From Patescibacteria group bacterium (GTDB taxonomy: Bacteria; Patescibacteriota; Microgenomatia; Levybacterales; UBA12049), in assembly GCA_038063415.1 (NCBI GenBank), contig JBBTVD010000006.1, positions 137,948-201,947 of the forward strand: a DNA stretch of 64,000 nt, written 5' to 3'. Made by a program: the position numbers and the translations under genes. The notes below the pieces were generated by a model. That model was not told the DNA's origin. It worked only from the letters and a program-made list of their open reading frames with translations, and searched no databases. Positions 1 to 64,000 of the stretch are shown here, one piece after another (the first letter of the stretch is position 1; each line of letters opens with the position of its first letter).

Positions 1-687
1 ATTGGTTAACTTACGTTTTTGCCCTACTTCCCACAGCTTTGTCGTATTGGAGTACATGGTGTGTTCTGTCGCAACCTGCCTTCCGAGTCGTCCTTCATCT
101 CGCCAAAAGGTAGGATAGCCAACAGAAAACTGATTAATATCATTATGCTGAGCCCATCCATAATCAACGATCTGCCCTAGTGCATTGGCTGGCCCTGGGG
201 TATTGGCTCCACCAACATGAGCATACAAGGGATAATTGCCATAGCCTGAAATGAGATCAAGAAAATACGTACGAGCAGAACGTACAGGCCCGACAATACC
301 TGCATCGTTACAATAATAGATATTGAGAGTTCGAGTAATTCCCCCCTCGGCAACTGCTTCAAATGTCACGTCGGAAGCATTAATTCCTGACTGAGGACGA
401 GCATCAAGATGGTTTTCAACCATGACACCAAGCGGCCGATGTTTTTCCCACCAATTACGTTGGGTCTTTGAATACTTCTCACCCGTAAGAGGACACACTT
501 CCGTTTTTGGTTCATTGGGATTAAAAAGAATTGCTTGATAGTCATTTTCAAGGTTTGTTTTCAGAGGCATATCAGATGCTACAGGTGTTGTTTGCGTAGA
601 CTTCTGCTCTAAGAAAACATTATAGGAAAGAAACGCCGCAACTGCGTAAATTATCAGGCTTAAAATGCCAATGACGAGTTTATTCAT
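1..687 (-). CDS. DUF3048 domain lipoprotein-like protein (YerB-like); its C-terminal part is cut off by the window start
   Basis: Hand translation of the minus strand from the ATG at 687: MNKLVIGILSLIIYAVAAFLSYNVFLEQKSTQTTP...NPNEPKTEVCPLTGEKYSKTQRNWWEKHRPLGVMVENHLDARPQSGINASDVTFEAVAEGGITR. The N-terminal signal/TM segment, CPLTG motif and ENHxDARPQSG...AEGGITR block are typical of DUF3048. The ORF runs off the window edge, so it is absent from the ORF track. Confidence 0.6.
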   Translation of the reverse strand, partial: MNKLVIGILSLIIYAVAAFLSYNVFLEQKSTQTTPVASDMPLKTNLENDYQAILFNPNEPKTEVCPLTGEKYSKTQRNWWEKHRPLGVMVENHLDARPQSGINASDVTFEAVAEGGITRTLNIYYCNDAGIVGPVRSARTYFLDLISGYGNYPLYAHVGGANTPGPANALGQIVDYGWAQHNDINQFSVGYPTFWRDEGRLGRQVATEHTMYSNTTKLWEVGQKRKLTN

Positions 688-707
688 AAGGCAGAACCAA
701 AAAAATG

Positions 708-1193
708 CTATTTGGTATGCTCAGCTAGACTTAAGGCTCTCTTCTCTTCATCAGAGAGTTCATGTTCGATACCCTTACCTTTTACTACCCTCTTTGCGTA
801 CCATCGCATCCCTGTTCGAGCGTAGAGCGCAGTAATGACGACACCGGTATCGTACGAATCTGCCAGTGTCAGAATGAAACTATGATCACCTCCAGTATCT
901 TTAAAAGGGTTAAATCGAAGGAGGCCTATCTTCTGAATGTGCAATCGCTCTTCTTTTTCTATTGTAGCACAGCGACTCATCAGTTCAGCAATGGCTTGTT
1001 GTGACTTAGTATTTTCCTTGATAATTTTGGTCAGCACGGTATCAAGTGTATTGCGGCTTACTCCTCCGGTAAAGAGCATATATCGAGCATGTAATCGACG
1101 GAAAGAAAACGTCAACCATCCAACCCAAACAAGCAAAATAAGTAATAGTATAAAAATAGGCGTATCCATATGAATCAAACTGTCTCCTGCCAT
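708..1193 (-). CDS. DUF4446 family protein
   Basis: 161-aa ORF with an N-terminal TM segment and an LLRFNPFKDTGGDHSFILTLAD block resembling the DUF4446 family. Confidence 0.5.
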   Translation of the reverse strand: MAGDSLIHMDTPIFILLLILLVWVGWLTFSFRRLHARYMLFTGGVSRNTLDTVLTKIIKENTKSQQAIAELMSRCATIEKEERLHIQKIGLLRFNPFKDTGGDHSFILTLADSYDTGVVITALYARTGMRWYAKRVVKGKGIEHELSDEEKRALSLAEHTK

Positions 1194-1242
1194 ATTAGCC
1201 TCTTGACAGCCTGAGTGTCAATAGTGTAATCTAGGCTCATTC

Positions 1243-1539
1243 ATGCCTAAAAAGAGAAAAACTCGCCAGCAAAAGATGCAAAGCGTTGATCGGCAAAAAA
1301 GTCCCGTTGCTCAAGCCAAACAGGATCTTTCTCCTGAGCCATATACTTACTCTCTCCCTCAAACAACGGTATCGGCAATTGGTCTAAAGACACCTTCTGT
1401 TGCCCAAAAGACTGCATCGATAACCGTTAGTGAATATGCATATCTTGGAGGTGACCTCCGCAAAACACTCCTTCTGACATTAGCAATTGTTATCTGTCAG
1501 CTATTACTGTTTTTCTTTTTACCAGGCGTTTATAAATAA
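1243..1539 (+). CDS. hypothetical protein with C-terminal hydrophobic segment
   Basis: 98-aa ORF with a Lys/Gln-rich N-terminus and a C-terminal TM-like stretch. No recognisable family. Confidence 0.3.
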   Translation: MPKKRKTRQQKMQSVDRQKSPVAQAKQDLSPEPYTYSLPQTTVSAIGLKTPSVAQKTASITVSEYAYLGGDLRKTLLLTLAIVICQLLLFFFLPGVYK

Positions 1540-1566
1540 GTAAACGTGAAGGGGGGTGATTATACT

Positions 1567-1710
1567 ATGGCATCAATGTATTGTGTAAAATGTCGCGACA
1601 AGCGAGATGTTGAAGACCCAGAACAAGTAACCATGAAAAATGGTAAACCAGCTTTGAAGGCAAAATGTCCAGTTTGTGGTACAGGAATGTACAAAATCGG
1701 ATCAAAGTAA
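1567..1710 (+). CDS. small zinc-ribbon protein (DUF5679-like), 47 aa
   Basis: Hand-found ORF MASMYCVKCRDKRDVEDPEQVTMKNGKPALKAKCPVCGTGMYKIGSK with a CxxC...CxxC arrangement. A strong RBS (GAAGGGGGGTG) lies 8 nt upstream and a rho-independent terminator follows. It falls below the ORF-track length cutoff. Confidence 0.55.
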   Translation: MASMYCVKCRDKRDVEDPEQVTMKNGKPALKAKCPVCGTGMYKIGSK

Positions 1711-1730
1711 TTTGTTTCCTAAGAAACAAT

Positions 1731-1758
1731 AAAACCCCGCATTATTGCGGGGTTTTTG
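1731..1758. terminator. rho-independent terminator hairpin (AAAACCCCGC-ATTATT-GCGGGGTTTTT), potentially bidirectional
   Basis: Perfect 6-bp GC-rich stem (1735-1740 and 1747-1752), flanked by an A-run upstream and a T-run downstream. Confidence 0.6.
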
Positions 1759-1781
1759 GTATGATGAAATAGTAGCCACGT

Positions 1782-3383
1782 ATGTTTACTTCGATCAAAC
1801 ACTTTTTTGCAGCAATTGATAAAGCACTCGCTGTCTCAGAAAAATATATTGACAAACGAATCCTTACGGGAAAATTTGTTGAGGATCTTGTAACACTTAC
1901 TGTGTTAGGCAAAAAGTATCTCAAAAAGCATTGGCCTGATTGGTGCAAAAAGATTCTGGCCGCACCTATCACCAAACTACTCATTAAGATCGCTCTTTTC
2001 AGTATAGGAATCATGAGAAAAATCCCCATCTTCGGAGAGATTGTACCGCTCAGTGCAGATGGTTTTAATCTGTGGGGAAAGTTTTTTAACCAACTTTCTT
2101 TACTTTTTCTGAGTACCTTGCTTCTCTTTTTTGGACAAGTTTTACTCCTCAATAATTCTCTTTTACTCTTTTTTATTACCCTCCCCCTTTCGCTGCTTCT
2201 GCTTCTTTTAACCATCATAACAACCTATGCTCTCTTGCAAAAAAGGGATGAAAAAAAGCCCACAAAGTCATTGGCTGAAATAAAAGAAATACTCAAACAG
2301 TCTTTTTTCTCTTTTTCATTTTTATTTTTCTATCACCTTTTTATTTTATTGAATATCTTGATACTTTTCTTTTTGTTTGCTTTCTTTTTACAAACAAGCT
2401 TTAACGAGTTTACAAGTACATGGACTTCTTCGTTTATTTTCTGGTTAAGTATTCTTTTTGTTGGCTCACTGCTTCTTTTCTGCGCAACTCTTTTTAGCTT
2501 GATAGCCTGGCAGGCATATTTTGGCGTTATTTTTGCGCAACAAAAAACTTTTTCTTCGCTTGTTCTTAGTTGGCAATTGCTCAAGAGGCATGCTTCAGTT
2601 CTTTGTTTTTTCCCTTTATGTATCGTTTTTCTTTCCATTCCTGCCGTAGAATGGGCAGGACTCCAACATACTATCTCGGGCAGCAGTTTAGGTCTTTTTC
2701 TCCTCTTTCATATTCTTCTCTTTCTGGGGTGGCTGATGCGAAGAAGATTTCTAGATACCCAGCAACCAGAAGGAATCAAGCGGCCAGCAAATATGCGAGT
2801 TTTTCATATACTTTTTGGCATTGGAGTACTCAACTATATACTGCTCACTACCACGATGGTTCAGTTTAACCCGCAGATTTCTGTTTACATTCAAGAGCTA
2901 CGAAATCAACTCCTTCTCTTACGAGTTTTTGAGACCTATACCAACAAGCAATTTGGCTATACGATCCAATATCCTACCTCATGGAGCGTCTATGAATGGG
3001 ATCAACGGAAACAATCAGTAACTCTTTATACCAACGAAACCAAAACAGAAAACGGAGGTATCTGGGTAACAATTACCGTACTGCCTGTGAAGGAAACAGA
3101 GTTTGAAAACTTGCTGTCTGAAAAACCAGGACTTATTAGCTATGATACAGGAACTAGAGACCTTGTTAGCAAAATTACTAATTTTTCTCTGCAAGAATAT
3201 CAAGGACTTGAGTATACCTACATAAAAGAGGCCAAACCTTATGCAGAATACCAAAAACACTACCTTATCAGACGTGGTGACAATGTCTATGATATCTCCC
3301 TCCGAACAAATAGCAGAGAAGTTGAGGCACAGAATAGTATGCTTTTTAGAAAGATTATCGATTCATTCAGACTCACTAACTGA
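1782..3383 (+). CDS. polytopic membrane protein with a C-terminal soluble domain (PsbP-like/DUF-type fold suspected)
   Basis: 533 aa. About 10 hydrophobic helices fill the first 380 aa. The C-terminal ~150 aa (YTNKQFGYTIQYPTSWSVYEWDQ...) is non-membrane and resembles PsbP-like beta domains. No catalytic motif recognised. Confidence 0.35.
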   Translation: MFTSIKHFFAAIDKALAVSEKYIDKRILTGKFVEDLVTLTVLGKKYLKKHWPDWCKKILAAPITKLLIKIALFSIGIMRKIPIFGEIVPLSADGFNLWGKFFNQLSLLFLSTLLLFFGQVLLLNNSLLLFFITLPLSLLLLLLTIITTYALLQKRDEKKPTKSLAEIKEILKQSFFSFSFLFFYHLFILLNILILFFLFAFFLQTSFNEFTSTWTSSFIFWLSILFVGSLLLFCATLFSLIAWQAYFGVIFAQQKTFSSLVLSWQLLKRHASVLCFFPLCIVFLSIPAVEWAGLQHTISGSSLGLFLLFHILLFLGWLMRRRFLDTQQPEGIKRPANMRVFHILFGIGVLNYILLTTTMVQFNPQISVYIQELRNQLLLLRVFETYTNKQFGYTIQYPTSWSVYEWDQRKQSVTLYTNETKTENGGIWVTITVLPVKETEFENLLSEKPGLISYDTGTRDLVSKITNFSLQEYQGLEYTYIKEAKPYAEYQKHYLIRRGDNVYDISLRTNSREVEAQNSMLFRKIIDSFRLTN

Positions 3384-4928
3384 TGGATTGTAGGGAACAA
3401 GCTTGTAGAGTGTACCTACTGCTACTGGCCACTCAGCAACGATCTCTGCACGACCAAAGCCGGCAATCTCCCATAATGAATTTCCAAGTGGCTCACAGGG
3501 TCCCTCACAGAGGACAAACAGCTGTGCTGTTGTCGTATCCCTTTTAGGATCGATAGCATCACTCTCAATGAGAACTGGGTCTTGCTTGTAATAAGAAAAA
3601 TAATAACGATAAGCATGATCAGAATTTCCACCGGAAAGCAATGCAAAGTTGAACGGTTTTCCTCCTGTTTTAGATAAAATAAACTGAGAAAGTTTTTGTA
3701 CCTGAATTTTCTGTTTGTGAGAGGGGTAGCGGAAAGGAGCATCAATAAGATTAAAAAGGAATAAGGAGAAAAACAGTACTATACTCAAAACCAAGCATAC
3801 TTTCTTTGTCCCTTTCTTTTTTCCCCAAGAAGAAAAAACAGAAAGTGCATTACCAACAAGAAGAAAAGGTAGTGGAAAAAGGATTACCATATGATAGTCC
3901 AAAATTTCTTTTTTATTAATACCAAAAAGGATAAGACTCATACTAAGCCAAAGGGATAAAAGCAAAGTAACGAGTTTATTTTTGATAAAAAGCATACCGA
4001 TGAGTGCAGCTAACCCCAGAAGAACAGCAGCCGTTAACCAAAGAAACAATGTCGTTTGTGGAAACATTGCTGAGATATCGGGCAATGGGTAATGGAAAAG
4101 TAGCCGACCAAATAAACGGAAGAATGCGTCGTATATGTGTCCAAAAAATGAACCATTGCCTTCATATGTTCCTCCTTGCAGCGTATCTCCAAAGATAAAA
4201 AGAAAGATTGCTTGCGTATTGGGGAATCCATGACGAACTTCAAAGGCAATAAAGGCGATAAATCCAATAAGAAAACCAAGAAATAACTGTGCATATTTTT
4301 TAAGATAGATTAGCAGTTGTATTTTTCGCTGTTGATACCAGAGACCGAGAGGAAGATAGACCACAACTATAGCAAAAAGAAATAACGAGAGATAATGCAG
4401 TTGGATTGCAATACCAAGCAAGAAGCCGGTTAGGATAACGTATCGATAAGATTTTACTGCCGTAATACTTTTATAGGTTGTATAGATAAGCAGCAAAGCA
4501 ACAAAGGGAAGCACATTGGGATTCCAGGAAGAGCGTGAATAATGAATTATTAAGGGAGAAACAGCATATAATGCTGCTGCCATAATCCCCGCTCTTTCAC
4601 TAAAAAAGCGTTTACCGACAAAATAGATAAGAAAAACGGTTGCTACACCGACAAGCGCAACCATCACAGCCGGCCCCACAGGATCGTACTGAAAAAGCCA
4701 AAGGAAGGGGGTAATCATATAATAATACGCTGGCCCCATGAAAAAATCTCCAGCAGAGGATCGTGGGCCAAGTAACGTGAGGTTACCTTCAAGTATTCCT
4801 TTGGCAATCAAAACATCTCGTCCTTCGTCGCCTAGAAAGGTCATATAATCCGAGATATTGTACAGCCGGAGAAAAGTTGCTAGCAGCAAAATACCAATAA
4901 GTAGGGCAAGCGATATTTTGTTTTTCAT
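3363..4928 (-). CDS. GT-C family glycosyltransferase (GT39/GT83, PMT/ArnT-like dolichyl- or polyprenyl-phosphate-sugar:protein/lipid glycosyltransferase)
   Basis: 521 aa and polytopic. It has a DE motif in the first extracytoplasmic loop (FLGDEGRDVLIAKG) and the YYYMITP...HYSRSSWNPN pattern typical of ArnT/PMT GT-C enzymes. Confidence 0.7.
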   Translation of the reverse strand: MKNKISLALLIGILLLATFLRLYNISDYMTFLGDEGRDVLIAKGILEGNLTLLGPRSSAGDFFMGPAYYYMITPFLWLFQYDPVGPAVMVALVGVATVFLIYFVGKRFFSERAGIMAAALYAVSPLIIHYSRSSWNPNVLPFVALLLIYTTYKSITAVKSYRYVILTGFLLGIAIQLHYLSLFLFAIVVVYLPLGLWYQQRKIQLLIYLKKYAQLFLGFLIGFIAFIAFEVRHGFPNTQAIFLFIFGDTLQGGTYEGNGSFFGHIYDAFFRLFGRLLFHYPLPDISAMFPQTTLFLWLTAAVLLGLAALIGMLFIKNKLVTLLLSLWLSMSLILFGINKKEILDYHMVILFPLPFLLVGNALSVFSSWGKKKGTKKVCLVLSIVLFFSLFLFNLIDAPFRYPSHKQKIQVQKLSQFILSKTGGKPFNFALLSGGNSDHAYRYYFSYYKQDPVLIESDAIDPKRDTTTAQLFVLCEGPCEPLGNSLWEIAGFGRAEIVAEWPVAVGTLYKLVPYNPSVSESE

Positions 4929-4932
4929 AATA

Positions 4933-6090
4933 CTAATTATTTTTCAAATGTTGTGTTTTCCAAATAATATAATTATAGATAAAGTAATTCATAGGAATAA
5001 TGATAAGAATAATAGTAGGCACAAGGATGATAAGTGAGGTTGGAACGTCATAGCCAAAAAGATATTGATGAGAACCTAAGAAATTTACGGCGAGATAGAC
5101 AACTCCACCTTGAGTGAAAATAGAAGCAAGAGAAGCAACATTAAACTTGATCAGACGATTAAAGAAATGGCCTTGCTCTTTGATATGTTTGGTATCACCA
5201 AATGTCCATGTGTTATTAATTAAGAAGTTAGAGAGGATAGCAACTTCCCCACCAATCATTGCTGCGATAAACTGTTCGGCACCTAGCTGGATGCTTACGG
5301 CTGTGGTAACCATTTGTAGAAAAAATCCCGTTCCTCCCGTAACAAGGAACTTAAAGAATCTCTTGTGGTCATAAATTCCAAGTCTCAGAACAACATAGAG
5401 CGATTCAAATTGATCACTCGTACTGATCTTACTTTTACCCTCTCCTCGTTCTTTAAAGACAATCGGCACTTCAACTACTTTTGCTTTTAGTTGTAAGATA
5501 TCATGGAGAATCTGCATTTTATAAGCAAAGGTATGAGACAGTAGATTATCGAGATCTATCTTACGCAGATAGCTAGACTTCGTTAATTTAAAGCCAGATG
5601 TGACATCATGAACAGTAAAATTAAACCAGACAACACGAGCCACCCAGTTTCCGACAACACTGAGAAACTTCCGATCAAATCCCCACTCTTTTGGAATGCT
5701 CCCTCCAGCGATGTATCTACTACCAATGACACAATCTGCTCCTTTATCCATTGCTGAAATAAGTCGAGGGATATCATAAGGATCGTGCTGAAAATCAGCA
5801 TCAAATTCCATAACGGCATCTGCTTGCATTTCTTTCATGGCATATTGCATACCACGGACATACGCTGCTCCCAAACCTTGTTTGGTTCCCGAAAGTAACT
5901 TAATCGTATGCCATTTGTGCATAAAAGCTTTTACCTCATCAGCCGTTCCATCAGGAGAAGTATCATCCACAATAAGCAGTGACACCTGATGGTTTTTAAT
6001 TGTTGGGAGAATTTCTTGTTGCAGAAGCGGAATCATCTTTCTGATGTTTTCCCGTTCGTTATAGGTAGGTAAAATAATAACAATCTTCAT
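4933..6090 (-). CDS. GT2 polyprenyl-phosphate glycosyltransferase (DPM1/Ppm-like) fused to a C-terminal GtrA-like membrane domain
   Basis: IILPTYNEREN...LIVDDTSPDGT...EFDADFQHDP is the DPM synthase-type GT2 signature. The C-terminal 120 aa has four TM helices of GtrA type. Confidence 0.75.
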   Translation of the reverse strand: MKIVIILPTYNERENIRKMIPLLQQEILPTIKNHQVSLLIVDDTSPDGTADEVKAFMHKWHTIKLLSGTKQGLGAAYVRGMQYAMKEMQADAVMEFDADFQHDPYDIPRLISAMDKGADCVIGSRYIAGGSIPKEWGFDRKFLSVVGNWVARVVWFNFTVHDVTSGFKLTKSSYLRKIDLDNLLSHTFAYKMQILHDILQLKAKVVEVPIVFKERGEGKSKISTSDQFESLYVVLRLGIYDHKRFFKFLVTGGTGFFLQMVTTAVSIQLGAEQFIAAMIGGEVAILSNFLINNTWTFGDTKHIKEQGHFFNRLIKFNVASLASIFTQGGVVYLAVNFLGSHQYLFGYDVPTSLIILVPTIILIIIPMNYFIYNYIIWKTQHLKNN

Positions 6091-7049
6091 GCGTTTCTAA
6101 AATAGTCTATCGTCCTTTTCAACCCTTCATCCAGACCAATCGTTGGCTCCCAATTTAAAAGCTTCTTTGCCTTTGTTATGTCCGGCTTCCGCTGTAATGG
6201 ATCATCAGCAGGCAGTTCATCAAAAAATAATTGAGAGGTTGATCCGGTCATTTTTTTAATTATTTCGGCAATTTCGACGATGGATCGTTCGTCAGGATTG
6301 CCAAGGTTCATTACCTCGCCATCGGTGCCTTCCGTCATCATTGCCCGAATAATACCTTCAATCAGATCGTCAACAAAACAGAAGCTTCTTGTTTGTTTAC
6401 CGTCACCAAATACGGTTATTGCAGCTCCAGTTAATGCCTGATTAATAAAAGATGAAACAACTCTTCCATCGTCCTTTTGCATATTTGGGCCATAGGTATT
6501 AAAGATGCGGATAATTCTTGTATCAACTCCGTATCTTCTTCTATGCCCAAAGGTCATTGCTTCACCAAATCGTTTTGCTTCATCATAGACAGATCGTGCG
6601 CCATTCGGGTTTACATTGCCAAAATAGGTCTCTGGCTGTGGGGAGATACTCGGATTGCCATACACTTCGGAAGTAGAAGCAAAAAGAAATTTAGCTTTCT
6701 TTTCCCGTGCCAGATTGAGTAAGTTATGCGTACCCACAGAACCAACTAAGAGTGTTGCAATTGGATGAGCAATGTAACTTCGGGTGCTGTATTTGTTGGG
6801 AGAAGCTGGTGAAGCAAGATGGTAAATATAGTTCACATCTTCAAATCGATCAGCAATAGCATCAAGTGGCTTAGTCACATCATGTCCAAAAAAAGCAAAT
6901 TGTGGGTTATCAAGAAAAGGAACAATGTTGTTTTTGTCCCCAGTAAGCAGATTATCAATACAAAAAACTTTTTGTCCCTCATCTAAGAGACGTTTACACA
7001 AATGTGAGCCAAGGAATCCTGCCCCACCGGTAATTAAGGATGTCACCAT
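6087..7049 (-). CDS. uxs: UDP-glucuronate decarboxylase (UDP-xylose synthase, UXS/ArnA-decarboxylase type SDR)
   Basis: TGGAGFLGSHLCKRLL Rossmann motif, YDEAKR catalytic YxxxK, and an overall UXS-like sequence (FNTYGPNM). Confidence 0.75.
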   Translation of the reverse strand: MVTSLITGGAGFLGSHLCKRLLDEGQKVFCIDNLLTGDKNNIVPFLDNPQFAFFGHDVTKPLDAIADRFEDVNYIYHLASPASPNKYSTRSYIAHPIATLLVGSVGTHNLLNLAREKKAKFLFASTSEVYGNPSISPQPETYFGNVNPNGARSVYDEAKRFGEAMTFGHRRRYGVDTRIIRIFNTYGPNMQKDDGRVVSSFINQALTGAAITVFGDGKQTRSFCFVDDLIEGIIRAMMTEGTDGEVMNLGNPDERSIVEIAEIIKKMTGSTSQLFFDELPADDPLQRKPDITKAKKLLNWEPTIGLDEGLKRTIDYFRNA

Positions 7050-7146
7050 AGCCTCTATCTTACTAAATTTGGAAGCTTTTTGGAAGAGAGAGTATTTTTG
7101 GGGATTGCAACTACTTGGTAAAATTAGTATTATAATTTCATTCTGT

Positions 7147-8151
7147 ATGGCAAAGAAAGCATTAATTATCGGCGTTTCTTCACAAGATGGATCATACCTT
7201 GCTGACCTGCTGCTGGAAAAAGGCTATGATGTCACAGGAACGATTAGAAGAACAACAAACTACTACCATCCGAATATTACTCACCTCTACGGAAAAATAG
7301 CTATTGAAGCAGCAGATCTTATCGATAGTGAAAGTATCATTAACGCAATTAAAAAAAGTACACCTGATGAAGTCTACAATATTGCAGCACAATCCGTTCC
7401 TGGTGATTGCTGGACACATCCTTTTTATACCGGTGAAGTAACTGGTCTTGGACCTGTACGAGTTGCCGAGGCAATAAGACATTTCGCTCCCAATGCGAAA
7501 TTTTATCAAGCTACTTCTCGTGAAATTTTTGGCAATATTGCATCTGAATCTGCAAATGAATCAACACTCTTTGATGCCAACAATCCCTACGGCATCGCAA
7601 AAGCGTATGCACATATGATGATACGCTCTTACCGTGAGTCTTATGGTATGTTTGCCTGTGGAGGTATTTTATTTAACCACGAAAGCCCACGTCGAGGATT
7701 ACATTTTGTTACCCGAAAAATTACTGCCGGGGTTGCTTGTATCAAAAATAAAGTTAAAAATCTGCCAATGAATGAATTAGGAGAACCTCTCATCAGTAAC
7801 GATGGCAAACTACATATGGGCGATATAACGATGAAGCGAGATTGGGGATATGCCAAAGAATATGTTGAAGCAATGTGGCTGATGCTGCAACAAGATAAAC
7901 CAAATGACTATGTTATTGGGACAAACACCACCTACTCCATTGAGGATGCCTGTCGTATTGCATTTGCACACGTAGGGCTTGATTGGAAAGACTATGTCGT
8001 CAGTAACAAAAAACTCTTCAGACCTACCGAAATCAAAGAACTCAAGGGAGATTATGCGCGTGCAAAGAAAGATTTAGGCTGGGAACCAAAAACATCATTT
8101 GAGGAGCTTATTACCATGATGGTTGATGCGGATCTTAAGCACTTTAGTTAA
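7147..8151 (+). CDS. gmd: GDP-mannose 4,6-dehydratase
   Basis: MAKKALIIGVSSQDGSYLADLLLEKGYDVTG...ATSREIFG...NPYGIAKAYAHMMIRSY...GILFNHESPRRG are classic Gmd blocks. The track ORF 6925-8151 carries an N-terminal extension across the divergent promoter region, so the ATG at 7147 was chosen. Confidence 0.85.
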   Translation: MAKKALIIGVSSQDGSYLADLLLEKGYDVTGTIRRTTNYYHPNITHLYGKIAIEAADLIDSESIINAIKKSTPDEVYNIAAQSVPGDCWTHPFYTGEVTGLGPVRVAEAIRHFAPNAKFYQATSREIFGNIASESANESTLFDANNPYGIAKAYAHMMIRSYRESYGMFACGGILFNHESPRRGLHFVTRKITAGVACIKNKVKNLPMNELGEPLISNDGKLHMGDITMKRDWGYAKEYVEAMWLMLQQDKPNDYVIGTNTTYSIEDACRIAFAHVGLDWKDYVVSNKKLFRPTEIKELKGDYARAKKDLGWEPKTSFEELITMMVDADLKHFS

Positions 8152-8170
8152 ATTAAGACGAACTCTCCAG

Positions 8171-9127
8171 TTACACTTCTTTTCTCCAGTAATCAAGAAT
8201 TGCTTTAAGGCTCTCTTCAAGTGAAATTTCAGGCTTCCAACCAGTCAGATTATGCATCTTACTTGTATCTGCACGGATTTCAGGGACATCACTTGGTCGC
8301 AATTTTGTTGCATCTACTTCAGGATGAATAGCGACCGATGATAAAGAAAGTAAGATATCAAGCACTTCTTGTATTGAATGAGAGACACCTGAACCAATAT
8401 TGTAGACCTCTCCCTCTTTACCTCTTTCGAGGAGTAGGACATATGCTCGTACCATATCGCGAACATCAGTAAAGTCTCGACGAGCCTCTAGGTTGCCAAT
8501 ATGGATGATTGGTTTTTGTTTACCTTTTTCTATATGTGCAATTTGTCTAGCGAAGTCTGAGGTGACAAATCCTGTTTTTTGACGAGGGCCAATATGGTTA
8601 AATGGCCGTACACGGATAAGTGGTAATTGATATGAAAGGTAATACTGTAGTGCTATATAATCCTGGGTTATCTTTGATACAGCATAAGGATTTACTGGAC
8701 GAAATGGCGTTGTTTCTTTTATAGGAATATCTTGCGGATCAAGTCTTCCGTACGTCTCAGCTGAACCGACAATCAGTACTCGTGTCGATACGAACGATTG
8801 CTCACGAAGGACATCAAGAAGATATATTTGTGAATCAATATTTGCATGAAGGGTTTTAATTGGATCCTCAAAACTCTGTGGGACATTTGATTGGGCAGCT
8901 AAGTGATAGACATAATCAGGATGACTCTGTGCAATGGCAACTCGAACTGCTTGTTTATCGGTAAAATCTGCTTTAATGAAATGAATGTTGTCTTTGACTG
9001 GTGAACGATCAAGACTTCCCTCAGAAGAATAGGTTCCGTAGATTTCTGCTTCACCTTTTTGCAACAAGTATTCACACAGATATCCACCAACAAAGCCAGA
9101 GGCCCCAGTAATTAATATGCTTTTCAT
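8171..9127 (-). CDS. rmd: GDP-4-dehydro-6-deoxy-D-mannose reductase (GDP-D-rhamnose synthase, Rmd-type SDR)
   Basis: ITGASGFVGGYL...SAETYG...NPYAVSK...RPFNHIGPRQKTGFVTSDFARQIA...DFTDVRD closely parallels Pseudomonas Rmd. It sits next to gmd. Confidence 0.7.
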   Translation of the reverse strand: MKSILITGASGFVGGYLCEYLLQKGEAEIYGTYSSEGSLDRSPVKDNIHFIKADFTDKQAVRVAIAQSHPDYVYHLAAQSNVPQSFEDPIKTLHANIDSQIYLLDVLREQSFVSTRVLIVGSAETYGRLDPQDIPIKETTPFRPVNPYAVSKITQDYIALQYYLSYQLPLIRVRPFNHIGPRQKTGFVTSDFARQIAHIEKGKQKPIIHIGNLEARRDFTDVRDMVRAYVLLLERGKEGEVYNIGSGVSHSIQEVLDILLSLSSVAIHPEVDATKLRPSDVPEIRADTSKMHNLTGWKPEISLEESLKAILDYWRKEV

Positions 9128-10410
9128 CGTCCAACACCAACGTAGGTAAATCCTAATCCTTTGACTGTTTCAGGATCGTAGATATTTCGTCCATCAATAA
9201 TGGTTGGTTTCTTAATTAGTTTTTTTACCTTTTGCAGATCAATCTGCTTAAATTCATTCCATTCGGTGACTATTACCAGAATATCTGCCCCCTCGACACA
9301 GGTATAAGGATCATCAACAAAAGTGACCTTATCTTTAAAGACTGCTCGTGTCTTTGGAATACCTTCAGGATCATACGCTGTTACCTTAAATCCTTTTTGC
9401 AGGAGGTCTTGAATTAAATATGTTGCAGGTGCTTCTCGGATATCATCAGTATTTGGCTTGAAGCTCAACCCCCAAACTGCAACATTCTTCCCTTTTGTAT
9501 TGTCCAAAATTTTCTGTAACACATTTTCTCGAGCTTGAGTGTTTACACTATCAACGCCATCAAGAAGTGTCGTATCAATCCCAAGCGAATGACCTATTTG
9601 AATGAGGGCTTTCACATCCTTTGGAAAGCATGAGCCACCATACCCAATACCTGGGTTCATAAAAACACGCCCAATCCGTTTATCAAGGCCAACAGCATCA
9701 AGAACCTCCTCAATGTTGGCACCTGTTTTTTCACTATAAAATGAAATTAAATTCGCAAAAGAAATTTTTGTGGAAAGAATTGCATTTGCCGTATATTTAA
9801 TCAATTCTGCTGATGCCAAATTGGTAATAACACGAGGCGCATCAATTCCTTCGTGAAGTGTCACCATACTATCAATTGCTCTTTTTGAGTCTGAACCAAT
9901 AACTACTCTATCAGGGTGGAGTGTATTGGCAAGGGCAGTTCCCTGGCTTAAGAATTCAGGACAGGAAGCAATCGCAAATGCAGCGTCTTTTGGCTTTACG
10001 GAATTAAGAATTTCTGCTACCTTTTCATTTGTACCGATCGTTACGGTACTCTTACAAGAAACAACAGTAAAGCCTTTTTTCAAATGTTTACCAATTTTTT
10101 CGGCGACAGTAAATACAGCAGAGAGATCAGCAGCACCTGATGTCTGGGGTGGAGTACCGACAGCAATAAAGACCACATCAGATTCACTAACTGCTTTCTC
10201 ATATTCTGTGGTAAAGTTCATTCGCTTTGCCTTAAGATTCTTTTTGAGTAGCTCTTCAAGCCCTGGCTCAAAGATTATTGGATCACCCTTTTTGAGGCGT
10301 TCAATTTTTTCTGGAGTATGTCCGATGACATGTACCGTATTGCCCAAATCAGCAAAGACGCTTGCAGTAACCAGTCCTACGTATCCATGGCCGACAAAAG
10401 TAATCGTCAT
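9124..10410 (-). CDS. ugd: UDP-glucose 6-dehydrogenase
   Basis: MTITFVGHGYVGLVTA N-terminal NAD motif, catalytic Cys region GGSCFPKDV, and a UDP-Glc/GDP-Man dehydrogenase family architecture. It is adjacent to uxs. Confidence 0.8.
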   Translation of the reverse strand: MTITFVGHGYVGLVTASVFADLGNTVHVIGHTPEKIERLKKGDPIIFEPGLEELLKKNLKAKRMNFTTEYEKAVSESDVVFIAVGTPPQTSGAADLSAVFTVAEKIGKHLKKGFTVVSCKSTVTIGTNEKVAEILNSVKPKDAAFAIASCPEFLSQGTALANTLHPDRVVIGSDSKRAIDSMVTLHEGIDAPRVITNLASAELIKYTANAILSTKISFANLISFYSEKTGANIEEVLDAVGLDKRIGRVFMNPGIGYGGSCFPKDVKALIQIGHSLGIDTTLLDGVDSVNTQARENVLQKILDNTKGKNVAVWGLSFKPNTDDIREAPATYLIQDLLQKGFKVTAYDPEGIPKTRAVFKDKVTFVDDPYTCVEGADILVIVTEWNEFKQIDLQKVKKLIKKPTIIDGRNIYDPETVKGLGFTYVGVGR

Positions 10411-10463
10411 ATAAGAATAAAACTAAGAATAAACTAATAACCCAGTAAATGCAATAGTTAATT

Positions 10464-11345
10464 TCACTCTATCACCGGGCTAACCTCATGTATTGCATCT
10501 GAAAAAGACCGCATCGTTAGCCCAAGTTCTGTAATCTTGTTATTGTTTAATGCTATATTATACGGACGAGGAGCCTTCCCGGAGAAATATTCTGCGCGGG
10601 TTGTCTCGCTAATCAGTGAACGATCATAGCCAAACCTCTCGGCAATGAGTAAGGAAGCTTCGTACGGAGTAAGACTCTGCCCCCCAACAATATGATAAAT
10701 ACCTTGGGAATCGCTTGTTATAAGCTTATCAAGAGCAAATGCAATATCGTCAATATAAGTTGGACTCATAACATGGTCCGTAACAGCACGGATTTCTTGT
10801 CCTGTTGATAATCGATCCATAATTGCATGAACAAAGTCTTTTTTCACTGCAAAGGCATCCTTACGGAATGGATAAGCAAGCCTTGCAATAATAAATGGCA
10901 AGCTCGACTCACGAACATGTTCTTCTCCTAAATACTTTGTCTGCGCATACCAATTGACTGGGTTACAATCATCCTCTTCAGTGTATCCTCCCTCTGGAGC
11001 GTTTTCTCCGTCAAAAACAAAATCAGTTGAGATATAGATAAATTTTTTATTTGTCGGAAGACAGGCATCAAGGACGTTTTGCGTTCCCAAAACGTTTATT
11101 TTGTAAGCGGAACCATCCTCACCAAGCAAACGATCTGCCTCACACCCATCAACGTCTGCTTTTGCAGCCATGTGGATCAACAACTCATGTTCTTTGTCAT
11201 TGCGTATTGGCCCAAGTGTTGTCGGGTCCGTTATATCTACGCCACTTTCAAGACTAAATTGATCAACAATATAATTCTTAGAAAGAAGCTCTACGACACG
11301 AGAGCCAACAAGGCCAGATCCACCGATCATAAAAATCTTCTTCAT
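10464..11345 (-). CDS. rfbD: dTDP-4-dehydrorhamnose reductase
   Basis: MKKIFMIGGSGLVGSRV...ISTDFVFDG...NWYAQTKYLGE is the RmlD signature (STDxVFDG, YxxxK). Confidence 0.8.
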   Translation of the reverse strand: MKKIFMIGGSGLVGSRVVELLSKNYIVDQFSLESGVDITDPTTLGPIRNDKEHELLIHMAAKADVDGCEADRLLGEDGSAYKINVLGTQNVLDACLPTNKKFIYISTDFVFDGENAPEGGYTEEDDCNPVNWYAQTKYLGEEHVRESSLPFIIARLAYPFRKDAFAVKKDFVHAIMDRLSTGQEIRAVTDHVMSPTYIDDIAFALDKLITSDSQGIYHIVGGQSLTPYEASLLIAERFGYDRSLISETTRAEYFSGKAPRPYNIALNNNKITELGLTMRSFSDAIHEVSPVIE

Positions 11346-11890
11346 AGCTGTACCTTCCCTTCTTTTAATAACGTATTGAGTAATAAAATACCAGCTACAT
11401 GCGAAGCGACAAGTATTTCTCCAGATAATGCTTTTGCAACAGCCTCTGAAAAAGGCATCTTTACCACAGAAATGGCCTCATCAGCATTAGGACTCGCTGT
11501 ACCTTCTTGCACATCAAAAGCAGCAAAGATATAATTCGTTGAACGCATATTTGCTGAGACTTCCCAGGTAGCAATTTTTTCTAATCGACCGGCAGTTAAA
11601 CCCGTTTCTTCCTTTAGCTCTCGCTTTGCTGTTTCAATCGGATCGTCTCCAGACTCAATTGTTCCAGCGCAAATTTCCAATATTTCTTTCTGAAATGAAT
11701 CACGATATTGTTGCAATAAATATATTTCTCCATTTTTGCTTAGAGGAAGGATGAGAGCAGCTGCATTTCTCTCGATAAAATCTTTGGTAAAAGTTCTGCC
11801 ATTTCTCTCTATCTGTTTTTGTACCACACGAAAATACTTAGCCTGATACATTGTTTTTTCTGAGAGAATCCGGGTCGAATTATTTGCCAT
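11342..11890 (-). CDS. NUDIX hydrolase (possibly GDP-sugar/ADP-ribose pyrophosphatase)
   Basis: NUDIX box GTIESGDDPIETAKRELKEETGL. The track ORF extends to 11950 and overlaps rfbB. The ATG at 11888-11890 (MANNS...) overlaps the rfbB stop by 11 nt in ATGGCAAATAA, suggesting translational coupling. The ATG at 11851 is an alternative start. Confidence 0.65.
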   Translation of the reverse strand: MANNSTRILSEKTMYQAKYFRVVQKQIERNGRTFTKDFIERNAAALILPLSKNGEIYLLQQYRDSFQKEILEICAGTIESGDDPIETAKRELKEETGLTAGRLEKIATWEVSANMRSTNYIFAAFDVQEGTASPNADEAISVVKMPFSEAVAKALSGEILVASHVAGILLLNTLLKEGKVQL

Positions 11891-12890
11891 ATTGCTTTGC
11901 GTAATACTCTTGATACTCCCCTGATTTAATACTTTTCCACCACGATTCATGTTCTGTATACCAAGTTACTGTCTTTTCGAGCCACTCCTCGAACGTATGT
12001 TGTGGTTGCCATCCCAGTTCGTTTTTGATCTTTGACCAGTCGACATCATACTTACGATCATGCCCTGGCCTATCTTTGACAAATGCAATAAAGCTTTCGT
12101 CTTTGCCAAGCAATTGAACAATCATTTTGACAATTTCAATATTGGGCTTAAGTTCGGTCATTCCACCGACAAGATAGGTCTCTCCTATTTTGCCTTTCTG
12201 CAACACCAAATCGATAGCACGAGCATGGTCATCAACATATAACCAATCACGAACATACAGCCCATCACCATACACAGGAACCTTTTTGCCTTCCAGTAGG
12301 TTGGTAATAGCCAGTGGAATTAATTTCTCCGGAAACATATAGGGGCCAAAATTGTTTGAACAATTGGTAATCGTAATTGGCAACCCATAGGTTATGTTAT
12401 ATGCCCTGACCAAATGGTCAGATGCTGCTTTACTGGCAGAGTACGGACTACGTGGAGAATAAGGAGTATCTTCAGTAAACTTCTTGTGATCTTCAAGTTC
12501 TAGTGATCCAAATACTTCGTCTGTTGAGACATGATGAAAGTGTTTAATGTTCTTTTTGAGAGCCGCATCCAGAAGCACTTGCGTACCAAGCACATTTGTT
12601 TCTATAAAAACGGCAGGTCCGATAATAGATCTGTCTACATGCGTCTCAGCAGCAAAATGAACGATAGTATCGATTCCTTCCATTGCGGAGGATACAGCCG
12701 CAGGATCACAAATATTTCCATGAACAAACGCGTAGTGAGGGTTATCTTGCACAGAGCGAAGATTTCCCAAATTACCAGCATAAGTTAATTGGTCAAAATT
12801 AACAATGTGATCACCAGGATGTTCACGCATCCAATAAAGGATAAAGTTAGAACCAATAAATCCAGCTCCACCGGTAACAAGCAGTTTCAT
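11880..12890 (-). CDS. rfbB: dTDP-glucose 4,6-dehydratase
   Basis: MKLLVTGGAGFIGSNF...VSTDEVFG...YSASKAASDH is the canonical RmlB. Confidence 0.9.
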   Translation of the reverse strand: MKLLVTGGAGFIGSNFILYWMREHPGDHIVNFDQLTYAGNLGNLRSVQDNPHYAFVHGNICDPAAVSSAMEGIDTIVHFAAETHVDRSIIGPAVFIETNVLGTQVLLDAALKKNIKHFHHVSTDEVFGSLELEDHKKFTEDTPYSPRSPYSASKAASDHLVRAYNITYGLPITITNCSNNFGPYMFPEKLIPLAITNLLEGKKVPVYGDGLYVRDWLYVDDHARAIDLVLQKGKIGETYLVGGMTELKPNIEIVKMIVQLLGKDESFIAFVKDRPGHDRKYDVDWSKIKNELGWQPQHTFEEWLEKTVTWYTEHESWWKSIKSGEYQEYYAKQYGK

Positions 12891-12897
12891 AAATGTA

Positions 12898-13623
12898 TTA
12901 TGCCAATTCGCCTTTCTTTACTTTTTCGGCGATAAAGTTATTTACACGCAGAAGTCCATCAAAAGTTCCAGCATCTTCCCACCAGCCATTGAGGACGCTT
13001 ACCTTCAATTCTTTGGTCTTAAAGTACTGCATATAGAGATCAACAATCTCGATCTCTCCCCGATCTGAAGGCTTGAGATCGAGAGCAAATTCCGAAGCAC
13101 GGTTATCAAAAACGTAAATACCAGGTACAGCAAAGTTGCTCTTTGGCTCTTTTGGTTTCTCAACAACAGAAAGCACATTGCCCTCTGAGTCAAATTCAAC
13201 GACAGCTGACTTCTCAGGATCTGCGACTTTTTTTGCAAAAATATGTCCTCCACTTTTAAAGTTTTTGATAGGATCAGTGAAGTCATCCTCAAAAATATTA
13301 TCTCCAAGAATCATCGTTACATTGTCTCCCTTGATAAAATCCTTCCCGACAATAAACGCGTCGGCCAATCCCCGCGGCTCTTCCTGAATTTCATACGTAA
13401 ACTTTACGCCAAATTCTCTCCCTGAACCGAGTAAATTAAGAAAATGACCAGCATATTGTGGAGCAATAATGATAAGAATTTCCTTAATTCCTGCCTGAAT
13501 AAGCGTATTCAGTGGATAAAAAATCATGGGTTTATTATAGACAGGCAAAAGCTGCTTCGAGGTTATTTTGGTCAATGGTCGAAGGCGTGTAGCACTTCCT
13601 CCAGCAAGAATAATTCCTTTCAT
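12898..13623 (-). CDS. rfbA: glucose-1-phosphate thymidylyltransferase (short form)
   Basis: MKGIILAGGSATRLRPLT...KQLLPVYNKPMI...GDN... 241 aa, short RmlA type. Confidence 0.8.
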   Translation of the reverse strand: MKGIILAGGSATRLRPLTKITSKQLLPVYNKPMIFYPLNTLIQAGIKEILIIIAPQYAGHFLNLLGSGREFGVKFTYEIQEEPRGLADAFIVGKDFIKGDNVTMILGDNIFEDDFTDPIKNFKSGGHIFAKKVADPEKSAVVEFDSEGNVLSVVEKPKEPKSNFAVPGIYVFDNRASEFALDLKPSDRGEIEIVDLYMQYFKTKELKVSVLNGWWEDAGTFDGLLRVNNFIAEKVKKGELA

Positions 13624-13639
13624 AATGTACTGTTCATCC

Positions 13640-13900
13640 TTAGAAATTAAAAAGAAACAAGGACAGGATGAACCCTAAGCTTCCTATTAGGACATATTCT
13701 ATCACAATTTTTAATGGGATGTTATGATGAATTGCATGGTGGAGTAGCCCCCAGGTAATGTAGAAGAGAGTCAAACCTAAAACAATAACAATCTGCATAT
13801 TTTTGTCTCCTTGCACCAAAAAGAGTAACAAAATACACACGCTTGCAACAACGAAAGAGACGCAGTAGTACCAAATATGCTTCATAAAGTCGCTATTCAT
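13640..13900 (-). CDS. small membrane protein (2-3 TM)
   Basis: 86 aa and highly hydrophobic. It is tightly spaced between rfbA and the CAP-domain gene. Confidence 0.3.
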   Translation of the reverse strand: MNSDFMKHIWYYCVSFVVASVCILLLFLVQGDKNMQIVIVLGLTLFYITWGLLHHAIHHNIPLKIVIEYVLIGSLGFILSLFLFNF

Positions 13901-14805
13901 TATAAAATTACTCCTTTCCCAATGAGTATACCAGCAATAAGCAGCGCCGTTAGAAAGATAATATGATCAATGTTGTGCGCCACGATACGCGTTACTTGTT
14001 TACGCCCAATGACAATTGCGTCGATAATAAGTACACCAATAAAGAGAATAAAAATAAATAATGCGATATTTCTTGTGGTTGATTTACTATCAATAAGTGG
14101 TCTGTTTTCCAGAGATGCAACAATCTCTGGAGCGCCTCGTTGTTCGTCATTAAAAGGATTGACTGATGCTTCAAAACTTACTCGAGGGATAGCTGGTGTC
14201 GGGAAAGTCTGTCCAAGCGTTGTGGGTTGTTGTTCCTGAGCAATATATTTTGTGCCAAACATTTCTACCACAAGTACCGTATCTGAACCAGTCAATTCAC
14301 CTGTTTTAATAGCAAAACCAACCTCATTATAATTTGGTGAAAGCATATTTTCTTTGTGAGAAGGACTATGTATCCATGCCGTGACTACCTCAGGAGCGGT
14401 AGTAAATCCACGAGCAAGATTTTCTCCCGCATAAAGATATTCATAGCCGCTATTTCTGATAAATAACCACGGGGTTGTTCCATCGGGAGCAATATGTGCC
14501 CAGTAATTCTTGGTAAACATATGATCAGCTTTTAACGTAGCTGCGGTTGAAAGTTGGTCATTGAGACGCAATGGTGTTAAGCCTTCTTTTTCCCGTTCTT
14601 TGTTGGTTAAGGTGAGAAGCTCTTGCGCTGAGATATCGGCGGTAATACTCAGAACAGCAGGATAGTCACGTCGTACAAGAGTACTGGATACACTGATGAT
14701 GCAGAGAGCAATAACAAGCACAAAGAGACTCTGGTGATGTAATACTTTGGGACGGTGGTTATTGGTATGATGTGGTACAAAAAGATGCCGCAAAAAACTG
14801 AACAT
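13900..14805 (-). CDS. CAP/SCP (cysteine-rich secretory protein family) domain protein, membrane-anchored
   Basis: N-terminal TM, then a CAP domain (GLTPLRLNDQLSTAATLKADHM...WIHSPSHKENMLSPNYNEVGFA), then a two-TM C-terminal anchor. Confidence 0.6.
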   Translation of the reverse strand: MFSFLRHLFVPHHTNNHRPKVLHHQSLFVLVIALCIISVSSTLVRRDYPAVLSITADISAQELLTLTNKEREKEGLTPLRLNDQLSTAATLKADHMFTKNYWAHIAPDGTTPWLFIRNSGYEYLYAGENLARGFTTAPEVVTAWIHSPSHKENMLSPNYNEVGFAIKTGELTGSDTVLVVEMFGTKYIAQEQQPTTLGQTFPTPAIPRVSFEASVNPFNDEQRGAPEIVASLENRPLIDSKSTTRNIALFIFILFIGVLIIDAIVIGRKQVTRIVAHNIDHIIFLTALLIAGILIGKGVIL

Positions 14806-14851
14806 ATAGTAAGGGTAACATAGACTTCACGATAATCTCAATATGGAATTA

Positions 14852-15166
14852 TCACGAATACTGGGGAAGCACACTCTCTCCAATAGGATGATCATTAACG
14901 GGGATCTGCAACAAAAATCCAAGGGTATTCGCAATAGCAACACCCACCCGAAGTCCCGTAAATGACCCTGGACCAGGTGAAACCTGAATCGCCGTAATAT
15001 CTTTTAGTTTATGGCCAGTATCATGCAATAGCTTTTCAAGTAAAGGGAGTACTACTTGAGCCTTTTGCCGATCCAACAGTTGACTGAAATGAATATTTTT
15101 TCCATTAATCCGTAATGCTACCGTTACTTGCTTATTATCTGAGGTATCAATAAAAAGAACCATCAT
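14852..15166 (-). CDS. tsaB: tRNA t6A biosynthesis protein TsaB (short, N-terminal-domain-only form)
   Basis: MMVLFIDTSDNK...QVSPGPGSFTGLRVGVAIAN is the YeaZ/TsaB N-terminal signature at 104 aa. Confidence 0.7.
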   Translation of the reverse strand: MMVLFIDTSDNKQVTVALRINGKNIHFSQLLDRQKAQVVLPLLEKLLHDTGHKLKDITAIQVSPGPGSFTGLRVGVAIANTLGFLLQIPVNDHPIGESVLPQYS

Positions 15167-15194
15167 GGGAATATTATAGCATGCATAAGCTTCC

Positions 15195-15776
15195 TTACTC
15201 TTTCAGGGAAACTGCCCCTTGTCGAAGAATCTCCCACGGCTCAACAGCACAGTTAATAACGGTTGACGCTTCTTTGACAGTACATTCCCCCGGTAGAACA
15301 AAATCGACAAGTTTCATAAGTTCACGATCTAATCCCTCGATGCTATAGGGAGTTTGTTCTCCATGAAAATTTGCTGAAGGTCCAAGAAGAGGCACTCCTA
15401 CCCCCGCAATAAGTGATTGGGCTACCTGATGATTTGGCTGTCGGACACCCAAATTATTTCCTTCCCCCCGTACAAACTCCGACACTTTTTCTTTTTTGCA
15501 AGGAAGAACAATAGTCAGAGCACCTGGCCAATATTTTTCTAGCAAATCTCTTTTTACTTGTTCAGGAATTGGCAACAGATATGCCTGTGCCATAGCAATC
15601 CCACTGACAAGCACGGGTGTTGCTTGTGTTTTCGGACGTCGTCGCAGTCGAAAGAGACGTGTGATAGCCACTTCATTATCCATTCGACAGCCAATGCCAA
15701 AGGCCGTATCCGTGGGAAAAATACCCACACCACCCTGATTAAGAATAGTAATTGCCTGTTGTATTGTAATAACCAT
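15195..15776 (-). CDS. tsaC: L-threonylcarbamoyladenylate synthase (YrdC/Sua5 domain)
   Basis: ILNQGGVGIFPTDTAFGIGC...LRRRPKTQATPVLV...GALTIVLP...SANFHGEQTP are YrdC motifs. The start was moved to the ATG at 15776 (MVITIQQ), because the longer track ORF overlaps the GIY-YIG gene. Confidence 0.75.
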   Translation of the reverse strand: MVITIQQAITILNQGGVGIFPTDTAFGIGCRMDNEVAITRLFRLRRRPKTQATPVLVSGIAMAQAYLLPIPEQVKRDLLEKYWPGALTIVLPCKKEKVSEFVRGEGNNLGVRQPNHQVAQSLIAGVGVPLLGPSANFHGEQTPYSIEGLDRELMKLVDFVLPGECTVKEASTVINCAVEPWEILRQGAVSLKE

Positions 15777-15784
15777 AGTTATAT

Positions 15785-15849
15785 TGTCATCCTGAGCGAG
15801 CGAAGGATCTTGGCTAAAAAAGATTCTTCGGCAACGCCTCAGAATGACA
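15785..15849. repeat. 65-bp palindromic MITE-like element (TGTCATCCTGAG ... CTCAGAATGACA termini) between tsaC and the GIY-YIG gene
   Basis: 12-bp terminal inverted repeats with one mismatch, plus an internal GAAGGATCTT...AAGATTCTTC sub-palindrome. The right terminus encodes the last codons and stop of the GIY-YIG gene. Confidence 0.6.
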
Positions 15850-16123
15850 AAGAGAGATCCTTCCATTCAGAATTTCTAGATTCGATTAGAGAAACTTTTT
15901 TTATTCTTATCCACCCTTTCATTTTCTTTTCACTTGCTATTGCTTCATCTATTAATTGAAATTCTTCAAAGTATACTAACTTAGATACATTATATTTCTT
16001 TGTAAATCCTTCCACCAACTTATTTTTATGCTCATAAACTCTCCTTCTTAAATCATTCGTTACTCCAATATACAGAATCTTATTATTCCAGTTAGTAAGA
16101 ATATAAACCCAATATGATCTCAT
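15839..16123 (-). CDS. GIY-YIG nuclease family protein (UPF0213/YhbQ-like, stand-alone 94 aa)
   Basis: YWVYILTNWNNKILYIGVTNDLRRRVYEHK is the GIY-YIG motif (GIY...YIG...R...E). Confidence 0.75.
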   Translation of the reverse strand: MRSYWVYILTNWNNKILYIGVTNDLRRRVYEHKNKLVEGFTKKYNVSKLVYFEEFQLIDEAIASEKKMKGWIRIKKVSLIESRNSEWKDLSLSF

Positions 16124-16521
16124 CTTTCAACTTCTATAAGATGTACTCGCTCCACATCATGCTGTTTGGCATCAGCCCATTCATACATGATTGCTGGAAT
16201 CTTTCCTCTATTCACAACAGCATGAGGAATATAAGGAGGAAGAGAAAAAAGTGTGAGACCATGGCCTTCTGTTGGTCCCATTTTTTCTTCACGCTTACCT
16301 GTTTCATCTTTCCAGACAAGCACCAAGCCATCAGTTACGGCAAGAAATATTTCACGTCTTGGATGCTTGTGGTTCCCCCCAACCTCACTTGGAGGAATCG
16401 AGACAAGACTGTGGGTAACAGGAGTAAATCCTTCAGGCAGCGACACCTGTTCTATAAAGAGATTCCATAACCCTTGCTTTGTTTTCTTTGTTGGTGTTAT
16501 CCCAATTTTTTCAACGTTCAT
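16120..16521 (-). CDS. cupin domain protein
   Basis: 133 aa with a GNHKHPRREIFLAVTDG...HAVVN two-motif cupin pattern. Confidence 0.5.
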   Translation of the reverse strand: MNVEKIGITPTKKTKQGLWNLFIEQVSLPEGFTPVTHSLVSIPPSEVGGNHKHPRREIFLAVTDGLVLVWKDETGKREEKMGPTEGHGLTLFSLPPYIPHAVVNRGKIPAIMYEWADAKQHDVERVHLIEVER

Positions 16522-16961
16522 AACTTTTCTTCAACAATAATTTCTCGTGTAGATTCATCAATTGGGTGAAACGATAACGCAAGATGTTTCTCGGGAAGTA
16601 AGTCTCCAAGTTTTTCCGGCCATTCGATGACGACAATATTTTGGGTATCCTGCATAATGTCAAAGAGCCCAATCTCTTCAATCTCATCGGTATGTTCAAT
16701 CCGGTACAGATCTACATGGTACAAGAATTTCTTTCTGCTTTTACTAGCATCTGGAAGCATGTACGTTCGTATAATAATAAACGTCGGAGAAATAATAGCC
16801 TGGGTGATACCAAGTCCTTGAGCAAAGCCTTGTGTAAAGGTTGTCTTCCCACTACCCAAATCTCCTTGTAAAGTAATTACTTGGAACTGTTCTTTTTGCT
16901 TAGCAATAGTGCGGGCAAGCTCTTGTGTTTCTTGAACATGTTTTGTCGTATAGGTTTTCAT
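16518..16961 (-). CDS. tsaE: tRNA t6A biosynthesis ATPase TsaE (YjeE)
   Basis: ITLQGDLGSGKTTFTQGFAQGLG...SPTFIII...HVDLYRI. Confidence 0.8.
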   Translation of the reverse strand: MKTYTTKHVQETQELARTIAKQKEQFQVITLQGDLGSGKTTFTQGFAQGLGITQAIISPTFIIIRTYMLPDASKSRKKFLYHVDLYRIEHTDEIEEIGLFDIMQDTQNIVVIEWPEKLGDLLPEKHLALSFHPIDESTREIIVEEKL

Positions 16962-16962
16962 C

Positions 16963-17826
16963 TTAGTTCCCTCTTCTTATTTTATTGTATAGCAGTATAC
17001 CACAACTTACTAGTAATACCGAGCCTGCTAAAAGAAATGGAGCTGCTTTTGGTACAGCACTTTGTATATCTTTAACCAATACTGCAGTTTTTTTCTTGGC
17101 ACTTTGTGATGCTTCCTTTTTCTTGGCAGAGCTTGTACTTACCCCAAGTATGGGTGAAGGATAAAATCTTTTGGAGGTAGCACTCGGTGAAGCTTTTGCT
17201 CCTGGACTGAGTTTTATAAACAATTCATCTGTTGTTTGCGACATATCCTCCTCTTTTATCGTTGGATTTTTTGTCGCATTGAGTTCATTTTCAAGTTTTT
17301 CAGTGGGTGCTGGTTTCTGTGTCGGAATAGGAGTAGGAGTGATGGTAGGTGCTGGCGGATTATTACTTTCTCCTTTTGATGGAGAGGAGAGTATCTGGAA
17401 CTGACCAGTTGCATTAGGATATCTTCCAATGGTTACCTCCACTCCAGAGTCTTGGGTATAGCTATACTGATCAACAATCGTCCCTTCAGCAGTAAAGAGT
17501 ACTACCGTGTCGCTATTGTTGTTAAATAATGAACTTACTTCCATGATAAAGTAATCAGAAGCATAGCCTGCGACACTATTTTCTAAACTTCTTTTTGATC
17601 CATTACCGGCATCATCCATAAAACTCGTATCATCATCGATCCAATAGGTCGTAAGTTGTATATCTGATGGAGCAACTATTTCTACCCATTCTTTATTCTC
17701 GCTACTTGGATGAGTAGAAAACTCATTAATAACGGGAGTAGACAGAGCAAATACCCTAGGTGGAATAAAGAAAACAAATGCAAAAAAGACCCAAATTAAT
17801 CTTTTTAAATTAGCTATATATCTCAT
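16963..17826 (-). CDS. secreted lamin-tail-domain (LTD) protein with Pro/Thr-rich linker and C-terminal membrane anchor
   Basis: Signal peptide, LTD signature (PVINEF...EWVEIV...N), PAPTITPTPIPTQKPAPT linker, and a C-terminal TM plus basic tail. Confidence 0.55.
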   Translation of the reverse strand: MRYIANLKRLIWVFFAFVFFIPPRVFALSTPVINEFSTHPSSENKEWVEIVAPSDIQLTTYWIDDDTSFMDDAGNGSKRSLENSVAGYASDYFIMEVSSLFNNNSDTVVLFTAEGTIVDQYSYTQDSGVEVTIGRYPNATGQFQILSSPSKGESNNPPAPTITPTPIPTQKPAPTEKLENELNATKNPTIKEEDMSQTTDELFIKLSPGAKASPSATSKRFYPSPILGVSTSSAKKKEASQSAKKKTAVLVKDIQSAVPKAAPFLLAGSVLLVSCGILLYNKIRRGN

Positions 17827-17896
17827 ATGATTTAAGTTTAGTATATTTTACTTGGGAGAGTAAAGAGGCTTATTTACTCATATTACACAATGCTCC

Positions 17897-17966
17897 GTCA
17901 TTCTGGCTTGTCCAGAATCCGTCATATGATCCTGGATGCGCTCGTACCTTGCTTACCAGGATGACG
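17897..17966. repeat. palindromic element copy (GTCATTCTGG-CTTGT-CCAGAATC hairpin plus CGTCATATGATCCTGG...CCAGGATGACG inverted repeat)
   Basis: Same TGTCATyC termini family as at 15785. The 23-nt hairpin is identical to 23917-23939. Confidence 0.55.
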
Positions 17967-18032
17967 TTGGCGTAACGTGAATTATTTAGTTTAGCTACAA
18001 AAAGAACGGTGAGGAGTTATACTCGTAGATTA

Positions 18033-19274
18033 TTAGTTATACCAACCGTACTGAAAGATTTGCCCGGTGGAGTAATATTGGTTAAACGAAAGATCAGTAC
18101 CATTCCATGGGTCGTTCATTACATAGCTCCCTCCAGAGCCACTCTTAAGAACGATAAAGTGGGTTCCAAAGGGACCTGCTTTCACCCCTACAATCACTGG
18201 TTCTCCACCCGAAAGCTTGTCATCAATTGCACTTTGGCTAAAGCCCCAGGATGATGAAATTTTGCCACCTGCCCACGGGATTAACATATAAGCAGTATTG
18301 GAGAAGAAGTAGCCACCATTGCTGGTAATATCAGCTGGCGTTACACCTTGACCATGTTTCTTCATAACCATCGCGATTGAGGTAGCAAGACAACCAACTT
18401 CCCATACCTTTTCGCCAGATGAACCCATATTGCCATTCCCCCATCGTTCATCTCGTTGGTTGTAATACCAACCATCTGGACTTGCCTGCGCAGGAAGGAT
18501 TGAAGCACCTGATCCTACACGAGATGTGGCAAACGATTTAAATGAGTTAATCTGTGCTCGCGCTTCTGAAAGCATCCGTTGGTATCTCGCCTCATCGTTT
18601 TTGGTCACAGAGAGTAACTCCTGTTTGGTTGCTTTGTCTTTATCAAGTTGTGCGGTATATCCCTGAAGCTCAGTCTTGAGATCTTCCACTTTTTTCTTCT
18701 TACCTTCTAGCAGTGATTTTTGATTGGCATAATCATTGCGTGCTTGTTGCGTATTATAGAGAAGTTCCTTATCATGAGCTTGCACAATACGAAGATAATT
18801 TGCTTTGGTAATTAAATCTTCTGCATCTCCTGAAGCAAGCAGCATCTGCATTGGACCACCACCGCCATTTTGGTAGGTAGCAACAATCCTATTGAGTAAA
18901 GTCTCAGATACCTTTTCAAGAGAGTCTTCCAGATTTTCCATACGCTTCCCGGCAGAATCAATATCAAGCGTTAGATCCATAATCTGTTGTTCATTGGACT
19001 GTATTTTATATTCGGTCAGTTTAATTTGATTATCCATGGCGTCTATCTGAGAAGAAAGCGAGTTGCCTTGAGAACGCAGGTCAGAGACTTTTCCTTCCAG
19101 TTCCACAATACGATCATTGAGTTCTTTAATTCTTGAGGAATTATCTGTCGTTGCAGGTGTAGTACTTGGAGTTTGTGCGTGAACCGTACCCTGCCACACA
19201 AATGATACGCTGAGTAACAAAAGAAAAATACTTGTAAAGAGAATGTTGTTCTTAGACATAGATAGGTAAAGCAC
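18033..19274 (-). CDS. secreted coiled-coil protein with C-terminal C39-like (papain-fold) cysteine peptidase domain; candidate FtsEX-controlled peptidoglycan hydrolase (PcsB/EnvC analog)
   Basis: Signal peptide and ~250 aa of heptad-rich coiled coil. The C-terminal domain has a catalytic Cys context (WEVGCLATSIAMVMKKHG) and His (GTHFIVL), like the Peptidase_C39_2 family. The gene lies immediately downstream of ftsE-ftsX. Confidence 0.6.
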   Translation of the reverse strand: MLYLSMSKNNILFTSIFLLLLSVSFVWQGTVHAQTPSTTPATTDNSSRIKELNDRIVELEGKVSDLRSQGNSLSSQIDAMDNQIKLTEYKIQSNEQQIMDLTLDIDSAGKRMENLEDSLEKVSETLLNRIVATYQNGGGGPMQMLLASGDAEDLITKANYLRIVQAHDKELLYNTQQARNDYANQKSLLEGKKKKVEDLKTELQGYTAQLDKDKATKQELLSVTKNDEARYQRMLSEARAQINSFKSFATSRVGSGASILPAQASPDGWYYNQRDERWGNGNMGSSGEKVWEVGCLATSIAMVMKKHGQGVTPADITSNGGYFFSNTAYMLIPWAGGKISSSWGFSQSAIDDKLSGGEPVIVGVKAGPFGTHFIVLKSGSGGSYVMNDPWNGTDLSFNQYYSTGQIFQYGWYN

Positions 19275-19289
19275 TGGGATTAGCCCATT

Positions 19290-20156
19290 TTACTTCAAAT
19301 AGCGGAGAACTGCAAGTGAGCTGGCAATGATACCCAAGACAACCGCAATCAGAAGTTCAATTCCGAGCAAGATAAAGAGGAATAAAGGCGATGCGGGAAG
19401 TACTGGTACGCCTTGAAGGAAGGTCTCAAGATATGGAGTCGCGTACAAAAGTCCTGCGGAAGCAAACAGCCAGCCAAAGACAGTCCCAACAACGCCATAG
19501 AAGATCCCTTCAATGACAAAAGGCCAACGGATATACCAATTGGTAGCGCTGAGTAGCTTCATAATCTCAATCTCATCTTTCTTTTGGGCAACCTTAAATC
19601 CAATGACCGTCATCATGATAAAGATAGAAACGAGTGCAAGGGTAGCAATAAGCGTAACACCAATAATACGAATAGCATTCGTCCAAGCCGTTAAGGTTGA
19701 AACGATATCTTTTTGATAGACTACTTCTGAAATTGACGGATTCTGCTTGAGGGTCTCTGAAATTTCATCCAAATCATCAAGTTGTGTGGTCGAAATTTCA
19801 ATCGAAGCTGGTAAGATATCTTCGGTTACTAAATCCAAAAGCAATGGATCTTCTTTATTTTGTTCTTTATAAATTTCAAGTGCTTCTTCTTTGGAAACAT
19901 ATTTCATCGTGGCAACTTTACCAGTTTGATCAAGTGAACTACGAAGCGTATCGACATCTACTTGGGTTGCTTCATCTTTAAAGAAAGCAGTTACCTGAGG
20001 TTTTGATTCAAAGTAACTAATGATCATGGAAGACCCGACAACAATAAAAGCAAAGACTGAAATAGAGAGAAAGGTCAACAGCATAATAAAAATAGCAGCT
20101 ATTGCCTGATAGGGACTTCTTCTGATATGTTTCCAACTGGTTTTTGCGTGTCGCAT
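19290..20156 (-). CDS. ftsX: cell division permease FtsX
   Basis: 288 aa with TM1, a large extracytoplasmic loop and three C-terminal TMs. The N-terminus reads MRHAKTSWKHIRRSPYQAIAAI. Confidence 0.8.
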   Translation of the reverse strand: MRHAKTSWKHIRRSPYQAIAAIFIMLLTFLSISVFAFIVVGSSMIISYFESKPQVTAFFKDEATQVDVDTLRSSLDQTGKVATMKYVSKEEALEIYKEQNKEDPLLLDLVTEDILPASIEISTTQLDDLDEISETLKQNPSISEVVYQKDIVSTLTAWTNAIRIIGVTLIATLALVSIFIMMTVIGFKVAQKKDEIEIMKLLSATNWYIRWPFVIEGIFYGVVGTVFGWLFASAGLLYATPYLETFLQGVPVLPASPLFLFILLGIELLIAVVLGIIASSLAVLRYLK

Positions 20157-20157
20157 A

Positions 20158-20835
20158 TTATCCTTTCTTTTCTCTTTTATCGTCTCGTGTTAAGACGCCT
20201 TTTTCAAGTACCAATACTCGCTTCATCAGACTGTTTACAATATCAGCGTTGTGTGTAGCCATGATAATTGTGGTCCCTGCAGCGTTGATATCCTGTAGCA
20301 GCTTTACAATTTCCCATGATGTTGCATTATCAAGATTGCCGGTTGGCTCGTCAGCAAGTAAGATTTCTGGCGAGAAGGCAAGCGCGCGGGCTATGGCTGC
20401 TCGCTGTAGTTCACCTCCAGAGAGCTGTACGGGAAATTTGTCACTGTGTTCGGATATCCCTACCTGAGCAAGAATCTCATCAACTCGTCTCCGAGCAGCA
20501 TTGTCTTCCATATCTGCTACCTCCAAAGGAAAAAGAACATTTTCAAAAATTGTTCGATCACGAAGTAACTTGAGATCTTGAAAGACTACGCCAACACGCT
20601 TACGGAGATGAGGAATTTTCTTCCGTGAAAGCTTCACCAGATCCCAATCGCCAATCATAACTGAACCAGTCGAGGGAACCATATCCCGGATAAGGAGACG
20701 GAAAAGCGTTGTCTTACCGGAACCAGAAGGCCCTACGAGAAAAACGAATTCACCAGGCTCAATAGCAAAGGAAACATCTTCCAAAGCAGTATTGCCGGTA
20801 GGATATTTTTTGGTTACATTTTCAAATTTAATCAT
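20158..20835 (-). CDS. ftsE: cell division ATP-binding protein FtsE
   Basis: MIKFENVTKKY...GPSGSGKTT...LSGGELQRAAIARAL...LLADEPTGNLD. The start was set at MIKFENV; the longer track ORF overlaps the upstream gene. Confidence 0.85.
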   Translation of the reverse strand: MIKFENVTKKYPTGNTALEDVSFAIEPGEFVFLVGPSGSGKTTLFRLLIRDMVPSTGSVMIGDWDLVKLSRKKIPHLRKRVGVVFQDLKLLRDRTIFENVLFPLEVADMEDNAARRRVDEILAQVGISEHSDKFPVQLSGGELQRAAIARALAFSPEILLADEPTGNLDNATSWEIVKLLQDINAAGTTIIMATHNADIVNSLMKRVLVLEKGVLTRDDKREKKG

Positions 20836-20837
20836 AC

Positions 20838-21299
20838 TTACTCCACTACTTCTACTTTGCCTACATCCATAAGCCAACCAGCTTTTTGCGCTTGCTGTGT
20901 CTCGCCCCACACTTTGATCTTTCTTCCAACGAACAACGATAGGTCAATGACCGAGGAGGTCAGATAGACATTTTGACTTTCTCCGCCTTTGCGTACGAGA
21001 TGATATTGTCCTTCTCCCTCAATACCACCTTCTTGCAAATCTCCCTCAGCCGTGTCGGTAAACGTTGCCCGATCATCTGAGCCATATGTTTGTCCGACAG
21101 CAACCTCTTGCTTGGTTACAGGAGCCTTCTGAACTCCTCCACCAGGCTCTGACATGACGGTAACAAGTGCCCATCCAGAACCGATACCAAGAACTGCCGA
21201 AAGAGCAAGTACTGTCAGAGCCTTTCCGACAGAAACACCTTCTTTTTGTTCTGCAAAGCTATGCATTACCGGCGCTGGTGTTCTTTCTTGCTGTTCCAT
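20838..21299 (-). CDS. hypothetical membrane-anchored protein upstream of ftsE
   Basis: 153 aa, one TM (ALTVLALSAVLGIGSGWALVTV) and a soluble C-terminal domain. No family recognised. Confidence 0.4.
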   Translation of the reverse strand: MEQQERTPAPVMHSFAEQKEGVSVGKALTVLALSAVLGIGSGWALVTVMSEPGGGVQKAPVTKQEVAVGQTYGSDDRATFTDTAEGDLQEGGIEGEGQYHLVRKGGESQNVYLTSSVIDLSLFVGRKIKVWGETQQAQKAGWLMDVGKVEVVE

Positions 21300-21404
21300 G
21301 TGTCATTTCAGTAAGTTATCCCTATGCTTAGTAAAACACATTTTCTTTTTTTTGGCAACCCGACACCTATTGACAGAGGCATGTTCTTCATATAGAGTGA
21401 CTGC

Positions 21405-22250
21405 ATGAATCTCCCAACACTTCTCAGACAAAAACGTACCATTATTATGGGTATTATAAATAGTACCCCTGATTCATTCTCGGATGGTGGAGACTACTAT
21501 AATAATACAGACAAAACACTTAATCGAATCAAAAACATGCTTACACAAGGAGCAGATATTATTGATATTGGGGGCGAATCAACCAGACCAGGCTCTGAAC
21601 TCATCAATAGCGACGAAGAATTACGAAGAGTGCTTCCCCTTATTACCGCTATGAGACAAGCTTTAGGAGAAGAAATTATTATTAGTATTGATACCTGGAA
21701 ACATACCGTGGCACAGGAAGCACTCAGAGCTGGAGCAACGATGATTAATAGTCTGGGTGGATTGCAACTCGATCATAAGCTGGCAGATGTGGTAGCCCAC
21801 TATCACTGCCCTATCGTCATCTATCATATTAAAGGTGAACCCAAAACCATGCAGCAAGGGGAAATAACCTATACTGACGTCATGCAAGCAATTGCAGACT
21901 TTTTTACTGAGCAATTAAGGCTAGGAGAAAAAGCAGGTATCACAAGAAAGAATTTTATTCTTGATCCTGGTATTGGATTTGGCAAGACAGTTGAACAGAA
22001 TCTCGAAGTTATCAAACGATTAAAAGAATTACAGCAGTTTGATCTGCCGGTACTTATTGGTGTTTCACGAAAGAGTCATCTGGCAATGATTTTGCAAGAA
22101 GAGCTTGGAGAAGAAATTCTTCCAAAGGACAGACTTGAAGCATCACTTGCTGAGACTGCTATTGCGATCCAGAACGGAGCACAGATCGTCAGAACACATG
22201 ACGTCTGGGAAACCAAAAAGTTTGTAACAGTCCTTGAGAAATTTTTATAA
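21405..22250 (+). CDS. folP: dihydropteroate synthase
   Basis: IMGIINSTPDSFSDGG...IIDIGGESTRPG...DTWK...DPGIGFGK. Confidence 0.85.
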   Translation: MNLPTLLRQKRTIIMGIINSTPDSFSDGGDYYNNTDKTLNRIKNMLTQGADIIDIGGESTRPGSELINSDEELRRVLPLITAMRQALGEEIIISIDTWKHTVAQEALRAGATMINSLGGLQLDHKLADVVAHYHCPIVIYHIKGEPKTMQQGEITYTDVMQAIADFFTEQLRLGEKAGITRKNFILDPGIGFGKTVEQNLEVIKRLKELQQFDLPVLIGVSRKSHLAMILQEELGEEILPKDRLEASLAETAIAIQNGAQIVRTHDVWETKKFVTVLEKFL

Positions 22251-22252
22251 TT

Positions 22253-22606
22253 ATGGATACTCTTTTTATCAACGATATTACGCTTCCTTGTACCATCGGT
22301 GTTACGGAGTTGGAAAGAAAAGAGAAACAAACCCTTATTATTACTGTGGCACTTTCCGTTGACCTACAAAAGGCAGGAGAAACAGATAATGTAAACGATA
22401 CGGTAAATTATAGTACTCTTTATCAACACATCGTTAAAGTCACAACAGGCTCAAAATTTTTCCTTATGGAGGCTCTCGCTCAACAAATTGCAACCGTTTG
22501 TCTTGAGGATAAACGAGTAAAACAAGCAAAAATTCGTATTGAAAAACCGAAGACGGTACGACTGGCCCGTTCTGCTGCCGTAGAAATAATAAGAACCAAT
22601 GAGTAA
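22253..22606 (+). CDS. folB: dihydroneopterin aldolase
   Basis: 117 aa. [34 protein letters not shown] is the FolB pattern. Confidence 0.75.
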
Positions 22607-23162
22607 TAAAAAAATTGAATTACTAATCACACAACTATTGCAAGAATTGGGAGAAGACCCCTCTCGTGAGGGACTTAAAAAAACACCCAGAAGAGTGAGT
22701 CACATGTTTACCGATCTGACCAAAGGATACACTACTACTCGGGCAACAACCATCAATAAAGCACTTTTTACTGAACAAGTGCACAATATGATTATCCTTC
22801 GAGATATCGAGCTCTATAGTCTGTGCGAACATCACCTCTTACCTTTTTTTGGCAAGTGTCATATCGGCTACATTACCAAAGGCAAAGTAATTGGCGTCAG
22901 TAAAATTGCCAGAATTGTCGATCGATTCGCAAGGCGACTACAAATCCAGGAACGATTAACACAAGAAATAGCCAACGAGCTACAAGAAGTATTACAACCT
23001 TTGGGAGTTGGTGTAGTTATTGAAGCACAGCATCTTTGCATGATGATGCGAGGTGTAGAAAAGCAAAACTCCGTTATGGTGACAGCAGCAGTCCTTGGCA
23101 ATTTCCGAAGCGAACTGGCTACCAGACAAGAATTTATGACGATTATTCACAAAAATATATGA
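22599..23162 (+). CDS. folE: GTP cyclohydrolase I
   Basis: GLKKTPRRV...[20 protein letters not shown]...QERLT...HLCMMMRGV. Confidence 0.85.
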
Positions 23163-23860
23163 AGATTCCAGGCGTTTTTACGACAATTAAGATTACTCAT
23201 GGACAACCGATCTTTCTTGAGAAACATCAAGCAAGACTTATCGCTCATGCCAAACAAGCAGGTTTCCAAATCCATACGACTGCTATAACACAAAAAATAG
23301 TAACATGGTTGCAAGATCATCCGCTAAAAGATTGTGTACTCAAAATAAGTATTTTAGGAGAGTATAAGGAACCAGAAATTCTTTTTGCTACCCGAGAGTT
23401 ACCACAAACCTCAGGTTCAATTCGCCTCATTAGTGTTCCTGATAATCGCGATGTGTCAAAAGTTATCAAAAGTATTGATCGGACAATGTATGAGCAAGCA
23501 AAGCAAATGGCGCAAGCAAAAGGAGCTGATGATGCGATCTTTGAAGAAGATGGATACCTGATCGAATCAACGATCTGTAATCTTTTTTCTCTCAATAAGA
23601 AAGGTGAAATTATTACTCCACCAATTGCTGGTAAAGGGTTAGCAGGAGTTATGCGGGCAAGCATTATGGAAAATTTTCCGGTTCGTGAAGAACCTATCCC
23701 AAAGACAACAAACGGACCATTGGTTTTGACAAATAGTTTACGGGTACAAAAAGCAAGTTCGCTTGATGGAAGAATACTCGCTGACGGAGAAGTATTGTTA
23801 GAAAAACTAAAAATAACAATAAATAAAGCCGAATTTAAATATCTGTCATCCCGTACTTGA
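23159..23860 (+). CDS. pabC: aminodeoxychorismate lyase (class IV PLP aminotransferase fold)
   Basis: MKIPGVFTT...[12 protein letters not shown]...GVMR is a PabC-like pattern. The ATG at 23159 overlaps the folE stop. The track ORF extension 23036-23158 was rejected. The stop codon lies within the terminal repeat of a palindromic element. Confidence 0.6.
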
Positions 23861-23939
23861 TACGGAATCCATGGATTCCCGCTTTTGCTGGAATGACAAT
23901 TCTAAGTTTTTTATTCGTCATTCTGGCTTGTCCAGAATC
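23844..23939. repeat. composite palindromic element (TGTCATCCCG...GGAATGACA with internal 16-bp perfect palindrome GGAATCCATGGATTCC, followed by GTCATTCTGGCTTGTCCAGAATC hairpin)
   Basis: Termini are inverted repeats with one mismatch. The second hairpin is identical to 17897-17919. The element occupies the entire pabC-pabB intergenic region. Confidence 0.55.
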
Positions 23940-23950
23940 TTTTATTTAAA

Positions 23951-25375
23951 ATGCACAATAAAAAATTACCAATCTGGGTCGATCCCAAAGCAGTCTTTAC
24001 TGATCTTTTTGCCGCGGCTCCGGCAGCCTTTTGGCTTGATACAAGTCTGCCCAACGATGAAAAGAGATTCTCCTATATGGGCCTACCCAAAGAAATTATC
24101 TCCTACGACCTTCAAACTAATACAATAACCATACAGAAAGATTCTCACATCACAAAAATAACCCAAGATATCTTTACTTATCTCAATAGGAAGCTACAAC
24201 AACAGGCTTTTGAAGACAAAACACTTCCTTTTCCCTTTATCGGAGGATACGTCGGTTACTTCGGTTATGAATTAAAAGCACTCTGCGGAGTGAAAAACAC
24301 CTACCAGTCTCCTTATCCTGATAGTGTATGGTTCAAGGTTGAGCAATATATTGTCTTTGACCATCAAGAAAAAGAGGTTTACCTTGCTTGTCTAACAAAA
24401 AAAAAGCAACTTGCAGACAAATGGTTCCAGGACATACAAAAAAATTTATTGTCATCCCGAGTACCCCATAGAAAGTCGAGGAATCTCACACCGCAGAGAA
24501 ACTTGTTTGCAACAGACCCCTCCACTCGTTCCTCGGTCGGGATGACATTTTCCCGTGAACAACAACAATATCTTAAGGACATACAAACAGCTAAAAAATA
24601 TCTTAACAAAGGAGAAAGCTATCAAATTTGTCTTACCAATACCCTTACCAAAAAAGTAACAATTGACCCCCTTCTTCTTTATCAAACGCTGAGAAAAAGT
24701 AACCCTGCTCCGTATGCTGCGTATCTTCGCTATAATGATCTCACCGTTCTCTGCTCTTCTCCCGAACAGTTTCTCAAAATTGATGCAGGTGGAACAGTCA
24801 CAACCAAACCAATCAAAGGAACAATAGCTCGTGGTAATACCTTGCAAGAAGATATCTTGCTTAAAAAACAACTCGCAGAAAGCAAAAAGGACTGGTCAGA
24901 GAACGCTATGATTATTGACTTACTACGAAATGATCTGGGGAAAGTATGTACGTTCGGTTCGGTAAAAGTAACAAAACCAATGGCAATAGAGACGTATCAA
25001 ACAGTACATCAACTTGTTTCAACGGTACAGGGCAAATTACATAAGGATACTTCAGTTATTGATTGCATCAAAGCCTGCTTTCCCGGCGGATCAATGACCG
25101 GAGCGCCAAAAACACGAACAATGGAAATTATTGAAAAATTAGAAAAGCAAGCACGAGGCATCTATTCTGGAGCACTTGGATTTCTTAGCTACAATAAAAC
25201 AGCGTCACTGAACATCGTTATCAGGACGATGGTCATGCAAAAAGATGCGGTAAGTATTGGCGCTGGTGGAGCCATTTTGATTGATTCAGATCCAGAGAAA
25301 GAATATGAAGAAATGCTACTCAAAACAACAGCTTTACAAAACGCGATTCAAAATTCTTTAGAGAGTGAGGAATAA
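23951..25375 (+). CDS. pabB: aminodeoxychorismate synthase component I
   Basis: Chorismate-binding domain blocks SYQICLTN, PEQFLKI, TKPIKGT, DLLRNDLG and FPGGSMTGAPK. It carries an in-frame ~33-aa insert at residues ~167-200, encoded by a palindromic element. Confidence 0.8.
   Translation: MHNKKLPIWVDPKAVFTDLFAAAPAAFWLDTSLPNDEKRFSYMGLPKEIISYDLQTNTITIQKDSHITKITQDIFTYLNRKLQQQAFEDKTLPFPFIGGYVGYFGYELKALCGVKNTYQSPYPDSVWFKVEQYIVFDHQEKEVYLACLTKKKQLADKWFQDIQKNLLSSRVPHRKSRNLTPQRNLFATDPSTRSSVGMTFSREQQQYLKDIQTAKKYLNKGESYQICLTNTLTKKVTIDPLLLYQTLRKSNPAPYAAYLRYNDLTVLCSSPEQFLKIDAGGTVTTKPIKGTIARGNTLQEDILLKKQLAESKKDWSENAMIIDLLRNDLGKVCTFGSVKVTKPMAIETYQTVHQLVSTVQGKLHKDTSVIDCIKACFPGGSMTGAPKTRTMEIIEKLEKQARGIYSGALGFLSYNKTASLNIVIRTMVMQKDAVSIGAGGAILIDSDPEKEYEEMLLKTTALQNAIQNSLESEE
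24450..24547. repeat. 98-bp palindromic MITE-like element inserted in-frame inside pabB (perfect 11-bp terminal inverted repeats TGTCATCCCGA / TCGGGATGACA)
   Basis: The termini are exact reverse complements. It belongs to the same terminus family as the elements at 15785 and 23844. The pabB reading frame stays open through it. Confidence 0.6.
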
Positions 25376-25469
25376 ATTTTTTCGCAGTGATCAATAGTGA
25401 AAAAATGATTCGGTAAAGATCTATAAAAGTTACTGCACGTGGAGCACAAGAAAAAATTTCATTCCGAAC
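25365..25469 (+). repeat. copy 1 of a ~100-bp direct repeat (GTGAGGAATAAATTTTTCGCAnTGATCAATAGnGAAAA ... CGTGGAnCAnAAGAAAAAATTTCATTCCGAAC), spanning the pabB stop and the folK upstream region
   Basis: The 5' ~40 nt and 3' ~35 nt are near-identical to copy 2 at 25969-26069, and the centre is divergent. It contains the pabB stop codon. Confidence 0.6.
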
Positions 25470-25514
25470 GACAACGCTAATGACAAAAAGCATCTAAGTC
25501 CCTATAATACCACC

Positions 25515-25979
25515 ATGCACACAATCTATCTCGCTCTTGGATCCAATGTCGGAAAAAAAGCAACATTTCTTACCCAAGCAATTGACAAGCTAAAAAAACA
25601 ACTGCAAAACGTGACGCTAGCAGATTTCTATACAACCCAACCAATGTATGTGGAAGATCAAGAAGAATTTTTAAATACAGTGATGCGGGCGGAGACATCT
25701 CTCTCTCCTGAATCACTCCTTACCTTTGTTAAAGGTCTGGAAAAAGAAATCGGAAGAAAAGAACGATTTCGGAATGGTCCCCGTGAGATTGACATCGACA
25801 TTCTTTTTTATAATGATGTGATTATGCACACAAACTTATTGCAAATTCCTCACCCTCGGATACAGGAACGAAACTTTGTTCTTCGACCTTTTATGGATAT
25901 TGCTCCAGAGTTTATGCATCCAGTGCTAAAAAAAACAATAAAAGAGATTTACAAAAAATTAAATATGCGTGAGGAATAA
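25515..25979 (+). CDS. folK: 2-amino-4-hydroxy-6-hydroxymethyldihydropteridine pyrophosphokinase
   Basis: IYLALGSNVG...REIDIDILFY...RPF is the HPPK pattern. Confidence 0.8.
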   Translation: MHTIYLALGSNVGKKATFLTQAIDKLKKQLQNVTLADFYTTQPMYVEDQEEFLNTVMRAETSLSPESLLTFVKGLEKEIGRKERFRNGPREIDIDILFYNDVIMHTNLLQIPHPRIQERNFVLRPFMDIAPEFMHPVLKKTIKEIYKKLNMREE

Positions 25980-26069
25980 ATTTTTCGCAATGATCAATAG
26001 CGAAAAGAATGGTAGTATGAGTAGTAAAGCATCTACGCGTGGATCATAAGAAAAAATTTCATTCCGAAC
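25969..26069 (+). repeat. copy 2 of the ~100-bp direct repeat, spanning the folK stop and the upstream region of the CofE-like gene
   Basis: See copy 1. It contains the folK stop codon (MREE* versus pabB ESEE*). Confidence 0.6.
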
Positions 26070-26084
26070 AGAATCCTAACGACG

Positions 26085-26825
26085 ATGATTGTAAAACCAT
26101 ACAAAACACATAAAATAACACCAAACGAAAATTTGTTTGAGATTCTCGATCGCTATTTGCCAAAAATTGAGGAAGGCAGTATCGTCGCAATTGCCTCAAA
26201 AATTGTCGGTATTTGTGAAGGGAGAGTGAGCAAAAAAGAATCACAAGAACAAAAGGACGAATTTATCAAACAAGAAGCGGAGTACTACTTACCAGAAAAA
26301 CATATGGAACTCCTACTGACGATTAATCACAATACCCTCGTCGTAAATGCAGGTATCGACGAATCAAATAGCAATGGCTTGCTTTCTCTCTGGCCTAACG
26401 ATCCACAACAAAGTGCCAACGTTATTCGCGAATATCTTAGCAAAAAATATAACATACAACGGATTGGCGTTATCCTAACTGACAGCAAAATAACACCACT
26501 TCGTTGGGGAGTTACCGGCTACATGCTAACACATAGTGGCTTTTTAGCATTAAAAAATTATATTGGCAAACAAGATATCTTTGGACAAACTATGCACGTC
26601 GAGCAAGCAAGCATTGCCGATTCTTTGGCAACGGCTGCAGTAGCTGTTACCGGTGAAGGTGATGAACAACAACCATTGGCAGTAATAACTGATGTTCCTT
26701 TTGTGGAGTTCCAACAACGAAATCCTACACACGAAGAATTGGAAGCACTCAAGATAACTCTTGAAGATGATGTCTATGCACCACTCCTCAAAGCAGTCAT
26801 CTGGCAAAAAGGGAAACAAAAATAG
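26085..26825 (+). CDS. CofE-like (F420-0:gamma-glutamyl ligase family, COG1478) protein; candidate FolC2-type dihydrofolate synthase/folylpolyglutamate ligase
   Basis: 246 aa with the CofE-like layout (IASKIVGICEGR, NAGIDESN, GVILTDSK) in a folate operon. Established knowledge: CofE homologs (FolC2) substitute for FolC in some bacteria. The functional assignment here is inference. Confidence 0.45.
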   Translation: MIVKPYKTHKITPNENLFEILDRYLPKIEEGSIVAIASKIVGICEGRVSKKESQEQKDEFIKQEAEYYLPEKHMELLLTINHNTLVVNAGIDESNSNGLLSLWPNDPQQSANVIREYLSKKYNIQRIGVILTDSKITPLRWGVTGYMLTHSGFLALKNYIGKQDIFGQTMHVEQASIADSLATAAVAVTGEGDEQQPLAVITDVPFVEFQQRNPTHEELEALKITLEDDVYAPLLKAVIWQKGKQK

Positions 26826-26826
26826 G

Positions 26827-27831
26827 TTATAATGCTCGTAGCTCTTCTTCGATAAACGAATCCAGGTCTCCGTCAAGAATCTTGTCAGGATTACCACTCT
26901 CCACATTAGTTCGCAAATCTTTCACCATTTTATACGGATGGAGGACATATGAGCGGATCTGATTCCCCCAACCAGGCGTTTTGTACCCACCTTTAAGGGC
27001 TGCTTCTTGCTTCTTGCGTTCTTCTTCACGAATTACCCATAACTTGGCCCGAAGCAATTTCATGGCAAACTCACGATTTTGGCTTTGAGAACGTTCTACT
27101 TGAGCTGTCACCACAAGACCCGTTGGTTTATGCTTTAGCCGCACTGCGGTTGATACTTTATTGACGTTTTGCCCACCATGCCCACCACTACGAAAAGCAT
27201 CAAATTCGATATCGTCTTCTTTGAGAAGTTCCGTATCATCATCAGGAACCTCAGGCATTATCTCAACAAGTGCAAATGATGTTTGGCGCAAACTGTCCGA
27301 ATTAAAAGGAGACAATCTCACTAGTCGATGTGTCCCCGCTTCATGTTTTAAGTGTCCATACGCATACATACCCGTGATCGCGATCGTAATACTTTTGAGA
27401 CCTGCCTCCTCTCCTGGTGTTTGATCAAGAATTTCATACGACCATCCTTTTCGTTCGCAATACCTGGTATACATACGAAAAAGCATCTCTGTCCAATCCA
27501 TAGCTTCCGTTCCTCCTTGACCGGAGTGAATACCAAGAATAGCATTGGATTTATCGTATGATCCCGAAAAGAAGAGAAGCGCTTCTAGCTTTTTAAGTAA
27601 TTTTTCTGCTTCAGCAGTCTCACCTTCTTCCTGCCACATTTGCAGGAGTTCTATTTCTTCAATCTCTTTCTGGAGCGTCGTTAACTCTTTCATTTTCTTC
27701 CCAGCAGTCTGATGATCCTGCCAGAAGTCGGCATGCATACTTTCTTTTTCCAGCTCAAGAATTCGTTTTTGCTTCTCCGGGATGTTTACCGTCGTTACCA
27801 ATTTATTAATACGTTCTTTAAGATTTTCCAT
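26827..27831 (-). CDS. prfB: peptide chain release factor 2 (no programmed frameshift)
   Basis: RLSPFNS (the SPF motif of RF2) and GGQ in [18 protein letters not shown] single continuous 334-aa ORF. Confidence 0.85.
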
Positions 27832-27834
27832 AGA

Positions 27835-28206
27835 TTATTTTGTCGTTTCTAGTACTCCATTCACCTGATCTGTCACAAATTCCTTTCCTACTTCTATATC
27901 CTGAGGAACTTTTTGCAGCCGCATAATTGCTCCAAGTATATCAGAAATCTTTGTATCAAGAATGTCTTCTTTGACAACTTCTGCATTTTTGCCAAGATCT
28001 TTGACAATTTGTTCATTGATCTTTTCTGCACGCTTTGTTTCTGCACCTTTTACTACTTTTTCCTCTTCTTCTTCAGTTTCTTCAGCAGCAGGAAGCAAGG
28101 ATGCAAGATCAACCGTAGGAATTGAAGGAATACCTGAAGAAAAGACAAAAAAGCCAATGCCGCCAAGGAAAACGGTTATCAAAAATATTTTGAGAAAAAA
28201 GAACAT
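27835..28206 (-). CDS. hypothetical membrane protein with acidic stretch
   Basis: One TM, an EETEEEEEK stretch and a Lys-rich C-terminus. The start is ambiguous between 28251 and 28206; the longer form overlaps the ldhA-like gene. Confidence 0.3.
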   Translation of the reverse strand: MFFFLKIFLITVFLGGIGFFVFSSGIPSIPTVDLASLLPAAEETEEEEEKVVKGAETKRAEKINEQIVKDLGKNAEVVKEDILDTKISDILGAIMRLQKVPQDIEVGKEFVTDQVNGVLETTK

Positions 28207-28216
28207 ATAAAACTGA

Positions 28217-29218
28217 TCAGGCAACCATATTCTGTGGCTTTTGCTCGGCAAAGTCGAGGATATTTTGAACCGTCACATCAAGAATCATCTGGAGTGCTTC
28301 ACGACTATTAAAAGCATTATGTGGCGTCACAATGACATTCTCATTGTTCATCAAGAGATGATTATAGTACAAGGTTTCAAAATCAGGACGTTTTTGGAAA
28401 CGCTCTGTCAAAATCTCGCGTTCTTCTTCAATAATCCCTTCTTGTTCAAGCACATCAAGTCCAGCTCCTCCCAGGATCCCTTTTTCAAGACCAAACAAAA
28501 TAGCTTCTGTCTCAACAATTCCTCCGCGTGCCGTATTGATCAACAAGCTTCCCTTTTTGAATCGTTTAATATTTCGTTTATTAATGAGATGTTGGGTTTG
28601 TTTGGTATACGGTAGGTGGATACTTACGATATCTGATGCACCAAGAAGTTGGTTAACGGTAAGAAAGGTAATGCCATATTTTCTTGCCAATTTTTCATCC
28701 GGGTGACGCGCATAGGCAACGACCTTCATCCCAAACCCTTTGGCAATCTTTGAAACTGCTATACCGATATCTCCAAGTCCTAAAATACCGAGTGTCTTCC
28801 CGGAGATATCCATTCCCGTTAATTCGTGATGATCAAATTGGCCTTGTTTGGTTCGTTGCAACGAAGCATAAATCTTGCGAGTAAGACCCAGAATAAGTGC
28901 AAAGGTATGTTCGGCAACGGTATGGGTGCCATAGTGTGGAACATAACAGACAACTACTCGTTTCTTCCGACAAAAAGGGACATCGATATGATCATATCCT
29001 GTTGAACGGGTCGAAATAAGTTTGAGATTGGGCATTTTATCAAGTACTTCTTTGGTGGGATGGGAAGTAATAAAGATAGAAACGATGTCTACATCCGCAA
29101 ATTGAGAAGCATTTTCTTTGGTAAGAGGCTCTGGATGAAAGATAAGGGTATGGTCAGCCAACTTTTTCTGAAGGTATATTTGTTCCCATGTTTCTACTTC
29201 AAAAAAGGCTATTTTCAT
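28217..29218 (-). CDS. D-isomer-specific 2-hydroxyacid dehydrogenase (D-lactate dehydrogenase-like)
   Basis: GILGLGDIGIAVSKIAKGFGMKV NAD motif with catalytic R/E/H context (NTARGGIV...E...HNAF). Confidence 0.75.
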   Translation of the reverse strand: MKIAFFEVETWEQIYLQKKLADHTLIFHPEPLTKENASQFADVDIVSIFITSHPTKEVLDKMPNLKLISTRSTGYDHIDVPFCRKKRVVVCYVPHYGTHTVAEHTFALILGLTRKIYASLQRTKQGQFDHHELTGMDISGKTLGILGLGDIGIAVSKIAKGFGMKVVAYARHPDEKLARKYGITFLTVNQLLGASDIVSIHLPYTKQTQHLINKRNIKRFKKGSLLINTARGGIVETEAILFGLEKGILGGAGLDVLEQEGIIEEEREILTERFQKRPDFETLYYNHLLMNNENVIVTPHNAFNSREALQMILDVTVQNILDFAEQKPQNMVA

Positions 29219-29356
29219 ACAGCCATCATAGCACAGGCCAGCCTATGACTGTCAAATTACGATAATTTATTTTACCTGAGTATGCGTATCTGAATATGAT
29301 TGAAAAAATTATTGGAGAAATTAAAAATAGGGAGAAATTTAGGCTAGAGTAGGAAC

Positions 29357-31744
29357 TTATCTACTGAATCTCTTTCGTGGAGGGAATTTTGCATCGCGCT
29401 CTTCACGGCTTTCTCGGCGAAGCTGACGTGCAAGTGGATGTTCATTTCCAGCCTCTGCAGGCTGTTGTCTATCTGAAGAAAAGTTCCGTGGTCCTCGGTT
29501 ATTGTCTCGAGAGAAGCGTGATGATCCTCCGCCGGACCTGTTGCCACCACCAAAAGAACGTTGTGGACGATCTGAACGATAGCCGCCGCCTTGTCCTCCT
29601 TGTGGAGCTGAACCACCTTCACCTTGTGGCTGTTCAGGTGCATCACCAAAGAGCATAGAAAGATTAATTCTTCCTTGTTGGTCTTTTTCTTCAACGCGAA
29701 CCTTTACAATATCACCAACAGAGACTACCTCAGATGGATCATTAACAAATCCATGACGCATCTTTGAAACATGAACCATACCTTCACGACCTGGAAGATA
29801 TTCAATAAATGCTCCAAAAGGCAATAATTTCTTTACAGGACCTTCAAATACTTCACCAGGAACAACATCTCGAGTCATGCCACTAATCCAATCAACTGCT
29901 TTTTTGACGGCATCTTCAGAAAGACCTGAGACAGCAACGGTTCCATCATCTTCAACATCAACCTGTGCACCAGTCTGTGCAATGATAAGTCGAATGTTTT
30001 TGCCTCCAGGACCAATAACTTCACCAATTTTGTCGACAGGAACTTGGATAAGTTCAATCTTTGGTGCATATTCTGAAACACTTGTTCGTGGTTGAGGGAT
30101 AATTGCGAGCATCTTCTCAAGAATCTGCATACGTGCACTGCGTGCTCTTGCCAAAATCTCAACAACTTGCTGATCGGTCAGACCAAGAATCTTCACATCA
30201 AGTTGAATTGCAGTAATACCAGTTTCTGTTCCAGCAACTTTGAAGTCCATATCTCCTGAGAAGTCTTCAATACCGATAATATCCGTCAATAATTCATACT
30301 TATCTCCATCAGACATCATACCAACAGAAATACCGGCAACTGGTTTGGTGATTGGGACACCAGCATCCATAAGTGCAAGTGTTGAGCCACACGTTGAAGC
30401 CATAGAGCTAGAACCATTTTGCGAAAGTACTTCAGAAACCAAACGAATCGTGTATGGGAATTCTTTTTGTGATGGGATAACCGCTTTGAGTGCACGTTCT
30501 GCAAGTGCACCGTGACCGATTTCTCGACGTGATGCACCCATAACTCGGCCTGTTTGACCAAAAGAGTATGGAAGTCCTGAGTAATGATGAATAAATCGCT
30601 TTATTTCTTCACCTTCTGCAGATTCAATAACCTGCTCAAGACGAGGTGAACCAAGTGTTGCAATAGTAAGCGCTTGTGTTAAGCCTCTTTGGAAGAGTGC
30701 TGAGCCATGCGTTCTTGGAAGCACACCTGTTTCGATACCGAGTTCTCGAATTTCATCAAGCTTTCGGCCATCCATACGCTGTTGTTTTTCAACCACATTT
30801 CGACGAATAATCTTAAACATGACTGTCTCAAGTGCCTGTAAAATAATTTTCTTATCAAACTCTGCACTTGCATCTTTGGCTTTTTCTTGATCAAAAATCA
30901 TATCAACCAGTTTATCGGTTCCATCGCCGCTGGTTTCTTTTTGTGCTCGCTCTTTTGCGAGTTCAAGGATTTCTTTTTGATACCCTTTATCAATCAGAGC
31001 AACCATAGCTGCCATAGCTGCATTTGGGATGACTTCTGATTTTGGTTGACCTACTTTTGAGACCAATTCTTCTATTGAAGCAATCATCTTGCTAGTCTCT
31101 TCATGAGCAAAAGCAACTGCTTCAGCCATGTGAGCTTCAGATACTTGCAACGCACCAGCTTCAATCATGTGTGTTTTTTCTTTGGTTTGTGAGACAACAA
31201 TATCAAGTTCTGAGGTTTCCTGATCAGTAATCGTAGGGTTAAATAAGTAGTCGTATTTACCTTCTTCGTTCTTGACGAGTCCCATACGGATGGCACCAAT
31301 TGGACCTTTCCAAGGGATACGAGACATACTGAGCGCTGCAGACACTGCATTGAGTGCCAGGATATCAGCATCGTTCTCAGCATCTACTGAAAGCACAGTA
31401 ACAATTACTTGTACTTCTTTTTTGTATTCTTTAGGGAAAAGCGGACGAATAGAACGATCAATTAACCGACCACTGAGAACTGCTTCATCAGAAGGACGGC
31501 CTTCTCTTTTTACCCAACGACTTCCTTTGATCTTTCCACCAGCATAGAGACGTTCTCCGTATTCAACACTGAGTGGGAAATAGTCCATGTCAGGACGGAG
31601 TTTACCTTCAACGACAGTTGCAAGCACAACGGTATCACCAAGGCGAGCTACGATTGCTGCTGTTGCTTGTGGTGCAAGATGGCCTGTCTCGAGTGTGAGT
31701 GTTTTTCCTGCGAATTCTAACGAAACTGAAACTTTTTTATTCAT
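29357..31744 (-). CDS. pnp: polynucleotide phosphorylase with ~100-aa C-terminal Gly/Arg-rich (RGG-like) extension
   Basis: Two RNase PH domains, then KH and S1 domains. The tail reads GGQGGGYRSDRPQRSFGGGNRSGGGSSRFSRDNNRGPRNFSSDRQQ...PPRKRFSR. Confidence 0.85.
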   Translation of the reverse strand: MNKKVSVSLEFAGKTLTLETGHLAPQATAAIVARLGDTVVLATVVEGKLRPDMDYFPLSVEYGERLYAGGKIKGSRWVKREGRPSDEAVLSGRLIDRSIRPLFPKEYKKEVQVIVTVLSVDAENDADILALNAVSAALSMSRIPWKGPIGAIRMGLVKNEEGKYDYLFNPTITDQETSELDIVVSQTKEKTHMIEAGALQVSEAHMAEAVAFAHEETSKMIASIEELVSKVGQPKSEVIPNAAMAAMVALIDKGYQKEILELAKERAQKETSGDGTDKLVDMIFDQEKAKDASAEFDKKIILQALETVMFKIIRRNVVEKQQRMDGRKLDEIRELGIETGVLPRTHGSALFQRGLTQALTIATLGSPRLEQVIESAEGEEIKRFIHHYSGLPYSFGQTGRVMGASRREIGHGALAERALKAVIPSQKEFPYTIRLVSEVLSQNGSSSMASTCGSTLALMDAGVPITKPVAGISVGMMSDGDKYELLTDIIGIEDFSGDMDFKVAGTETGITAIQLDVKILGLTDQQVVEILARARSARMQILEKMLAIIPQPRTSVSEYAPKIELIQVPVDKIGEVIGPGGKNIRLIIAQTGAQVDVEDDGTVAVSGLSEDAVKKAVDWISGMTRDVVPGEVFEGPVKKLLPFGAFIEYLPGREGMVHVSKMRHGFVNDPSEVVSVGDIVKVRVEEKDQQGRINLSMLFGDAPEQPQGEGGSAPQGGQGGGYRSDRPQRSFGGGNRSGGGSSRFSRDNNRGPRNFSSDRQQPAEAGNEHPLARQLRRESREERDAKFPPRKRFSR

Positions 31745-31842
31745 GTAATTCTTTTTTCTTTCTTTTCCTTCTTCTTCAAATGCGTAGATTATCTGTCTTC
31801 AACGATCTCTGAAGTATGCTAACTTTTGTATTATACCTGTTC

Positions 31843-32112
31843 TTAGTCTTTAAGTCCAATCTTTTGTAAAATAGTCTTCGTACGACCTTCGTCAACTTTC
31901 TTTAAGAAGTTAATAAGTCTTCGACGTTTTGCAATCATTGAGAGTAAACCACGTCGGCTGTGTACGTCATGGATATGTTCTTTCAAATGTTCTGCAAGTC
32001 TTGCAATTCTGTTACTCAAAAGAGCAATCTGTACTTCAGGGCTTCCGGTATCACCCTCTGCGGTCTGGTATTGCTTAATAATATCTTGTTTTTGCACTGT
32101 TGATAGCGGCAT
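31843..32112 (-). CDS. rpsO: 30S ribosomal protein S15
   Basis: MPLSTVQKQDIIKQYQTAEGDTGSPEVQIALLSNRIARLAEHLKEH..HDVHSRRGLL. The start was chosen at residue 55 of the longer track ORF. Confidence 0.85.
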   Translation of the reverse strand: MPLSTVQKQDIIKQYQTAEGDTGSPEVQIALLSNRIARLAEHLKEHIHDVHSRRGLLSMIAKRRRLINFLKKVDEGRTKTILQKIGLKD

Positions 32113-32129
32113 AGTGTGTATTATAACAT

Positions 32130-32426
32130 TTATTTTCCTGACGTGCAAGGAATGACATAGCGTATATCTTGAAAAGAGATGGTTCCGCAGCGGAACGTAA
32201 AGATCGCAACAATAATAACTATCAGAACCAACAGCAGTATTATCCACGGAGCATACGATAAACCAATCTGCCAACGGGATTTTGCTTGATTTTCCAAAGC
32301 AAGACGTGCCTTATCAATAACGATGATACTTTGCTTGTAGTCATTTCGTACTTGCTGTAAATCTTTATTCCAAGCACTAAGCGTTTCAAGCAGCTTACGC
32401 AAGAGTTCTTGTTCGGTTGTGTTCAT
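32130..32426 (-). CDS. small coiled-coil protein with one TM helix
   Basis: 98 aa, helical N-terminus and one TM. No family recognised. Confidence 0.3.
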   Translation of the reverse strand: MNTTEQELLRKLLETLSAWNKDLQQVRNDYKQSIIVIDKARLALENQAKSRWQIGLSYAPWIILLLVLIVIIVAIFTFRCGTISFQDIRYVIPCTSGK

Positions 32427-32643
32427 AATAAGTAGGAGCGGGCTAGGCAGAGAACAGTTTTGGATGCTTTTGTCTCATCTGTTTTCTCGTTTTTCTGAGT
32501 AAAAGAAGATTTTTATCAATCTCTTGCAACAAAGAAAAGAGTTGCGGTATGACTTCATTTTTTGATAATTGTTCTTGATTGTTTCCGGCTGATCTCATCT
32601 TCATACTCATTGTAGTACCAAAAACCCAATTTGGCAAGGTTTC

Positions 32644-33588
32644 TTACCCTTCAAAATTTGAAGAGCCTTTGTACACTTTTGGAGACAACCAATCAACTGG
32701 TGGACGATCTTCAGGAGAGGGAACATCGCTACTCGTTAGTGGAGGCTGGGGCATGGGTTGTGTTGGCTGTGGTACTTGCATAGGTACTGGTGGTTGCTGG
32801 GGCAATGTTCCAAAAGGATTTGCTGATGGCTGCATAGTCGATACTGGAGTTGCTATCCGTTTTGCTCCTCTTTTCATAAGGATGGAGACAATTTCAAAAG
32901 CTAGTGCACTCGTTGATGGATCTTGGAAACCCTTTGTCGCAGAACTAATACCATTAAAAAGATTTTGTGCTGAGTCCTGATCAAACTGAAAACCAAGTGA
33001 CAACAGAATATCTGCCATGTGTTCACTAACAGAAGATCTGTTTGTGGCAACCATCACGACGTCTCCAAATCTTTGATTGTGTTGCTTCACATCAATATTG
33101 ACAATCTTAATGTCTTGCAATTTTTGTGCATCGATAACGCTGGAAAGATCAGCAAGCGAAGGCGTGCCAACAACAATGAGCAGATCAATAGATCCACTTC
33201 CTTTAACATATTGCACGTCTTTCTCTTCAAAAGAAAGCCCTAATTCTCCAGCTTTGACAATAATATTCAGAAGTCCTTTTTGTTCATCAAGTGTATAGGA
33301 AACTTTTTCGATTTCGCCATCACGATAAGGGAAAGAAACAACGAGATCACCAGCTTCGCCACCTCCAAGTTTTTCCTGGACATGATTTATACCCACTAAC
33401 CCGGAAACTTCTACTATGGGACTTGTTGCAGAAGCAATAGATACCTGTTTATTTGCATTTTTAAGAAGCAGATAGAAAGAGAGCGCTGCTGCCATATCAT
33501 CCAAAGATGGATGTGGCCCCACTGCAATACCAATACTAGTACTGGTACTAAGTGCTTCTTTTATCTTTTGTAGTACATTACTATCCAT
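32644..33588 (-). CDS. DHH/DHHA1 phosphoesterase-like protein (NrnA-like) with degenerate catalytic motifs
   Basis: NrnA-like layout: motif I reads GPHPSLDDMAAALSFYLLL (expected HxxPDGDAxGS), and motif III reads NIDVKQHN (expected IDHH). A DHHA1-like C-terminal domain (NRSSVSEHMADIL) is present. Position downstream of infB is typical of this family. The Pro/Gln-rich C-terminal tail is unusual. Confidence 0.4.
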   Translation of the reverse strand: MDSNVLQKIKEALSTSTSIGIAVGPHPSLDDMAAALSFYLLLKNANKQVSIASATSPIVEVSGLVGINHVQEKLGGGEAGDLVVSFPYRDGEIEKVSYTLDEQKGLLNIIVKAGELGLSFEEKDVQYVKGSGSIDLLIVVGTPSLADLSSVIDAQKLQDIKIVNIDVKQHNQRFGDVVMVATNRSSVSEHMADILLSLGFQFDQDSAQNLFNGISSATKGFQDPSTSALAFEIVSILMKRGAKRIATPVSTMQPSANPFGTLPQQPPVPMQVPQPTQPMPQPPLTSSDVPSPEDRPPVDWLSPKVYKGSSNFEG

Positions 33589-33609
33589 AGTTTTTATTAG
33601 TAGAGATTA

Positions 33610-35076
33610 CTAACTATGGGATATTAGCATATCGCCTACTAAAATGTCAAGTGGTGCAGTAAAGACAAGACCGGCTTCATGGCCTTTTTCTACTTTTGAC
33701 GTGGGATTTTTATTAATACGCAACGATTGGAGGGTAGTTTCACCGACAACTGTCTCTCCACGCATAATTCGAACCTTGTCACTTCGAGCAATTCTTCCCT
33801 CTATAACTGATATCCCAAAGGCATAGGTCTTTTCAAAGGGAAATTTTGCCAAAATAGTTGCTTTTCCAAAAACCTGTTCCATTTGTGACAATAGCTTTCC
33901 TTCAAGTGCATCAGAAAGCTCATCAAGGAGTTCATAAATAATCTCGTAGTTTCTTAATAAAACTTTCTCTGTGTAGGCAAGCCGTACAACGTCAGGTCTC
34001 AGTTTGGTGTTGAAGCTTAAGATGATGCTTCCGGTTGATTTTGCAAGAAGCACGTCAGCTTCAGTGACCTCTCCTGTTTTTTTGGATATAACGCTAATTT
34101 CTTCTGGAAATGCTTGAATAATAGCTTCAAGAGAACCCTGGGTATCTGCTATTAAAATAACAGAAATCCCTGTCTTTTCTTTTTCTATTTGGCGGTACAC
34201 TAACTCTCGTTGCAATGGAGCAGATGGCGTCTCTTTTTCTTCGCGAGTGGATTGTTTTTGACGAACAACAGCACCAACTTCAGGTACTTTTTGTAAGCCA
34301 ATAACTTCGACTGCTTCTCCAACGGTTGCTTGCTGTACCTGGTTACCAGTTGGCGAGACAAGTGCCCGTACCTTAAAGATATCCGAGGCTACCTGGAATT
34401 CGCTGCGAACGGTAATGGTACCGTTTTTGATAACAATGGTTGCTTTTGGCCCTGCTCGATTATCGAGACGTGATTCAATCACAATAGCCTGAAGAGGAGC
34501 CTCAGAGGATACTTCCTTTGTATATTCTGGAGACTTGTGCATATCAAAATAGAGTAAAATCAAATCTAACAGTTCTTGAATATTTTGGTTGGTCTTTGCT
34601 GAAACAGCAATGGTCGGAATATCGCCTCCATAACCTTCGAGTGATACTTGCTCAGCAAGAAGCGATTGTTTCGCTTTCTCAGGATTAGCAGTTGGTAAAT
34701 CGATCTTGGTAATAACAACAATAAAAGGGGTTTTGGTAGCTCTAAGGACTTCGATACTTTCTCTCGTTTGTGGCTTAACCCCATCAGTAGCAGAAAGAAT
34801 CAGCAGGGCAATATCGGCAACTTGTGCGCCTCGACCACGCATCTTGGTAAAAGCTTCATGACCTGGTGTGTCAATAAAGGTAATATTTCGATGTTTGCCT
34901 TCATGTTCGATTTCGATTGAAGAAGCACCAATAGTCTGCGTAATACCACCTTTCTCACGTGTAGCCAGAGACGTTTGGCGGATGGCATCAAGGAGGGTAG
35001 TTTTACCATGGTCAACATGGCCGAGAACGGCTACGACAGGAGGATAGACTGAGTGTGACGTATTTTTTTCATCCAT
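33610..35076 (-). CDS. infB: translation initiation factor IF-2 (minimal form starting at the G domain)
   Basis: VVAVLGHVDHGKTTLLD...DTPGHEAF...ITKID are the G motifs, beginning at residue 14. The protein is only 488 aa. Confidence 0.85.
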   Translation of the reverse strand: MDEKNTSHSVYPPVVAVLGHVDHGKTTLLDAIRQTSLATREKGGITQTIGASSIEIEHEGKHRNITFIDTPGHEAFTKMRGRGAQVADIALLILSATDGVKPQTRESIEVLRATKTPFIVVITKIDLPTANPEKAKQSLLAEQVSLEGYGGDIPTIAVSAKTNQNIQELLDLILLYFDMHKSPEYTKEVSSEAPLQAIVIESRLDNRAGPKATIVIKNGTITVRSEFQVASDIFKVRALVSPTGNQVQQATVGEAVEVIGLQKVPEVGAVVRQKQSTREEKETPSAPLQRELVYRQIEKEKTGISVILIADTQGSLEAIIQAFPEEISVISKKTGEVTEADVLLAKSTGSIILSFNTKLRPDVVRLAYTEKVLLRNYEIIYELLDELSDALEGKLLSQMEQVFGKATILAKFPFEKTYAFGISVIEGRIARSDKVRIMRGETVVGETTLQSLRINKNPTSKVEKGHEAGLVFTAPLDILVGDMLISHS

Positions 35077-35125
35077 ACTATGCTTTGCATCTGTTTTTCC
35101 ATACCTAATTGAGAATTCAGAAGAT

Positions 35126-36133
35126 TTATGCTTTTTCTTCCTTAACAGGTTCTGAATCTTCTACTGATGCTTGCTCTCCTTCTGCAGCTTTCCCTTCAAT
35201 CTCAATTCGGTATTTCGTTAATTTGTAAGCAAGTCTTACATTTTGTCCATCCTTACCAATAGCCAAAGAAAGCTCTTCTTGAGGGACAAAAACGTGTGCA
35301 ATCTTTTCAGCTTCATCAAGCTCAACACGAACGTTTTTGGCAGGAGAGAGAGCCTGAACGATATAGGTTTTACTATCTTCTGACCATTGAATAATATCAA
35401 TTTTTTCAAGTCCACCCAATTCCTGGATAATTGCCTGTACTCGGACACCCTTCTGGCCGACACAAGAACCAACTGGATCAATACCAGGCTGTGCTGAATA
35501 GACAGCTACCTTTGAACGATTACCTGGTTCACGAACAACATCTTTGATCTCAACACTTCCTTGAGCAACTTCAGGGACTTCTCTTCTAAATAACTCTTCA
35601 AGCAGTCCATTTGCAGCTCGAGAAACGATAATCTCGTCCCCTTTTGTTCCCTGACGGATATCAACAAGGTAAAAAACGAGTCGTTGATTGAGATGATATT
35701 TCTCATTTTGGATTTGCTCAGAGACTGGCATGATTGCCTCAGCTTTGCCTAAATCGACAATAATATTGGGTCCGGCAAACCGAAGCACCATCCCATTGAC
35801 GAGTGTACCGATTTTCACTTTGTAATCTGAGAAAATTGCTTCTTTTTCTTTCTCACGAATTTTCTGAAGAATAACTTGCTTTGCTGTTTGAGCAGCGATT
35901 CTACCAAATCCTGGTGGTGTAACATCTTTATCTTCTTGGAGGATATGTGCTTCACCAGTATTTGGGTCAAGTTCTGCGGTGAAGGTTTCAAGGTCAGCTT
36001 CCGGGTGATCTTTACGGTATGCGGCAAGGATAGCGTTCTTGACTGTTTCAAGAACGACTTTGACGTCAACTCCTCTTTCTGAAGCGACTTGATTTAGAGC
36101 TAATGCAAATTCACTACGTTGTATCGCTGGCAT
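35126..36133 (-). CDS. nusA: transcription termination/antitermination factor NusA
   Basis: N-terminal domain, S1 (GTLVNGMVLRFA) and KH1/KH2 (SCVGQKGVRVQAI...AIGKDGQNVRLA). The start was chosen at M16 of the track ORF. Confidence 0.85.
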   Translation of the reverse strand: MPAIQRSEFALALNQVASERGVDVKVVLETVKNAILAAYRKDHPEADLETFTAELDPNTGEAHILQEDKDVTPPGFGRIAAQTAKQVILQKIREKEKEAIFSDYKVKIGTLVNGMVLRFAGPNIIVDLGKAEAIMPVSEQIQNEKYHLNQRLVFYLVDIRQGTKGDEIIVSRAANGLLEELFRREVPEVAQGSVEIKDVVREPGNRSKVAVYSAQPGIDPVGSCVGQKGVRVQAIIQELGGLEKIDIIQWSEDSKTYIVQALSPAKNVRVELDEAEKIAHVFVPQEELSLAIGKDGQNVRLAYKLTKYRIEIEGKAAEGEQASVEDSEPVKEEKA

Positions 36134-36247
36134 ATGGGTAAGTATACCAGAATGAGGGAAAACCTTCAAGCAGTGCATCTTAAGGGTTTGTTATAAAAGA
36201 TATAGTAAATACTTTCTCTTTTTAGTAGAATAATATAAATTTGTTTT

Positions 36248-36892
36248 ATGAACCGCATTAAGGTCTTTATCAGTTACTCGTCTAAGCAAAAAATTATTGG
36301 AGGAAGGTTTAAATACTACCTTAACAATTATTGTGGCTATGAAACTTTTATTGCACACGACGATATTCCGCCATCGTCTATTTTTGAGGAAGAAATATTA
36401 AAAGCAATTGAGAGTACCGATCTCTTTATTCCGCTACTTTCTGATAAATTCAAAACCTCTGACTTTACTGATCAAGAAACAGGAGTCGCAGTAGGTATGA
36501 AAAAGAAAATTTTTCCCATAAAGCTACAAGATCTCAACCCTTATGGCTTTATTAACAAATATCATGCTTTACAATATAAGGAATATCCATCAAATTATTT
36601 TCCCAAGGACAACAGTAAAGAACTTGTTCTAGCGATCGCTCAGGTGTGTTTAAAAAATGAAGTATATCGAAGTAAGGCAATTGACTCGCTCCTTTATGCC
36701 TTTTGTCGAAGCACTTCTTTCGAAATAACAAACACTATTATAGAGCTCCTTTCTCGTCATGATCAGATGACATCAGAACAGCTTGATAAAATTACTACGG
36801 CAATAAAGACTAATGTACAAATTTCTGGAGCATGGGGCTTAGAAGAATTTAAGAAATTCTTACATACTAAGTACAACTGGAGCATTGACTGA
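36248..36892 (+). CDS. TIR-domain protein (stand-alone, TIR + ~85-aa C-terminal helical domain)
   Basis: KVFISYSSKQK N-terminal TIR strand, an FIPLLSDKF...FTDQETGVAV core with a conserved Glu, and a unique C-terminal extension. It is markedly AT-rich relative to flanking genes, divergent from nusA and convergent with the Clp operon. Confidence 0.65.
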   Translation: MNRIKVFISYSSKQKIIGGRFKYYLNNYCGYETFIAHDDIPPSSIFEEEILKAIESTDLFIPLLSDKFKTSDFTDQETGVAVGMKKKIFPIKLQDLNPYGFINKYHALQYKEYPSNYFPKDNSKELVLAIAQVCLKNEVYRSKAIDSLLYAFCRSTSFEITNTIIELLSRHDQMTSEQLDKITTAIKTNVQISGAWGLEEFKKFLHTKYNWSID

Positions 36893-36922
36893 AGAAAGAG
36901 GTGCTTGTAAGATATAAATAAG

Positions 36923-37063
36923 ATGAAAACTAAAATGCAACAAGATACAAAAGAAAAATATGAGGAAGTTATTAAGCTTGTGAAAAAAGCTGAAAAAACT
37001 GCACAAAAATTTATAGAGGAAAATAAACGTACTGAGTCGAAGCTACGAATAGGGTACTCTTAA
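36923..37063 (+). CDS. possible 46-aa Lys/Glu-rich helical micro-protein downstream of the TIR gene
   Basis: Hand-found ORF MKTKMQQDTKEKYEEVIKLVKKAEKTAQKFIEENKRTESKLRIGYS. Purine-rich stretch upstream. It could be spurious. Confidence 0.2.
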   Translation: MKTKMQQDTKEKYEEVIKLVKKAEKTAQKFIEENKRTESKLRIGYS

Positions 37064-37089
37064 CAGCCTCTTTAGGATTTCTTTATAAT

Positions 37090-39501
37090 CTACTCCACAG
37101 AGATATCCAAAGCACCTGTCCCATTCAAAAAGAAATTAACTTTCTTTCCACGAGTAATATCCTTGGTTAGTGTATGTTGCGCAAGAAGATCCTCGATATT
37201 GTCCTGAATATACCGCCGAAGTGGTCTCGCACCAAAATCCTTATCAAATCCTTCGGAAACTATCTTTTCAATAACCGCCTCATCAAAAGTGACCGCAACA
37301 TCTTGCTCTGCCAAATGCTTTATCAGTTCATTCAGCATCAAATGAACGACTTTTGTTATTTGCTCGGGACCAAGTGGTTTAAAGGTAACCACATCATCAA
37401 ACCGATTGAGAAGCTCAGGTTTGAAAATCCCTTTTGTTTGTAAATACTGTACTAATTTCTGATGAAAAGCCTTATTAAAAGTCGTGCCGTGACTTAACTC
37501 CTCACGGATAAATTCTGAGCCAGCGTTGGAAGTGGCAATAATAATAGCGTTACGAAAAGATACTGTCTCACCTTTGTTGTCAGTCAAACGGCCATCATCA
37601 AGTATCTGTAAAAAGAGGTTATGAATTGCCGGATGTGCTTTCTCAAACTCATCAAGCAAGATAAGTGAGGCGGGATTATCACGTATTTGCTCTGTTAACA
37701 GGCCTCGTTCGCTTCCTTTACCAGGAGGTGAACCGAGAAGCCTTAGCAAGCCTGCTTCATCAGTATACTCACTCATATCAAAACGAATCATGTTTTTCTC
37801 TCCACCAAAGTAGTAACTTGCAAGCGCTTTGGCTGTTTCTGTCTTTCCTACACCAGTTGGCCCCAGAAAAAGGAACGATATTGGCCGCTCTGAGGTCATG
37901 ACACCAGAGCGTATACGACGCATTGCTTCAGCAATAGCGGTTACTGCATACTCTTGATCAATAAGCCGTTCATGAATCTTTTCTTCAAGATGCAGAAGGG
38001 TATTAATTTCTGATTGAGAGGGTGCGGCTATGGCTACATGGACTGTTTGTTCAACTTTTGTAATAACATCTTTCTCAAGTACGATTTTATGGTGCGTTTT
38101 TTCGAAAGTATCTGCATTGTCAGAGAGCGAGACCGTATTTGCCACTGTGCCAAGGAGTGCAATTGCACTTCCCGGAAGCACTTGATCCTGTAGGAATCGA
38201 TCGGCAAGCTCAACCGATGCAACAATTGCCCGATAACTAAGGATTACTTTGTATTTTTTTTCAATGACACTTGCTTCAGCAAGTACCATCTGCATTGTTG
38301 CTTCTTTGTCAGGCTCCTTCATCGGTATAATGGTAAAGGCTTCCTTTAAAGGATTCCTATCCATATAGGCCTTATAGCTACCAGTTGTCATGGTTGCAAT
38401 AATTGGCATATTGCCCGACTGGAGGTAAGGGAGAATAGCCCCTGAAAGATCAAGATTATAGGAAGTTGCGCCGACGATATTTTGAAATTCTGGAATATAA
38501 AGCACCACATCACTGGCATGTGAAAGCTCGCCAATAATAGCCTGTAGACGTACTTCCAAATCACTCCTGGTGGAAGCTCCAGCAGTGAGCGCACCGACAA
38601 GCAGTTGATAAAACTTCTTATAATTGAGGCCACCACCAAGATTACCCTCAAAACTATGATACGCCAAAGCTCGAATCAGATGTTCTTTTCCGACGCCACT
38701 TTCGCCAACAAGCAGTACATTATTACTTTCAAGTCTGAGAATACTCTCAAGCATCGTTTTGAATTCAGCCTCACGCCCTTTGATAAACGGTTCTCCACGA
38801 GTTGCGAGCGAGGTAAAGTCTGCTGTATATTTTTGGGTTTCGGGAGTCCAGCCATCAACTAATGCGTCACCAAACCCTCCCCCTTCAATATGTATTTGTA
38901 TTTTCTTCGGATTTTCTTCTTGAGGGAAAGCTACGCGTGCCCAAGTAACAATACTCACCAAATCCTGGGTTTTTAACTGCTTGGCAAATAATAGCTTGGT
39001 ATCTTTTTCAATCATAAGCAGATACGCAAGGAAAATATCAATCGTTGTTACATAGTTACCACGAAATGTTTTTGCTGTATCAAAAGCACTTTGTGCTAAT
39101 GTCTCACTTTTTAACGGTTCCAAAGGCAGATCTGTATGCGTAATTGTCGTTTTCTGCATAATTGCTTTTATTTGCGGATATTTAATAAGCTTCTGAAGAA
39201 TCTGGGTTGTTGTCTGACCTGTAGCAAAGCCATCAACTGCTTGTAACGTAAATGAATCATAGATTTTTTTACCATCGTTTTTTTCCACAGGAATTGCTGG
39301 TAAAACCCTGCTCACTTTATAATGGAAAAACAGTTCAATCATGACAAAAATATTAAAGAAGAATTGTGGGAGAACAGGAGAGAGACCATTGGTTAGATTA
39401 TAATAAAGAATGTAGACTAACAAGAAAAAGATAAGTAATCGGATACTCCGAAGCAAAGCATTTCTGTACCATTTATATAATTTTGAGTAAAGAACCATCA
39501 T
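37090..39501 (-). CDS. membrane-anchored Clp/Hsp100-family double-AAA+ ATPase (ClpC/ClpA-like)
   Basis: Two N-terminal TM helices, Clp_N-like repeats, NBD1 (LLVGESGVGKEHL) and NBD2 ([17 protein letters not shown]...LLDEFEKAHP...GRLTDNKG...ATSNAGS...GARPLRR). Confidence 0.75.
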   Translation of the reverse strand: MMVLYSKLYKWYRNALLRSIRLLIFFLLVYILYYNLTNGLSPVLPQFFFNIFVMIELFFHYKVSRVLPAIPVEKNDGKKIYDSFTLQAVDGFATGQTTTQILQKLIKYPQIKAIMQKTTITHTDLPLEPLKSETLAQSAFDTAKTFRGNYVTTIDIFLAYLLMIEKDTKLLFAKQLKTQDLVSIVTWARVAFPQEENPKKIQIHIEGGGFGDALVDGWTPETQKYTADFTSLATRGEPFIKGREAEFKTMLESILRLESNNVLLVGESGVGKEHLIRALAYHSFEGNLGGGLNYKKFYQLLVGALTAGASTRSDLEVRLQAIIGELSHASDVVLYIPEFQNIVGATSYNLDLSGAILPYLQSGNMPIIATMTTGSYKAYMDRNPLKEAFTIIPMKEPDKEATMQMVLAEASVIEKKYKVILSYRAIVASVELADRFLQDQVLPGSAIALLGTVANTVSLSDNADTFEKTHHKIVLEKDVITKVEQTVHVAIAAPSQSEINTLLHLEEKIHERLIDQEYAVTAIAEAMRRIRSGVMTSERPISFLFLGPTGVGKTETAKALASYYFGGEKNMIRFDMSEYTDEAGLLRLLGSPPGKGSERGLLTEQIRDNPASLILLDEFEKAHPAIHNLFLQILDDGRLTDNKGETVSFRNAIIIATSNAGSEFIREELSHGTTFNKAFHQKLVQYLQTKGIFKPELLNRFDDVVTFKPLGPEQITKVVHLMLNELIKHLAEQDVAVTFDEAVIEKIVSEGFDKDFGARPLRRYIQDNIEDLLAQHTLTKDITRGKKVNFFLNGTGALDISVE

Positions 39502-39503
39502 TG

Positions 39504-39881
39504 TTATAAAAATAATAACGCTAGTGTCAAAATAGGAAAGGCAAGAAAGCTGACAAAGATAATTGCTTCAAAAGTAAGGAGCATCAAGAACAGAACAACT
39601 TCAATTGGAATAAGCATTGTTTTGAGGGTAATTCCCATGGCTCTTGAGAAACCTACGAGGCCTTCACGATATTCATTTTTCAAAGGTTTGAAAAACGTTT
39701 TAATAAAGAGCGGTAAAGAAAATATTCGTAAAAACGCATCATTCACTGACCGCAAAAAGACAAACAATCCAACAGGAGCTTCTACATACCAAAAATGTAA
39801 AAAATGAAAAGGAAGAAAAGTATATTGTTTCATAGGGCAGCGTGTTGTTCTTAGTATAAAAAGTATGGGTGCAAAATACAA
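39504..39881 (-). CDS. small polytopic membrane protein (125 aa, ~4 TM)
   Basis: Hydrophobic. Its stop overlaps the start of the downstream Clp gene by 4 nt (ATGA), consistent with operon membership. Confidence 0.4.
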   Translation of the reverse strand: MYFAPILFILRTTRCPMKQYTFLPFHFLHFWYVEAPVGLFVFLRSVNDAFLRIFSLPLFIKTFFKPLKNEYREGLVGFSRAMGITLKTMLIPIEVVLFLMLLTFEAIIFVSFLAFPILTLALLFL

Positions 39882-39896
39882 CCTAACGAACCAGTA

Positions 39897-41588
39897 CTAG
39901 TATCCAAGCAGAGAAAATAGCTTCTGTAAAAACGATAGAATAAGCGACAAAAGTTTATAGACTAATCCTTTTTGACTTTCTTGCCCATCTGATTGCATAG
40001 TTTTGTTGGGATGATCAGAAGGAATGACCGTCATAACATCTGAAGGAGATACTGTTTGGAGAGACACGACAGGTGAAAGTGAAGCATCTTCTATTGGAGC
40101 TGTGGGGGTTAAGGATGGAGGATGGGTAGTAAGCGTTAGACATCCCCCAAGGCAATACATAAAACTCGTAGGAGTTGCTGAGGCTTCTGTTGTTGAAGGA
40201 GATGGATCACTGTAGCCTACTGCTTTTGCGGCGTTTATCCGTCCTGCTTGCCAAAACGTTCCTGTTCCTTCAATGTGATCAGCCGTCGCGTATAACCGCT
40301 GCACAACGTGGGTATTGGATCCACCATAAGCGGAATCCCATACCAATGCAGCAATGCCACTTACAAGAGGTGCGGCCATTGATGTCCCGGAAAGATAATC
40401 ATAGTTTGTTTGAAGAGACAAAACATTTTGCATACCAAAGGCGTGCGTGGGGAAAGTCGAATAACTATTTTCTCCAGGTGCGGATATTTGAACCCATGAA
40501 CCATGATTGGAAAAAATTGCTTTTTGATCAAGATTATTGGTTGCAGCAACAGACATAACATTGGTTAATGCTCCCGGATAAAATTTGGTAGTATTTCCCT
40601 GATTACCCACCGCAGCAACAACGAGCGATCCCTTTTCCCAAGCATAGGCTACTGCATCGGACTGTACTTGGGTAAAATCATTACCACCAAGGCTAATGTT
40701 AATAATATGTGCACCATTATCGACAGCCCAAATAATACCTTCCGCAACGACTGCCGTATCACTCATGCCATCGTCTCCGACTGTCTTTGCAATCAGTAAT
40801 TGACAACGAGGACAAGCGCCGGCAATACCTCGCTCGTTATTTGTCTTAGCAGCAATAACCCCTGCGACATGTGTCCCATGACCATATTTATCGTCAACCG
40901 TATTGGTAATAAAATTCTTCTGAGCAATCACTTGTGAGGCAATGTCTGGGTGCGTCAGATCAATGCCCGTATCAAGTACAGCAATCTTAATCCCCTCTCC
41001 TTGACTCACATCCCAAGCAGCAGTAATTTGGACATCGGCATGAGCGAGACCACTTTTCCCCTTTATTGTTTGGGCAGTATTCAGTAACCCCCATTGATTT
41101 CTAAAATAGGTATCATTGGGGATCATCTGAATCTGTTGTCGATAATTTTGCTCTACATAAGCAAGTAATTCCGACGCAAGAAGTGCATCCTCAAGCATTG
41201 TCTCTTGTTCTTCTGGAACGGAAATGACATAGGTGGAGAGGGCTGGAATTTTTTTCTCAATCTTGGCATTGTATCTTGTCAGCAAATCAGTCAATTGCGC
41301 TTCAGTAACACTCTCCTTTACCCGAATGACAAGTTGTCCCGCGATAGCGGTATTTTCTTTAGTTGATGATGGAACAATATTGACTACTGCATTTTGGTCA
41401 GGCATTTCGGAAGGACCAATTGTCGGAGAAGGACTTAAGGGGGAAGTATTGTTTGTAAAATAAGAAAAATAAAAAAATACACCAAGCAGGATAAAAAAGG
41501 TAATAAGTATTATGGGGATATGCAGGTTTGTTTTTTTACGAAGCTGCTCCGGAAGAGCCTCTGGAGGAAGCACTGAATGTTCTGACAT
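39897..41588 (-). CDS. membrane-anchored subtilisin-like serine protease (peptidase S8)
   Basis: N-terminal TM, propeptide-like region, catalytic triad contexts VLDTGID, HGTHVAGVIAA and GTSMAAPLVSG, plus a Ser/Thr/Pro-rich C-terminal tail. Confidence 0.8.
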   Translation of the reverse strand: MSEHSVLPPEALPEQLRKKTNLHIPIILITFFILLGVFFYFSYFTNNTSPLSPSPTIGPSEMPDQNAVVNIVPSSTKENTAIAGQLVIRVKESVTEAQLTDLLTRYNAKIEKKIPALSTYVISVPEEQETMLEDALLASELLAYVEQNYRQQIQMIPNDTYFRNQWGLLNTAQTIKGKSGLAHADVQITAAWDVSQGEGIKIAVLDTGIDLTHPDIASQVIAQKNFITNTVDDKYGHGTHVAGVIAAKTNNERGIAGACPRCQLLIAKTVGDDGMSDTAVVAEGIIWAVDNGAHIINISLGGNDFTQVQSDAVAYAWEKGSLVVAAVGNQGNTTKFYPGALTNVMSVAATNNLDQKAIFSNHGSWVQISAPGENSYSTFPTHAFGMQNVLSLQTNYDYLSGTSMAAPLVSGIAALVWDSAYGGSNTHVVQRLYATADHIEGTGTFWQAGRINAAKAVGYSDPSPSTTEASATPTSFMYCLGGCLTLTTHPPSLTPTAPIEDASLSPVVSLQTVSPSDVMTVIPSDHPNKTMQSDGQESQKGLVYKLLSLILSFLQKLFSLLGY

Positions 41589-41631
41589 ATCTTAAGCCTA
41601 CGAGAACCGTCTGCGTCTGTCAAGCCATAGA

Positions 41632-44600
41632 CTATTGCTGCGGCTGTAATGCTGCTCCGTTGATGTCAACGGGAGTAACAGCAGGAGCTGCTTGCTGTGG
41701 TTGTTGAAATGGAGTAGCAACCGGTGGTTGGAACACTGGCGTTGTTGGCTGCTCTGGCATGGCTGGCATCTGTGGGACTGTCCCAGATGCCGCCAATGAG
41801 TCAACCGTCACAACAGTAGGAATTTGAATAATTGGGTTCACCATTGCTGGTTGCTGAGCAATTTGCTCAAAAGGTGCTGGGTTTACCGAAGCGGGAGCAA
41901 TCGGGGCAGCAACCGCTGGAGCCTCTGTCCTCCCAAATGTACCTGCAACTGCATCAAGGATGAGCAACCCTACCATATCATTCTGTATTTTTGCTTGCTC
42001 CAATTGTTGTTTAAGCTGTGTAAGCTCTTCATTGGTCGTAGCCTCGGTTATAGCAAGCACCATAGCCGCAAGCTTATTGCTATTTTCGGCTTCATGGGAT
42101 ATCTTTGCCTGCAAGTCCGTGTATTGTGTTCTTTCTGCCTCTGATGCTGCTGCTATCGGATTAATCAACAGGTTCAGTGTTTGGCGAAGATCATTGACAT
42201 CAGCATTCTTTAGTTCCTCCGCAACTGCTGTAAGGATTTCTATTGCCAATGGATCTCCGTTTTTCTTTGCCAATTCTAGTTTGTTATATACATCTTGAAT
42301 ATCTGCATCTGAAGTAATATCAGTAATGGCCAATATTGCAGCTGCAAGTTGATGATTTTGTTTGCTGGCTTCCGTAATTTTCTCATTAAGCTGGCTAAAC
42401 TTCGCTTTATTCTCAGGAGAGGCCAGATAGAGTGGATTACTTAGTTGCCTAAAGATTTTTTTGTATTGAGAACCAGGATTGGCTGTTTTTGACTGAGCTG
42501 AGTCCGCTACCATTGCATTGACAGCTGCAAGCACATCTGTCGCGAATTCACTCCCCTGATTTTTTGCTTGCTCCAAATCATGCATCAGTGTCTCAATTAT
42601 CTGTGGTGGAGTGGCATCATTTACCGCCATGATGCTCACTGCAAGTTGATTTTGCTGTTGCTGTTCGGCAAGCAGTCGCTCATGAAGTGCAACAAACTTT
42701 TCTTTTTCTACCGGAGAGGTAACGGTAGCTGGATTAATAATCTGTAACAACACTTTCTTAAAGGTTGTCGCTGTTTGGATTTGCTTTGCAACACTATTTG
42801 CCAAATCCAACAATTCAATCGCAAAAGCATCCCCTTTCTTCTTTGCATCTTCAAGATCTTTACGAATCTTTTGAATCTCAGTGGTTGAAGAGGTTGAATT
42901 TACTGACAAAATTGCTGTAGCTGTCCCGTTGCCTCCAGTACTTGCTTGAACACATTTATCATGGAGTGCACTAAATTTCATTTTTTCTTCTGCATCCGTA
43001 ATACTTTCAGGCTGGGCAACTTTTTGAAGGACTTCTTTGAATTGTTCATCAGTTAGTACAATTGCCGTCTCTGAAGAAGTATCTTTGACGAAAACAAACT
43101 CGTTGGTATCAGTACTGTAATCGATAACGATCGTATCTCCAACAACAAATTTCTTCCCAATAATAGCAAGCGCAATTGGATTCTCTATGGCAGTTTGAAT
43201 CAGACGGCGAAGTGGACGTGCCCCATAGACAGGATCATAGCCATCCTTAGCAAGCTGTGCCACTGCTTTTTCGGTAATCTGGAGAGTATACCCTTCTTCT
43301 TTTAAAAGCTTTGCTGTCTTTGCAATTTCGAGACGGACAATGCCTGCCATATGCTCTGGTCGAAGTGGCTTAAAGATAACTACCTCATCAAAACGATTCA
43401 GCACCTCAGGACGAAGGAACTTCGTCAGCTCTTCTTTTACGATTTTTTGTAGATCCGTAAACTGTTTGTTGAGCTGTTCTGCTGTTGGCTTTGCTTGTGC
43501 ATCAATTGCACTGAGTTGTTGCTGAATGAGTGAACTTCCAATGTTGGAAGTACAAATCACAATGGTATTTTTGAAGGAAATAGTATTCCCTTTGTTATCT
43601 GTCAATCGACCATCCTCAAGAAGTTGCAAGAGGATATTGAAGACATCAGGATGTGCTTTTTCGATTTCGTCCATAAGCACAATTGAATAGGGTTTCTTTC
43701 GGACAGCTTCAGTCAGTACCCCACCTTCTTCATAACCGACATATCCGGGAGGAGCACCAATAAGTTTGGCGACTTCGTGTTTTTCCATGTACTCAGACAT
43801 ATCAAGCCGAGCCATCGCATCATCACGTCCAAAAAGTAATTCAGCTAAGGTCTTGGCAAGTTCTGTTTTACCAACACCAGTAGGTCCAAGGAAGATAAAC
43901 GAAGCAATTGGCCGCTTACCAGAAGCAAGACCAATTCGACCACGTCTGACAGCTTCAGAGACGGCACTTACCGCTTCTTCTTGATCAATCAATCGTTGGT
44001 GAATACGGTCCTCAAGTTTGAGCAATTTTTCACTTTCATCTTCAGTAAGTTTGGTAATCGGGATACCTGTCCATGCACTCACCACTTTTTCGATATCTGA
44101 CTTTTTGATTTGATTATCACCACGTTTCCCTCCATCCATTTGCAATTTGACTTCAGAAGAGGCTTCATCAAGTAAATCGACCGCTTTGTCAGGGAGATAT
44201 CGCTCACCGATATATTTCTTAGAAAGCTTGACACATTCCTTAAGCGCATCGTCAGGGATGGTTACATGATGGAATTTCTCATATTTAGGACGGATAACTT
44301 TGAGCATCTCAACGGCATTTTCTTCACTTGGTTCTTCAGCAGTTACTGGCTGGAAGCGTCGCTCAAAAGCTTTATCTTTTTCAAAATTTTTACGATACTC
44401 AGTCGTCGTGGTCGCTCCAATTAATTGAAAATGTCCACGAGCCAGATGTGGCTTGATGATATTGGCAGCACTCATACCTTCGTCACCACCAGCACCCATC
44501 AAGGTATGAATTTCATCAATGAAGAGAACGATTTTATTATTTGCACCAAGCACTTCGTTAATTACTCCTCGAAGTCTTTCTTCAAACTCTCCCCGGTGAC

Positions 44601-45621
44601 TTGCGCCAGCAACAAGGGAAGCTACATCAAGTTGAAAAATTCGTTTGTCTTGCAAATCTTTTGGTATTTTCCCATTTACAATCATTTGAGCGAGCCCTTC
44701 AACAATAGCAGTCTTTCCAACACCCGTCTCACCAATAATGATTGGGTTATTTTTGGTTCTTCGAAGAAGGATGTGGACAATACGGTCGACTTCCTTTTCG
44801 CGTCCAGCAACAGGATCAAGCCGTCCGGCTCGAGCCTCTTCTGTCAAATCAAGACCATATTTTTCAAGAATGGTCTTGTGACTATAGTTTGCTTTTGGAT
44901 TTTTTGATAGCTTATCAACAATAGCTTCTTTTTTGAGCCCCTTCTTTTGCAAATAAGCTCCTGTCGTATAGGTGGGAGAAGAAAGCACAATCAAAAGATC
45001 TTCAGGAGAAATAAAATTTGACCCACGCATCTTTGCATCGCGATATGCCTGATCAAAAACTTCTTGAGCAGTTTTGCTCAGAACTGGTTGTTCTTTAAAC
45101 GTACCCATTTTTTCGGCAGCTTGTACTTCTTTTGATAATGCCCCCCCATCTTGTTGAAAATCAGCTAGTAACTGGTAAATCTGCTGATCGTAAAGCAATC
45201 CAATAAGCAATTGATCAGGCTCTATAAACTGTTGTTTGATCCTTTTTGTCTCTTCCTGCGCATGTGTCAGTACTTGTGAAGTACGTGGATCTAAGTGACT
45301 AAGCGCTGAGACATCCGACGTAACGGGAGTCCCAGTATCCACATTGGAGGTTGAGACAGGAGTAGTTACTGCCGCAGGATCAGTTGTAGGTACTATGGTA
45401 GGATCGCTCGTTACAGTAGGATCAGTAGCGGACGGAGATGTGGGATCGCTTGCACTTGTTGAGGACGAAACAACTGGGGTTTGCGCCTGTGAAGGTGATG
45501 CCGTAGGTGCAGCAGAAGGCGGTGCTACTGGCTGTTGAGATTGATCCACTGGAGCTGCCGCTGTTGAATCAGCAGATGGATCATCTTTCCCTTTTTTTTG
45601 ATTGAAAATTCCTCCAAACAT
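41632..45621 (-). CDS. giant (1329 aa) Clp/Hsp100-family double-AAA+ ATPase with N-terminal Pro/Ser/Thr-rich region, Clp_N domain, and C-terminal ~370-aa array of ~72-aa repeats plus Pro/Gln-rich tail
   Basis: NBD1 ([18 protein letters not shown]...LFIDEIHTL), a short ClpA/C-type linker, and NBD2 ([17 protein letters not shown]...[14 protein letters not shown]...GRLTDNKG...CTSNIGS...GARPLRR). The C-terminal repeats read [LV]LQ.IxNPAxVTSPxEKEKFxxLHxxL...LAxxIxAxxDxT...IxxLxxxLExAKxxGxxxA. The same repeat family occurs in the adjacent membrane protein. Confidence 0.8.
41930..43040 (-). repeat. array of about five ~72-aa protein repeats (approximate DNA span) within the AAA+ ATPase gene
   Basis: Seen in the translation. 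Example unit: [78 protein letters not shown]. Confidence 0.6.
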
Positions 45622-45673
45622 AGGCAGTACTAGTACTATTAAATACTAATTTCAGAAAAAGGGCAAGGCCTTT

Positions 45674-48600
45674 TTACTCTTCACTTTTCATTTCTTTTTG
45701 CTCTTTTGTGCCTTGCTGAGCAGGAACGCTTATTTTTTGTTCTTCCTCGTTGGTCATTGCTTTGAGTACTGTTTCTGCTGCTTCACGTTTTGTTTGTAAA
45801 TAAGCAATAATTTCATTGAAAGAGAAGCCGCCCAGCAACAGGAATGGTAGAATATCGGTTACTTTTTTCATCCCTTCTTCTTTCTTTTCTTTCTCGGGTG
45901 AAACCAGTAAGTTAACCGTATCAGTCATTTGCTGCATATCGGCTTTTATCCAATCCATTCTTCCCTTATCATCTTCTGTATAACCTTGAGGAACAAGCAG
46001 TTTTTGATAGTTTTCTTCCCACATCTTCTTTACTTCTGTGTATTCTTCATTATTAACTTGTTGTGTTGTGTTTACCGAGGTGAGAAGGGCACTCCCCATA
46101 CTACCAAGAACTTTTGCCGCGATAGGATCATTATTTTTCTTTGCTTCTTGCAGTTGATCAAAAAGCTTTTGTATGTCTTGAGCAGGAGCCGTTTCTTTTA
46201 CCACCAATACTTGGGTGGCCGTAGCATTTCCATCAGTACTTGCCTTTGTTAGTTCATCGTGTAATTTGGTAAAGTATGCTTTGTCGGCATCAGACGAAAG
46301 TTTTTCGGGATGATTGATATGATCCAACACCTTTCGCAACTCTTTAAGAGTAACTACTTGATCAAGGACATTTACCACCTGTGTAGCAATTGGACTTCCT
46401 TGTTGTTTCTCAGAAGCAAGTTTTCCTTTTAATGTTTCAATATCGGCAACGGAGGTCTGATCACTCACTGCAAGAACCTGTGTCGCAAGTTCATTCTTCG
46501 ACTCGCTTTCTTTGACAAGGAATTCGTGTAGCCGTGTATAGAAGTCTCTCTCCGCCTCAACAGGAACTTTTGTAGGATCAGCAATTTGTACGAGTACGTT
46601 TTTTAGTTCTGCGAGTGTTAGTGCAAGCATTTCAACTTCTCCACTCAGATTCTGAGCTGCAGAAAGGATCGCACCAGCGGTGATATCTCCTTTTTGCCCA
46701 GCAAGCACCAAGCGTTCTCGTAATGCTTCATATTTTTCTCGTTCAGGACTCGCTGTTAGTTGCATTGGATTTGCAATATGGGTAAGTATCTCCTTTGCTT
46801 TAGCAACTCCCTCTTGCTGCGTTTTATCTCGTGAGAGTAGACGAGTTTCATACCGCGCAATATCACGCATTTTCGGGATCTTTAAATCAACGATGTTCAT
46901 AATGTCATTTGAAATAGTAGGAGTAACAACGGTTGTTTTGCTTATACCACTTGCTAACAAGCTCTCATCACCTTCCTCGGTACCGCTTGCAACTGAAGCT
47001 GAGTTACTTGCTGAGGGCTCATCCATAGTAGCAGCCATGGTTGCTTGATTTTCAGCTTTCCTCGTCGTGACGGTAACTTTCTCTTCCTCATCTTGCACAA
47101 GTGCAACGGATATCTCTTTGGCAGCATCTTGTTTTGCCTTCAGATATCCGACAACTTCTGTCTGAGAAAATCCTCCGACAAGAAGAAAAGGAAGAATGTC
47201 AGAGACTTCTTGCATTCCTTGATTAACGACATCAGGATCAGCAGCGGTAAGCATACCGACGATTTCATCTATCTTTGCGATATCATCACGAATCCATTCA
47301 CTTCTATTACCAGCCATGCCTTCTGGTACTTCAAGGTTTTGGTAATTCTCTTTCCACATATCCTTAATGGCCTTGTAATCCTGTTGGCTAACGTTCTGCA
47401 CTCGATTAACTGAGGGGAGAGAGACTCGGGCAGCTGTTTCTCCAACCTTAGCAAGCTCGGTCGCAATAGGCTCTCCCTTCTCTTTTGCCTGAAGAATTTT
47501 CTCTTGAAGTTTCTCAATATCTGCAGTTGAAGTTTTTTCTGTCATACCAAGAATTGATCCTGCAAGCTCATTTCCTTCTTTACTTGCTTTAGACAATGAA
47601 TCTTTAAGTTTAGTAAGTCTCTCTTTTTCAACAGGAGAGACTGCCACTGCTGGATTAGCAATTTGCTGAAGGACACTACGCACTTGCTCGGTTGATTGCA
47701 CTTGTTTGACTGACGAATCAATTGTTGACAAAACAGAGGATGCAACACTGTTCTCTTTGGCTTGCATAATCTGATTTTGAATCTTCTCAATCTCTACTGT
47801 TGAGGTTTTATCGGTAACCGAAAGGATAGAGGTTGCAAGCTGATTATTATTCTCTTTACTTTCCTTAGAAAGGGTATCATGAAGCTTAGTCATTTTTTCC
47901 CGATCAGCAACATTGGTAATAGAGGCTGGATTGGCAATTTGTTGTAGGACTGTTTGCATTTGAGCTGTACTTACTTGTTGCTTCTGTCCCCCTGAAATCG
48001 TATTCATAACACTCACCGCAACCTCCTGCTGTTTTGCCTGCATCAATGTATCTCGGATTTTTTCTACCTCTTTTGCCGAAGTGTTTTCATTTACGGACAA
48101 AATGGACGAAGCAAGGGCATTGTTATTCTCCTTACTTTCCTTAGAAAGCATTTGATTAAGCTTTGTCATCCGCTCTCGATCTACAATATTATTTACTGAA
48201 GCTGGATTTGCAATCTGTTGTAGCACATTTTTAATTTGACTATTGGTTGCCATTGATTGCGACATTGTACTTGCAGCATTCAAGATAGATGCTGCCATAT
48301 TATTCCCTTGCTGAGTCTCTTTACGTAATCGATCACGGAGCTGATTATATTGTTGTCTATCTGTTGTTGCTGTCACTGCCATAGGATTGGCAATACGTTC
48401 AAGTTTTTCTCGTACTTGTGTAACTTCTTGACGTTGACTTGCATCCTTTGATAAGAGTGCCGTTTCATATTTAGCAATATCACGCATAGAAGGAAGAGAA
48501 AGATTTGCTACATTTAATATTTGTGCATTTGCTTGCGAAATAGGCATGACACGAGGCTGGCTTGCAGACATTGTCGCAGGGGTAGTTTCATAGACAATCT

Positions 48601-49951
48601 CTTTTGCTTCACCAGCTGGCTGCAAGCCCTTTGGAATATTAAATTTCTTTGCAAAAGGGATACTCATGGCAATTCCGGCATCACCAGGAGGAGTTGGTGC
48701 AGGAGGCTGCCCACCAGGAGTGATAGGAGTTCTATTTGCCGTTGCTAGATTAACAAGGGTTTTCATGACGGCACTATCACCAGGAGCGAAATTAGCAGCA
48801 TAATCAAGAAATATCTGCAAGAGGATCCATGGCAATAAAATAACCACCCATAACATAATAAGCGCAACCACATAGAGCGCGAATGTTTCAGTTAGGTTCA
48901 CACTGTTCGTTGGCGTTACCAACTGCTGTGGACCACCAAGAAGGATATTGACCGCTGTTGGATAAATGATTTGATCAGCCTGATTGATACCTGGATTATT
49001 AAAGATGAGCGGGACACCGCCGCCTCCCTGTCCAGCAGCCCCTGCATTATCACTTTGCCATCGCCACATAGAGACGAGTCCTTTTAAGAATATAGCAAAC
49101 AGTGGTGCATAGAGTAACCATCGGAAGAATTCACCAATCCAGATTTTCCCTGTGTTCCGAGTAGGATAATACAAAAGAAGCAATGGGAAAATTGGTGAAA
49201 CAATAATAAAGAACCAAAGAATAATCTTACGCATGAGTAAAATTCCAACCATGACAAAATAGGTCAGAGCAGTAAGTTTTGTTAATAAAAGAGAGATAAA
49301 AGCGGATTCAGCATTGTAATCGCCTAAGAGCCTAAGGCCAACAAAATTTCGATAATCCCATCCCACATACAATAAATCTGCTTGAGAGATACAGTTGGGT
49401 GGACAAGAGAGGTCGCTTTGGTCATCTGATTTTAGGAAGAAGCCTTGGATAAGATCAGTAAACTGATAAAAGAACTGTAAAATAGAATAGGAAAAGACAA
49501 TAAGCAAAATAACAGCCACAAAACGAGGAATGAACCGCATAATAGTGAGACTCCGCCCCCGAGTAATGATGATGACAAGCGCTGTAGCAAGAATGACAAA
49601 AAAGAGTAAAGGCACAACAATACTAATAACAATGAGTGACCAGAATTGAGCAAGTGGATTATCACTATTATCACAAACACGTGCCTGGTTTTCTGTAGGA
49701 GCTTGCGTTTCAGTCACACAAACCCAGTTATAGTTTTGTAGGGTCCAATCAAGCATGTTTCCAGCTCTCGCAGCATTTTTTCCAATGAAGGTTACCTCTG
49801 GATCAACGACCCAATAAGCCCCTGTTGGCTGAGGATTTACCTCCTCATCGACAGCATAAGCAGGAGAAGAAAAGGATAAAGCTCCAATAAAAAGGACAGC
49901 TATAACTATAAACGGAACAAAAAAACGAAAATTGGGCAGTAATTTTTTCAT
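45674..49951 (-). CDS. giant (1425 aa) signal-peptide + ~6-TM membrane protein (VirB6/TrbL-like topology suspected) with a ~1000-aa C-terminal domain built from the same ~72-aa repeats, arranged as a two-fold tandem super-repeat
   Basis: Signal peptide MKKLLPNFRFFVPFIVIAVLFIGALSFSSPAYA, Cys-containing extracytoplasmic segments, six hydrophobic helices and a Gly-rich loop. The repeats read VLQQIANPASxxNxxDREKMTKLHDTLSKESKENNNxLAxSILSVxxKTSxxEIEKIxxxIMQAKE. Two super-repeats each end in ...MWxENYQxLxVPxG...DILPFLLxGGFSxxExxxYL. Confidence 0.75.
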   Translation of the reverse strand: MKKLLPNFRFFVPFIVIAVLFIGALSFSSPAYAVDEEVNPQPTGAYWVVDPEVTFIGKNAARAGNMLDWTLQNYNWVCVTETQAPTENQARVCDNSDNPLAQFWSLIVISIVVPLLFFVILATALVIIITRGRSLTIMRFIPRFVAVILLIVFSYSILQFFYQFTDLIQGFFLKSDDQSDLSCPPNCISQADLLYVGWDYRNFVGLRLLGDYNAESAFISLLLTKLTALTYFVMVGILLMRKIILWFFIIVSPIFPLLLLYYPTRNTGKIWIGEFFRWLLYAPLFAIFLKGLVSMWRWQSDNAGAAGQGGGGVPLIFNNPGINQADQIIYPTAVNILLGGPQQLVTPTNSVNLTETFALYVVALIMLWVVILLPWILLQIFLDYAANFAPGDSAVMKTLVNLATANRTPITPGGQPPAPTPPGDAGIAMSIPFAKKFNIPKGLQPAGEAKEIVYETTPATMSASQPRVMPISQANAQILNVANLSLPSMRDIAKYETALLSKDASQRQEVTQVREKLERIANPMAVTATTDRQQYNQLRDRLRKETQQGNNMAASILNAASTMSQSMATNSQIKNVLQQIANPASVNNIVDRERMTKLNQMLSKESKENNNALASSILSVNENTSAKEVEKIRDTLMQAKQQEVAVSVMNTISGGQKQQVSTAQMQTVLQQIANPASITNVADREKMTKLHDTLSKESKENNNQLATSILSVTDKTSTVEIEKIQNQIMQAKENSVASSVLSTIDSSVKQVQSTEQVRSVLQQIANPAVAVSPVEKERLTKLKDSLSKASKEGNELAGSILGMTEKTSTADIEKLQEKILQAKEKGEPIATELAKVGETAARVSLPSVNRVQNVSQQDYKAIKDMWKENYQNLEVPEGMAGNRSEWIRDDIAKIDEIVGMLTAADPDVVNQGMQEVSDILPFLLVGGFSQTEVVGYLKAKQDAAKEISVALVQDEEEKVTVTTRKAENQATMAATMDEPSASNSASVASGTEEGDESLLASGISKTTVVTPTISNDIMNIVDLKIPKMRDIARYETRLLSRDKTQQEGVAKAKEILTHIANPMQLTASPEREKYEALRERLVLAGQKGDITAGAILSAAQNLSGEVEMLALTLAELKNVLVQIADPTKVPVEAERDFYTRLHEFLVKESESKNELATQVLAVSDQTSVADIETLKGKLASEKQQGSPIATQVVNVLDQVVTLKELRKVLDHINHPEKLSSDADKAYFTKLHDELTKASTDGNATATQVLVVKETAPAQDIQKLFDQLQEAKKNNDPIAAKVLGSMGSALLTSVNTTQQVNNEEYTEVKKMWEENYQKLLVPQGYTEDDKGRMDWIKADMQQMTDTVNLLVSPEKEKKEEGMKKVTDILPFLLLGGFSFNEIIAYLQTKREAAETVLKAMTNEEEQKISVPAQQGTKEQKEMKSEE
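45720..48540 (-). repeat. two-fold tandem internal duplication (~1.4 kb each, approximate) inside the giant membrane-protein gene, each copy containing four ~72-aa repeats plus a conserved terminal module
   Basis: Protein segments ~470-960 and ~965-1410 align (IAKYETALLSKD / IARYETRLLSRD starts; DILPFLLVGGFS / DILPFLLLGGFS ends). Confidence 0.55.
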
Positions 49952-49958
49952 AGATCGA

Positions 49959-50255
49959 TTAACTAAAACCAGGTACTTTCAAGATATCAATAAGCACGAC
50001 TTCGATAAACACAAAGCCAAAAATAGCAAGCAGGAGACCGCTAATGGCATAAAAAATATAACTTTTCCCAACACTCACCCGAGCAGGGTTTCCTTTCGAG
50101 GTAAGGATAGCGTACCCACCCAAAATAAGCGCTACCAGTGCTGCCATTGCCACAAAACCAAGCCCTATCCCATAAAAACGTTGCGCAAAACCAATAGGGT
50201 CATTGGGTAAGCAACCAAAATCTGTCTGAATTTCATTGGCGGGACAAGGTACCAT
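49959..50255 (-). CDS. small two-TM protein, pilin-like (VirB2/TrbC-like architecture suspected); first gene of the operon
   Basis: 98 aa. A Cys pair (CPANEIQTDFGC) is followed by two hydrophobic helices separated by a short basic loop (TSKGNPARVSVGKS). It lies 8 nt upstream of the giant membrane protein gene. Confidence 0.4.
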   Translation of the reverse strand: MVPCPANEIQTDFGCLPNDPIGFAQRFYGIGLGFVAMAALVALILGGYAILTSKGNPARVSVGKSYIFYAISGLLLAIFGFVFIEVVLIDILKVPGFS

Positions 50256-50334
50256 ATTTCCACACTAGCATACGAAAAAATGAAAAACAATACTCGTGTT
50301 TTGACAAATAATGGATTTAGACTTATAATTATCT

Positions 50335-51363
50335 ATGGATAATTTTCCGACATATCCTCTAGCCGAACTTCATGCACATATTTCTGCGTCTACTAGTCCA
50401 GCGACCTATTGGCAAATTGCCCACGACCAAGGAATAAAATTACCTCGAAAAGACTATTTTGATTTTGTGGACTATATAAGTCTTTCACAGAATAAGAAAA
50501 TGACTCTGGAAGCGTATTTGAAAAAAATCATGCATCCAATATTGGATAAGCTTGGATCAGGGACGTACGCACTGGAAAGATCGATGTATGAAATTATGAG
50601 TAGCGCCTATAGAAGAAATAATATTACACTCATCGAAATTCGTAATAATCCAATGAGGCATAATAATAATGGAGAGCATGACCTAGATTTAATTATTCTA
50701 GCAATGATTAGAGGAATGGAACGAGCATTACTCGAATACCCAAAACTTTCTGCTGGTATCATTTTTTGTCTCGCTCGTGAATTTCCTTTCGAAAAGAATG
50801 CAATTATTATAGAAAAGGCAATAAAATATCATAAACGAGGGATTGTTGGTATTGATTTTTCAGGAGGAACAAATCATAAGAGCTTTCAATTAAAAGAGTA
50901 TAAGGAGCTTATTCAAAAAGCAAGACGCGCAGGATTAAAAATAACAACACATTCAGGAGAACATATTAAGGATGACTTCGATAATGACATGTGGGAAGCC
51001 CTTGAATTTTTACAGCCGCAGAGAATTGGGCATGGTATTCGGGCAGCATATGATCCAGATCTAATGAAAGAGCTTGTAAAACAAAACACAGTACTTGAAG
51101 TATGTCCTGTATCAAATCTTATGACAAAAGCTATTGAAAATAAAGATGAGCTTAAGTTTATCCTAAAAACATTCCTTGAAAACCGAGTAAGATTCACTAT
51201 TAACTCAGATTGGCCAGAGATGCTTGAAGGAGGAAGGCTTCGTGACCAATATAAAATGCTTAGAGATGAGAAGGTACTGACAGCGGATGAGTTGCTCGAA
51301 TGTACACGAACTGCGTTTGCGAGCGCTTTTGCACCAAAGGGTGGACTTGATGCATACCTTTAA
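50335..51363 (+). CDS. add: adenosine deaminase family protein
   Basis: Metal-binding motifs LAELHAHIS, TTHSGEH, IGHGIR and INSDWPE match the ADA HxH...H...H...D pattern. Confidence 0.65.
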   Translation: MDNFPTYPLAELHAHISASTSPATYWQIAHDQGIKLPRKDYFDFVDYISLSQNKKMTLEAYLKKIMHPILDKLGSGTYALERSMYEIMSSAYRRNNITLIEIRNNPMRHNNNGEHDLDLIILAMIRGMERALLEYPKLSAGIIFCLAREFPFEKNAIIIEKAIKYHKRGIVGIDFSGGTNHKSFQLKEYKELIQKARRAGLKITTHSGEHIKDDFDNDMWEALEFLQPQRIGHGIRAAYDPDLMKELVKQNTVLEVCPVSNLMTKAIENKDELKFILKTFLENRVRFTINSDWPEMLEGGRLRDQYKMLRDEKVLTADELLECTRTAFASAFAPKGGLDAYL

Positions 51364-51821
51364 AGATAACTATCAATTGCTTTCTTCGTTATTTCCCAAC
51401 TAAAACCTCTGCGTGAGAGGAAGCTCCCAACCTTCTGATAGATTTCTTGCTTTGAACTCTCCTTCAGTTTTTCCATTTTTCTTTGAATAAGCTGTTTTGC
51501 CTGAGTTAATTCATCAGGGAGATCTTCTTGGTTTTCTGCGAAAATTTTTTCAATGATTTCGGCGGAAATTCCTTTTTGTTTGAGTTCCATCTCAAGAGCA
51601 TATCTCCCTTTTGGCTTTGATCTCGCGCGACTTCTGATCCATGAGCGAGCAAACAGCTCATCATTAAGGAATTTCTGAGCATAGAGTGAGACTATTATTT
51701 TATCAACTATTTCTGAGGTTATATCTTTTTTTGTAAAGTAATCTCTTACTTCCTTTTCTGAACGGTTCCGTATAGTGAGGTAACGATAGGCGAGTGGTAA
51801 ATACTTTCTATAATCCTCCAT
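51360..51821 (-). CDS. recX: recombination regulator RecX
   Basis: 153-aa helical-repeat protein immediately downstream of recA. YLTIRNRSEKEVRDYF matches the RecX pattern. Confidence 0.65.
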   Translation of the reverse strand: MEDYRKYLPLAYRYLTIRNRSEKEVRDYFTKKDITSEIVDKIIVSLYAQKFLNDELFARSWIRSRARSKPKGRYALEMELKQKGISAEIIEKIFAENQEDLPDELTQAKQLIQRKMEKLKESSKQEIYQKVGSFLSRRGFSWEITKKAIDSYL

Positions 51822-51826
51822 GGAGA

Positions 51827-52921
51827 CTATTCTTCTTCAGCATCTTCAGATTCTTCTGTTCCAACGACAAGAGGAGCTCTTCCATCTTTATTTTGTGCCA
51901 TAATTTTTGCGACGATTTCTTTTGCCAACTCAGGCTCTTCCTTTAACTTCTGCACGGTTGCTGCTTTGCCTTGTCCAAGCAGTTGCTCATTGTAGCGATA
52001 AAAAGCACCACTCTTTGCGATGATCCCCATTTCAACCGCAACGTCCACAATGCCTCCTTCACGAGAAATACCATCTTCAAGGATATCAAACTCAGCAAGA
52101 CGAAAAGGTGCTGCAATTTTATTTTTAACAACCTTCACCCGGTGACGTGAACCAAAAACTTTTTCACTATCCTTGAGTGTTTCAATCTTACGAATATCCA
52201 TACGAACAGACGCGTAGAACTTTAAAGCAACTCCTCCGGTGGTCGTCTCCGGGTTACCAAACATGACACCAATTTTTTGACGAAGTTGGTTGGTAAAGAT
52301 CACAATCGTTTTTGACTTAGAAATAACCCCCGTCAATTTACGCAGTGCCTGTGACATCAATCGTGCTTGCAGACCCATCACAGAATCTCCCATCTCCCCT
52401 TCGATCTCAGCTCGTGGGACCAGAGCCGCTACAGAGTCAATAACAAGCACATCAATACCTCCTGAACGAACAAGGCTTTCTGCAATTTCGAGCGCTTGCT
52501 CTCCAGTATCTGGTTGCGAAATAAGCAGTTCGTCGAGCTTAACACCAATTTTTTGCGCTCGAAGAGGATCAAGTGCATGTTCAGCATCAATAAAAGCAGC
52601 AATGCCACCATGTTTTTGTGCTTGCGCTATCGTTGAGAGACAAACAGTTGTCTTTCCAGAAGCTTCAGGACCATAAATTTCAACGATACGACCTCGTGGA
52701 AGCCCACCAACGCCGAGGGCAATATCTAACGGCAAGATCCCTGTTGAAATAACCGAAATATCAAACTTCTGTGCAGAATCACCAAAACGCATGATTGCAC
52801 CACGCCCATATTGTTTTTCGATTTGATCCATCGCAATCTTGATTGAATCAAGCTTCTGTGAGGTTTCATTTTTTTGTTCTACTACGTTTCCCTTCTGTGG
52901 ATTTGCTGCGCTTCTTGCCAT
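51827..52921 (-). CDS. recA: recombinase RecA
   Basis: [16 protein letters not shown]...FIDAEHALD...LVIDSVAAL...[23 protein letters not shown]. Confidence 0.95.
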
Positions 52922-53013
52922 AATTTATATACTAATAATAGCAATTCTATGCTAAAATACAAGATAGCAAAATAGATTTGCGATAGAGATTTATCTATTT
53001 TGATTTTTTTTAA

Positions 53014-53084
53014 CGGGGTGTAGTTTAACGGTAGAATGTGCGGCTGGGGGCCGTATGGCTGGAGTTCGACTCTCCGCACCCCGA
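53014..53084 (+). tRNA. tRNA-Pro (anticodon GGG)
   Basis: Hand-folded cloverleaf. The acceptor stem CGGGGTG/CACCCCG has the C1-G72 pair typical of bacterial tRNA-Pro. The D-stem GUUU/GAAU includes two G-U pairs, and the D-loop AACGGTA is 7 nt. The anticodon stem is TGCGG/CCGTA, and the loop C-U-GGG-G-G has U33 and G37. T-stem TGGAG/CTCCG with T-loop TTCGACT. Discriminator A, no encoded CCA, and a T-run follows. Confidence 0.7.
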
Positions 53085-53092
53085 CACGTTTT

Positions 53093-54271
53093 TTATTGAA
53101 ACATAACCGCCAAAAAAATAATGATCCCGGGAATAATAAATACCCATGGACTTATCTCAGGATAATAGGGTAGAGGGATCGAGGTTGGCGTAGGAGAAGG
53201 TCTAACGGTTCCTCCTCCCCCTCCAGTACCTGCTCCCCAGGTACTATAATCGACTCCTCCGCCAAGTCCATTCGCAGGGCTATTATTTCCAAAGAGTTCA
53301 AGGTATTTTGCTGACGATTGAGGAGCATCAACAGATCCTGCAGCTGGATAAATACCTGAGCCGACATTACCTGGCTCTATAGAGATTGGCGCATTATAGT
53401 AGGCTTCATAAGCAAGAATATCACGATTTTCCATAAATGTTTCAAACATCTTCTCTATATAAAATGGATTATCTCCTCCACCATCAGCACTGCCAACAGC
53501 AACTCCCCATTCTGCGACAGAGAAGAGCTTCCCATGTTCACGGGCAAAATTAATAACATAACATAATCCATTATTGGTATTACACTGGTTATCCCATGCA
53601 GCTTGATCATGACTGGGAGGATAATGATCATAGGAATCAATACCGATGATATCTACATACTCATCTCCAGGGTAGGCATCAAAAGGATTTCCACTTGCTG
53701 GGAAGGGGGAACCGTGTGCATTAAATGTCCAATCAAGAAGCACGTTGGGAGCTGTGGATCTAATTGCCTTTGCCACGTTATTCCAGCAAGTTTTAAAATT
53801 CGTTGGATCAGCATCACTGTGCCAATACATAAAATCTCCATTAAATTCCCAACCAATTCTGATAATAGTACTTGGGGAATTTCGACCAATGCTATCAAGA
53901 TAGCTGCCCGCTTCTTTCCAGTAGTTATCATAAGCGCCACTTGCACACGCAGCATTATTGCCCTGCCCTTGTGGATACATAGCTACGGAGAGTACAAGGA
54001 TACCGTCATAGCTTTTATAATTGAGTCCATCAAAAATATTGGTTGGTTTAGTAAGCGATCCCCATCCAGCATCACGCACATTAAATGAAGCAACAATAAC
54101 ATCCGTGGGATTGCCTCGCCAAGTCCCAAAATCAAGATGGGGCTGGAGTTCATTTGCTGTATGAACACCCGATGCCCACGGTAAATCCGAATTTGGAGCA
54201 GCTTCTATAACTGTCGTTGGGAAAAAAGCAAAGAAAGTAACAAGTAGTAATACAAAAAAGAAGTGTTTCAT
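53093..54271 (-). CDS. secreted glycoside hydrolase, GH26-like (beta-mannanase-type clan GH-A) with Gly-rich linker and C-terminal TM anchor
   Basis: Signal peptide. IIRIGWEFNGDFMYWH is the acid/base motif of GH26 WEFNG type, and SVAEWGVA holds the nucleophile Glu. The C-terminus is GGGGTVRPSPTPTS followed by a TM. Confidence 0.55.
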   Translation of the reverse strand: MKHFFFVLLLVTFFAFFPTTVIEAAPNSDLPWASGVHTANELQPHLDFGTWRGNPTDVIVASFNVRDAGWGSLTKPTNIFDGLNYKSYDGILVLSVAMYPQGQGNNAACASGAYDNYWKEAGSYLDSIGRNSPSTIIRIGWEFNGDFMYWHSDADPTNFKTCWNNVAKAIRSTAPNVLLDWTFNAHGSPFPASGNPFDAYPGDEYVDIIGIDSYDHYPPSHDQAAWDNQCNTNNGLCYVINFAREHGKLFSVAEWGVAVGSADGGGDNPFYIEKMFETFMENRDILAYEAYYNAPISIEPGNVGSGIYPAAGSVDAPQSSAKYLELFGNNSPANGLGGGVDYSTWGAGTGGGGGTVRPSPTPTSIPLPYYPEISPWVFIIPGIIIFLAVMFQ

Positions 54272-54349
54272 ATATCTACTTCTAGACTAAAGGATTTATA
54301 CTGCCCTGTCAAATAAAAATTGAACATAGCATTCCCTTGTTCATCAGTA

Positions 54350-55099
54350 CTATTGCAGACTTTGTGGATTATTAGCAGGTGGATATGTTTGTGTCTGAGA
54401 TTGTCCCCCCTGTTGTTGAATAGTATTATTTACCGCTGGAACTTCAGCGTTTGTTTGCCCTTGCCCTATTATGATTGTTGTACCAGTACTAGATTTTAAG
54501 ACTGATTGTGCCACTCCTCGTGCAGTCACAAGGGTGGTAGGTAACAAGTTAAATTGAGCTTGACTCCCAATTTGCCCCTTTGCGGTAAAAGTAATTGTTG
54601 CAACAGAACCAGTTCCTTTTAATGTAGGTCTATTTGGTGTTATACCGACAGCGTACGTTACTTTACCCTCTTGTGCGTTAACTTTGTTGATTAATACTAC
54701 GGGATTTTCGAATAACGCACCTGGTGTCAATTGCACATTGCTAACAAGTGTAGGATCATACGAAAGCTCCAATTGTACTGCAGTAACATCATTATCCGAA
54801 GTGTCTATTGCAACATCAATTTTCCCTTGTTGTCCTGGTGCAACAGCAAGTGGATTTGGCGAAAGAGAAAGTACCGAATGCGCAGGCACCGACGGTGCTG
54901 GGGTCCCTTGAGCTATTGGGGCAGAAGATGGAACGATTTGAGATTGCTGTTCTTGTTGTTGCCTGTTGGCGTTAAAAGCTACAATAAAAAGAATAATCGT
55001 TACTAATACCAATCCAGAGATAAGGGCAAGCGTTTTCTTCGGCATAATTTTATGATAGACATCTCTTTCGGGTTTTGCAACTAGTACTTTTGATAACAA
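54350..55099 (-). CDS. membrane-anchored cohesin-like domain protein
   Basis: N-terminal signal anchor, then a ~140-aa beta-rich domain (KIDVAIDTSDNDVTAVQLELSYDPTLV...GSVATITFTAKGQ) resembling type-I cohesin modules, then a Gln/Thr-rich tail. Confidence 0.4.
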   Translation of the reverse strand: MLSKVLVAKPERDVYHKIMPKKTLALISGLVLVTIILFIVAFNANRQQQEQQSQIVPSSAPIAQGTPAPSVPAHSVLSLSPNPLAVAPGQQGKIDVAIDTSDNDVTAVQLELSYDPTLVSNVQLTPGALFENPVVLINKVNAQEGKVTYAVGITPNRPTLKGTGSVATITFTAKGQIGSQAQFNLLPTTLVTARGVAQSVLKSSTGTTIIIGQGQTNAEVPAVNNTIQQQGGQSQTQTYPPANNPQSLQ

Positions 55100-55151
55100 A
55101 AAGGATCAGAGCTATTCCCCTTGCTAACGACATTTCTTCGTATTACACTAT

Positions 55152-55871
55152 ATGTCTAAGAGAACTTTTCTATCTATGCTTTTTGCCATACTTTTTTTTA
55201 TTGAGTTGTTTCTTCTTTTTTTTCTTTCAAAACAAGTAACAAAGCGTCTCTCTTTATGGTTATATCATCTCACGAGAAGTAGAACAAAAACAATTTTTAT
55301 TCTTGCATTTCTCTTTCTACCAGGGACATTTCTTCATGAGCTTGCCCATGCTTTTATGGCTATGATACTATTTGTTCCCGTAGGAAAAATGGAACTTATT
55401 CCAAAGATACAAGAAGATGGATATGTAAAACTAGGAAGCGTTGCAATCGGAAGAACCGACTTCTTTCGACGCTTCCTTATTGGGATAGCACCGCTTCTGA
55501 TAGGGACAACCATTCTTTTATTCTTACTTTTTTATGCAGCTACTCATGATCTTTTTACTCATTACACCTACTTACTTATTGTTCTTTACTGTGTTTTTGA
55601 GATAGGAAATACGATGTTCTCAAGTAAGAAAGATATGGAAGGAGCCTTGGAATTGTTGCTAACATGCTGCTTTGCGGCTGTAGTTGCCTTTATTCTCGGG
55701 GCAAGAATTCCGCTAAACTCTTTACAGCAATTTTTTGAACGTGACTCTATTATACAGATGTTTTACTATGGGAATCTTTTCCTTTTAATTCCTATCGTAA
55801 TAAATATTATTTGTATAGGAGTGCTCCATGTTATTACTTCCTACAAAAAAAACTCCCATCCACATGGATAA
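55152..55871 (+). CDS. membrane metalloprotease, M50B/site-2-protease-like (HExxH in TM helix)
   Basis: FLPGTFLHELAHAFMAM is embedded in a TM segment, with 5-6 TM helices overall. Confidence 0.5.
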   Translation: MSKRTFLSMLFAILFFIELFLLFFLSKQVTKRLSLWLYHLTRSRTKTIFILAFLFLPGTFLHELAHAFMAMILFVPVGKMELIPKIQEDGYVKLGSVAIGRTDFFRRFLIGIAPLLIGTTILLFLLFYAATHDLFTHYTYLLIVLYCVFEIGNTMFSSKKDMEGALELLLTCCFAAVVAFILGARIPLNSLQQFFERDSIIQMFYYGNLFLLIPIVINIICIGVLHVITSYKKNSHPHG

Positions 55872-55914
55872 TAAAACAAGAAAAATGACACTACAGGTTC
55901 GAAAAATCTCTGCC

Positions 55915-56118
55915 TTACTTGAGAGTTTTCCCGTAAGTAGTAGCAAGATAAACGGTTGCGACACCAACAACGGTATAAATAACCTCAGCCAACCATGGTA
56001 TGCTCCCAAAAATAACTTGTACTAAGTCAACGTTAAATAATCCAACTAGTCCCCAATTAAGTCCTCCAATAATTACTAAAACGAATGCAATTGTGTAGAG
56101 TGTTTTATTCTTGATCAT
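55915..56118 (-). CDS. DUF378 family small membrane protein
   Basis: IIGGLNWGLVGLF motif. Confidence 0.6.
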   Translation of the reverse strand: MIKNKTLYTIAFVLVIIGGLNWGLVGLFNVDLVQVIFGSIPWLAEVIYTVVGVATVYLATTYGKTLK

Positions 56119-56222
56119 AAAGTATCACCTCCTTTCTTATACTATCTAGATTACTGACAAAAGAGAGCACACGTCAAGTCAGACGTTTTATATGCAACTG
56201 TATCAAAAAATAACGATTCAGA

Positions 56223-56690
<468 letters not shown>

Positions 56691-56773
56691 AGTAACATGT
56701 TATTTGTCAAAGAGAAAGGAACTATTATGATATACTTTTTATCATTTGCAATCCCCATGTTATAATATAATTT

Positions 56774-57340
56774 ATGACACAAAAACAGCCAGAAATAACT
56801 GTAGAACTAGAAGACCAGGCAATTGTCATTGCTGAGGAAGTATTCGAGCTTATTCATGAATATACACATGATAGCGCACTTTCAAAGTTCTTTTTAACTG
56901 ATGAAATTGCAAACGCCTCATATGTCCTTGCTGGTGGATTTGCTGCAGTCATTTATAACCCAGCGTTAGATCCAAAGGAAGTAGAAGATACTGAAATACT
57001 TTCCTTCTTGTATGCAATGATTACCTATGGCTTTAATCTTGCATTGAAAGAAAGATCATTGCTGACAAATTCTTCGCCATATACACTTCCTAATGATAAA
57101 AAAAAGATTAAGGCTGTCCAAAAACATCTCTTGGAAAAGGCAAGCAAAGGGGATCTGGAAGCAACAGGATTAGGCAACAAAATTATTGCGATTATTGTCA
57201 ATAATATAAAAACGAAAATTGCAATTCGCGACTTTAGAATAAAAGATCATCGGATCCAAACAAAAAAATTCCATGAATATGCAAAGCTTTCTCTCTATTG
57301 GGGATATAATTTTGCACATTTGCTCTTAAAAAGTAACTAA
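56774..57340 (+). CDS. hypothetical protein
   Basis: 188-aa soluble helical protein. No family recognised. Confidence 0.35.
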   Translation: MTQKQPEITVELEDQAIVIAEEVFELIHEYTHDSALSKFFLTDEIANASYVLAGGFAAVIYNPALDPKEVEDTEILSFLYAMITYGFNLALKERSLLTNSSPYTLPNDKKKIKAVQKHLLEKASKGDLEATGLGNKIIAIIVNNIKTKIAIRDFRIKDHRIQTKKFHEYAKLSLYWGYNFAHLLLKSN

Positions 57341-58350
57341 TCAAGCACTTCCTTCGTTGGCTCTTTTTGTTTTTCAGCCATCATTGCATAATTGATAATA
57401 AGCAACATAAAGATATTTGCGGATAAGCTTATCAACTCATACCACTGTGATTGCATAAAAGCAAAAAATTCGGTAAGAAAGATGGTAACAAGAATTGCTA
57501 TTCGGAAAAACCGATAGCCTTCTTTGCGAGAAAATCTAAGGGCAAAAATGCCAATCAAAACAAATGTTCCAGAAAGTGTCGAAGAGTAAAGCTTGCCCCA
57601 TTCATCAAGAGGCAACTCAGGTCGAATAAAAAAAAGAACAACAGACTGTAACATTATTCCCACTGTTTGAAAAATTAAAAAAGCAATGACTATATTTAAG
57701 ATTAATCCTGATCGAGCCATACGGTAATACCATAGACGTAGTACATTACGCGCACGCCTATACATGCTTGGAGAACTTACCGGCTCGGCATCAATGCGGT
57801 GCAAAAGCCCTTTTAATGAACGAACAATTGGATCACTTTGATCACAATTTTTTAGATACTCCTTTGCTTGACGCTCATCTTCTTCGTCAAAATCATTTAC
57901 TGCTGACTCTTTAATTTTTTCGATAGTATTTACGAGGTATTCTTTCTCAGTACGTTTTTTATAGCGTGGTATAAAGCGAGAGATAAGATAAAGCAAGACA
58001 AAAATGATATAAATGAGAGCAATTGTCGGCTCAAAAAAATAGTCATTATCCCGAGTGACAAACTTACCTAATTCATCGATAAACGCACCAAAGCCAATAC
58101 CCCCAAGTACAGAAGCTATCCGCATAGCCGACGTATTTAAGAAAGAAAGAAGGATAACAATCGCACCAAGCATAAAAAAACCTCCCCAAAGAATATGTGC
58201 AATGTGGAAATCGCCTCCTCCTAGTTGTGGATAATCAGTAAGTTTAAGAAATATTCTAATACTAAAAATACTAAAAAGAGCTGAAATGAGAAAATGCTCC
58301 CAATAGCTCTCAGCATCAAAATTCCGAATAAGAATATCTTTAGAAAACAT
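57337..58350 (-). CDS. hypothetical polytopic membrane protein
   Basis: 337 aa with ~7 TM helices and a central acidic soluble loop (DFDEEDERQAKEYLKNCD). Confidence 0.4.
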   Translation of the reverse strand: MFSKDILIRNFDAESYWEHFLISALFSIFSIRIFLKLTDYPQLGGGDFHIAHILWGGFFMLGAIVILLSFLNTSAMRIASVLGGIGFGAFIDELGKFVTRDNDYFFEPTIALIYIIFVLLYLISRFIPRYKKRTEKEYLVNTIEKIKESAVNDFDEEDERQAKEYLKNCDQSDPIVRSLKGLLHRIDAEPVSSPSMYRRARNVLRLWYYRMARSGLILNIVIAFLIFQTVGIMLQSVVLFFIRPELPLDEWGKLYSSTLSGTFVLIGIFALRFSRKEGYRFFRIAILVTIFLTEFFAFMQSQWYELISLSANIFMLLIINYAMMAEKQKEPTKEVLD

Positions 58351-58403
58351 AGCTCCTATGCTGTATTATACATTCTTCTCTCAATATTTGTTACAATAGA
58401 TGT

Positions 58404-58886
58404 ATGTTAGAGAATCATCCTCATCACCAAAGAAAAGTGCGTCTGGCGACGATCATTTTACTAACTTGTCTTGTCTTTTTTTCACTCTATCTCATCCTGC
58501 AACCACACCTTCGTTCAGCAGTCACCAAGCCAGCCCCAACACCCTCTCCGGTAAGCTCCCAAAATATTATGATCTTCTCTCCATCAGTTAATGGAAGGGT
58601 TAGTCAAGACTTTAGCATTAGAGGAAAAGCGCGAGGTGAAAAAAATATGGTACTTATTAGAGTTTCACAACCCTTTACAAAGAAAATTTTAGTCTTTGAG
58701 TATGCAACGACTACGGCAACACAAGCTGGAGTATTTGGAGATTTTGCACACAGTGTTCATTTAACAGGAAACCGAACAATAAAACCTGGTGACGATCTTC
58801 TTGTTGAAGTTTTTCAAGAAGATATACGTAATGGGAGAGAGGTTAGTACGGTAAGTATTCCTGTACAATTTACTCCTTCACAATAA
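58404..58886 (+). CDS. hypothetical membrane-anchored extracytoplasmic protein
   Basis: N-terminal TM and a beta-rich domain (big_2/Ig-like folds possible). Confidence 0.35.
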   Translation: MLENHPHHQRKVRLATIILLTCLVFFSLYLILQPHLRSAVTKPAPTPSPVSSQNIMIFSPSVNGRVSQDFSIRGKARGEKNMVLIRVSQPFTKKILVFEYATTTATQAGVFGDFAHSVHLTGNRTIKPGDDLLVEVFQEDIRNGREVSTVSIPVQFTPSQ

Positions 58887-58906
58887 AAGCAGTATACTAT
58901 CAGCAT

Positions 58907-59539
58907 ATGAAAATTACTAAATACCTGCATTCTTGCTTGCTTATTGAAACACAAAATACCAAAATACTTATCGACCCAGGCAATATCACCTATGAAGCAA
59001 AAGTCTTTGATAAGCAGTCGCTTTCGAAACTAGATTATCTACTCATTACCCATGAACATGCAGATCATTGTCATATCCCTTTTATTAAGGATCTCGTTGC
59101 AGCTTTTCCAACCGTGACTATTATGAGCAATCCTTCAGTCGTACAATTATTGGCAAAAGAAAATATTACGGTACAAACTGAAGGGAATAACTTTATAGAA
59201 TTGACCCCCGTACCACATGAACGTGTGTTTGATAACAAGGCTCCTTCGAATGTACAATTTGATATTTTCAACCTGCTTACTCACCCTGGAGACTCTATGA
59301 GTTTTACGAAGACAAAGAAAATATTGGCATTACCACTCCTCGGTCCTTCCTGGATGATCACCCAAGCAGCAGAGAAAGCGCTCGCACTTAAGCCTCAATT
59401 TGTTATACCTATTCACGATTGGCATTGGAAAGAACATGTAAGAAAAACATATTATGAGCGTCTTGATCAGTTTTTTTCTGCACATAACATAACCTTTACA
59501 TCTTTTGAGTCAGGGGAAAGCGTACTGATACAAGAGTGA
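58907..59539 (+). CDS. MBL-fold metallo-hydrolase
   Basis: LLITHEHADHC (HxHxDH motif). Confidence 0.7.
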   Translation: MKITKYLHSCLLIETQNTKILIDPGNITYEAKVFDKQSLSKLDYLLITHEHADHCHIPFIKDLVAAFPTVTIMSNPSVVQLLAKENITVQTEGNNFIELTPVPHERVFDNKAPSNVQFDIFNLLTHPGDSMSFTKTKKILALPLLGPSWMITQAAEKALALKPQFVIPIHDWHWKEHVRKTYYERLDQFFSAHNITFTSFESGESVLIQE

Positions 59540-59578
59540 TGCTTGACAGCTACTAGTCAAGTGATGTAAGGTAAAAAT

Positions 59579-59875
59579 ATGATCGATTCTGTCCAGTTGA
59601 TTCTACTTCTTGTTATCGTTATTTTAACGATTCTTCTTGTTATCCTCGGTGTCCAAGTCTTCTTTATATTACGTGACCTCCGTAAGACAATCAATAAAAC
59701 GAATAAAGTGCTTGATAACGCAAATTCTATTACTGAAAATATTGATGGCCCCCTTGAAGCAATTTCATCTCTCGCTGGTGGATTAAAAGGTGGGTCGTTT
59801 TTTACCGTTGTTAAACTTATCAAAAGTTTTATCGGTAAAGAAAAAGATGATGATGATCGTAGATACAGAGATTAA
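59579..59875 (+). CDS. DUF948 family membrane protein
   Basis: N-terminal TM followed by a helical segment (LRDLRKTINKTNKVLDNANSITENI), typical of DUF948. Confidence 0.5.
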   Translation: MIDSVQLILLLVIVILTILLVILGVQVFFILRDLRKTINKTNKVLDNANSITENIDGPLEAISSLAGGLKGGSFFTVVKLIKSFIGKEKDDDDRRYRD

Positions 59876-59878
59876 GTT

Positions 59879-60238
59879 ATGGAAAATAAACAATCCTCAA
59901 ACAATCTAGGGAGTGGCTTTTTTCTAGGTCTTATCGTTGGCGTTATCGTGACGTTGCTTTTTACCACAAAAAAGGGGAGAAAAATATTGCATAATCTTAC
60001 AGAAAAAAGCATGGATAAGGTATCGACCATCGAAAATAGATTTCATGAAGTAAAAGAAAATGTCAAAGAGGATATTCAATCATTAAAAGCAGATCTGGAA
60101 GAAATTGAAGAGGATATTAGGGATACGATTGTCGATGAGCTTCCTGATAAGAAGATTGTTCACCATAAACCGCACGTTCATGAAGAAGAAGATGCTAAAA
60201 AATCTCCGGTGAAGAAATTCTTCAGTAAAAAGAACTAA
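59879..60238 (+). CDS. YtxH-like protein
   Basis: GSGFFLGLIVGVIVTLLFTTKKGRK N-terminus, then a Glu/Lys-rich helix, as in the YtxH family. Confidence 0.5.
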   Translation: MENKQSSNNLGSGFFLGLIVGVIVTLLFTTKKGRKILHNLTEKSMDKVSTIENRFHEVKENVKEDIQSLKADLEEIEEDIRDTIVDELPDKKIVHHKPHVHEEEDAKKSPVKKFFSKKN

Positions 60239-60301
60239 ACGCACCTACTCTACTACCTTTTGAGGATGAGGCAAGTGACTATCTGATTCACTCATACAGT
60301 A

Positions 60302-61270
60302 TTATAATCCAAATTTCTCAATATTCGCATTATGAGCCTCAAGCGTTGTCGTGTAATGGTTATAACCCTCGGAATCTGAAACATAATACATATAATCTGT
60401 TTCAGGTGCATGCATAACAGCCTTCAAAACATCCACGCCAGGGTTGGCAATTGGTGACGGAGGAAGGCCAATGTTGGTATAGGTATTATAAGGGGATACT
60501 ACTTTAAGGTCATTATAGGTTAAGCCTTTTTTCCACCATGTTTGTTTATTTGGCTCATAGCCAAGAGCATACTGAATAGTTGCATCTATATTAAGTACCG
60601 TTCCGGCGTCAATGCGATTAAAAATAACTGAGGCAACCAATGGACGATCTTCAGGATGCAATGCCTCTCGCTCTACCATAGAAGCAATAGTTACAATTTC
60701 ATCTTGAGAGAAATTGCTGCGTGAACCTGCAGGAATGCTCGCATATTTTTTATCAAAGTTTTCAGTCATTGTCGTAATGACTTGGTCAATCGTTACGTCT
60801 TGTGGGAAGGTATAGGTGTCAGGGAACAAATATCCTTCATGTTCTGCAAGCTGGGGAATCCAACTGTCATCGTAGGTAGAAAGATTCTGAGAAAGAATCG
60901 CGGCAACCTCTTCTGCACGCTTTCCTTCAGGTATTGTCACTTGTACATCAAATGTCCCAACCTGTAAAGCCTTTGCAATTTCTTCTGAAGACATGGCAGG
61001 GGAAAGGTAAAACTGACCTGCCTGAATGTTGTTATCAAGACCTAACTGTTTTACGAGGAGGAAAAAAAGGACTGGATCGCGTATTAACTTAGCTTCCTTT
61101 AATGCGTTAGCAATTTCTCGAATTCCGGCACCCTTTTCAACAGCAAATATTTCTTTTGTGGTAGCTTGCGGATCGACTGGAACGATGTTTGTTTGCCACC
61201 AGGCGATCCCTCCAAAAAGAGCAAGCAATAAAAAAACAACTAATAGAGAAAACCTTTTCATCTTATGCAA
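60302..61270 (-). CDS. mltG: endolytic murein transglycosylase MltG (YceG family)
   Basis: N-terminal TM and the YceG blocks GYLFPDTYTF...SIVEREA...SPYNTYTNIGLPPSPIANPG. Confidence 0.8.
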   Translation of the reverse strand: MHKMKRFSLLVVFLLLALFGGIAWWQTNIVPVDPQATTKEIFAVEKGAGIREIANALKEAKLIRDPVLFFLLVKQLGLDNNIQAGQFYLSPAMSSEEIAKALQVGTFDVQVTIPEGKRAEEVAAILSQNLSTYDDSWIPQLAEHEGYLFPDTYTFPQDVTIDQVITTMTENFDKKYASIPAGSRSNFSQDEIVTIASMVEREALHPEDRPLVASVIFNRIDAGTVLNIDATIQYALGYEPNKQTWWKKGLTYNDLKVVSPYNTYTNIGLPPSPIANPGVDVLKAVMHAPETDYMYYVSDSEGYNHYTTTLEAHNANIEKFGL

Positions 61271-62537
61271 CAGTAACTACTGGGAAATTTTCTAGCGTAT
61301 CTCTCCCTTCTTTTAAGTGATAAGCCGTTTCACTATATAAGGTAAGAATTGGTTCATTACCTCTGACTGACTCACCTATTTTTTTGTGTAAATAAATGCC
61401 GCTTTTCTTTTGCGTTGGTGCACCAAGCACTTTTGCGACCAACGATGCATTACGACTGTTAATCTTCTGAATTCCTCCCCGCTCATTTGCTTCCAGCGTA
61501 TAAAAATACTTTCCAGGAACAAGATCTTTACTTATTATAGCAGAATTTCCTCCTTGTGCCTGGATTATTTCTTTCATTTTTTTGAGAGCAGCACCGCTTT
61601 TGAGGAGGGCTTGTGCCCACTGCTTGCCTGTACCAAATTCGCCAAGAATACGTTTTTGCTCAGCAAAAGAGGTATCTTTTTGACAAAGATCAAGAAGATG
61701 TCCTGCCAGCATAATAGCGTGGTTTTCAAGGTCAACTGGACGGTCTGTTCGTTGCTCAAGGACACAGAGTGCATCTCTCGTCTCAAGAAGTGGCCCAAGG
61801 CCTCTTCCTGCTGGTTCTATTACTCGGTGAACAAGGACATCAATCTTTAGGCCAAACCGACGAGCAAGGAATTCAAATTTACGTTTGACCAATAGAGCAT
61901 CAGGTTCTGTATGCACTTTGACATATTTCCCGTAGGGAAGATCTATCACTACATGCGTTGCACCAAAGGCAACTTTTTTTGCCATAATAGAGACGAGAAT
62001 TTTATCAAAACTTTCAAGCAGTAGTGGTTGTTCAACTTTGATAAGCTCATCATCAGCAGGAGCAATATCAACTCCGCCTCCCCAGACAATACAAGCATGT
62101 ACTTTATTTACAATGTCATAAATCTGCTCTTTAGTAAAAGTAACCGGAGCAAGCACTTCCATATCATCACCTGTCCCTCCAGGAGTGGTAATTGCACGAG
62201 AAGAGCTCTTGGGAATAGTAAATCCTGCGGCAGCAATAATGGGAACAAGAATAAGTGTCGTTCGCGTGCCAGGAACTCCACCAACAGAATGTTTATCAGC
62301 AACAATACCAGGAAACTGTAAACGTTCACCGGTATCGATCATTGCTTTGGTCAAAAAATAGAGTTCTTCATTAGAAAAGCCTTGCGAGTAACCTGCTGCT
62401 GAAAAATAGGTTGTCAAGATATCCCCCAGACGATTGTGTGAGATGTCATCCATAATCGCAAATATTTCTTTGTAGGTTAAACGTTCACCCGTGATTTTCT
62501 TTTGTATTGCTTCAAGCGATTGCGGGATATCAGCCAT
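61263..62537 (-). CDS. thymidine/AMP phosphorylase family protein (DeoA-like; VGGVPG motif suggests archaeal-type AMP phosphorylase)
   Basis: ADKHSVGGVPGTRTTLILVPIIAAAG phosphate-binding loop, a glycosyltransferase family 3 fold, and a C-terminal alpha/beta domain. Confidence 0.65.
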   Translation of the reverse strand: MADIPQSLEAIQKKITGERLTYKEIFAIMDDISHNRLGDILTTYFSAAGYSQGFSNEELYFLTKAMIDTGERLQFPGIVADKHSVGGVPGTRTTLILVPIIAAAGFTIPKSSSRAITTPGGTGDDMEVLAPVTFTKEQIYDIVNKVHACIVWGGGVDIAPADDELIKVEQPLLLESFDKILVSIMAKKVAFGATHVVIDLPYGKYVKVHTEPDALLVKRKFEFLARRFGLKIDVLVHRVIEPAGRGLGPLLETRDALCVLEQRTDRPVDLENHAIMLAGHLLDLCQKDTSFAEQKRILGEFGTGKQWAQALLKSGAALKKMKEIIQAQGGNSAIISKDLVPGKYFYTLEANERGGIQKINSRNASLVAKVLGAPTQKKSGIYLHKKIGESVRGNEPILTLYSETAYHLKEGRDTLENFPVVTVA

Positions 62538-62540
62538 ATT

Positions 62541-62696
62541 AGATCTTACCTTTAAGTTGATCCATCGCGATTTTGACAGCTCCTTTTAAGAAACTGATAA
62601 TAGCGTAGATAATAAGATTGATAACTTTATAGACAGTCGGCCAAATCTTCTCCAAAATAAGTATTACTTTAGATTTTTGTCCGTTTTCTTCCATAG
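62541..62696 (-). CDS. possible 51-aa small membrane protein whose stop overlaps the deoA-like start (TAATATG)
   Basis: Hand-found ORF MEENGQKSKVILILEKIWPTVYKVINLIIYAIISFLKGAVKIAMDQLKGKI. Confidence 0.2.
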
Positions 62697-63428
62697 TTAT
62701 ATATTCTCAAGTTTTGCTTTAACAATCAAGCGCTTCCAGACAGTTCCGGGAGGAGTACAGGTGACAATCGTAAGATAACTACCTTCTTGAGGCTGGGCTA
62801 AAAAGGATGTCTCTTTAGAGTCAACAATCGTAATTTCTTGAATACGATAGGTATAGTCATTATTGTTAACCGTAACTTGCAGTGTGTCTCCGACAATCAA
62901 TGTATGTGCTTTGGCAAAAATAGTTTTATAATCCCTTGGATTAAAGAGCTGCGGGAGTGTCGAATGGCCAAAAATAGCAGTGTTACCCGTACTTGGAGGA
63001 GTAGCTGTCCCTCCATATTGTACGAGATGCTTGCCAATATCAGTATCTATTGTTGAGACAACAGCGTCATGGATTTCAAGTTTAGGAATTGAAAGATAAT
63101 AGTATGATACGTCTGTGGTAATTTCTGTTGCTTCATACGTCTCTGGAAGCCAATTTTGTACATTAGAATAGTCAATGCTACTGAGTGAATCCTGAACGTT
63201 TTGCACAAGACTTGAAAGATCAACTTGCGTCACAATTGTTTGTTTAGGAATAGGAGCAGCAAATGACTGCTCAGCAAAAGCTGGCTTCAAGTAAATTTGC
63301 CAGGAAATAAGAGGAAAAAGCATATAAAGACCCAGAAGAACCCCTGCAAGAGAAAGTACCATCCCACTAAAACGCATGATTTTTCGCACGTTTCTTTTTC
63401 GCCCTTTCGTATAAATAAATGTCTTCAT
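62697..63428 (-). CDS. sortase family transpeptidase
   Basis: N-terminal TM, His context AIFGHST, and the catalytic Cys in the TLxTC-type motif LTIVTCTPPGT. Confidence 0.65.
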   Translation of the reverse strand: MKTFIYTKGRKRNVRKIMRFSGMVLSLAGVLLGLYMLFPLISWQIYLKPAFAEQSFAAPIPKQTIVTQVDLSSLVQNVQDSLSSIDYSNVQNWLPETYEATEITTDVSYYYLSIPKLEIHDAVVSTIDTDIGKHLVQYGGTATPPSTGNTAIFGHSTLPQLFNPRDYKTIFAKAHTLIVGDTLQVTVNNNDYTYRIQEITIVDSKETSFLAQPQEGSYLTIVTCTPPGTVWKRLIVKAKLENI

Positions 63429-63434
63429 AGCAGC

Positions 63435-64000
63435 TTACTCAGATTTCATTTGCACATCAATCATATTGGGTAGTCTGGGGAAAAAATTGGAGATGAAGGG
63501 AATCGCAGGCGAGAAACTTATGTCACTTTTTGCGATCTGTGGTAATGACTGGAGCGTTTCTTTTGCACCACTCACTGATTGATTTTTTATGCTTCGAATA
63601 AGGTCTGCTTCCTCTATCTCTGGCAAAAGTCCAGCCTCTATCGATACGGTTGCCGTAATATCCTCAATATCTTTTGCTGAGACATCGCTAATCGTTGCCT
63701 TAACACTATTATCTGCCAGATTCACCTCTTGTTCTGAAGCAGTTTCTTTCACAACTGTTTTGGCATAGTCGAGTAAATCGTCATTGCTATATACTGCTCC
63801 CGCGAAATTGACGATACCGGTAATCTTTACTTGTTTGGCTTCTTCGTCAATTTTATTATCAAAAGATTCTTTTGCGAGTCCTGCAGGGATAACAGCAGAA
63901 AGTAATGCTTGGTCACTTGAGACTTGTTGTTCAAGCTGTTGTTGGGCTTTTGCCTGCAAACTCTTTGGCAAATCTGCTCGCAACTTTGCAATGTCATCTT
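63435..64000 (-). CDS. hypothetical secreted/acidic protein (likely N-terminally extended beyond the window)
   Basis: Track ORF 63435-63983. It is Ser/Ala/Glu-rich with no family recognised. The true start may lie outside the window. Confidence 0.3.
   Translation of the reverse strand, partial: DDIAKLRADLPKSLQAKAQQQLEQQVSSDQALLSAVIPAGLAKESFDNKIDEEAKQVKITGIVNFAGAVYSNDDLLDYAKTVVKETASEQEVNLADNSVKATISDVSAKDIEDITATVSIEAGLLPEIEEADLIRSIKNQSVSGAKETLQSLPQIAKSDISFSPAIPFISNFFPRLPNMIDVQMKSE

What the first reader, a model, noticed from the sequence alone, without database searches (positions are those of the whole stretch)
36180..37089. Stand-alone TIR-domain gene on an AT-rich islet wedged between nusA and the Clp operon
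The 214-aa protein has a clear TIR core (VFISYSS...FTDQE, with the glutamate in the expected NADase position) plus an ~85-aa unique C-terminal helical domain.

Established knowledge: bacterial TIR proteins frequently act as NAD+-consuming effectors or signal generators in antiphage systems such as Thoeris ThsB, CBASS effectors and TIR-STING.

This one has no recognisable partner, although a candidate 46-aa Lys/Glu-rich micro-ORF follows it. It sits in a lower-GC patch by eye, which suggests horizontal acquisition into a conserved translation-gene neighbourhood.
Basis: partly seen in the sequence, partly recalled or inferred. Interest (0 to 1): 0.7.

Follow-up and report, generated by a model that had tools for sequence, protein, structure and literature searches.

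The report
TIR enzyme gene with tiny partner
A groundwater Patescibacteria genome carries a mobile two-gene cassette, a probable NAD-destroying TIR enzyme fused to a DNA-sensor-like helical domain plus a conserved 46-residue partner protein, which is most likely an undescribed variant of bacterial anti-virus suicide switches.

Summary
A 214-aa ORF (36248-36892, +) has a TIR domain (Pfam TIR_2, E 1.7e-12). Its catalytic-position Glu77 is conserved in 132 of 132 relatives. A roughly 90-aa helical C-terminal domain follows, and the gene lies between nusA and a ClpB-like gene in the lowest-GC 910 bp of the window.

Three points of the interpretation need correction.

- **Not stand-alone.** The 46-aa ORF (36923-37063) is a real partner. 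A homologous basic, amphipathic 45-54-aa ORF lies directly downstream of the TIR gene in every cassette locus that includes downstream sequence (35 besides the window, 32 distinct sequences).
- **C-terminal domain not unique.** It is homologous to the distal ssDNA-binding part of DARNA/PD-T7-3 (hhalign 95%, E 3e-8). The equivalents of DARNA F368 and Q403 are kept.
- **Mobility rests on comparison, not codon usage.** GC3 is average. The cassette sits in at least 16 different contexts and never beside nusA. A close relative has another gene in the same slot.

Distant family members sit inside type I restriction-modification operons.

Most likely this is an abortive-infection NADase triggered by infection-associated ssDNA and modulated by the small protein. 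NADase activity, the ligand and the partner's role are inferred, not shown. I rate it a new variant of a known kind, of moderate interest.

The parts
36179..36247 (.). AT-rich divergent intergenic region between nusA and the TIR gene. It presumably holds the cassette promoter. NCBI starts nusA 15 codons later, which would extend this region to 36134-36247.
   Evidence: P0065, 335-aa NusA annotation. The promoter scan is no better than shuffled sequence, so no promoter is claimed.
36248..36892 (+). Gene 1: a 214-aa TIR plus helical-sensor protein. NCBI names it 'toll/interleukin-1 receptor domain-containing protein'.
   Evidence: ORF; identical protein P0001 in a Patescibacteria MAG from Hainich groundwater; 58 further homologues at 38-68% identity, mostly full length.
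36248..36610 (+). TIR domain (residues 1-121). It carries near-invariant F-x-A-H37-x-D39, S71-x-(F/W)-x-D75-Q76-E77-x-G79 and P98-Y-G100 motifs. The E77 codon is 36476-36478.
   Evidence: Pfam TIR_2 E 1.7e-12. Foldseek matches to SPARTA TIR-APAZ, SARM1, Cat1 and TIR-STING TIR domains at E about 1e-5. E77 aligns with the catalytic Glu.
36611..36889 (+). C-terminal HEAT/ARM-like helical domain (residues 122-214), homologous to the distal ssDNA-binding region of DARNA/PD-T7-3. Codons: F158 at 36719-36721, N189 at 36812-36814, Q191 at 36818-36820.
36893..36922 (+). 30-nt spacer between the TIR stop codon and the partner's start codon, consistent with one operon.
   Evidence: The same tight spacing, from overlap or abutment up to about 35 nt, occurs in relatives.
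36923..37063 (+). Gene 2: a 46-aa basic (net +5, pI 9.6) amphipathic-helix protein, the conserved partner of the TIR gene. Motif: Y-x2-(I/V)-V-(K/R)-L-V-x-(K/R)-A-E-K-x-A-x-K-F-(V/I)-x-K-N...L-(R/Q).
   Evidence: tblastn and HMM hits directly downstream of the TIR gene in all cassette loci, E 1e-8 to 1e-22. Gene-called as 46 aa in independent assemblies. No match in Pfam, PHROGs, PADLOC or Rfam.
35126..36178 (-). Left boundary: nusA, a lineage-conserved housekeeping gene. It is context, not part of the cassette.
   Evidence: Pfam NusA_N/KH_NusA. Homologues at about 85% identity across Microgenomates have other neighbours.
37090..39501 (-). Right boundary: an 803-aa ClpB-like AAA+ protein with a hydrophobic N-terminus. 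It is conserved together with the S8 peptidase in relative L166. It is context, not part of the cassette.

Best explanation
The interval 36180-37089 is a mobile two-gene defence-type cassette.

**Components**
- Gene 1 encodes a catalytically competent TIR domain, a probable NAD+ glycohydrolase. It is fused to a short HEAT-like helical domain that is homologous to the ssDNA-binding tip of the anti-phage RNase DARNA (PD-T7-3).
- Gene 2 encodes a 46-aa basic amphipathic helix that always travels with gene 1 in Microgenomates.

**Proposed mechanism**
- In uninfected cells the TIR protein is monomeric or held in check, and inactive.
- During phage or plasmid invasion the C-terminal domains bind infection-associated single-stranded DNA. 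In DARNA this is ssDNA presented by phage SSB.
- Several protomers gathered on one strand bring TIR domains together.
- TIR-TIR assembly opens the E77 active site, NAD+ is destroyed, and the cell arrests (abortive infection).
- The small protein most plausibly docks on the helical domain as a gatekeeper, either an antitoxin-like inhibitor or a co-sensor.

**Shown**
- TIR fold and conservation of the active-site motif.
- Homology of the C-terminal domain to the DARNA sensor, with the F368 and Q403 equivalents retained.
- Strict linkage with the partner gene.
- Cassette mobility.
- Association of the wider family with restriction-modification (R-M) operons.

**Inferred**
- NADase activity, the ssDNA trigger, oligomerisation, the abortive outcome, and the partner's role.
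For: **TIR domain**
- Pfam TIR_2 scores above its gathering cut-off.
- Foldseek gives E about 1e-5 to NADase TIRs of SPARTA, SARM1, Cat1 and TIR-STING.
- E77 aligns with the catalytic Glu.
- Conservation: E77 132/132, S71 131/132, Q76 130/132, H37 131/132, P98 and G100 132/132.

**C-terminal domain (CTD)**
- The confident model is a HEAT-like repeat.
- The PADLOC PD-T7-3 model is hit by 19 of 36 family CTDs (best E 6.7e-9) and PDC-S34 by 23 of 36.
- hhalign of the CTD family against the DARNA family gives 95.1%, E 3.4e-8. It aligns DARNA 351-431 with residues 141-214.
- F158 matches F368 and Q191 matches Q403, both DNA-base contacts. F368A abolishes defence (bioRxiv 10.64898/2026.02.22.705581).
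- N189 matches N401 and is invariant in both families.

**Partner gene**
- It is present directly downstream in every cassette locus with downstream sequence. There are 40 loci, 5 of them copies of the window locus, and 32 distinct sequences. It is absent from about 110 distant relatives.

**Mobility**
- There are at least 16 distinct contexts, none of them nusA.
- The slot holds a different gene in L166.

**Defence association**
- In the close clade the cassette lies next to type I R-M (L006, L014/L016), a type ISP enzyme (L011), an AAA_15 ATPase with C5-methylase and Vsr (L176), and a Schlafen-like helicase with MazG and RadC (L177).
- In the distant clade the gene is embedded in hsdM-hsdS-TIR-hsdR order in about 10 loci.
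- 28 of 110 distant members end in an SSB-tip-like DD(I/L)PF, which again points to SSB/ssDNA biology.
Against: - There is no experimental data for any family member.
- The window's own neighbours are housekeeping genes. Only about 5 of about 20 independent close-clade contexts contain recognisable defence genes, and no background rate was computed.
- The DARNA W406 equivalent is Gly in the alignment, although an aromatic residue lies two positions later.
- The proximal DARNA helical region and the HEPN core that build its dodecamer are absent. ssDNA binding and the oligomerisation logic may therefore not carry over.
- The close-clade-only profile gives weaker homology to DARNA (65%, E 6e-5).
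- Three loci place the cassette inside an NAD-salvage operon, and two contexts place it near NUDIX genes. This could indicate a metabolic role.
- GC3 is native-like.
- The partner has no detectable homologue or fold assignment.
Confidence: 0.5

Rival explanations
1. Plain toxin-antitoxin (addiction) module. The TIR NADase is a toxin, continuously neutralised by the labile 46-aa protein. The pair stabilises itself or its neighbouring DNA, with no dedicated invader sensing.
For: Strict two-gene linkage with tight spacing. Mobility through many contexts. The small, basic, helical partner is typical in size for an antitoxin. NAD-degrading toxins with small immunity proteins are known (own knowledge: RES-Xre, Tne2/Tni2, SPN-IFS).
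Against: The roughly 110 distant relatives keep the same TIR+CTD and lack the partner, so the enzyme can be controlled without it. The conserved DARNA-type sensor domain would be unnecessary for a plain toxin-antitoxin pair. The partner lies downstream and has no DNA-binding domain signature.
Confidence: 0.17
2. Housekeeping or metabolic NAD+/ADP-ribose enzyme: a regulated NAD glycohydrolase that feeds or balances the Preiss-Handler salvage pathway of these reduced genomes.
For: In L009, L012 and L096 the cassette sits inside an operon of NadD-like, PncB-like (QRPTase_N), PncA-like isochorismatase and NadE genes. NUDIX genes lie one or two genes away in L018/L090 and L178.
Against: The three NAD-operon loci are one lineage sharing one insertion (72-82% identical flanking genes). 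All other contexts differ. The gene is absent beside nusA in the three closest NusA relatives examined. About 15 of the 80 loci kept from the GTDB species-genome scan belong to the partner-bearing close clade, which suggests a patchy occurrence. The family is associated with R-M operons.
Confidence: 0.08
3. Thoeris-like signalling TIR (ThsB-type). It makes a cADPR-type messenger for an effector that is either the 46-aa protein or is encoded elsewhere.
For: Weak best hits among defence models are ThsB1 (PADLOC, E 7e-6) and Thoeris type III ThcB4 (NCBIfam, E 2.6e-6). Many new Thoeris types pair a TIR with one effector gene (bioRxiv 10.64898/2025.12.03.692087).
Against: Scores are far below curated cut-offs: 26.6 bits against 220 for ThcB4. 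No SIR2, SLOG, Macro, caspase, transmembrane or other effector gene lies within about 10 kb. The partner is a soluble 46-aa helix with no transmembrane segment or enzymatic domain. The fused sensor domain resembles single-protein effectors such as DARNA.
Confidence: 0.08
4. Non-enzymatic TIR scaffold: a protein-interaction adaptor rather than an NADase.
For: TIR domains of animal receptors act as scaffolds. Foldseek also finds TLR, MyD88 and Hydra TRR-2 TIR domains.
Against: The catalytic-position Glu is conserved in all 132 non-redundant members and the surrounding S-x-(W/F)-x-D-Q-E-x-G motif is near-invariant. That is the pattern expected of an active site.
Confidence: 0.05

Closest known systems
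DARNA / PD-T7-3 (PDB 9wxf 'Dandelion'; P2-EC30 Z-region ORF1), an ssDNA-activated HEPN tRNase
   Same: Both are single-polypeptide designs: an N-terminal toxic effector plus a C-terminal all-helical sensor. The sensor ends are homologous (hhalign 95%, E 3.4e-8). The DNA-base-contacting F368 and Q403 and the invariant N401 are retained as F158, Q191 and N189. Both families are carried on mobile DNA.
   Different: The effector is a TIR domain rather than a HEPN RNase. There is no R-x4-H motif, and residues 1-121 are a TIR fold. Only the distal ~80-110 residues of DARNA's roughly 300-residue helical domain are present. W406 is not conserved in register. The Patescibacteria clade has an extra 46-aa partner gene, whereas DARNA is a single gene.
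Single-chain or complexed TIR NADase effectors activated by oligomerisation (SPARTA TIR-APAZ, Cat1, TIR-STING, TIR-SAVED, SARM1)
   Same: These are the best structural matches of the TIR domain (E about 1e-5) and the best sequence match among solved structures (Cat1, E 9.4e-5). The Glu sits in the same position. The logic of a ligand-binding domain driving TIR assembly is the same.
   Different: The sensor is neither APAZ/pAgo, CARF, STING, SAVED nor ARM-SAM. No cyclase, CRISPR or Argonaute gene is nearby. The predicted ligand is ssDNA rather than a cyclic nucleotide or a guide-target duplex.
Thoeris ThsB / type III ThcB4
   Same: These are bacterial TIR_2-type domains and the weak top hits among defence models.
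   Different: The protein is far below the curated cut-offs. There is no ThsA-type effector. A fused sensor domain and a micro-protein partner are present instead.
PrrC-type effectors embedded in type I R-M (hsd) operons
   Same: Distant members of this TIR family sit between hsdS and hsdR, as the anticodon nuclease PrrC does in the prr locus (own knowledge; PrrC regulation is mentioned).
   Different: The effector and sensor are different. The window's clade is not embedded in hsd operons; it only sometimes lies next to them.

Membership tests
TIR domain superfamily (Pfam TIR_2, PF13676) | Sequence score above the curated gathering threshold | tested here: met
   48.3 bits against a cut-off of 28, E 1.7e-12, residues 6-110.
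TIR domain superfamily (Pfam TIR_2, PF13676) | Flavodoxin-like TIR fold | tested here: met
   AF2 model with pLDDT 91.4. Foldseek probability 1.00 to many solved TIR domains.
Catalytic (NADase-type) TIRs | Conserved Glu in the catalytic position | tested here: met
   E77 aligns with the catalytic Glu of SARM1/TIR-1 and Cat1. It is conserved in 132 of 132 members.
Catalytic (NADase-type) TIRs | NAD+ cleavage activity | not testable with these tools
   Needs a biochemical assay.
Thoeris (ThsB plus effector) | TIR protein reaches a curated ThsB/ThcB model cut-off | tested here: not met
   NCBIfam ThcB4 gives 26.6 bits against a cut-off of 220. PADLOC ThsB1 gives only E 7e-6 and partial coverage.
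Thoeris (ThsB plus effector) | Adjacent effector gene (SIR2/SLOG, Macro, caspase-like, transmembrane, etc.) | tested here: not met
   The called genes and their Pfam families within about 10 kb are nusA, infB, Clp-like ATPases, an S8 peptidase, PNPase and others. The only linked gene is the 46-aa ORF.
DARNA / PD-T7-3 | N-terminal HEPN RNase with R-x4-H motif | tested here: not met
   The N-terminal domain is a TIR. hhalign aligns only the C-terminal region.
DARNA / PD-T7-3 | C-terminal helical domain with ssDNA-contact residues (F368, D372, Q403, W406) | tested here: inconclusive
   Homology of the region is supported (95%, E 3.4e-8). F368 and Q403 are conserved, D372 becomes N162, and W406 becomes G194 with an aromatic at 196. 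ssDNA binding itself was not tested.
CBASS / TIR-SAVED / TIR-STING effectors | SAVED or STING ligand domain and a neighbouring CD-NTase | tested here: not met
   Only the TIR portion matches SAVED_TIR models. The CTD is a HEAT-like repeat. No cyclase is in the neighbourhood.
SPARTA (short pAgo + TIR-APAZ) | APAZ domain and an adjacent short Argonaute | tested here: not met
   Structural matches are confined to about 160-180 aligned columns centred on the TIR domain. No pAgo gene is present.
Type II toxin-antitoxin modules | Two small co-transcribed genes, one toxic, one neutralising by direct binding | tested here: inconclusive
   Two tightly spaced, co-inherited genes are shown. Toxicity, binding and neutralisation are not testable here.

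The most novel reading that the evidence does not exclude
The family may be an effector-swapped sibling of DARNA: an ssDNA/SSB-sensing module that fires a TIR NADase instead of a HEPN RNase. If so, the Patescibacteria clade has added a new kind of 46-aa basic helical regulator. Other clades instead carry an SSB C-terminal-tip mimic (DDIPF) on the same protein. That would tie TIR immunity directly to the replication-fork/SSB interactome, and it would give one of the few non-restriction defence systems proposed for CPR bacteria.
Probability: 0.3. Interest if true: 0.75.

Novelty: new variant of a known kind. Interest (0 to 1): 0.55.

Why it matters
- **Effector swapping.** The same DARNA-type sensor would be shown to drive two unrelated suicide effectors, HEPN and TIR. 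That gives a testable trigger (ssDNA or SSB-ssDNA) for a widespread but unnamed TIR family. Confirmed relatives number 194 in GTDB species genomes and 430 or more metagenome stretches.
- **Micro-protein regulators.** A strictly conserved 46-aa partner is exactly the kind of gene that automated annotation and defence catalogues overlook.
- **CPR immunity.** It would add a candidate abortive-infection system to Patescibacteria, whose defence repertoire is thought to be small.
- **SSB-tip-like tails.** These tails in other clades suggest a direct link between TIR immunity and the SSB interactome.

Tried and rejected
1. **Conserved synteny with nusA (housekeeping paralogue).** Rejected. nusA, infB and Clp are found only in copies of the window's own contig. 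NusA relatives have other upstream genes.
2. **Micro-ORF as chance ORF or RNA element.** Rejected. It is conserved at the protein level in 32 distinct sequences and has no Rfam match.
3. **Micro-protein as a split-off piece of the N-terminal extensions of distant homologues, or of DARNA.** No similarity was found.
4. **Micro-protein related to NAD synthase.** A PDB hit to 8cnz scored E 0.008 over only 19 residues. It was not reproduced against the NadE next to the cassette (probability 0.3%). I judged it chance.
5. **Mobile-element scars.** No flanking direct or inverted repeats were found. Promoter and terminator scans were at chance level.
6. **Foreign codon usage.** GC3 equals the genome mean.
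7. **Phage origin.** PHROGs gives only a weak hit to a TIR family of unknown function.
8. **CTD fold search against solved structures.** It returned only generic HEAT/ARM repeats. The DARNA structure was not in the structural libraries, so the link rests on sequence profiles.
9. **phmmer with the CTD alone against 1.84 billion representatives.** It found only the same family (19 hits).
10. **Literature searches.** Searches for PDC-S34, TIR genes in hsd operons and TIR/SSB-tail links found no description of this family.

Full report
**What is there.** The window is from a Patescibacteria (Microgenomates-type) metagenome-assembled genome from Hainich groundwater.

- nusA lies at 35126-36178 (-) and an 803-aa ClpB-like gene at 37090-39501 (-). 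Between them are two plus-strand ORFs, in a stretch where the neighbouring genes shown (about 10 kb each side) are all on the minus strand.
- The two ORFs are a 214-aa ORF (36248-36892) and a 46-aa ORF (36923-37063), separated by 30 nt.
- The interval 36180-37089 has 32.3% GC against 40.2% for the window. It is the lowest of all 910-bp windows (sd 2.4%).
- GC3 of the 214-aa ORF (0.322) equals the mean of the window's 55 genes (0.320). The AT-richness therefore reflects amino-acid composition and intergenic DNA, not foreign codon usage.

**The TIR domain.**

- Residues 6-110 match Pfam TIR_2 above its gathering threshold (48.3 bits against 28).
- An AlphaFold2 model built on 41 homologues is confident (pLDDT 91.4, pTM 0.89). 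It shows a TIR fold followed by six helices at residues 123-209.
- Foldseek places the TIR nearest to NAD-cleaving TIRs: SPARTA TIR-APAZ, SARM1, Cat1 and TIR-STING (E about 1e-5, about 20% identity).
- A profile search of PDB sequences finds Cat1 first and aligns E77 with the catalytic Glu of SARM1/TIR-1 and Cat1.
- Across 132 non-redundant family members, conservation is E77 132/132, S71 131, Q76 130, H37 131, D39 130, and P98 and G100 132. This is the signature of an active enzyme.
- No curated defence-family model is reached. NCBIfam ThcB4 gives 26.6 bits against 220, and the PADLOC ThsB hits are weak and partial.

**The partner gene.**

- A homologue of the 46-aa ORF lies just after the TIR stop codon (overlapping or abutting it, up to about 35 nt downstream) on the same strand in every close relative whose contig extends that far.
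  - 14 are from GTDB genomes (L006-L020).
  - 17 are from metagenomes (L086-L102).
  - 4 come from look-ups (L176-L179).
- In total there are 40 loci, 5 of them copies of the window locus, with 32 distinct sequences. The proteins are 45-54 aa (one is cut short at 27 aa by the contig end), all basic (net +3 to +12, pI 9.1-10.7), with a strongly amphipathic central helix and a conserved AEK-x-A-x-K-F-V-x-K-N core.
- An HMM of the partner finds nothing in roughly 110 distant relatives.
- It has no match in Pfam, PHROGs, PADLOC, NCBIfam or Rfam.
- 'Stand-alone' is therefore wrong. In this clade the unit is a two-gene cassette.

**Mobility.**

- None of the cassette loci has nusA, infB or Clp nearby.
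- The 32 loci analysed fall into 23 context groups, with at least 16 distinct where flanks exist.
- From the nusA side:
  - L166 (NusA 86% identical) keeps S8 peptidase-p109-Clp803 and nusA-infB. The slot holds an unrelated 584-aa orphan gene on the same strand as its neighbours.
  - Two further relatives have other genes upstream of nusA.
- No repeats flank the islet.
- The insertion claim is therefore supported by comparison, not by composition.

**Context elsewhere.**

- In the close clade the neighbours include:
  - type I restriction-modification (R-M) systems (L006; L014/L016, with RadC);
  - a type ISP enzyme (L011);
  - an AAA_15 ATPase plus C5 methylase and Vsr (L176);
  - a Schlafen-like helicase with MazG-like and RadC genes (L177).
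- Other contexts are ordinary genes.
- One lineage (L009, L012, L096) has the cassette inside an NAD-salvage operon: NadD-like, PncB-like, PncA-like and a bona fide NadE.
- NUDIX genes lie close in L018/L090 and L178.
- The wider family (28-38% identity over residues ~4-200) occurs in very diverse bacteria and archaea.
  - Many members carry N-terminal extensions of two types, and about 40% have none.
  - About 10 loci have the gene in hsdM-hsdS-TIR-hsdR order.

**The C-terminal domain (CTD).**

- Sequence profiles are more specific. 23 of 36 family CTDs hit PADLOC PDC-S34 and 19 of 36 hit PD-T7-3, with best E 6.7e-9.
- PD-T7-3 is DARNA, an ssDNA-activated HEPN tRNase. The distal part of its C-terminal domain reads ssDNA bases through F368, D372, Q403 and W406, and it responds to ssDNA presented by phage SSB (bioRxiv 10.64898/2026.02.22.705581).
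- I recovered the DARNA sequence from the P2-EC30 Z-region. All 15 residues named in the paper map onto it. The PDB entry 9wxf ('Dandelion') shares the segment.
- With five plasmid homologues added, hhalign of the TIR-family CTD profile against the DARNA family gives 95.1% probability and E 3.4e-8 over 77 columns. DARNA 351-431 aligns with residues 141-214 here.
- The close-clade profile alone gives 65%, E 6e-5.
- Residue equivalences:
  - F158 matches F368; position 158 is aromatic in about 85% of the family.
  - Q191 matches Q403.
  - N189 matches N401, which is invariant in both families.
  - D372 becomes N162.
  - W406 is not conserved in register.
- The DARNA preprint does not mention TIR relatives.

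**Mechanism.** The best-supported reading is an effector-swapped relative of DARNA.

- The helical tip senses infection-associated ssDNA.
- Several protomers on one strand bring TIR domains together, which is the usual way TIR NADases are switched on (established for SARM1, SPARTA, Cat1 and TIR-STING).
- NAD+ is depleted.
- The 46-aa basic helix probably docks on the helical domain as a gatekeeper.

Only the domain identities, motif conservation, homology, linkage and mobility are shown. Activity, ligand, oligomerisation and the partner's role are inferences. I put about 0.5 on the overall explanation, and less, about 0.3-0.35, on ssDNA specifically being the trigger.

**Rivals.**

- A plain toxin-antitoxin pair is the main rival. 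However, distant relatives keep the enzyme without the partner.
- A metabolic NADase fits the NAD-operon lineage but not the patchy, shifting distribution.
- A Thoeris-like signalling TIR lacks an effector and reaches no cut-off.
- A non-catalytic scaffold is contradicted by the invariant active-site motif.

**Novelty and interest.** TIR effectors and sensor-effector swapping are known kinds. This family, its DARNA-type sensor and its micro-protein partner appear undescribed in the libraries and papers searched. I rate it a new variant of a known kind, of moderate interest (0.55). It offers a concrete, testable trigger hypothesis.

Noticed in passing
L057, L075, L080, L081, L058, L065, L042, L031 and others (C-termini of the TIR genes, e.g. 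L075:7737-8663): 28 of 110 distant-clade TIR-CTD proteins end in an acidic-(I/L/V)-P-F carboxy terminus (…DDDIPF, …WDDIPF, …TDEIPF). This is the motif of the bacterial SSB C-terminal tip. The window's clade lacks it and has the 46-aa partner instead.
   Followed up: partly
L009:3834-7148, L012:5131-10153, L096:3811-5429: In one Microgenomates lineage the TIR + micro-ORF cassette is inserted inside an NAD-salvage operon (NadD-like, PncB-like QRPTase_N, PncA-like isochorismatase, NH3-dependent NadE). NUDIX genes lie one or two genes upstream in L018/L090 and L178.
   Followed up: partly
L030:3718-12062, L042, L044, L049, L063, L064, L068, L074: Distant family members sit between hsdS and hsdR of type I restriction-modification operons (order hsdM-hsdS-TIR-hsdR), reminiscent of PrrC in the prr locus.
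   Followed up: partly
L166:5209-6963: In the closest syntenic relative (NusA 86% identical), the same Clp803-nusA slot holds a 584-aa orphan protein with no Pfam or PHROGs match. The slot looks like a variable hotspot.
   Followed up: partly
window 37090-49951 (-): There is a cluster of unusual large AAA+ proteins. It comprises an 803-aa ClpB-like protein with a hydrophobic N-terminus, a 125-aa membrane-like protein, an S8 peptidase, a 1329-aa Clp_N/ClpB-like protein and a 1425-aa protein. The part from the S8 peptidase to Clp803 is conserved in L166.
   Followed up: no
L169:412-1776 (phage P2-EC30 Z-region ORF1): This 2002-era 'hypothetical protein' of a P2 prophage hotspot is DARNA/PD-T7-3. 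All 15 residues named in the 2026 preprint map exactly from Met17 of the annotated ORF. PDB entries 9wxf and 9wwz, named 'Dandelion', share the sequence segment.
   Followed up: yes
window 39000-40000: A second low-GC stretch (0.32-0.35) covers the 125-aa ORF and the 5' part of the Clp803 gene. Low GC by itself is therefore not unique to the TIR islet at a finer window size.
   Followed up: no
window 36923-37060 (profile A5): The micro-protein profile's best PDB hit is a 'NAD_synthase domain-containing protein' (8cnz), with E 0.008 over 19 residues. It was not reproduced against the NadE adjacent to the cassette in L009, so it is probably chance.
   Followed up: yes

Follow-up and report, generated by a model that had tools for sequence, protein, structure and literature searches.

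A conserved Levybacteria gene string combining T4SS-type membrane proteins and Clp/Hsp100 ATPases: a possible Clp-powered envelope machine

Genes of VirB2 and VirB6 are usually carried by conjugative elements. ClpV (TssH), a Clp/Hsp100 ATPase without a ClpP partner, is recruited to type VI secretion, as is ClpB in the T6SS of Francisella. In ClpB, the M-domain mediates cooperation with DnaK. The PTEX translocon of Plasmodium is mentioned in PMC6550532. PTEX is composed of HSP101, EXP2 and PTEX150 (PDB 6e10/6e11), contains a ClpB-like Hsp100 ring docked to a membrane pore, and unfolds and exports proteins; HSP101–EXP2 is an Hsp100 motor coupled to a secretion structure. The archaeal Ced/Ted DNA importer works with a minimal set of VirB2, VirB6 and an ATPase (Beltran et al. 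2023, PMC9905601). ClpI of Actinomycetota (Jiang and Schmitz 2023, PMC10149685) has an M-domain of ClpC length and intact motifs, and no T4SS or membrane genes are linked to it. Searches of the accessible literature did not turn up a combination of T4SS membrane proteins with Clp ATPases, in agreement with the preliminary description of the locus considered here, which did not recognise it as any described system.

In the window (the whole 64-kb stretch of DNA analysed), the locus is represented by a minus-strand array of six genes, g1–g6, with the following features:

49959–50255, minus strand: g1, ORF of 98 aa, VirB2/T4SS_pilin-type protein (profile matches of orthologues, hairpin topology)
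45674–49951, minus strand: g2, ORF of 1425 aa
48782–49951, minus strand: N-terminal domain of g2, five-helix membrane domain with VirB6/TrbL fold preceded by a signal/TM1 segment (aa 1 to about 390)
45674–48781, minus strand: probable cytoplasmic tail of g2 (aa about 390–1425; repeat HMM, motif positions, structure model)
41632–45621, minus strand: g3, ORF of 1329 aa, predicted Clp/Hsp100 double-ring ATPase (Pfam and NCBIfam matches, PDB alignments, motif check)
41980–43032, minus strand: C-terminal extension of g3 (aa 864–1214), four 67-aa repeats as in the g2 tail (repeat HMM)
39897–41588, minus strand: g4, ORF of 563 aa, predicted membrane-anchored S8 subtilase (PF00082, 178.7 bits, and PF22148)
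39504–39881, minus strand: mechanical ORF of g5, 125 aa, TTG start
39504–39833, minus strand: g5, small membrane protein of 109 aa (ATG at 39833, orthologue comparison)
37090–39501, minus strand: g6, ORF of 803 aa, predicted membrane-anchored Clp paralogue (Pfam and NCBIfam matches, motif check)

All six ORFs occupy the minus-strand positions assigned to them in the preliminary description. The array is tightly packed, with gaps of 2–63 nt; the two start/stop overlaps and the gaps of 3–52 nt reported previously were not recovered, since the junctions g1–g2, g2–g3, g3–g4, g4–g5 and g5–g6 of the mechanical ORFs are 7, 52, 43, 15 and 2 nt, with zero overlaps. The start of g5 is most likely the ATG at 39833, because 49 orthologues measure 105–112 aa; the g4–g5 gap is then 63 nt. 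The domains initially assigned, Clp-type double AAA+ in g3 and g6 and Peptidase_S8 in g4, were confirmed by profile matches, and the membrane segments were also recovered, namely, the two-helix hairpin of g1, the N-terminal signal/TM segment and five long helices of g2, and the N-terminal TM helix of g4.

The product of g1 is a VirB2-type pilin of the T4SS_pilin family, in line with its earlier designation as pilin-like. Matches to PF18895 (T4SS_pilin) were obtained for 24 of 25 orthologues (best 2.5e-8), and to TrbC/VirB2 for 3, while the window protein alone gave sub-threshold matches only (DUF6112, E 0.006; Mbov_0395 pilin-like model, E 4e-4). Conserved features include the N-terminal motif CxxxE..TDxGCxPNDPxGF, the two-TM hairpin and a C-terminal PGF; a signal peptide is absent from g1 of the window and present in some orthologues.

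Gene g2 encodes an ‘extended’ VirB6-type platform; the VirB6/TrbL fold suspected for its N-terminal region was found. Its tail, placed in the cytoplasm by topology and positive-inside loops, presumably extends on the inner side of the membrane and consists of 67-aa helical repeats and a conserved end domain: a Pro-rich linker is followed by two tandem modules (33–38% identity to each other), each comprising motif A ‘MRDIAxYET’ (aa 489 and 1028), four or three copies of the 67-aa ‘IANP’ repeat, and a C-terminal domain ‘ILPFLLxGGFS...YLKAK’ (core at aa 919 and 1367). The repeat HMM detected seven copies between aa 517 and 1274. The structure model of the tail is all-helical (pLDDT 80), and the fold search with it gave no informative match.

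The product of g3 is, judging from its motifs, a double-ring Clp ATPase, fully motif-competent and without an M-domain or ClpP loop. A low-complexity N-terminus is followed by Clp_N, D1, D2, D2-small and the C-terminal extension. All Pfam and NCBIfam matches lie under equivalog cut-offs. The PDB alignments are contiguous with ClpA and skip the M-domain in ClpB (404->526) and ClpC (389->466), and HSP101 is among the PDB matches (E 2e-145). Motif conservation was assessed in 65 sequences, the window protein and 64 orthologues: the pore loops are ‘[10 protein letters not shown]’ in D1 and ‘GYVGY’ in D2, and the D1-to-D2 spacing in the family is 102–104 aa in 51/55. The ClpP-docking tripeptide or loop was sought in g3, and the ClpP-binding loop in g6, and neither protein contains it, which answers the question of an IGF/L loop raised for both ATPases. 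The TssH model (ClpV) scored 659 bits on g3, below its cut-off of 885 bits, and the locus contains no T6SS genes.

The four repeat copies at the D2 end of g3 were each detected with E 1e-25 to 1e-30, and tblastn aligned the g2 tail with the g3 C-terminus at 33% identity over 275 aa (E about 1e-36). Across all loci, the 67-aa repeat was found only in g2 and in g3 of the subclade nearest the window, and the fusion at the g3 C-terminus is restricted to this one subclade. A separate Clp protein, P0249, carries a fused complete g2 tail, including the end domain.

Gene g4 encodes a predicted active S8 protease with an N-terminal signal anchor (TM aa 19–46), a prodomain of the fervidolysin type and a catalytic triad (D206/H237/S403) that is intact by motif inspection. 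The best NCBIfam model was mycosin of ESX, at 212.6 bits and below the cut-off of 278.75 bits; in contrast to mycosin, g4 has an N-terminal and not a C-terminal anchor. The S8 protease, initially counted as a member of the set, is not fixed, occupying the slot in 18/53 loci; elsewhere the slot contains M4, M4 and M28, an uncharacterised family, or is empty. The non-homologous proteases share one common scaffold, and the variable slot is filled by an extracytoplasmic protein with a membrane anchor, in many cases a protease. Slot proteases bear Sec-type signal anchors and therefore need not be cargo.

The g5 stop codon lies 2 nt ahead of the g6 ATG, and g5 is directly upstream of g6 in all 42 loci having the pair. 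The g5 product contains the conserved motif FKPLKNEYRxGLVGFS and gave zero matches in Pfam, NCBIfam and PADLOC; of the four TM helices proposed earlier, two C-terminal ones are clear, while the one or two N-terminal hydrophobic stretches are weaker, making the count of four uncertain. The g6 product has a conserved N-terminal two-TM hairpin, which is missing from the 100%-identical NCBI protein P0121, annotated from a downstream start, and then a partial Clp N-domain. Its double AAA+ architecture stands, but in 40 sequences (the window protein and 39 orthologues) the D1 ring is degenerate, with Walker A ‘GxxGxGK[ES]’, Walker B ‘IPEF/IPDF’ and no pore-loop aromatic residue; the D2 ATPase is intact, and its pore loop ‘GSPPGKGSERG’ also contains no aromatic residue. 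Since the D1 of g6 is dead and its pore loops are free of aromatic residues, the role of classical unfoldase originally suggested for this protein is unlikely. A TIR-domain gene adjoins g6 in the window.

The comparison set included 83 related loci, almost all from Levybacteria. Gene g1 adjoins g2 in 76/81 loci, g3 is downstream of g2 in 66/68, and the g5–g6 pair was found in 42/53; the co-conservation of neighbours on which the original proposal depended is thus observed, with the exception of the variable g4 slot. Identical gene order is seen again in dozens of species-level genomes, an arrangement far beyond chance. In 55/59 loci the string directly follows hrcA-grpE-dnaK(-dnaJ), co-directionally and separated from it by about 80 nt in the median, a linkage missed in the preliminary description; a CIRCE-like operator is present only upstream of hrcA, and in some loci dnaJ is inserted between the protease gene and g5. 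Unlike in most relatives, the heat-shock operon is not ahead of the string in the window genome: a rearrangement removed the upstream dnaK operon and left g1–g6 and the downstream nusA-infB flank intact, so the breakpoint coincides precisely with the boundary of the string. Outside the 83 loci, the seven nearest Clp clusters at 50% identity were compared: in five, a T4SS-type membrane gene adjoins the Clp gene, represented by the full set (L087), a g2-like gene (L092 and L090), T4SS_pilin (L089) and a PrgI/VirB3-like gene (L091), and two have no T4SS neighbour. The string is located on the chromosome of Levybacteria (Microgenomatia, Patescibacteria) and is inherited vertically; its composition and co-conservation are supported.

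As noted earlier, VirB4, VirB11 and VirD4 are absent from the locus and the 64-kb window, according to the ORF list and a partial Pfam scan; the only window genes long enough for VirB4 are those of PNPase and of the cluster itself. The absence of a T4SS ATPase holds for the locus and not necessarily for the genome, since a published census reports VirB4 in 20 of 44 counted Levybacteria assemblies, including the L057 genome. VirB4 was not detected in the other 24, and two string carriers, L043 and L044, are scored ‘No’.

The best reading of the string is a Clp-powered T4SS-like envelope machine, with a probability of roughly one half, in which Clp rings may feed a channel. The VirB6 tail of g2 would be a docking scaffold for the g3 hexamer, via the common repeats or via the g3 N-domain, and g3 would perform the mechanical work done by VirB4 in canonical systems, either pulling pilin subunits from the membrane so that they can assemble on VirB6, or unfolding a protein substrate and pushing it toward the VirB6 conduit. 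The g5/g6 pair would tether or regulate g3 activity at the membrane, the outer protease would act on exported, pilus or host-surface proteins, and expression would rise with the heat-shock or host-contact stress response. If so, the string may be a new way to power a cell-envelope machine in ultra-small uncultured Levybacteria. This reading is favoured by the identities of the parts, the conserved gene order, the sharing of tail sequences between g2, g3 and P0249, the T4SS neighbours of Clp genes outside the 83 loci, the absence of VirB4 from the window, and the precedents of PTEX, ClpV and Ced/Ted. The absence from g6 of the pore-loop aromatics needed for threading counts against this reading, as do the occurrence of the g3 repeat fusion in a single subclade and the two Clp clusters without a T4SS neighbour.

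The position of the string, appended to hrcA-grpE-dnaK-dnaJ, opens a proteostasis reading, possible but doubtful, in which the genes are neighbours and not partners. The Clps, and possibly the proteases, would belong to a heat-shock/proteostasis regulon, with g3 as a cytosolic ClpB/ClpC-type chaperone and g5/g6 as a membrane-protein quality-control ATPase; g1 and g2 would be normal T4SS parts using a VirB4 encoded elsewhere, for example, near dnaA, and the common transcription unit would reflect co-regulation or historical accident. The place after the heat-shock operon is as expected for a heat-shock gene, the lone operator upstream of hrcA and the embedded dnaJ also favour this reading, and inheritance alone can preserve gene order across a single order-level lineage. 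A larger clade of CPR Clps includes g3; its members share the His/Lys variant of the pore loop (xHRGEFEER), some of them have an M-domain, and g3 may simply be the general chaperone of the lineage. With VirB4 in about half of the counted assemblies, g1/g2 could therefore serve an ordinary T4SS, and VirB6 being ‘scarce’ near virB4 in Microgenomatia (PMC12102498) would fit a VirB6 encoded elsewhere. However, g3 has neither an M-domain nor a ClpP loop, and therefore neither standard chaperone role fits; g3 carries a fusion of the g2 repeat, and P0249 one of the entire g2 tail; T4SS genes flank Clp in divergent lineages, with differing orientations and components; the string stayed whole after its split from the dnaK operon in the window; and more than half of the counted assemblies have no detected VirB4.

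It is unlikely that the string is a membrane quality-control or disassembly module, the Clps of which would extract, recycle or retract pilin, VirB6 or other membrane proteins under stress, similar to the recycling of the T6SS sheath by ClpV or to FtsH/Msp1-type extraction, while the removal of damaged proteins at the surface would fall to the outer proteases. The N-terminal anchor of g6 would turn the ring entry face toward the membrane in an FtsH-like geometry, and the heat-shock linkage, the common scaffold of the slot proteases and the T6SS precedents of ClpV and Francisella ClpB are consistent with such a role. Yet the dead D1 and aromatic-free pore loops of g6 are poor equipment for extraction, the cytoplasmic side has no ClpP-docking loop or protease domain, and docking repeats at the D2 (exit) end of g3 would fit delivery to VirB6 better than removal.

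That the string is an anti-phage defence island, a leftover of a mobile element (ICE or conjugative plasmid) or a chance juxtaposition is disfavoured and very improbable: the usual carriage of VirB2/VirB6 genes by conjugative elements, the TIR-domain neighbour and PADLOC matches to AAA+ and subtilase domains are outweighed by the same chromosomal site between the dnaK operon and nusA-infB in dozens of species, G+C resembling the flanks, no relaxase, integrase, VirD4 or VirB4 found with the string, PADLOC matches confined to generic AAA_2 and S8 cores with none for g1, g2 or g5, and absence of the TIR gene from all 83 related loci.

As a possible Clp-powered machine, the string can be compared with several known systems. 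ESX/type VII systems likewise encode a membrane-anchored subtilase (MycP) with an AAA+ ATPase (EccA) and polytopic membrane proteins, but the string has no EccC/FtsK ATPase, EccB/D/E or WXG substrate, and most related loci do without its protease. Like the Clps of the string, variant Clp unfoldases, among them ClpI (PMC10149685), are double-ring proteins outside the ClpA/B/C scheme, some without a ClpP-binding motif; in contrast to ClpI, g3 is devoid of an M-domain, and g6 has a membrane anchor and a dead D1. ClpV acts by recycling a sheath in the cytoplasm, whereas g3 is proposed to act at a VirB6 platform. PTEX is eukaryotic, EXP2 is unrelated to VirB6 and HSP101 retains the M-domain; the likeness is functional only and unproven here.

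The T4SS of Patescibacteria, the same phylum as that of the string, is related to the monoderm MPF_FATA conjugation class (Quinonero-Coronel et al. 2025, PMC12102498) and shares with the string chromosomal VirB2-like T4SS_pilin (PF18895) and VirB6-like genes, the absence of relaxase and a presumed non-conjugative use. It is defined by VirB4, with neighbours TrsD, PrgI/VirB3 and VirB8-like, and is located in the dnaA region, whereas the string has two Clp ATPases, no VirB4 at the locus and a location at the heat-shock operon; Clp or AAA+ partners are never mentioned in PMC12102498 (zero occurrences of ‘clp’ and ‘aaa’). Ced/Ted (PMC9905601) is, like the string, a domesticated minimal T4SS derivative with a VirB2-like pilin, a VirB6-like protein and ATPase, one in the case of Ced/Ted, and a cleaved signal peptide apparently plays no part in the export of Ced pilins, and seemingly none in that of g1. 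Ced/Ted imports DNA, whereas the string has no linked DNA-handling genes, and its motor is a VirB4/HerA-type ATPase, whereas the candidate motors of the string are Clp/Hsp100 double-ring AAA+ proteins.

Six minus-strand genes, g1–g6, encode parts that all come from known families, in a combination that appears to be undescribed. All six open reading frames are present at exactly the coordinates given in the preliminary description, which had proposed an operon for a protein-translocation or secretion machine, and its homology assignments hold. The start/stop overlaps claimed there were not found; the successive junctions measure 7, 52, 43, 15 (or 63) and 2 nt.

g1: 49959–50255, minus strand, 98 aa, pilin-like protein
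g2: 45674–49951, minus strand, 1425 aa, VirB6-like membrane protein
g3: 41632–45621, minus strand, 1329 aa, Clp ATPase
g4: 39897–41588, minus strand, 563 aa, S8 protease
g5: 39504–39881 from TTG, more likely 39504–39833 from ATG (109 aa), minus strand, small membrane protein
g6: 37090–39501, minus strand, 803 aa, membrane-anchored Clp protein

The G+C content of the six genes resembles that of their flanks. Genes nusA, infB, rpsO and pnp were found 3' of g6, and 5' of g1 lies the adenosine deaminase gene on the opposite strand, followed by recX and recA. A perfect 12/12 sigma-70 consensus (TTGACA, 17 nt, TATAAT; 50301–50329, plus strand), divergent from g1, ends 5 nt before the adenosine deaminase ATG at 50335, so that a leaderless or near-leaderless transcript would be implied. 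The promoter and terminator scan of the 36–51.5 kb part of the window gave counts at shuffle level and was uninformative. A gene encoding a 214-aa TIR-domain protein (36248–36892, plus strand; PF13676, E 1.7e-12), with a weak ThsB-like match in PADLOC, is located between g6 and nusA; it is absent from every related locus, looks like a recent insertion and is possibly a defence gene. Genes of sugar-nucleotide metabolism and glycosylation form a block at 3363–14805 that probably serves cell-surface glycan synthesis; it includes PMT_2, GT2/GtrA glycosyltransferases, three genes of the GDP-mannose-dehydratase/epimerase type, UDP-glucose dehydrogenase and an RmlD-like reductase. Genes of surface-protein machinery, encoding a GH26-like protein, a cohesin-domain protein and a sortase, were found near the cluster at 53093–55099 and 62697–63428.

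Gene g1 encodes a small two-TM hairpin of the VirB2/T4SS_pilin family. PF18895 (T4SS_pilin) was matched by 24 of 25 g1 orthologues (best 2.5e-8) and TrbC/VirB2 (PF04956) by three; the window protein by itself gave sub-threshold scores only, to DUF6112 and Mbov_0395 pilin-like. The family is marked by the motif CxxxE..TDxGCxPNDPxGF and a C-terminal PGF, and some of its members, the window copy not among them, carry a cleavable-looking signal peptide. Comparison of a g1-orthologue profile with PDB sequences returned only TM-helix noise (adrenergic receptors, cytochrome oxidase).

The N-terminal domain of g2 is represented, according to hydropathy and the AF2 model, by a signal/TM1 segment and five long helices, with short positively charged loops falling on the predicted cytoplasmic side. 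This is the topology of VirB6/TrbL (at least five TM helices, N-terminus out, C-terminus in), and the domain shows 3D similarity to the solved VirB6 protein TrwI of R388. The window g2 has no Pfam match; TrbL (PF04610) was found in 16 of 26 orthologues at E<=0.05 (best 9.2e-6) and is the sole recurrent Pfam family among them, and several database homologues carry precomputed PF04610 or PF19590 annotation. HMM searches revealed no further pilin or VirB6 paralogues in the 64-kb window.

The predicted cytoplasmic tail of g2 (aa ~390–1425) consists of a conserved leading motif, 'MRDIAxYET', a 67-aa helical repeat with a period of ~92 aa, and an end domain, 'ILPFLLxGGFS..YLKAK'. In the window the tail module is duplicated (4 + 3 repeats), the copies being 33–38% identical. 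The model of the tail is all-helical, and no informative structural neighbour was found for it. Among orthologues (loci L006–L085) the length of g2 varies threefold, from ~700 to 2131 aa, with 1–11 repeat copies, as the repeat has expanded and entire tail modules have been duplicated, a sign of rapid evolution of the tail. The repeat is present in every g2 and in the g3 proteins of the subclade nearest to the window (2–5 copies, restricted to that subclade), and in no other open reading frame of the related loci. The window g3 contains four copies, placed after D2-small, the small part of its second AAA+ ring. Synteny with the left part of the related locus L026 (compared over 2242–16756) was found for the right end of the window (60302–63983), which carries the genes for YceG, pyrimidine-nucleoside phosphorylase and a sortase. 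In L026, a 1126-aa g2-like paralogue with 4 repeats lies ~5 kb beyond the syntenic stretch, with two S8 subtilase genes after it; accordingly, a second VirB6-like locus may be present just past the window end.

The product of g3 is a double-ring ATPase of the Clp/Hsp100 type that includes a Clp_N domain. The window protein and 64 orthologues retain intact Walker A and Walker B motifs in both rings, the Arg-finger GARPLRR and the D2 pore loop GYVGY, as in a genuine double-ring AAA+ protein, and in the pore loop of the first ring, D1, His replaces Tyr in 59–61 of the 65 sequences. Alignments of g3 to ClpB and ClpC fall into two pieces that skip the M-domains (ClpB ~404–526), and the alignment to ClpA is contiguous. 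The spacing from the D1 end to the D2 Walker A is 102–104 aa, similar to ClpA, in 51 of 55 g3 orthologues, which means that the M-domain is absent family-wide. The score of g3 with the ClpB model TIGR03346 is 868.5 bits against a cut-off of 1232, so neither of the two marks of ClpB/Hsp104, the M-domain and the equivalog score, was found. With the ClpA model TIGR02639 (cut-off 993), g3 and g6 scored 708.6 and 430.3 bits. The ClpP-binding IGF/L loop, for which the preliminary description had proposed a search, is not represented by a conserved [I/L/V]G[F/L] tripeptide in orthologues of g3 or g6, and the stretch of g3 aligned to the 'FAGFGG' loop of S. aureus ClpC also lacks it; both proteins are therefore without the docking loop and the equivalog score of the ClpA/ClpC partners of ClpP. 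Assignment of g3 to ClpV/TssH of T6SS was rejected (TIGR03345, 658.8 bits against a cut-off of 885), and T6SS families are absent from the window open reading frames scanned. In total, g3 scores below every NCBIfam equivalog cut-off for ClpB, ClpA, ClpV, ClpG and ClpK. Judged by its domains and motifs, it is neither ClpB, being without the M-domain, nor ClpA/ClpC, being without the ClpP loop.

Gene g4 encodes a peptidase of family S8 (PF00082, 178.7 bits against a cut-off of 21.8) with an intact catalytic triad, D206 (DTG), H237 (HGTH) and S403 (GTSMA), a fervidolysin-type prodomain and an N-terminal signal anchor. The best NCBIfam model, the T7SS mycosin TIGR03921, scored 212.6 bits against a cut-off of 278.75; this identity was rejected, as the TM anchor is N-terminal, not C-terminal, and Ecc genes are absent. 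The protease is not a fixed member of the cluster, contrary to the six-gene set initially described: S8 genes are present in 18 of 53 judgeable loci, and the slot between g3 and g5 may be empty or contain an S8 gene, an M4 thermolysin-like gene (once together with M28) or a gene for a 620–660-aa protein of an uncharacterised family. The slot proteins, including the latter, share a scaffold of an N-terminal signal anchor and an SdrD_B Ig-like domain; dnaJ is occasionally found in this slot. In loci L026 and L061, which have neither g1 nor g3, two S8 genes come after a g2-like gene, so the protease may be linked with g2 and not with the ATPases.

Gene g5 has no family match; it contains the conserved motif FKPLKNEYRxGLVGFS and always directly precedes g6. 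Gene g6 encodes a Clp protein with a conserved N-terminal two-TM hairpin. Its D1 is degenerate, with IPEF, IPDF or similar in place of Walker B and the Walker A Lys followed by Glu or Ser; both pore loops lack the aromatic residue, the D2 loop being acidic and glycine-rich, and D2 alone retains Walker A, Walker B and the Arg finger. With its degenerate D1 and non-aromatic pore loops, g6 departs from intact double-ring AAA+ proteins and is not a standard threading unfoldase, and the original term 'two unfoldases' is overstated for it. The NCBI record identical to g6 (P0121, 750 aa) begins 53 codons downstream and drops the hairpin; several g6 orthologues are likewise annotated at 737–750 aa, probably a recurrent start-site mis-annotation.

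For analysis of conservation, the g2 alignment was scanned against one genome per species of GTDB r232, and relatives were found in 152 stretches; the best 80 of the 152 and three loci from exact protein look-ups formed the set in which the parts were located by tblastn. Almost all of these loci belong to Levybacteria/Microgenomatia. Many related MAG records (L010–L083) are titled 'uncultured Gammaproteobacteria bacterium'; these titles look like placeholder or erroneous names, the CPR-type dnaK operon, T4SS_pilin and similarity indicating Levybacteria. With loci in which a feature could be judged as the denominator, g1 lies immediately 5' of g2 in 76 of 81 and g3 lies 3' of g2 in 66 of 68, while the g5–g6 pair, always adjacent, was found downstream in 42 of 53. 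The juxtaposition of these genes, on which the preliminary description had staked its reading, is therefore conserved.

Genes hrcA-grpE-dnaK(-dnaJ) are located directly upstream on the same strand in 55 of the 59 loci with enough upstream sequence, with a median of ~80 nt from the dnaJ stop to g1; this heat-shock link was overlooked in the preliminary description. A CIRCE-like inverted repeat, TTrGCAsTC-N9-TAnTGCTAA, was found 26–200 nt upstream of hrcA in 50 loci (L001–L084) and never before g1 in the related loci. The variant is lineage-specific, its second arm being TA(C/T/G)TGCTAA, not GAGTGCTAA. As in the window, nusA-infB follows g6 in many loci. The dnaK operon is absent from the window, and neither the canonical nor the lineage CIRCE consensus was matched there with up to 3 mismatches; thus, an HrcA site is not evident in the window copy. 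Compared with its kin, the window has been rearranged, the break falling precisely at the dnaJ–g1 junction and leaving g1–g6 intact, which argues that g1–g6 behaves as a unit. The arrangement also makes a role in proteostasis a serious possibility.

Genes of VirB4, VirB11 and VirD4, whose absence had been noted initially, were indeed not found among the six genes, the 10 nearest flanking open reading frames and 20 other open reading frames scanned in the window, in which PNPase is the only other product long enough for VirB4. A canonical T4SS encodes VirB4 with its membrane components, and the locus does not. In Table S1 of the published survey of Patescibacteria T4SS (Quinonero-Coronel et al. 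2025, PMC12102498), VirB4 is scored as present in 20 of the 44 Levybacteria assemblies counted, which are possibly incomplete MAGs, and in nearly all rows of Magasanikbacteria and Kaiserbacteria; the entry reads 'No' for the L043 and L044 genomes and 'Yes' for the L057 genome. The evidence is suggestive of VirB4 independence in Levybacteria. The same survey describes VirB6 as 'scarce' in Microgenomatia, leaves Clp or AAA+ partners unmentioned and cites a study in which T4SS genes were essential for epibiotic growth in Saccharimonadia (PMC12102498).

Relatives of g3 were also found beyond Levybacteria. An exhaustive HMMER search with the g3 core against 1.84 billion representatives returned tens of thousands of Clp proteins, and ~10 clusters stand above the generic ClpB/ClpC plateau. 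These clusters share the His/Lys pore-loop variant, some with and some without a ~70-aa M-domain-like coiled coil, and the origin of g3 thus lies in a broader CPR clade of Clp proteins. Neighbourhoods of the Clp gene were compared for seven of the ~10 nearest clusters. Locus L087 contains the full string, the hrcA-dnaJ genes included; in L092 a g2-like gene is directly upstream of Clp, and in L090 it is convergent, beyond an inserted transposase. A T4SS_pilin gene lies directly downstream of Clp in L089, and a PrgI/VirB3-like gene is divergently adjacent in L091 (Gottesmanbacteria). No T4SS neighbour was found in L086 or L088. The 830-aa Clp protein of L086 (P0249, 10001–12493), encoded beside a thiamine ABC transporter in an unrelated neighbourhood, ends in a complete g2 tail with leading motif, repeat and end domain; its Walker B is degenerate in both rings. 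The association of Clp with varied T4SS parts in varied orientations, together with two independent fusions, is the strongest evidence, and points to Clp and T4SS-derived proteins working together.

Several independent lines of evidence point to a functional combination of Clp with VirB2/VirB6. With a probability of roughly one half, the cluster would represent a Clp-powered T4SS-like machine. The cytoplasmic VirB6 tail would recruit the g3 ring, and the repeat that this tail shares with the C-terminus of the Clp protein provides a concrete, directly testable interaction hypothesis. Since the putative docking repeats of g3 follow D2, on the exit side of the ring, a substrate taken up at the N-domain/D1 face would be released toward the membrane platform. 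This would suit a role of g3 in handing pilin or cargo to VirB6, a task ascribed to VirB4 in canonical systems. The N-terminally anchored g6, which is without threading loops, would together with g5 more probably serve as a tether or regulator, or join mixed rings, than act as a motor. The outer protease would act on surface or exported proteins, and expression would belong to the HrcA regulon in most relatives.

The same heat-shock position would also suit Clp and T4SS-derived genes that are merely co-regulated neighbours with separate jobs; this is the foremost alternative, possible yet weakened by the recurrence and the fusions, which point to cooperation. The string may instead be a recycling or quality-control module for pilin or membrane proteins, a reading that the heat-shock link would favour; it is considered improbable. 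A mobile-element, defence or accidental origin is very improbable, as the chromosomal context is conserved and PADLOC gave only generic matches to the AAA_2 core (PDC-M37B, DolB) and the subtilase core, with none for g1, g2 and g5.

With a lower probability than one half, the cluster would represent a new, VirB4-independent class of Hsp100-driven envelope machine, in which a VirB2 pilin and an extended VirB6 are driven by a ClpP-independent, M-domain-less Hsp100 docked on the VirB6 tail, with a second, membrane-anchored pseudo-Clp ring as tether or regulator. Patescibacteria depend on host cells, and Levybacteria might, under heat-shock/HrcA control, use such a system for a pilus or for transfer of unfolded proteins to or from the host.

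Full-text literature searches revealed no paper linking Clp/Hsp100 to VirB6/VirB2 in these bacteria. To our knowledge, every T4SS described so far is defined by a motor of the VirB4 family; if the proposed reading is true, a VirB2/VirB6 core has here been re-powered by Hsp100 unfoldases. The locus supplies the missing VirB6 of Microgenomatia, at least in Levybacteria, and ties it to a stress regulon. At the family level it comes closest to the Patescibacteria/MPF_FATA T4SS and to the archaeal Ced/Ted importers with their minimal set of VirB2, VirB6 and VirB4 (PMC9905601). The locus differs from both in lacking VirB4, by which they are defined. A working likeness, without membership, is found in systems with an Hsp100 ring recruited to a secretion structure, namely, T6SS with ClpV or ClpB and PTEX (HSP101-EXP2). 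If the proposed reading is true, the locus would parallel, in bacteria, the combination of Hsp100 and pore found in the PTEX translocon of malaria parasites.

Follow-up and report, generated by a model that had tools for sequence, protein, structure and literature searches.

The 64,000-nt stretch of DNA analysed here (hereafter the window) carries, on its minus strand, genes for a VirB2-like type IV secretion system (T4SS) pilin, a giant VirB6-like membrane protein, a ClpB-like ATPase, a small membrane protein and a membrane-anchored, degenerate second Clp-like ATPase (Clp2), and this gene order is conserved across the Levybacteria, ultra-small bacteria of the class Microgenomatia (Patescibacteria/CPR; Table 1). 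At 54 loci the membrane-protein gene has a pilin orthologue immediately upstream, and 20 of 22 pilin orthologues match the Pfam family T4SS_pilin (PF18895, best E 3e-7), the copy in the window being a weak one (T4SS_pilin E 0.5; DUF6112 E 0.006). The ATPase gene starts at most 500 nt downstream of the VirB6-like gene in 43 of 49 informative loci, with a gap of 52 nt in the window; at one further locus, L048, the VirB6-like gene is split by a frameshift. No family match was found for the small hydrophobic protein, whose position in L002 is occupied by a 109-aa gene. Clp2, present as a Clp2-like gene in 28 loci, begins with a hairpin of two hydrophobic helices (a hydrophobic N-terminus is kept in 28/28 orthologues), followed by a degenerate D1 and, judging from its sequence, an active D2 with a pore loop that lacks an aromatic residue. 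The S8 subtilase is inserted in the operon but is present in some genomes only; in L002, as at many further loci, none lies between the Clp genes, and it is probably not part of the system. The 64-kb window and L001 and L002, the two loci with precomputed domains, yielded neither VirB4 or another T4SS ATPase nor VirD4, VirB3 or VirB8. An anti-phage defence system was also considered and rejected, as PADLOC returned only partial AAA+ D2 matches for the Clp pair (PDC-M37B, DolB) and no match for the membrane protein, the pilin or the small protein.

Table 1 Genes of the locus and parts of the two repeat-bearing proteins, with positions counted from the first nucleotide of the window
Feature	Position	Strand	Length or residues	Basis
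VirB2-like T4SS pilin, two-helix membrane protein	49959..50255	-	98 aa	ORF, 8 nt upstream of VirB6-like gene
VirB6-like membrane protein, ORF	45674-49951	-	1425 aa	
Signal peptide, small ectodomain, polytopic domain with VirB6-like fold	48782..49951	-	aa 1-390	
Super-module 1	46922..48502	-	aa ~484-1010	Repeat HMM matches, tail-domain HMM, module grammar
Super-module 2	45677..46906	-	aa 1016-1425	Repeat HMM matches, AlphaFold2 model
ClpB-like ATPase, ORF	41632-45621	-	1329 aa	
Ser/Thr/Pro-rich low-complexity N-terminal extension	45292..45621	-	aa 1-110	Sequence, start of core match
ClpB-like double AAA+ core: Clp_N, D1, D2, D2-small	43072..45291	-	aa ~111-850	Pfam/NCBIfam matches
Four C-terminal repeat units	41911..43035	-	aa 863-950, 956-1046, 1055-1145, 1147-1237	Repeat HMM
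Pro/Gln/Ala-rich C-terminal tail, probably disordered	41635..41910	-	aa 1238-1329	Sequence
Membrane-anchored S8 subtilase	39897..41588	-		Pfam Peptidase_S8, E 2e-52; N-terminal hydrophobic anchor
Small hydrophobic protein, directly upstream of the second Clp gene	39504..39881	-	~109-125 aa	Sequence
Second Clp-like ATPase (Clp2)	37090..39501	-	803 aa	Pfam matches, sequence

The membrane protein is polytopic, with long hydrophobic helices modelled by AlphaFold2 at residues 99-130, 137-172, 214-251, 265-302 and 354-387, in agreement with a hydropathy scan, and thus has the five or more hydrophobic helices of a VirB6 protein. Structural similarity to solved VirB6 is seen, although Foldseek matches to VirB6 structures are not significant, and C-terminal to residue 390 follow some 1000 aa of hydrophilic all-alpha sequence, as in extended VirB6 proteins. 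No Pfam family, TrbL/VirB6 included, matched residues 1-480 at E values up to 10, and a profile search of PDB sequences with the protein recovered no VirB6. Consequently, it is on modelled fold and gene context that we call the protein VirB6-like, and the earlier note's description of it as a channel-like membrane partner was a reasonable one. It shares with the extended VirB6 proteins (F-plasmid TraG, the Rickettsiales VirB6 paralogues and the 700-900-aa homologues from Gram-positive MPF-FA systems) an N-terminal polytopic domain of VirB6-like fold, a large hydrophilic C-terminal region and a gene that adjoins one for a VirB2-like pilin. Unlike in those proteins, however, the extension is built up modularly from a new helical repeat of ~90 aa together with a tail domain, divergence has put the sequence beyond the reach of Pfam TrbL/VirB6, and the gene is chromosomal, lying among housekeeping genes and not beside VirB4, and nearly always followed by Clp-family ATPases.

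The C-terminal ~940 aa of the protein form two super-modules, a level of organisation overlooked by the earlier note, each consisting of a half unit (the first ~50-60 profile positions of the repeat), two to three full units and a conserved tail domain of ~125 aa. Super-module 1 comprises a half unit at residues 517-562, full units at 575-664, 667-756 and 759-848, and a tail domain from 849; super-module 2 comprises a half unit at 1055-1115, full units at 1118-1206 and 1207-1298, and a tail domain at 1299-1425. Together these units span nucleotides 46058-48403. Homologues, which are 660 to 2790 aa long, have one to five super-modules, each with a half unit, zero to five full units and a tail domain, and nearly every homologue examined carries the repeat.

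The ATPase matches ClpC and ClpB in the PDB at about E 1e-205. Its Walker A and B motifs are intact in both rings, and of its two pore loops (12 residues shown for D1, 13 for D2) the D2 loop keeps its tyrosine, while that of D1 has His in place of Tyr in 39 of 41 orthologues. The coiled-coil M-domain is absent from the D1 small subdomain: ClpB profile positions of about 415-526 are unmatched, and the sequence runs from a stretch of 23 residues directly to the D1-D2 linker. Against the ClpB model TIGR03346 the protein scores 868.5 bits, below the equivalog cut-off of 1232.1. A ClpP partner of the ClpA/ClpC/ClpE type was rejected, given a ClpA score of 708.6 bits against a cut-off of 993.15 and the lack of a ClpP-docking loop, no IGF, IGL or VGF tripeptide being present in the D2 loop after TSNIGS in the window protein and five orthologues. 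Likewise, ClpV/TssH was rejected on a TIGR03345 score of 658.8 bits (cut-off 884.95) and the lack of type VI secretion (T6SS) genes nearby. The ATPase is an M-domain-less ClpB-like protein, so that the earlier term "unfoldase" seems reasonable. It resembles ClpB/Hsp104 in its two AAA+ rings with Walker motifs, its Clp_N domain, its D2 pore-loop tyrosine, a ClpB-like D2 sequence of 11 residues and the missing ClpP-binding loop, but differs in the absent M-domain, for which reason no coupling to DnaK is expected, in the D1 Tyr-to-His replacement, in its long low-complexity N- and C-terminal extensions and in its C-terminal repeat array. By the established architecture of Hsp100 proteins, an ATPase that has intact Walker motifs and D2 tyrosine but lacks both M-domain and IGF/IGL loop is more in keeping with a threading motor working on its own than with a disaggregase dependent on DnaK or a partner of ClpP.

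That one repeat is common to the two adjoining proteins was the central claim of the earlier note, and it holds. With an HMM seeded only from the five full units of the membrane protein, all four ATPase units are recovered at E 6e-22 to 3e-16 and the whole ATPase scores 216.8 bits, as compared with a top score of 8.4 bits among 500 shuffles of the ATPase C-terminus; the first ATPase unit, absent from the seed of our first HMM, a model of the ~91-aa unit that gave the unit positions, was still found at 2e-24. Identity between ATPase and membrane-protein units is 21-38%, similar to that between units of different modules inside the membrane protein. No tandem repeat is detectable at the DNA level, so that the array must be of some age and cannot have been created by the assembly. 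The repeat consensus and coordinates given earlier were correct, and the unit counts roughly so, with four units rather than about five in the ATPase, and five full and two half units rather than about eight in the membrane protein.

The repeat is all-helical. An AlphaFold2 model of super-module 2 is all-alpha (pLDDT 82.8, pTM 0.76), with about five helices per unit and the last helix of each unit continuing into the first of the next; this continuous helix should make the array rod-like. The generic helical repeats (TPR, HEAT/ARM, Sel1, ankyrin) are likewise tandem arrays of all-alpha units, probably extended scaffolds to which proteins bind, but the repeat belongs to none of these families. 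It matches neither a Pfam or NCBIfam family nor a solved structure, and known helical repeats were accordingly rejected by both family profile and solved-repeat-protein fold, in line with the earlier note, which had excluded TPR, HEAT, Sel1 and ankyrin by pattern. The same note held that its argument would fail if the repeat proved to be a generic one found in many unrelated proteins. This is not the case: when 1.84 billion proteins were searched exhaustively, no more than 137 cluster representatives had the repeat, and nearly all belong to the two families described here. Of the 137, 88 have the VirB6-like domain, 28 are fragments with the tail domain only and 2 have the Clp core, while most of those remaining are short pieces like ATPase units 3 and 4. 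Around 58 loci, to a distance of about 10 kb, no other ORF carries the repeat, nor does any other in the 64-kb window. The repeat is a previously undescribed, lineage-restricted, all-helical domain of ~90 residues, confined to the Levybacteria.

The distribution of the repeat bears out the earlier suggestion of a common origin by domain shuffling, since it occurs on nearly all membrane-protein homologues and on the ATPase in one clade only. In that clade, delimited by a VirB6-domain identity to the window protein of at least about 58-60%, units are present in 22/22 complete ATPases, as against 0/20 outside it. The best match of an ATPase unit is an ATPase unit of another genome in 76 of 77 cases, usually at the same position, and from genome to genome the units behave as positional orthologues, scoring a median of 109 bits against their orthologous counterparts. 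ATPase arrays contain two to five full units and never a half unit or tail domain, and orthologues without repeats have a similar tail of 80-190 aa directly after D2. The VirB6-like protein is the ancestral carrier of the repeat, which the ATPase gained once. The repeat arose in the C-terminal hydrophilic extension of a Levybacteria extended VirB6 protein; in one clade an array of two to five full units was copied once into the neighbouring gene, landing in a ClpB-like ATPase without M-domain or ClpP-binding loop, behind D2-small and ahead of the disordered tail, and inheritance has since been vertical.

Whether the two sets of repeats could meet depends on the topology of the membrane protein. 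The positive-inside pattern across 108 homologues fits an N-out, C-in arrangement (loop 130-143 net +4.1, loop 166-216 net -2.3), and A. tumefaciens VirB6 is reportedly N-out and C-in with five transmembrane segments according to reporter fusions. All four cysteines fall in segments predicted to be external, and the 940-aa repeat region has none. From these sequence features we tentatively infer that the repeats of the membrane protein are cytoplasmic. The charge bias flanking the last two hydrophobic helices is neutral, however, making the C-in assignment weak, and in TraG of F, an extended VirB6 protein, the C-terminal domain is periplasmic. The solved R388 T4SS has VirB6 embedded in the membrane by helices alpha1 and alpha2 only, with the remainder of the protein in the periplasm (PMC9259494); if that layout holds here, the repeat region could be extracellular, apart from the ATPase.

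The shared repeat suggests that the VirB6-like protein and the ClpB-like ATPase are physically coupled. As the other members of the operon are membrane proteins, the ClpB-like protein is its sole soluble member and would need a tether. The explanation we consider best, tentatively and at a little under an even chance, is that a helical repeat born in the Levybacteria VirB6 protein and copied once to the ATPase tethers the latter to a T4SS-derived membrane assembly. The repeats would act as protein-protein interaction modules on the cytoplasmic side. Because the repeat extension follows D2-small, Hsp100 structures would place it at the substrate-exit face, so that six C-terminal arms could emerge beside the D2 face of the hexamer and bind to the VirB6-like oligomer at its repeat or tail modules, holding the soluble unfoldase at an assembly with the VirB2-like pilin, the small membrane protein and the anchored Clp2. 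Held there, the motor could act on proteins by unfolding, feeding or extracting them. Direct binding, and with it the coupling of unfoldase to channel, is what we infer from this arrangement, and docking is a plausible and our preferred mechanism. There is precedent for an Hsp100 dedicated to a secretion machine via an accessory domain in ClpV (TssH) of type VI secretion and in Francisella ClpB on the T6SS sheath, but ClpV is recruited to the VipB sheath by its N-domain, whereas the ATPase described here has a C-terminal domain homologous to that of its membrane partner. Human CLPB/SKD3, an ankyrin-repeat AAA+ disaggregase, and ClpG/ClpK are similarly Hsp100 motors with an added repeat or accessory domain that alters targeting or oligomerisation; their added domains are N-terminal and of known families (ankyrin), in contrast to the C-terminal domain of a new family that is shared here with the product of a neighbouring gene.

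The earlier note had proposed a test of co-variation between the two repeat sets, and the two checks made here were negative. Unit numbers are uncorrelated (rho 0.15, p 0.49, n=22), and there is no within-genome excess of similarity indicative of concerted evolution (ATPase units score a median of 45 bits against membrane-protein units of the same genome, as against 59 bits for those of any genome). Moreover, 20 complete ATPases, about half of the family, are without repeats yet sit in the same operon; the repeats consequently cannot be the only or the ancestral coupling device. The lack of both copy-number correlation and within-genome co-variation is compatible with another reading, possible though on balance unlikely, in which the two repeat sets do not bind one another but each binds the same third component (a secretion substrate, the pilin, the small membrane protein, Clp2, or an envelope or nucleic-acid ligand) or acts as a rigid spacer; a shared client, and not docking, would then lie behind their occurring together. 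Units that are as diverged between the proteins as within each (19-38% identity) agree with this, as does an ATPase array of full units only, without the half unit and tail domain that frame the membrane-protein modules, and substrates or adaptors are the usual ligands of Hsp100 accessory domains (VipB for the ClpV N-domain, adaptors for Clp_N). On the other hand, no candidate third partner with a matching distribution was found, the repeat is absent from other ORFs near the 58 loci, and clades with and without ATPase repeats do not otherwise differ in their operon members.

The doubts about topology lead to a further alternative, which we regard as distinctly unlikely, namely that the membrane holds only a minor part of the VirB6-like domain and none of the repeat region, which together form a pentameric surface fibre or stalk with its length set by one to five super-modules, and that the units of the cytoplasmic ATPase recognise newly made modules by heterotypic helix packing, keeping them unfolded for export or removing failed ones. 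Besides the two membrane helices of R388 VirB6, the periplasmic domain of TraG and the neutral charge near the last hydrophobic helix, this would account for modelled hydrophobic helices of 32-38 residues, longer than a bilayer needs, and for a module number that varies widely between orthologues (up to five), as is common in surface fibres. Yet it would have one domain family working on both sides of the membrane, would need some further route for the export of 1000-2000 aa of hydrophilic sequence after the last hydrophobic helix, would leave half the family without recognition repeats on the ATPase, and sits poorly with the positive-inside pattern of the earlier loops. Finally, the array may be an evolvable, expansion-prone helical spacer copied into the gene next to it by illegitimate recombination and tolerated at a disordered C-terminus, with no function tied to the membrane protein. 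The insertion site is indeed a disordered tail in repeat-less orthologues, unit number in the ATPase ranges from two to five, and the repeat-less clade keeps the operon; nevertheless, all 22 complete ATPases of this clade have kept the array, with each unit conserved by position from genome to genome, which in very small genomes indicates purifying selection, and we consider a neutral domain hop very unlikely. The docking reading, which we prefer, can also be put in a bolder form that we offer as speculation and think unlikely to hold in full: the ClpB-type unfoldase would be the motor of a T4SS-derived Levybacteria machine, instead of or besides VirB4/VirD4, docking by homotypic repeat contacts on cytoplasmic arms of an extended VirB6 pentamer and threading unfolded protein into a VirB6/pilin conduit with the membrane-anchored pseudo-Clp, and the membrane protein would be the "missing" Microgenomatia VirB6 (PMC12102498).

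C-terminal hydrophilic domains are typical of extended VirB6 proteins, and the locus bears on their role, which is acknowledged as an open question (PMC12857230). VirB6 homologues are scarce in Microgenomatia according to a recent survey, which ascribes this to extreme divergence (PMC12102498), and the locus provides a candidate for the missing protein, linked to Hsp100 ATPases by conserved gene order and a shared private domain. In the literature we found no report of an Hsp100 ATPase partnership for type IV secretion. The proposed interaction would be between two soluble, all-helical fragments that could be produced as recombinant proteins, and is thus directly testable. If true, a soluble unfoldase has been recruited to a secretion channel by a domain borrowed from the channel protein itself, which could explain how proteins are moved across the envelope in these ultra-small episymbiotic bacteria.

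We find that the ~90-91-aa repeat carried by the ClpB-like AAA+ ATPase and by its neighbour, a VirB6-like membrane protein, is real, old and common to the two, because the profile match between them goes beyond that of shuffled sequences, identity among units is low, and there is no tandem repeat at the DNA level. A profile built from the membrane-protein units alone recovers all four ATPase units (E 6e-22 to 3e-16; 216.8 bits), against a top score of 8.4 bits for 500 shuffled versions of the ATPase C-terminus, which bears out the proposal of an earlier note that both proteins carry the repeat. The unit counts suggested there (about five in the ATPase and about eight in the membrane protein) were slightly high: a profile of the ~91-aa unit delimits four in the former, and five full plus two half units in the latter. 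Identity among units is 19-38%, both across and within the two proteins, with the exception of the first-module units of the membrane protein, which are closely related to each other (41-62%). Recent duplication and assembly artefact were rejected for the repeat, given that Tandem Repeats Finder detected no array in the DNA. The earlier note had also missed a higher-order grammar, in which the C-terminal part of the membrane protein forms two super-modules, in each of which a half unit is followed by 2-3 full units and then by a conserved tail domain of ~125 aa (motif ILPFLL.GGFS); homologues show 1-5 iterations of this grammar, with 0-5 full units between half unit and tail.

Positions of the operon genes, repeat units and adjoining features (nucleotide positions refer to the window, aa positions to the protein)
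Feature	Position	Strand	Remarks
Small ORF (pilin-like)	49959-50255	minus	98 aa
Membrane protein (VirB6-like)	45674-49951	minus	1425 aa; GenBank MEK7571040.1, "hypothetical protein"
Membrane protein, full units	aa 575-664, 667-756, 759-848, 1118-1206, 1207-1298		~91-aa unit profile
Membrane protein, half units	aa 517-562, 1055-1115		~91-aa unit profile
AAA+ ATPase (ClpB-like)	41632-45621	minus	1329 aa; GenBank MEK7571039.1, "AAA family ATPase"
ATPase, units	aa 863-950, 956-1046, 1055-1145, 1147-1237		~91-aa unit profile
ATPase, D1 pore loop	aa ~340-352 (44700-44740)		Tyr replaced by His
S8 subtilase	39897-41588	minus	563 aa; membrane-anchored, fervidolysin-like prodomain
Hydrophobic small ORF	39504-39881	minus	125 aa
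Second Clp-like ATPase (Clp2)	37090-39501	minus	803 aa
TIR-domain protein	36248-36892	plus	214 aa; between operon and nusA
Cohesin-domain protein and adjoining weak GH26-like protein	53093-55099	minus	E 8e-11 and E 1.6e-7, respectively

The repeat regions have no match in Pfam or NCBIfam, and searching all PDB sequences with a profile of the repeat gave nothing credible. In a confident AlphaFold2 model (pLDDT 82.8, pTM 0.76), super-module 2 is all-alpha, with approximately five helices per unit, and each unit's last helix is continuous with the opening helix of its successor. When 1.84 billion cluster representatives were searched exhaustively by HMMER with a profile drawn from 34 diverse units, only 137 proteins had the repeat at E up to 1e-3, a distribution unlike that of a generic repeat found on many unrelated proteins, the case that the earlier note had seen as fatal to its argument. 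The N-terminal membrane domain of the VirB6-like family is present in 88 of these proteins and a Clp core in 2, a further 28 are fragments with the tail domain alone, and the 19 left unclassified are mostly short fragments with sequences like ATPase units 3 and 4. The sole long match outside the two families (P0229, 1115 aa) is weak (E 7.8e-5, six weak stretches), was unconfirmed by our initial profile of the unit and has an N-terminus unlike that of either family; it probably represents a fortuitous hit on some other helical protein. A word-indexed protein search with a 9-unit profile returned zero matches, missing even the source proteins in that database; this probably reflects the limits of a word index for a short profile, since both the exhaustive search and a query with the full membrane protein (385 homologues) did find matches.

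Taking one genome per species (GTDB), we recovered 56 loci, whose informative record titles mostly name Levybacteria or Levyibacteriota. Many operon-bearing records (L006-L009, L011, L012 and others) are titled "uncultured Gammaproteobacteria bacterium", and some "Sulfotelmatobacter" or "Limnocylindrales", evidently organism names that were deposited in error or as placeholders. In 43 of the 49 informative loci, no more than 500 nt separate the VirB6-like gene from the start of the ClpB-like gene downstream; one additional locus has a VirB6-like gene split by a frameshift, in L054 the Clp gene lies ~1.4 kb downstream, and in four loci the downstream genes are unrelated. Farther downstream, 28 loci have a Clp2-like gene. 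Among database homologues of the membrane protein, each of the 120 examined has the repeat, as have all genomic copies except three (L054, with the tail domain only, and two contig-truncated copies with nothing); the shortest complete forms consist of VirB6 followed by a half unit and tail, or by the tail alone. In the ATPase, 2-5 units occur in 22/22 complete copies from genomes with a VirB6-like domain ~58-60% or more identical to that in the window, and none in the 20 complete copies below this level. For 76 of 77 ATPase units the best match is a unit in the ATPase of a different genome, typically the one in the corresponding position (median 109 bits); with membrane-protein units of the same genome the median is 45 bits. 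The clade-limited ATPase units and these position-wise matches support a common origin by domain shuffling, as suggested earlier. The simplest history places the origin and expansion of the repeat in the VirB6 extension, followed by a single transfer of a copied array into the ATPase gene, where it would have been inserted between D2-small and the disordered tail and inherited vertically under constraint since.

The ATPase comprises Clp_N, two AAA+ modules and D2-small. Among solved structures ClpC and ClpB come closest to it (~E 1e-205), and its scores do not reach the curated cut-offs of the ClpB, ClpA or ClpV models. The M-domain is missing, with positions 415-526 of the ClpB profile left unmatched; both rings keep intact Walker A and B motifs, the pore loop of D2 is canonical, and that of D1 has the Tyr-to-His substitution in 39/41 orthologues. 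No ClpP-docking tripeptide (IGF/IGL) follows its TSNIGS motif, and a ClpA/ClpC-like reading with a protease partner was rejected for want of this docking loop. These features fit a putative ClpB-lineage motor without DnaK coupling or protease partner. In repeat-less ATPases the C-terminus is a Pro/Gln/Ser-rich tail of 80-190 aa, and several such tails have the motif QFATPDFNPPFL in common; QFATPDF(N/S)PPFL is conserved in the disordered tails of L019, L020, L021, L027, L047 and L051. This could be a linear docking motif that takes the role of the repeats in that clade. In L017, L032, L035 and L049 the ATPase occurs as two adjacent ORFs (~530-590 and 555-615 aa), which look like separate genes for D1 and D2, or else reflect a frameshift.

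Clp2, whose gene is always directly preceded by that for a small hydrophobic protein, has two hydrophobic helices that form a conserved hairpin at its N-terminus; its D1 Walker motifs are degenerate (GESGVGKEH; YIPEF), its D2 pore loop lacks aromatic residues (GSPPGKGSERG), and it looks like a membrane-anchored, non-threading pseudo-Clp with a regulatory or scaffolding role. In the GenBank model of this gene (MEK7571036.1, 750 aa) the start lies 53 codons inside the longest ORF, probably too far downstream, because it would remove a hydrophobic N-terminus conserved in 28/28 orthologues. The subtilase between the two Clp genes is missing there in many related loci (e.g. L002), and a T7SS-like reading (AAA+ protein, subtilisin and membrane protein) was rejected on this ground and on the VirB6 fold of the membrane protein. 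The operon proteins derive from a metagenome-assembled genome ("Patescibacteria group bacterium"), and housekeeping genes (NusA, IF-2, PNPase, S15, RF, RecA, RecX and folate enzymes) flank the operon on both sides; with such neighbours, a mobile-element context was rejected. The TIR-domain protein (Pfam TIR_2, E 1.7e-12; weak PADLOC ThsB match, E 7e-6) is encoded on the strand opposite to the operon, and no partner defence gene was recognised for it. A defence-system reading, suggested by this adjoining gene, was rejected, as PADLOC gave nothing beyond generic AAA+ matches for the operon. The cohesin-domain and GH26-like proteins represent cell-surface carbohydrate-related genes, unusual for a reduced genome.

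We favour a reading in which the repeats serve to bind proteins in the cytoplasm and would thereby tether the ATPase to the VirB6-like oligomer, the ATPase alone in the set being soluble and the rest membrane-bound. An extension C-terminal to D2-small emerges beside the substrate-exit face of Hsp100 hexamers, and by analogy the ATPase extension would have a geometry suited to passing an unfolded chain to the membrane partner. T4SS protein substrates need unfolding, according to work cited in PMC12857230. Docking of the ATPase to the membrane protein via the repeats is plausible, yet this reading is weakened because unit numbers in the two proteins do not correlate (rho 0.15, p 0.49), no within-genome similarity excess exists between their units (both checks of the kind of co-variation that the earlier note proposed to test being negative), half of the family has no ATPase repeats, and the topology is uncertain. 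The charge pattern of 108 homologues fits N-out, C-in (loop 130-143, net +4.1; loop 166-216, net -2.3), segment 243-262 is positive on both sides, and all four cysteines lie in predicted external segments, with zero in the repeat region. However, this assignment is uncertain because the last loops of the membrane domain are charge-neutral and VirB6 is mostly periplasmic in the solved R388 machine, where its first two helices alone are in the membrane (PMC9259494).

Three alternatives are therefore retained. The repeats may bind a shared third partner or serve as spacers, or the repeat region may be an extracellular stalk of variable length, with the ATPase units recognising that region as a client. 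The ATPase copy may also be a neutral domain hop, against which the position-specific conservation of ATPase units argues. The nearest functional precedents are the pairing of ClpV with the T6SS sheath and the docking of ClpA/ClpX on ClpP, but neither is homologous in the relevant parts. The pieces are of known kinds (extended VirB6, VirB2-like pilin, Hsp100 ATPases), while a limited literature search found no description of a conserved VirB6-Hsp100 operon, or of an Hsp100 motor whose accessory domain has a homologue in the membrane partner presumed for it.

The membrane protein is best described as a predicted extended VirB6, on account of its VirB6-type fold and the VirB2/T4SS_pilin-like gene directly upstream. 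Fold comparison, made against PDB libraries, was the sole informative route for identifying the membrane domain: R388 stalk chains rank first in Foldseek, below significance, and by sequence neither Pfam (E up to 10) nor a profile search of PDB sequences gave a match. The upstream ORF has same-position orthologues in 54 loci, and 20 of 22 scanned match Pfam T4SS_pilin (best E 3e-7). Proteins of ~400-470 aa with its pilin-like domain (E 1e-12 to 1e-16), possibly pilin-domain fusion paralogues, are encoded ~5-7 kb upstream of the VirB6-like gene on the opposite strand in L004, L006, L007, L010, L018, L022, L024, L031 and L043, with none in the window. VirB6 homologues have been described as scarce in Microgenomatia, "suggesting extreme sequence divergence" (PMC12102498). 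The VirB6-like protein is too diverged for sequence models, and its family is a candidate for the missing VirB6 subunit of Microgenomatia.
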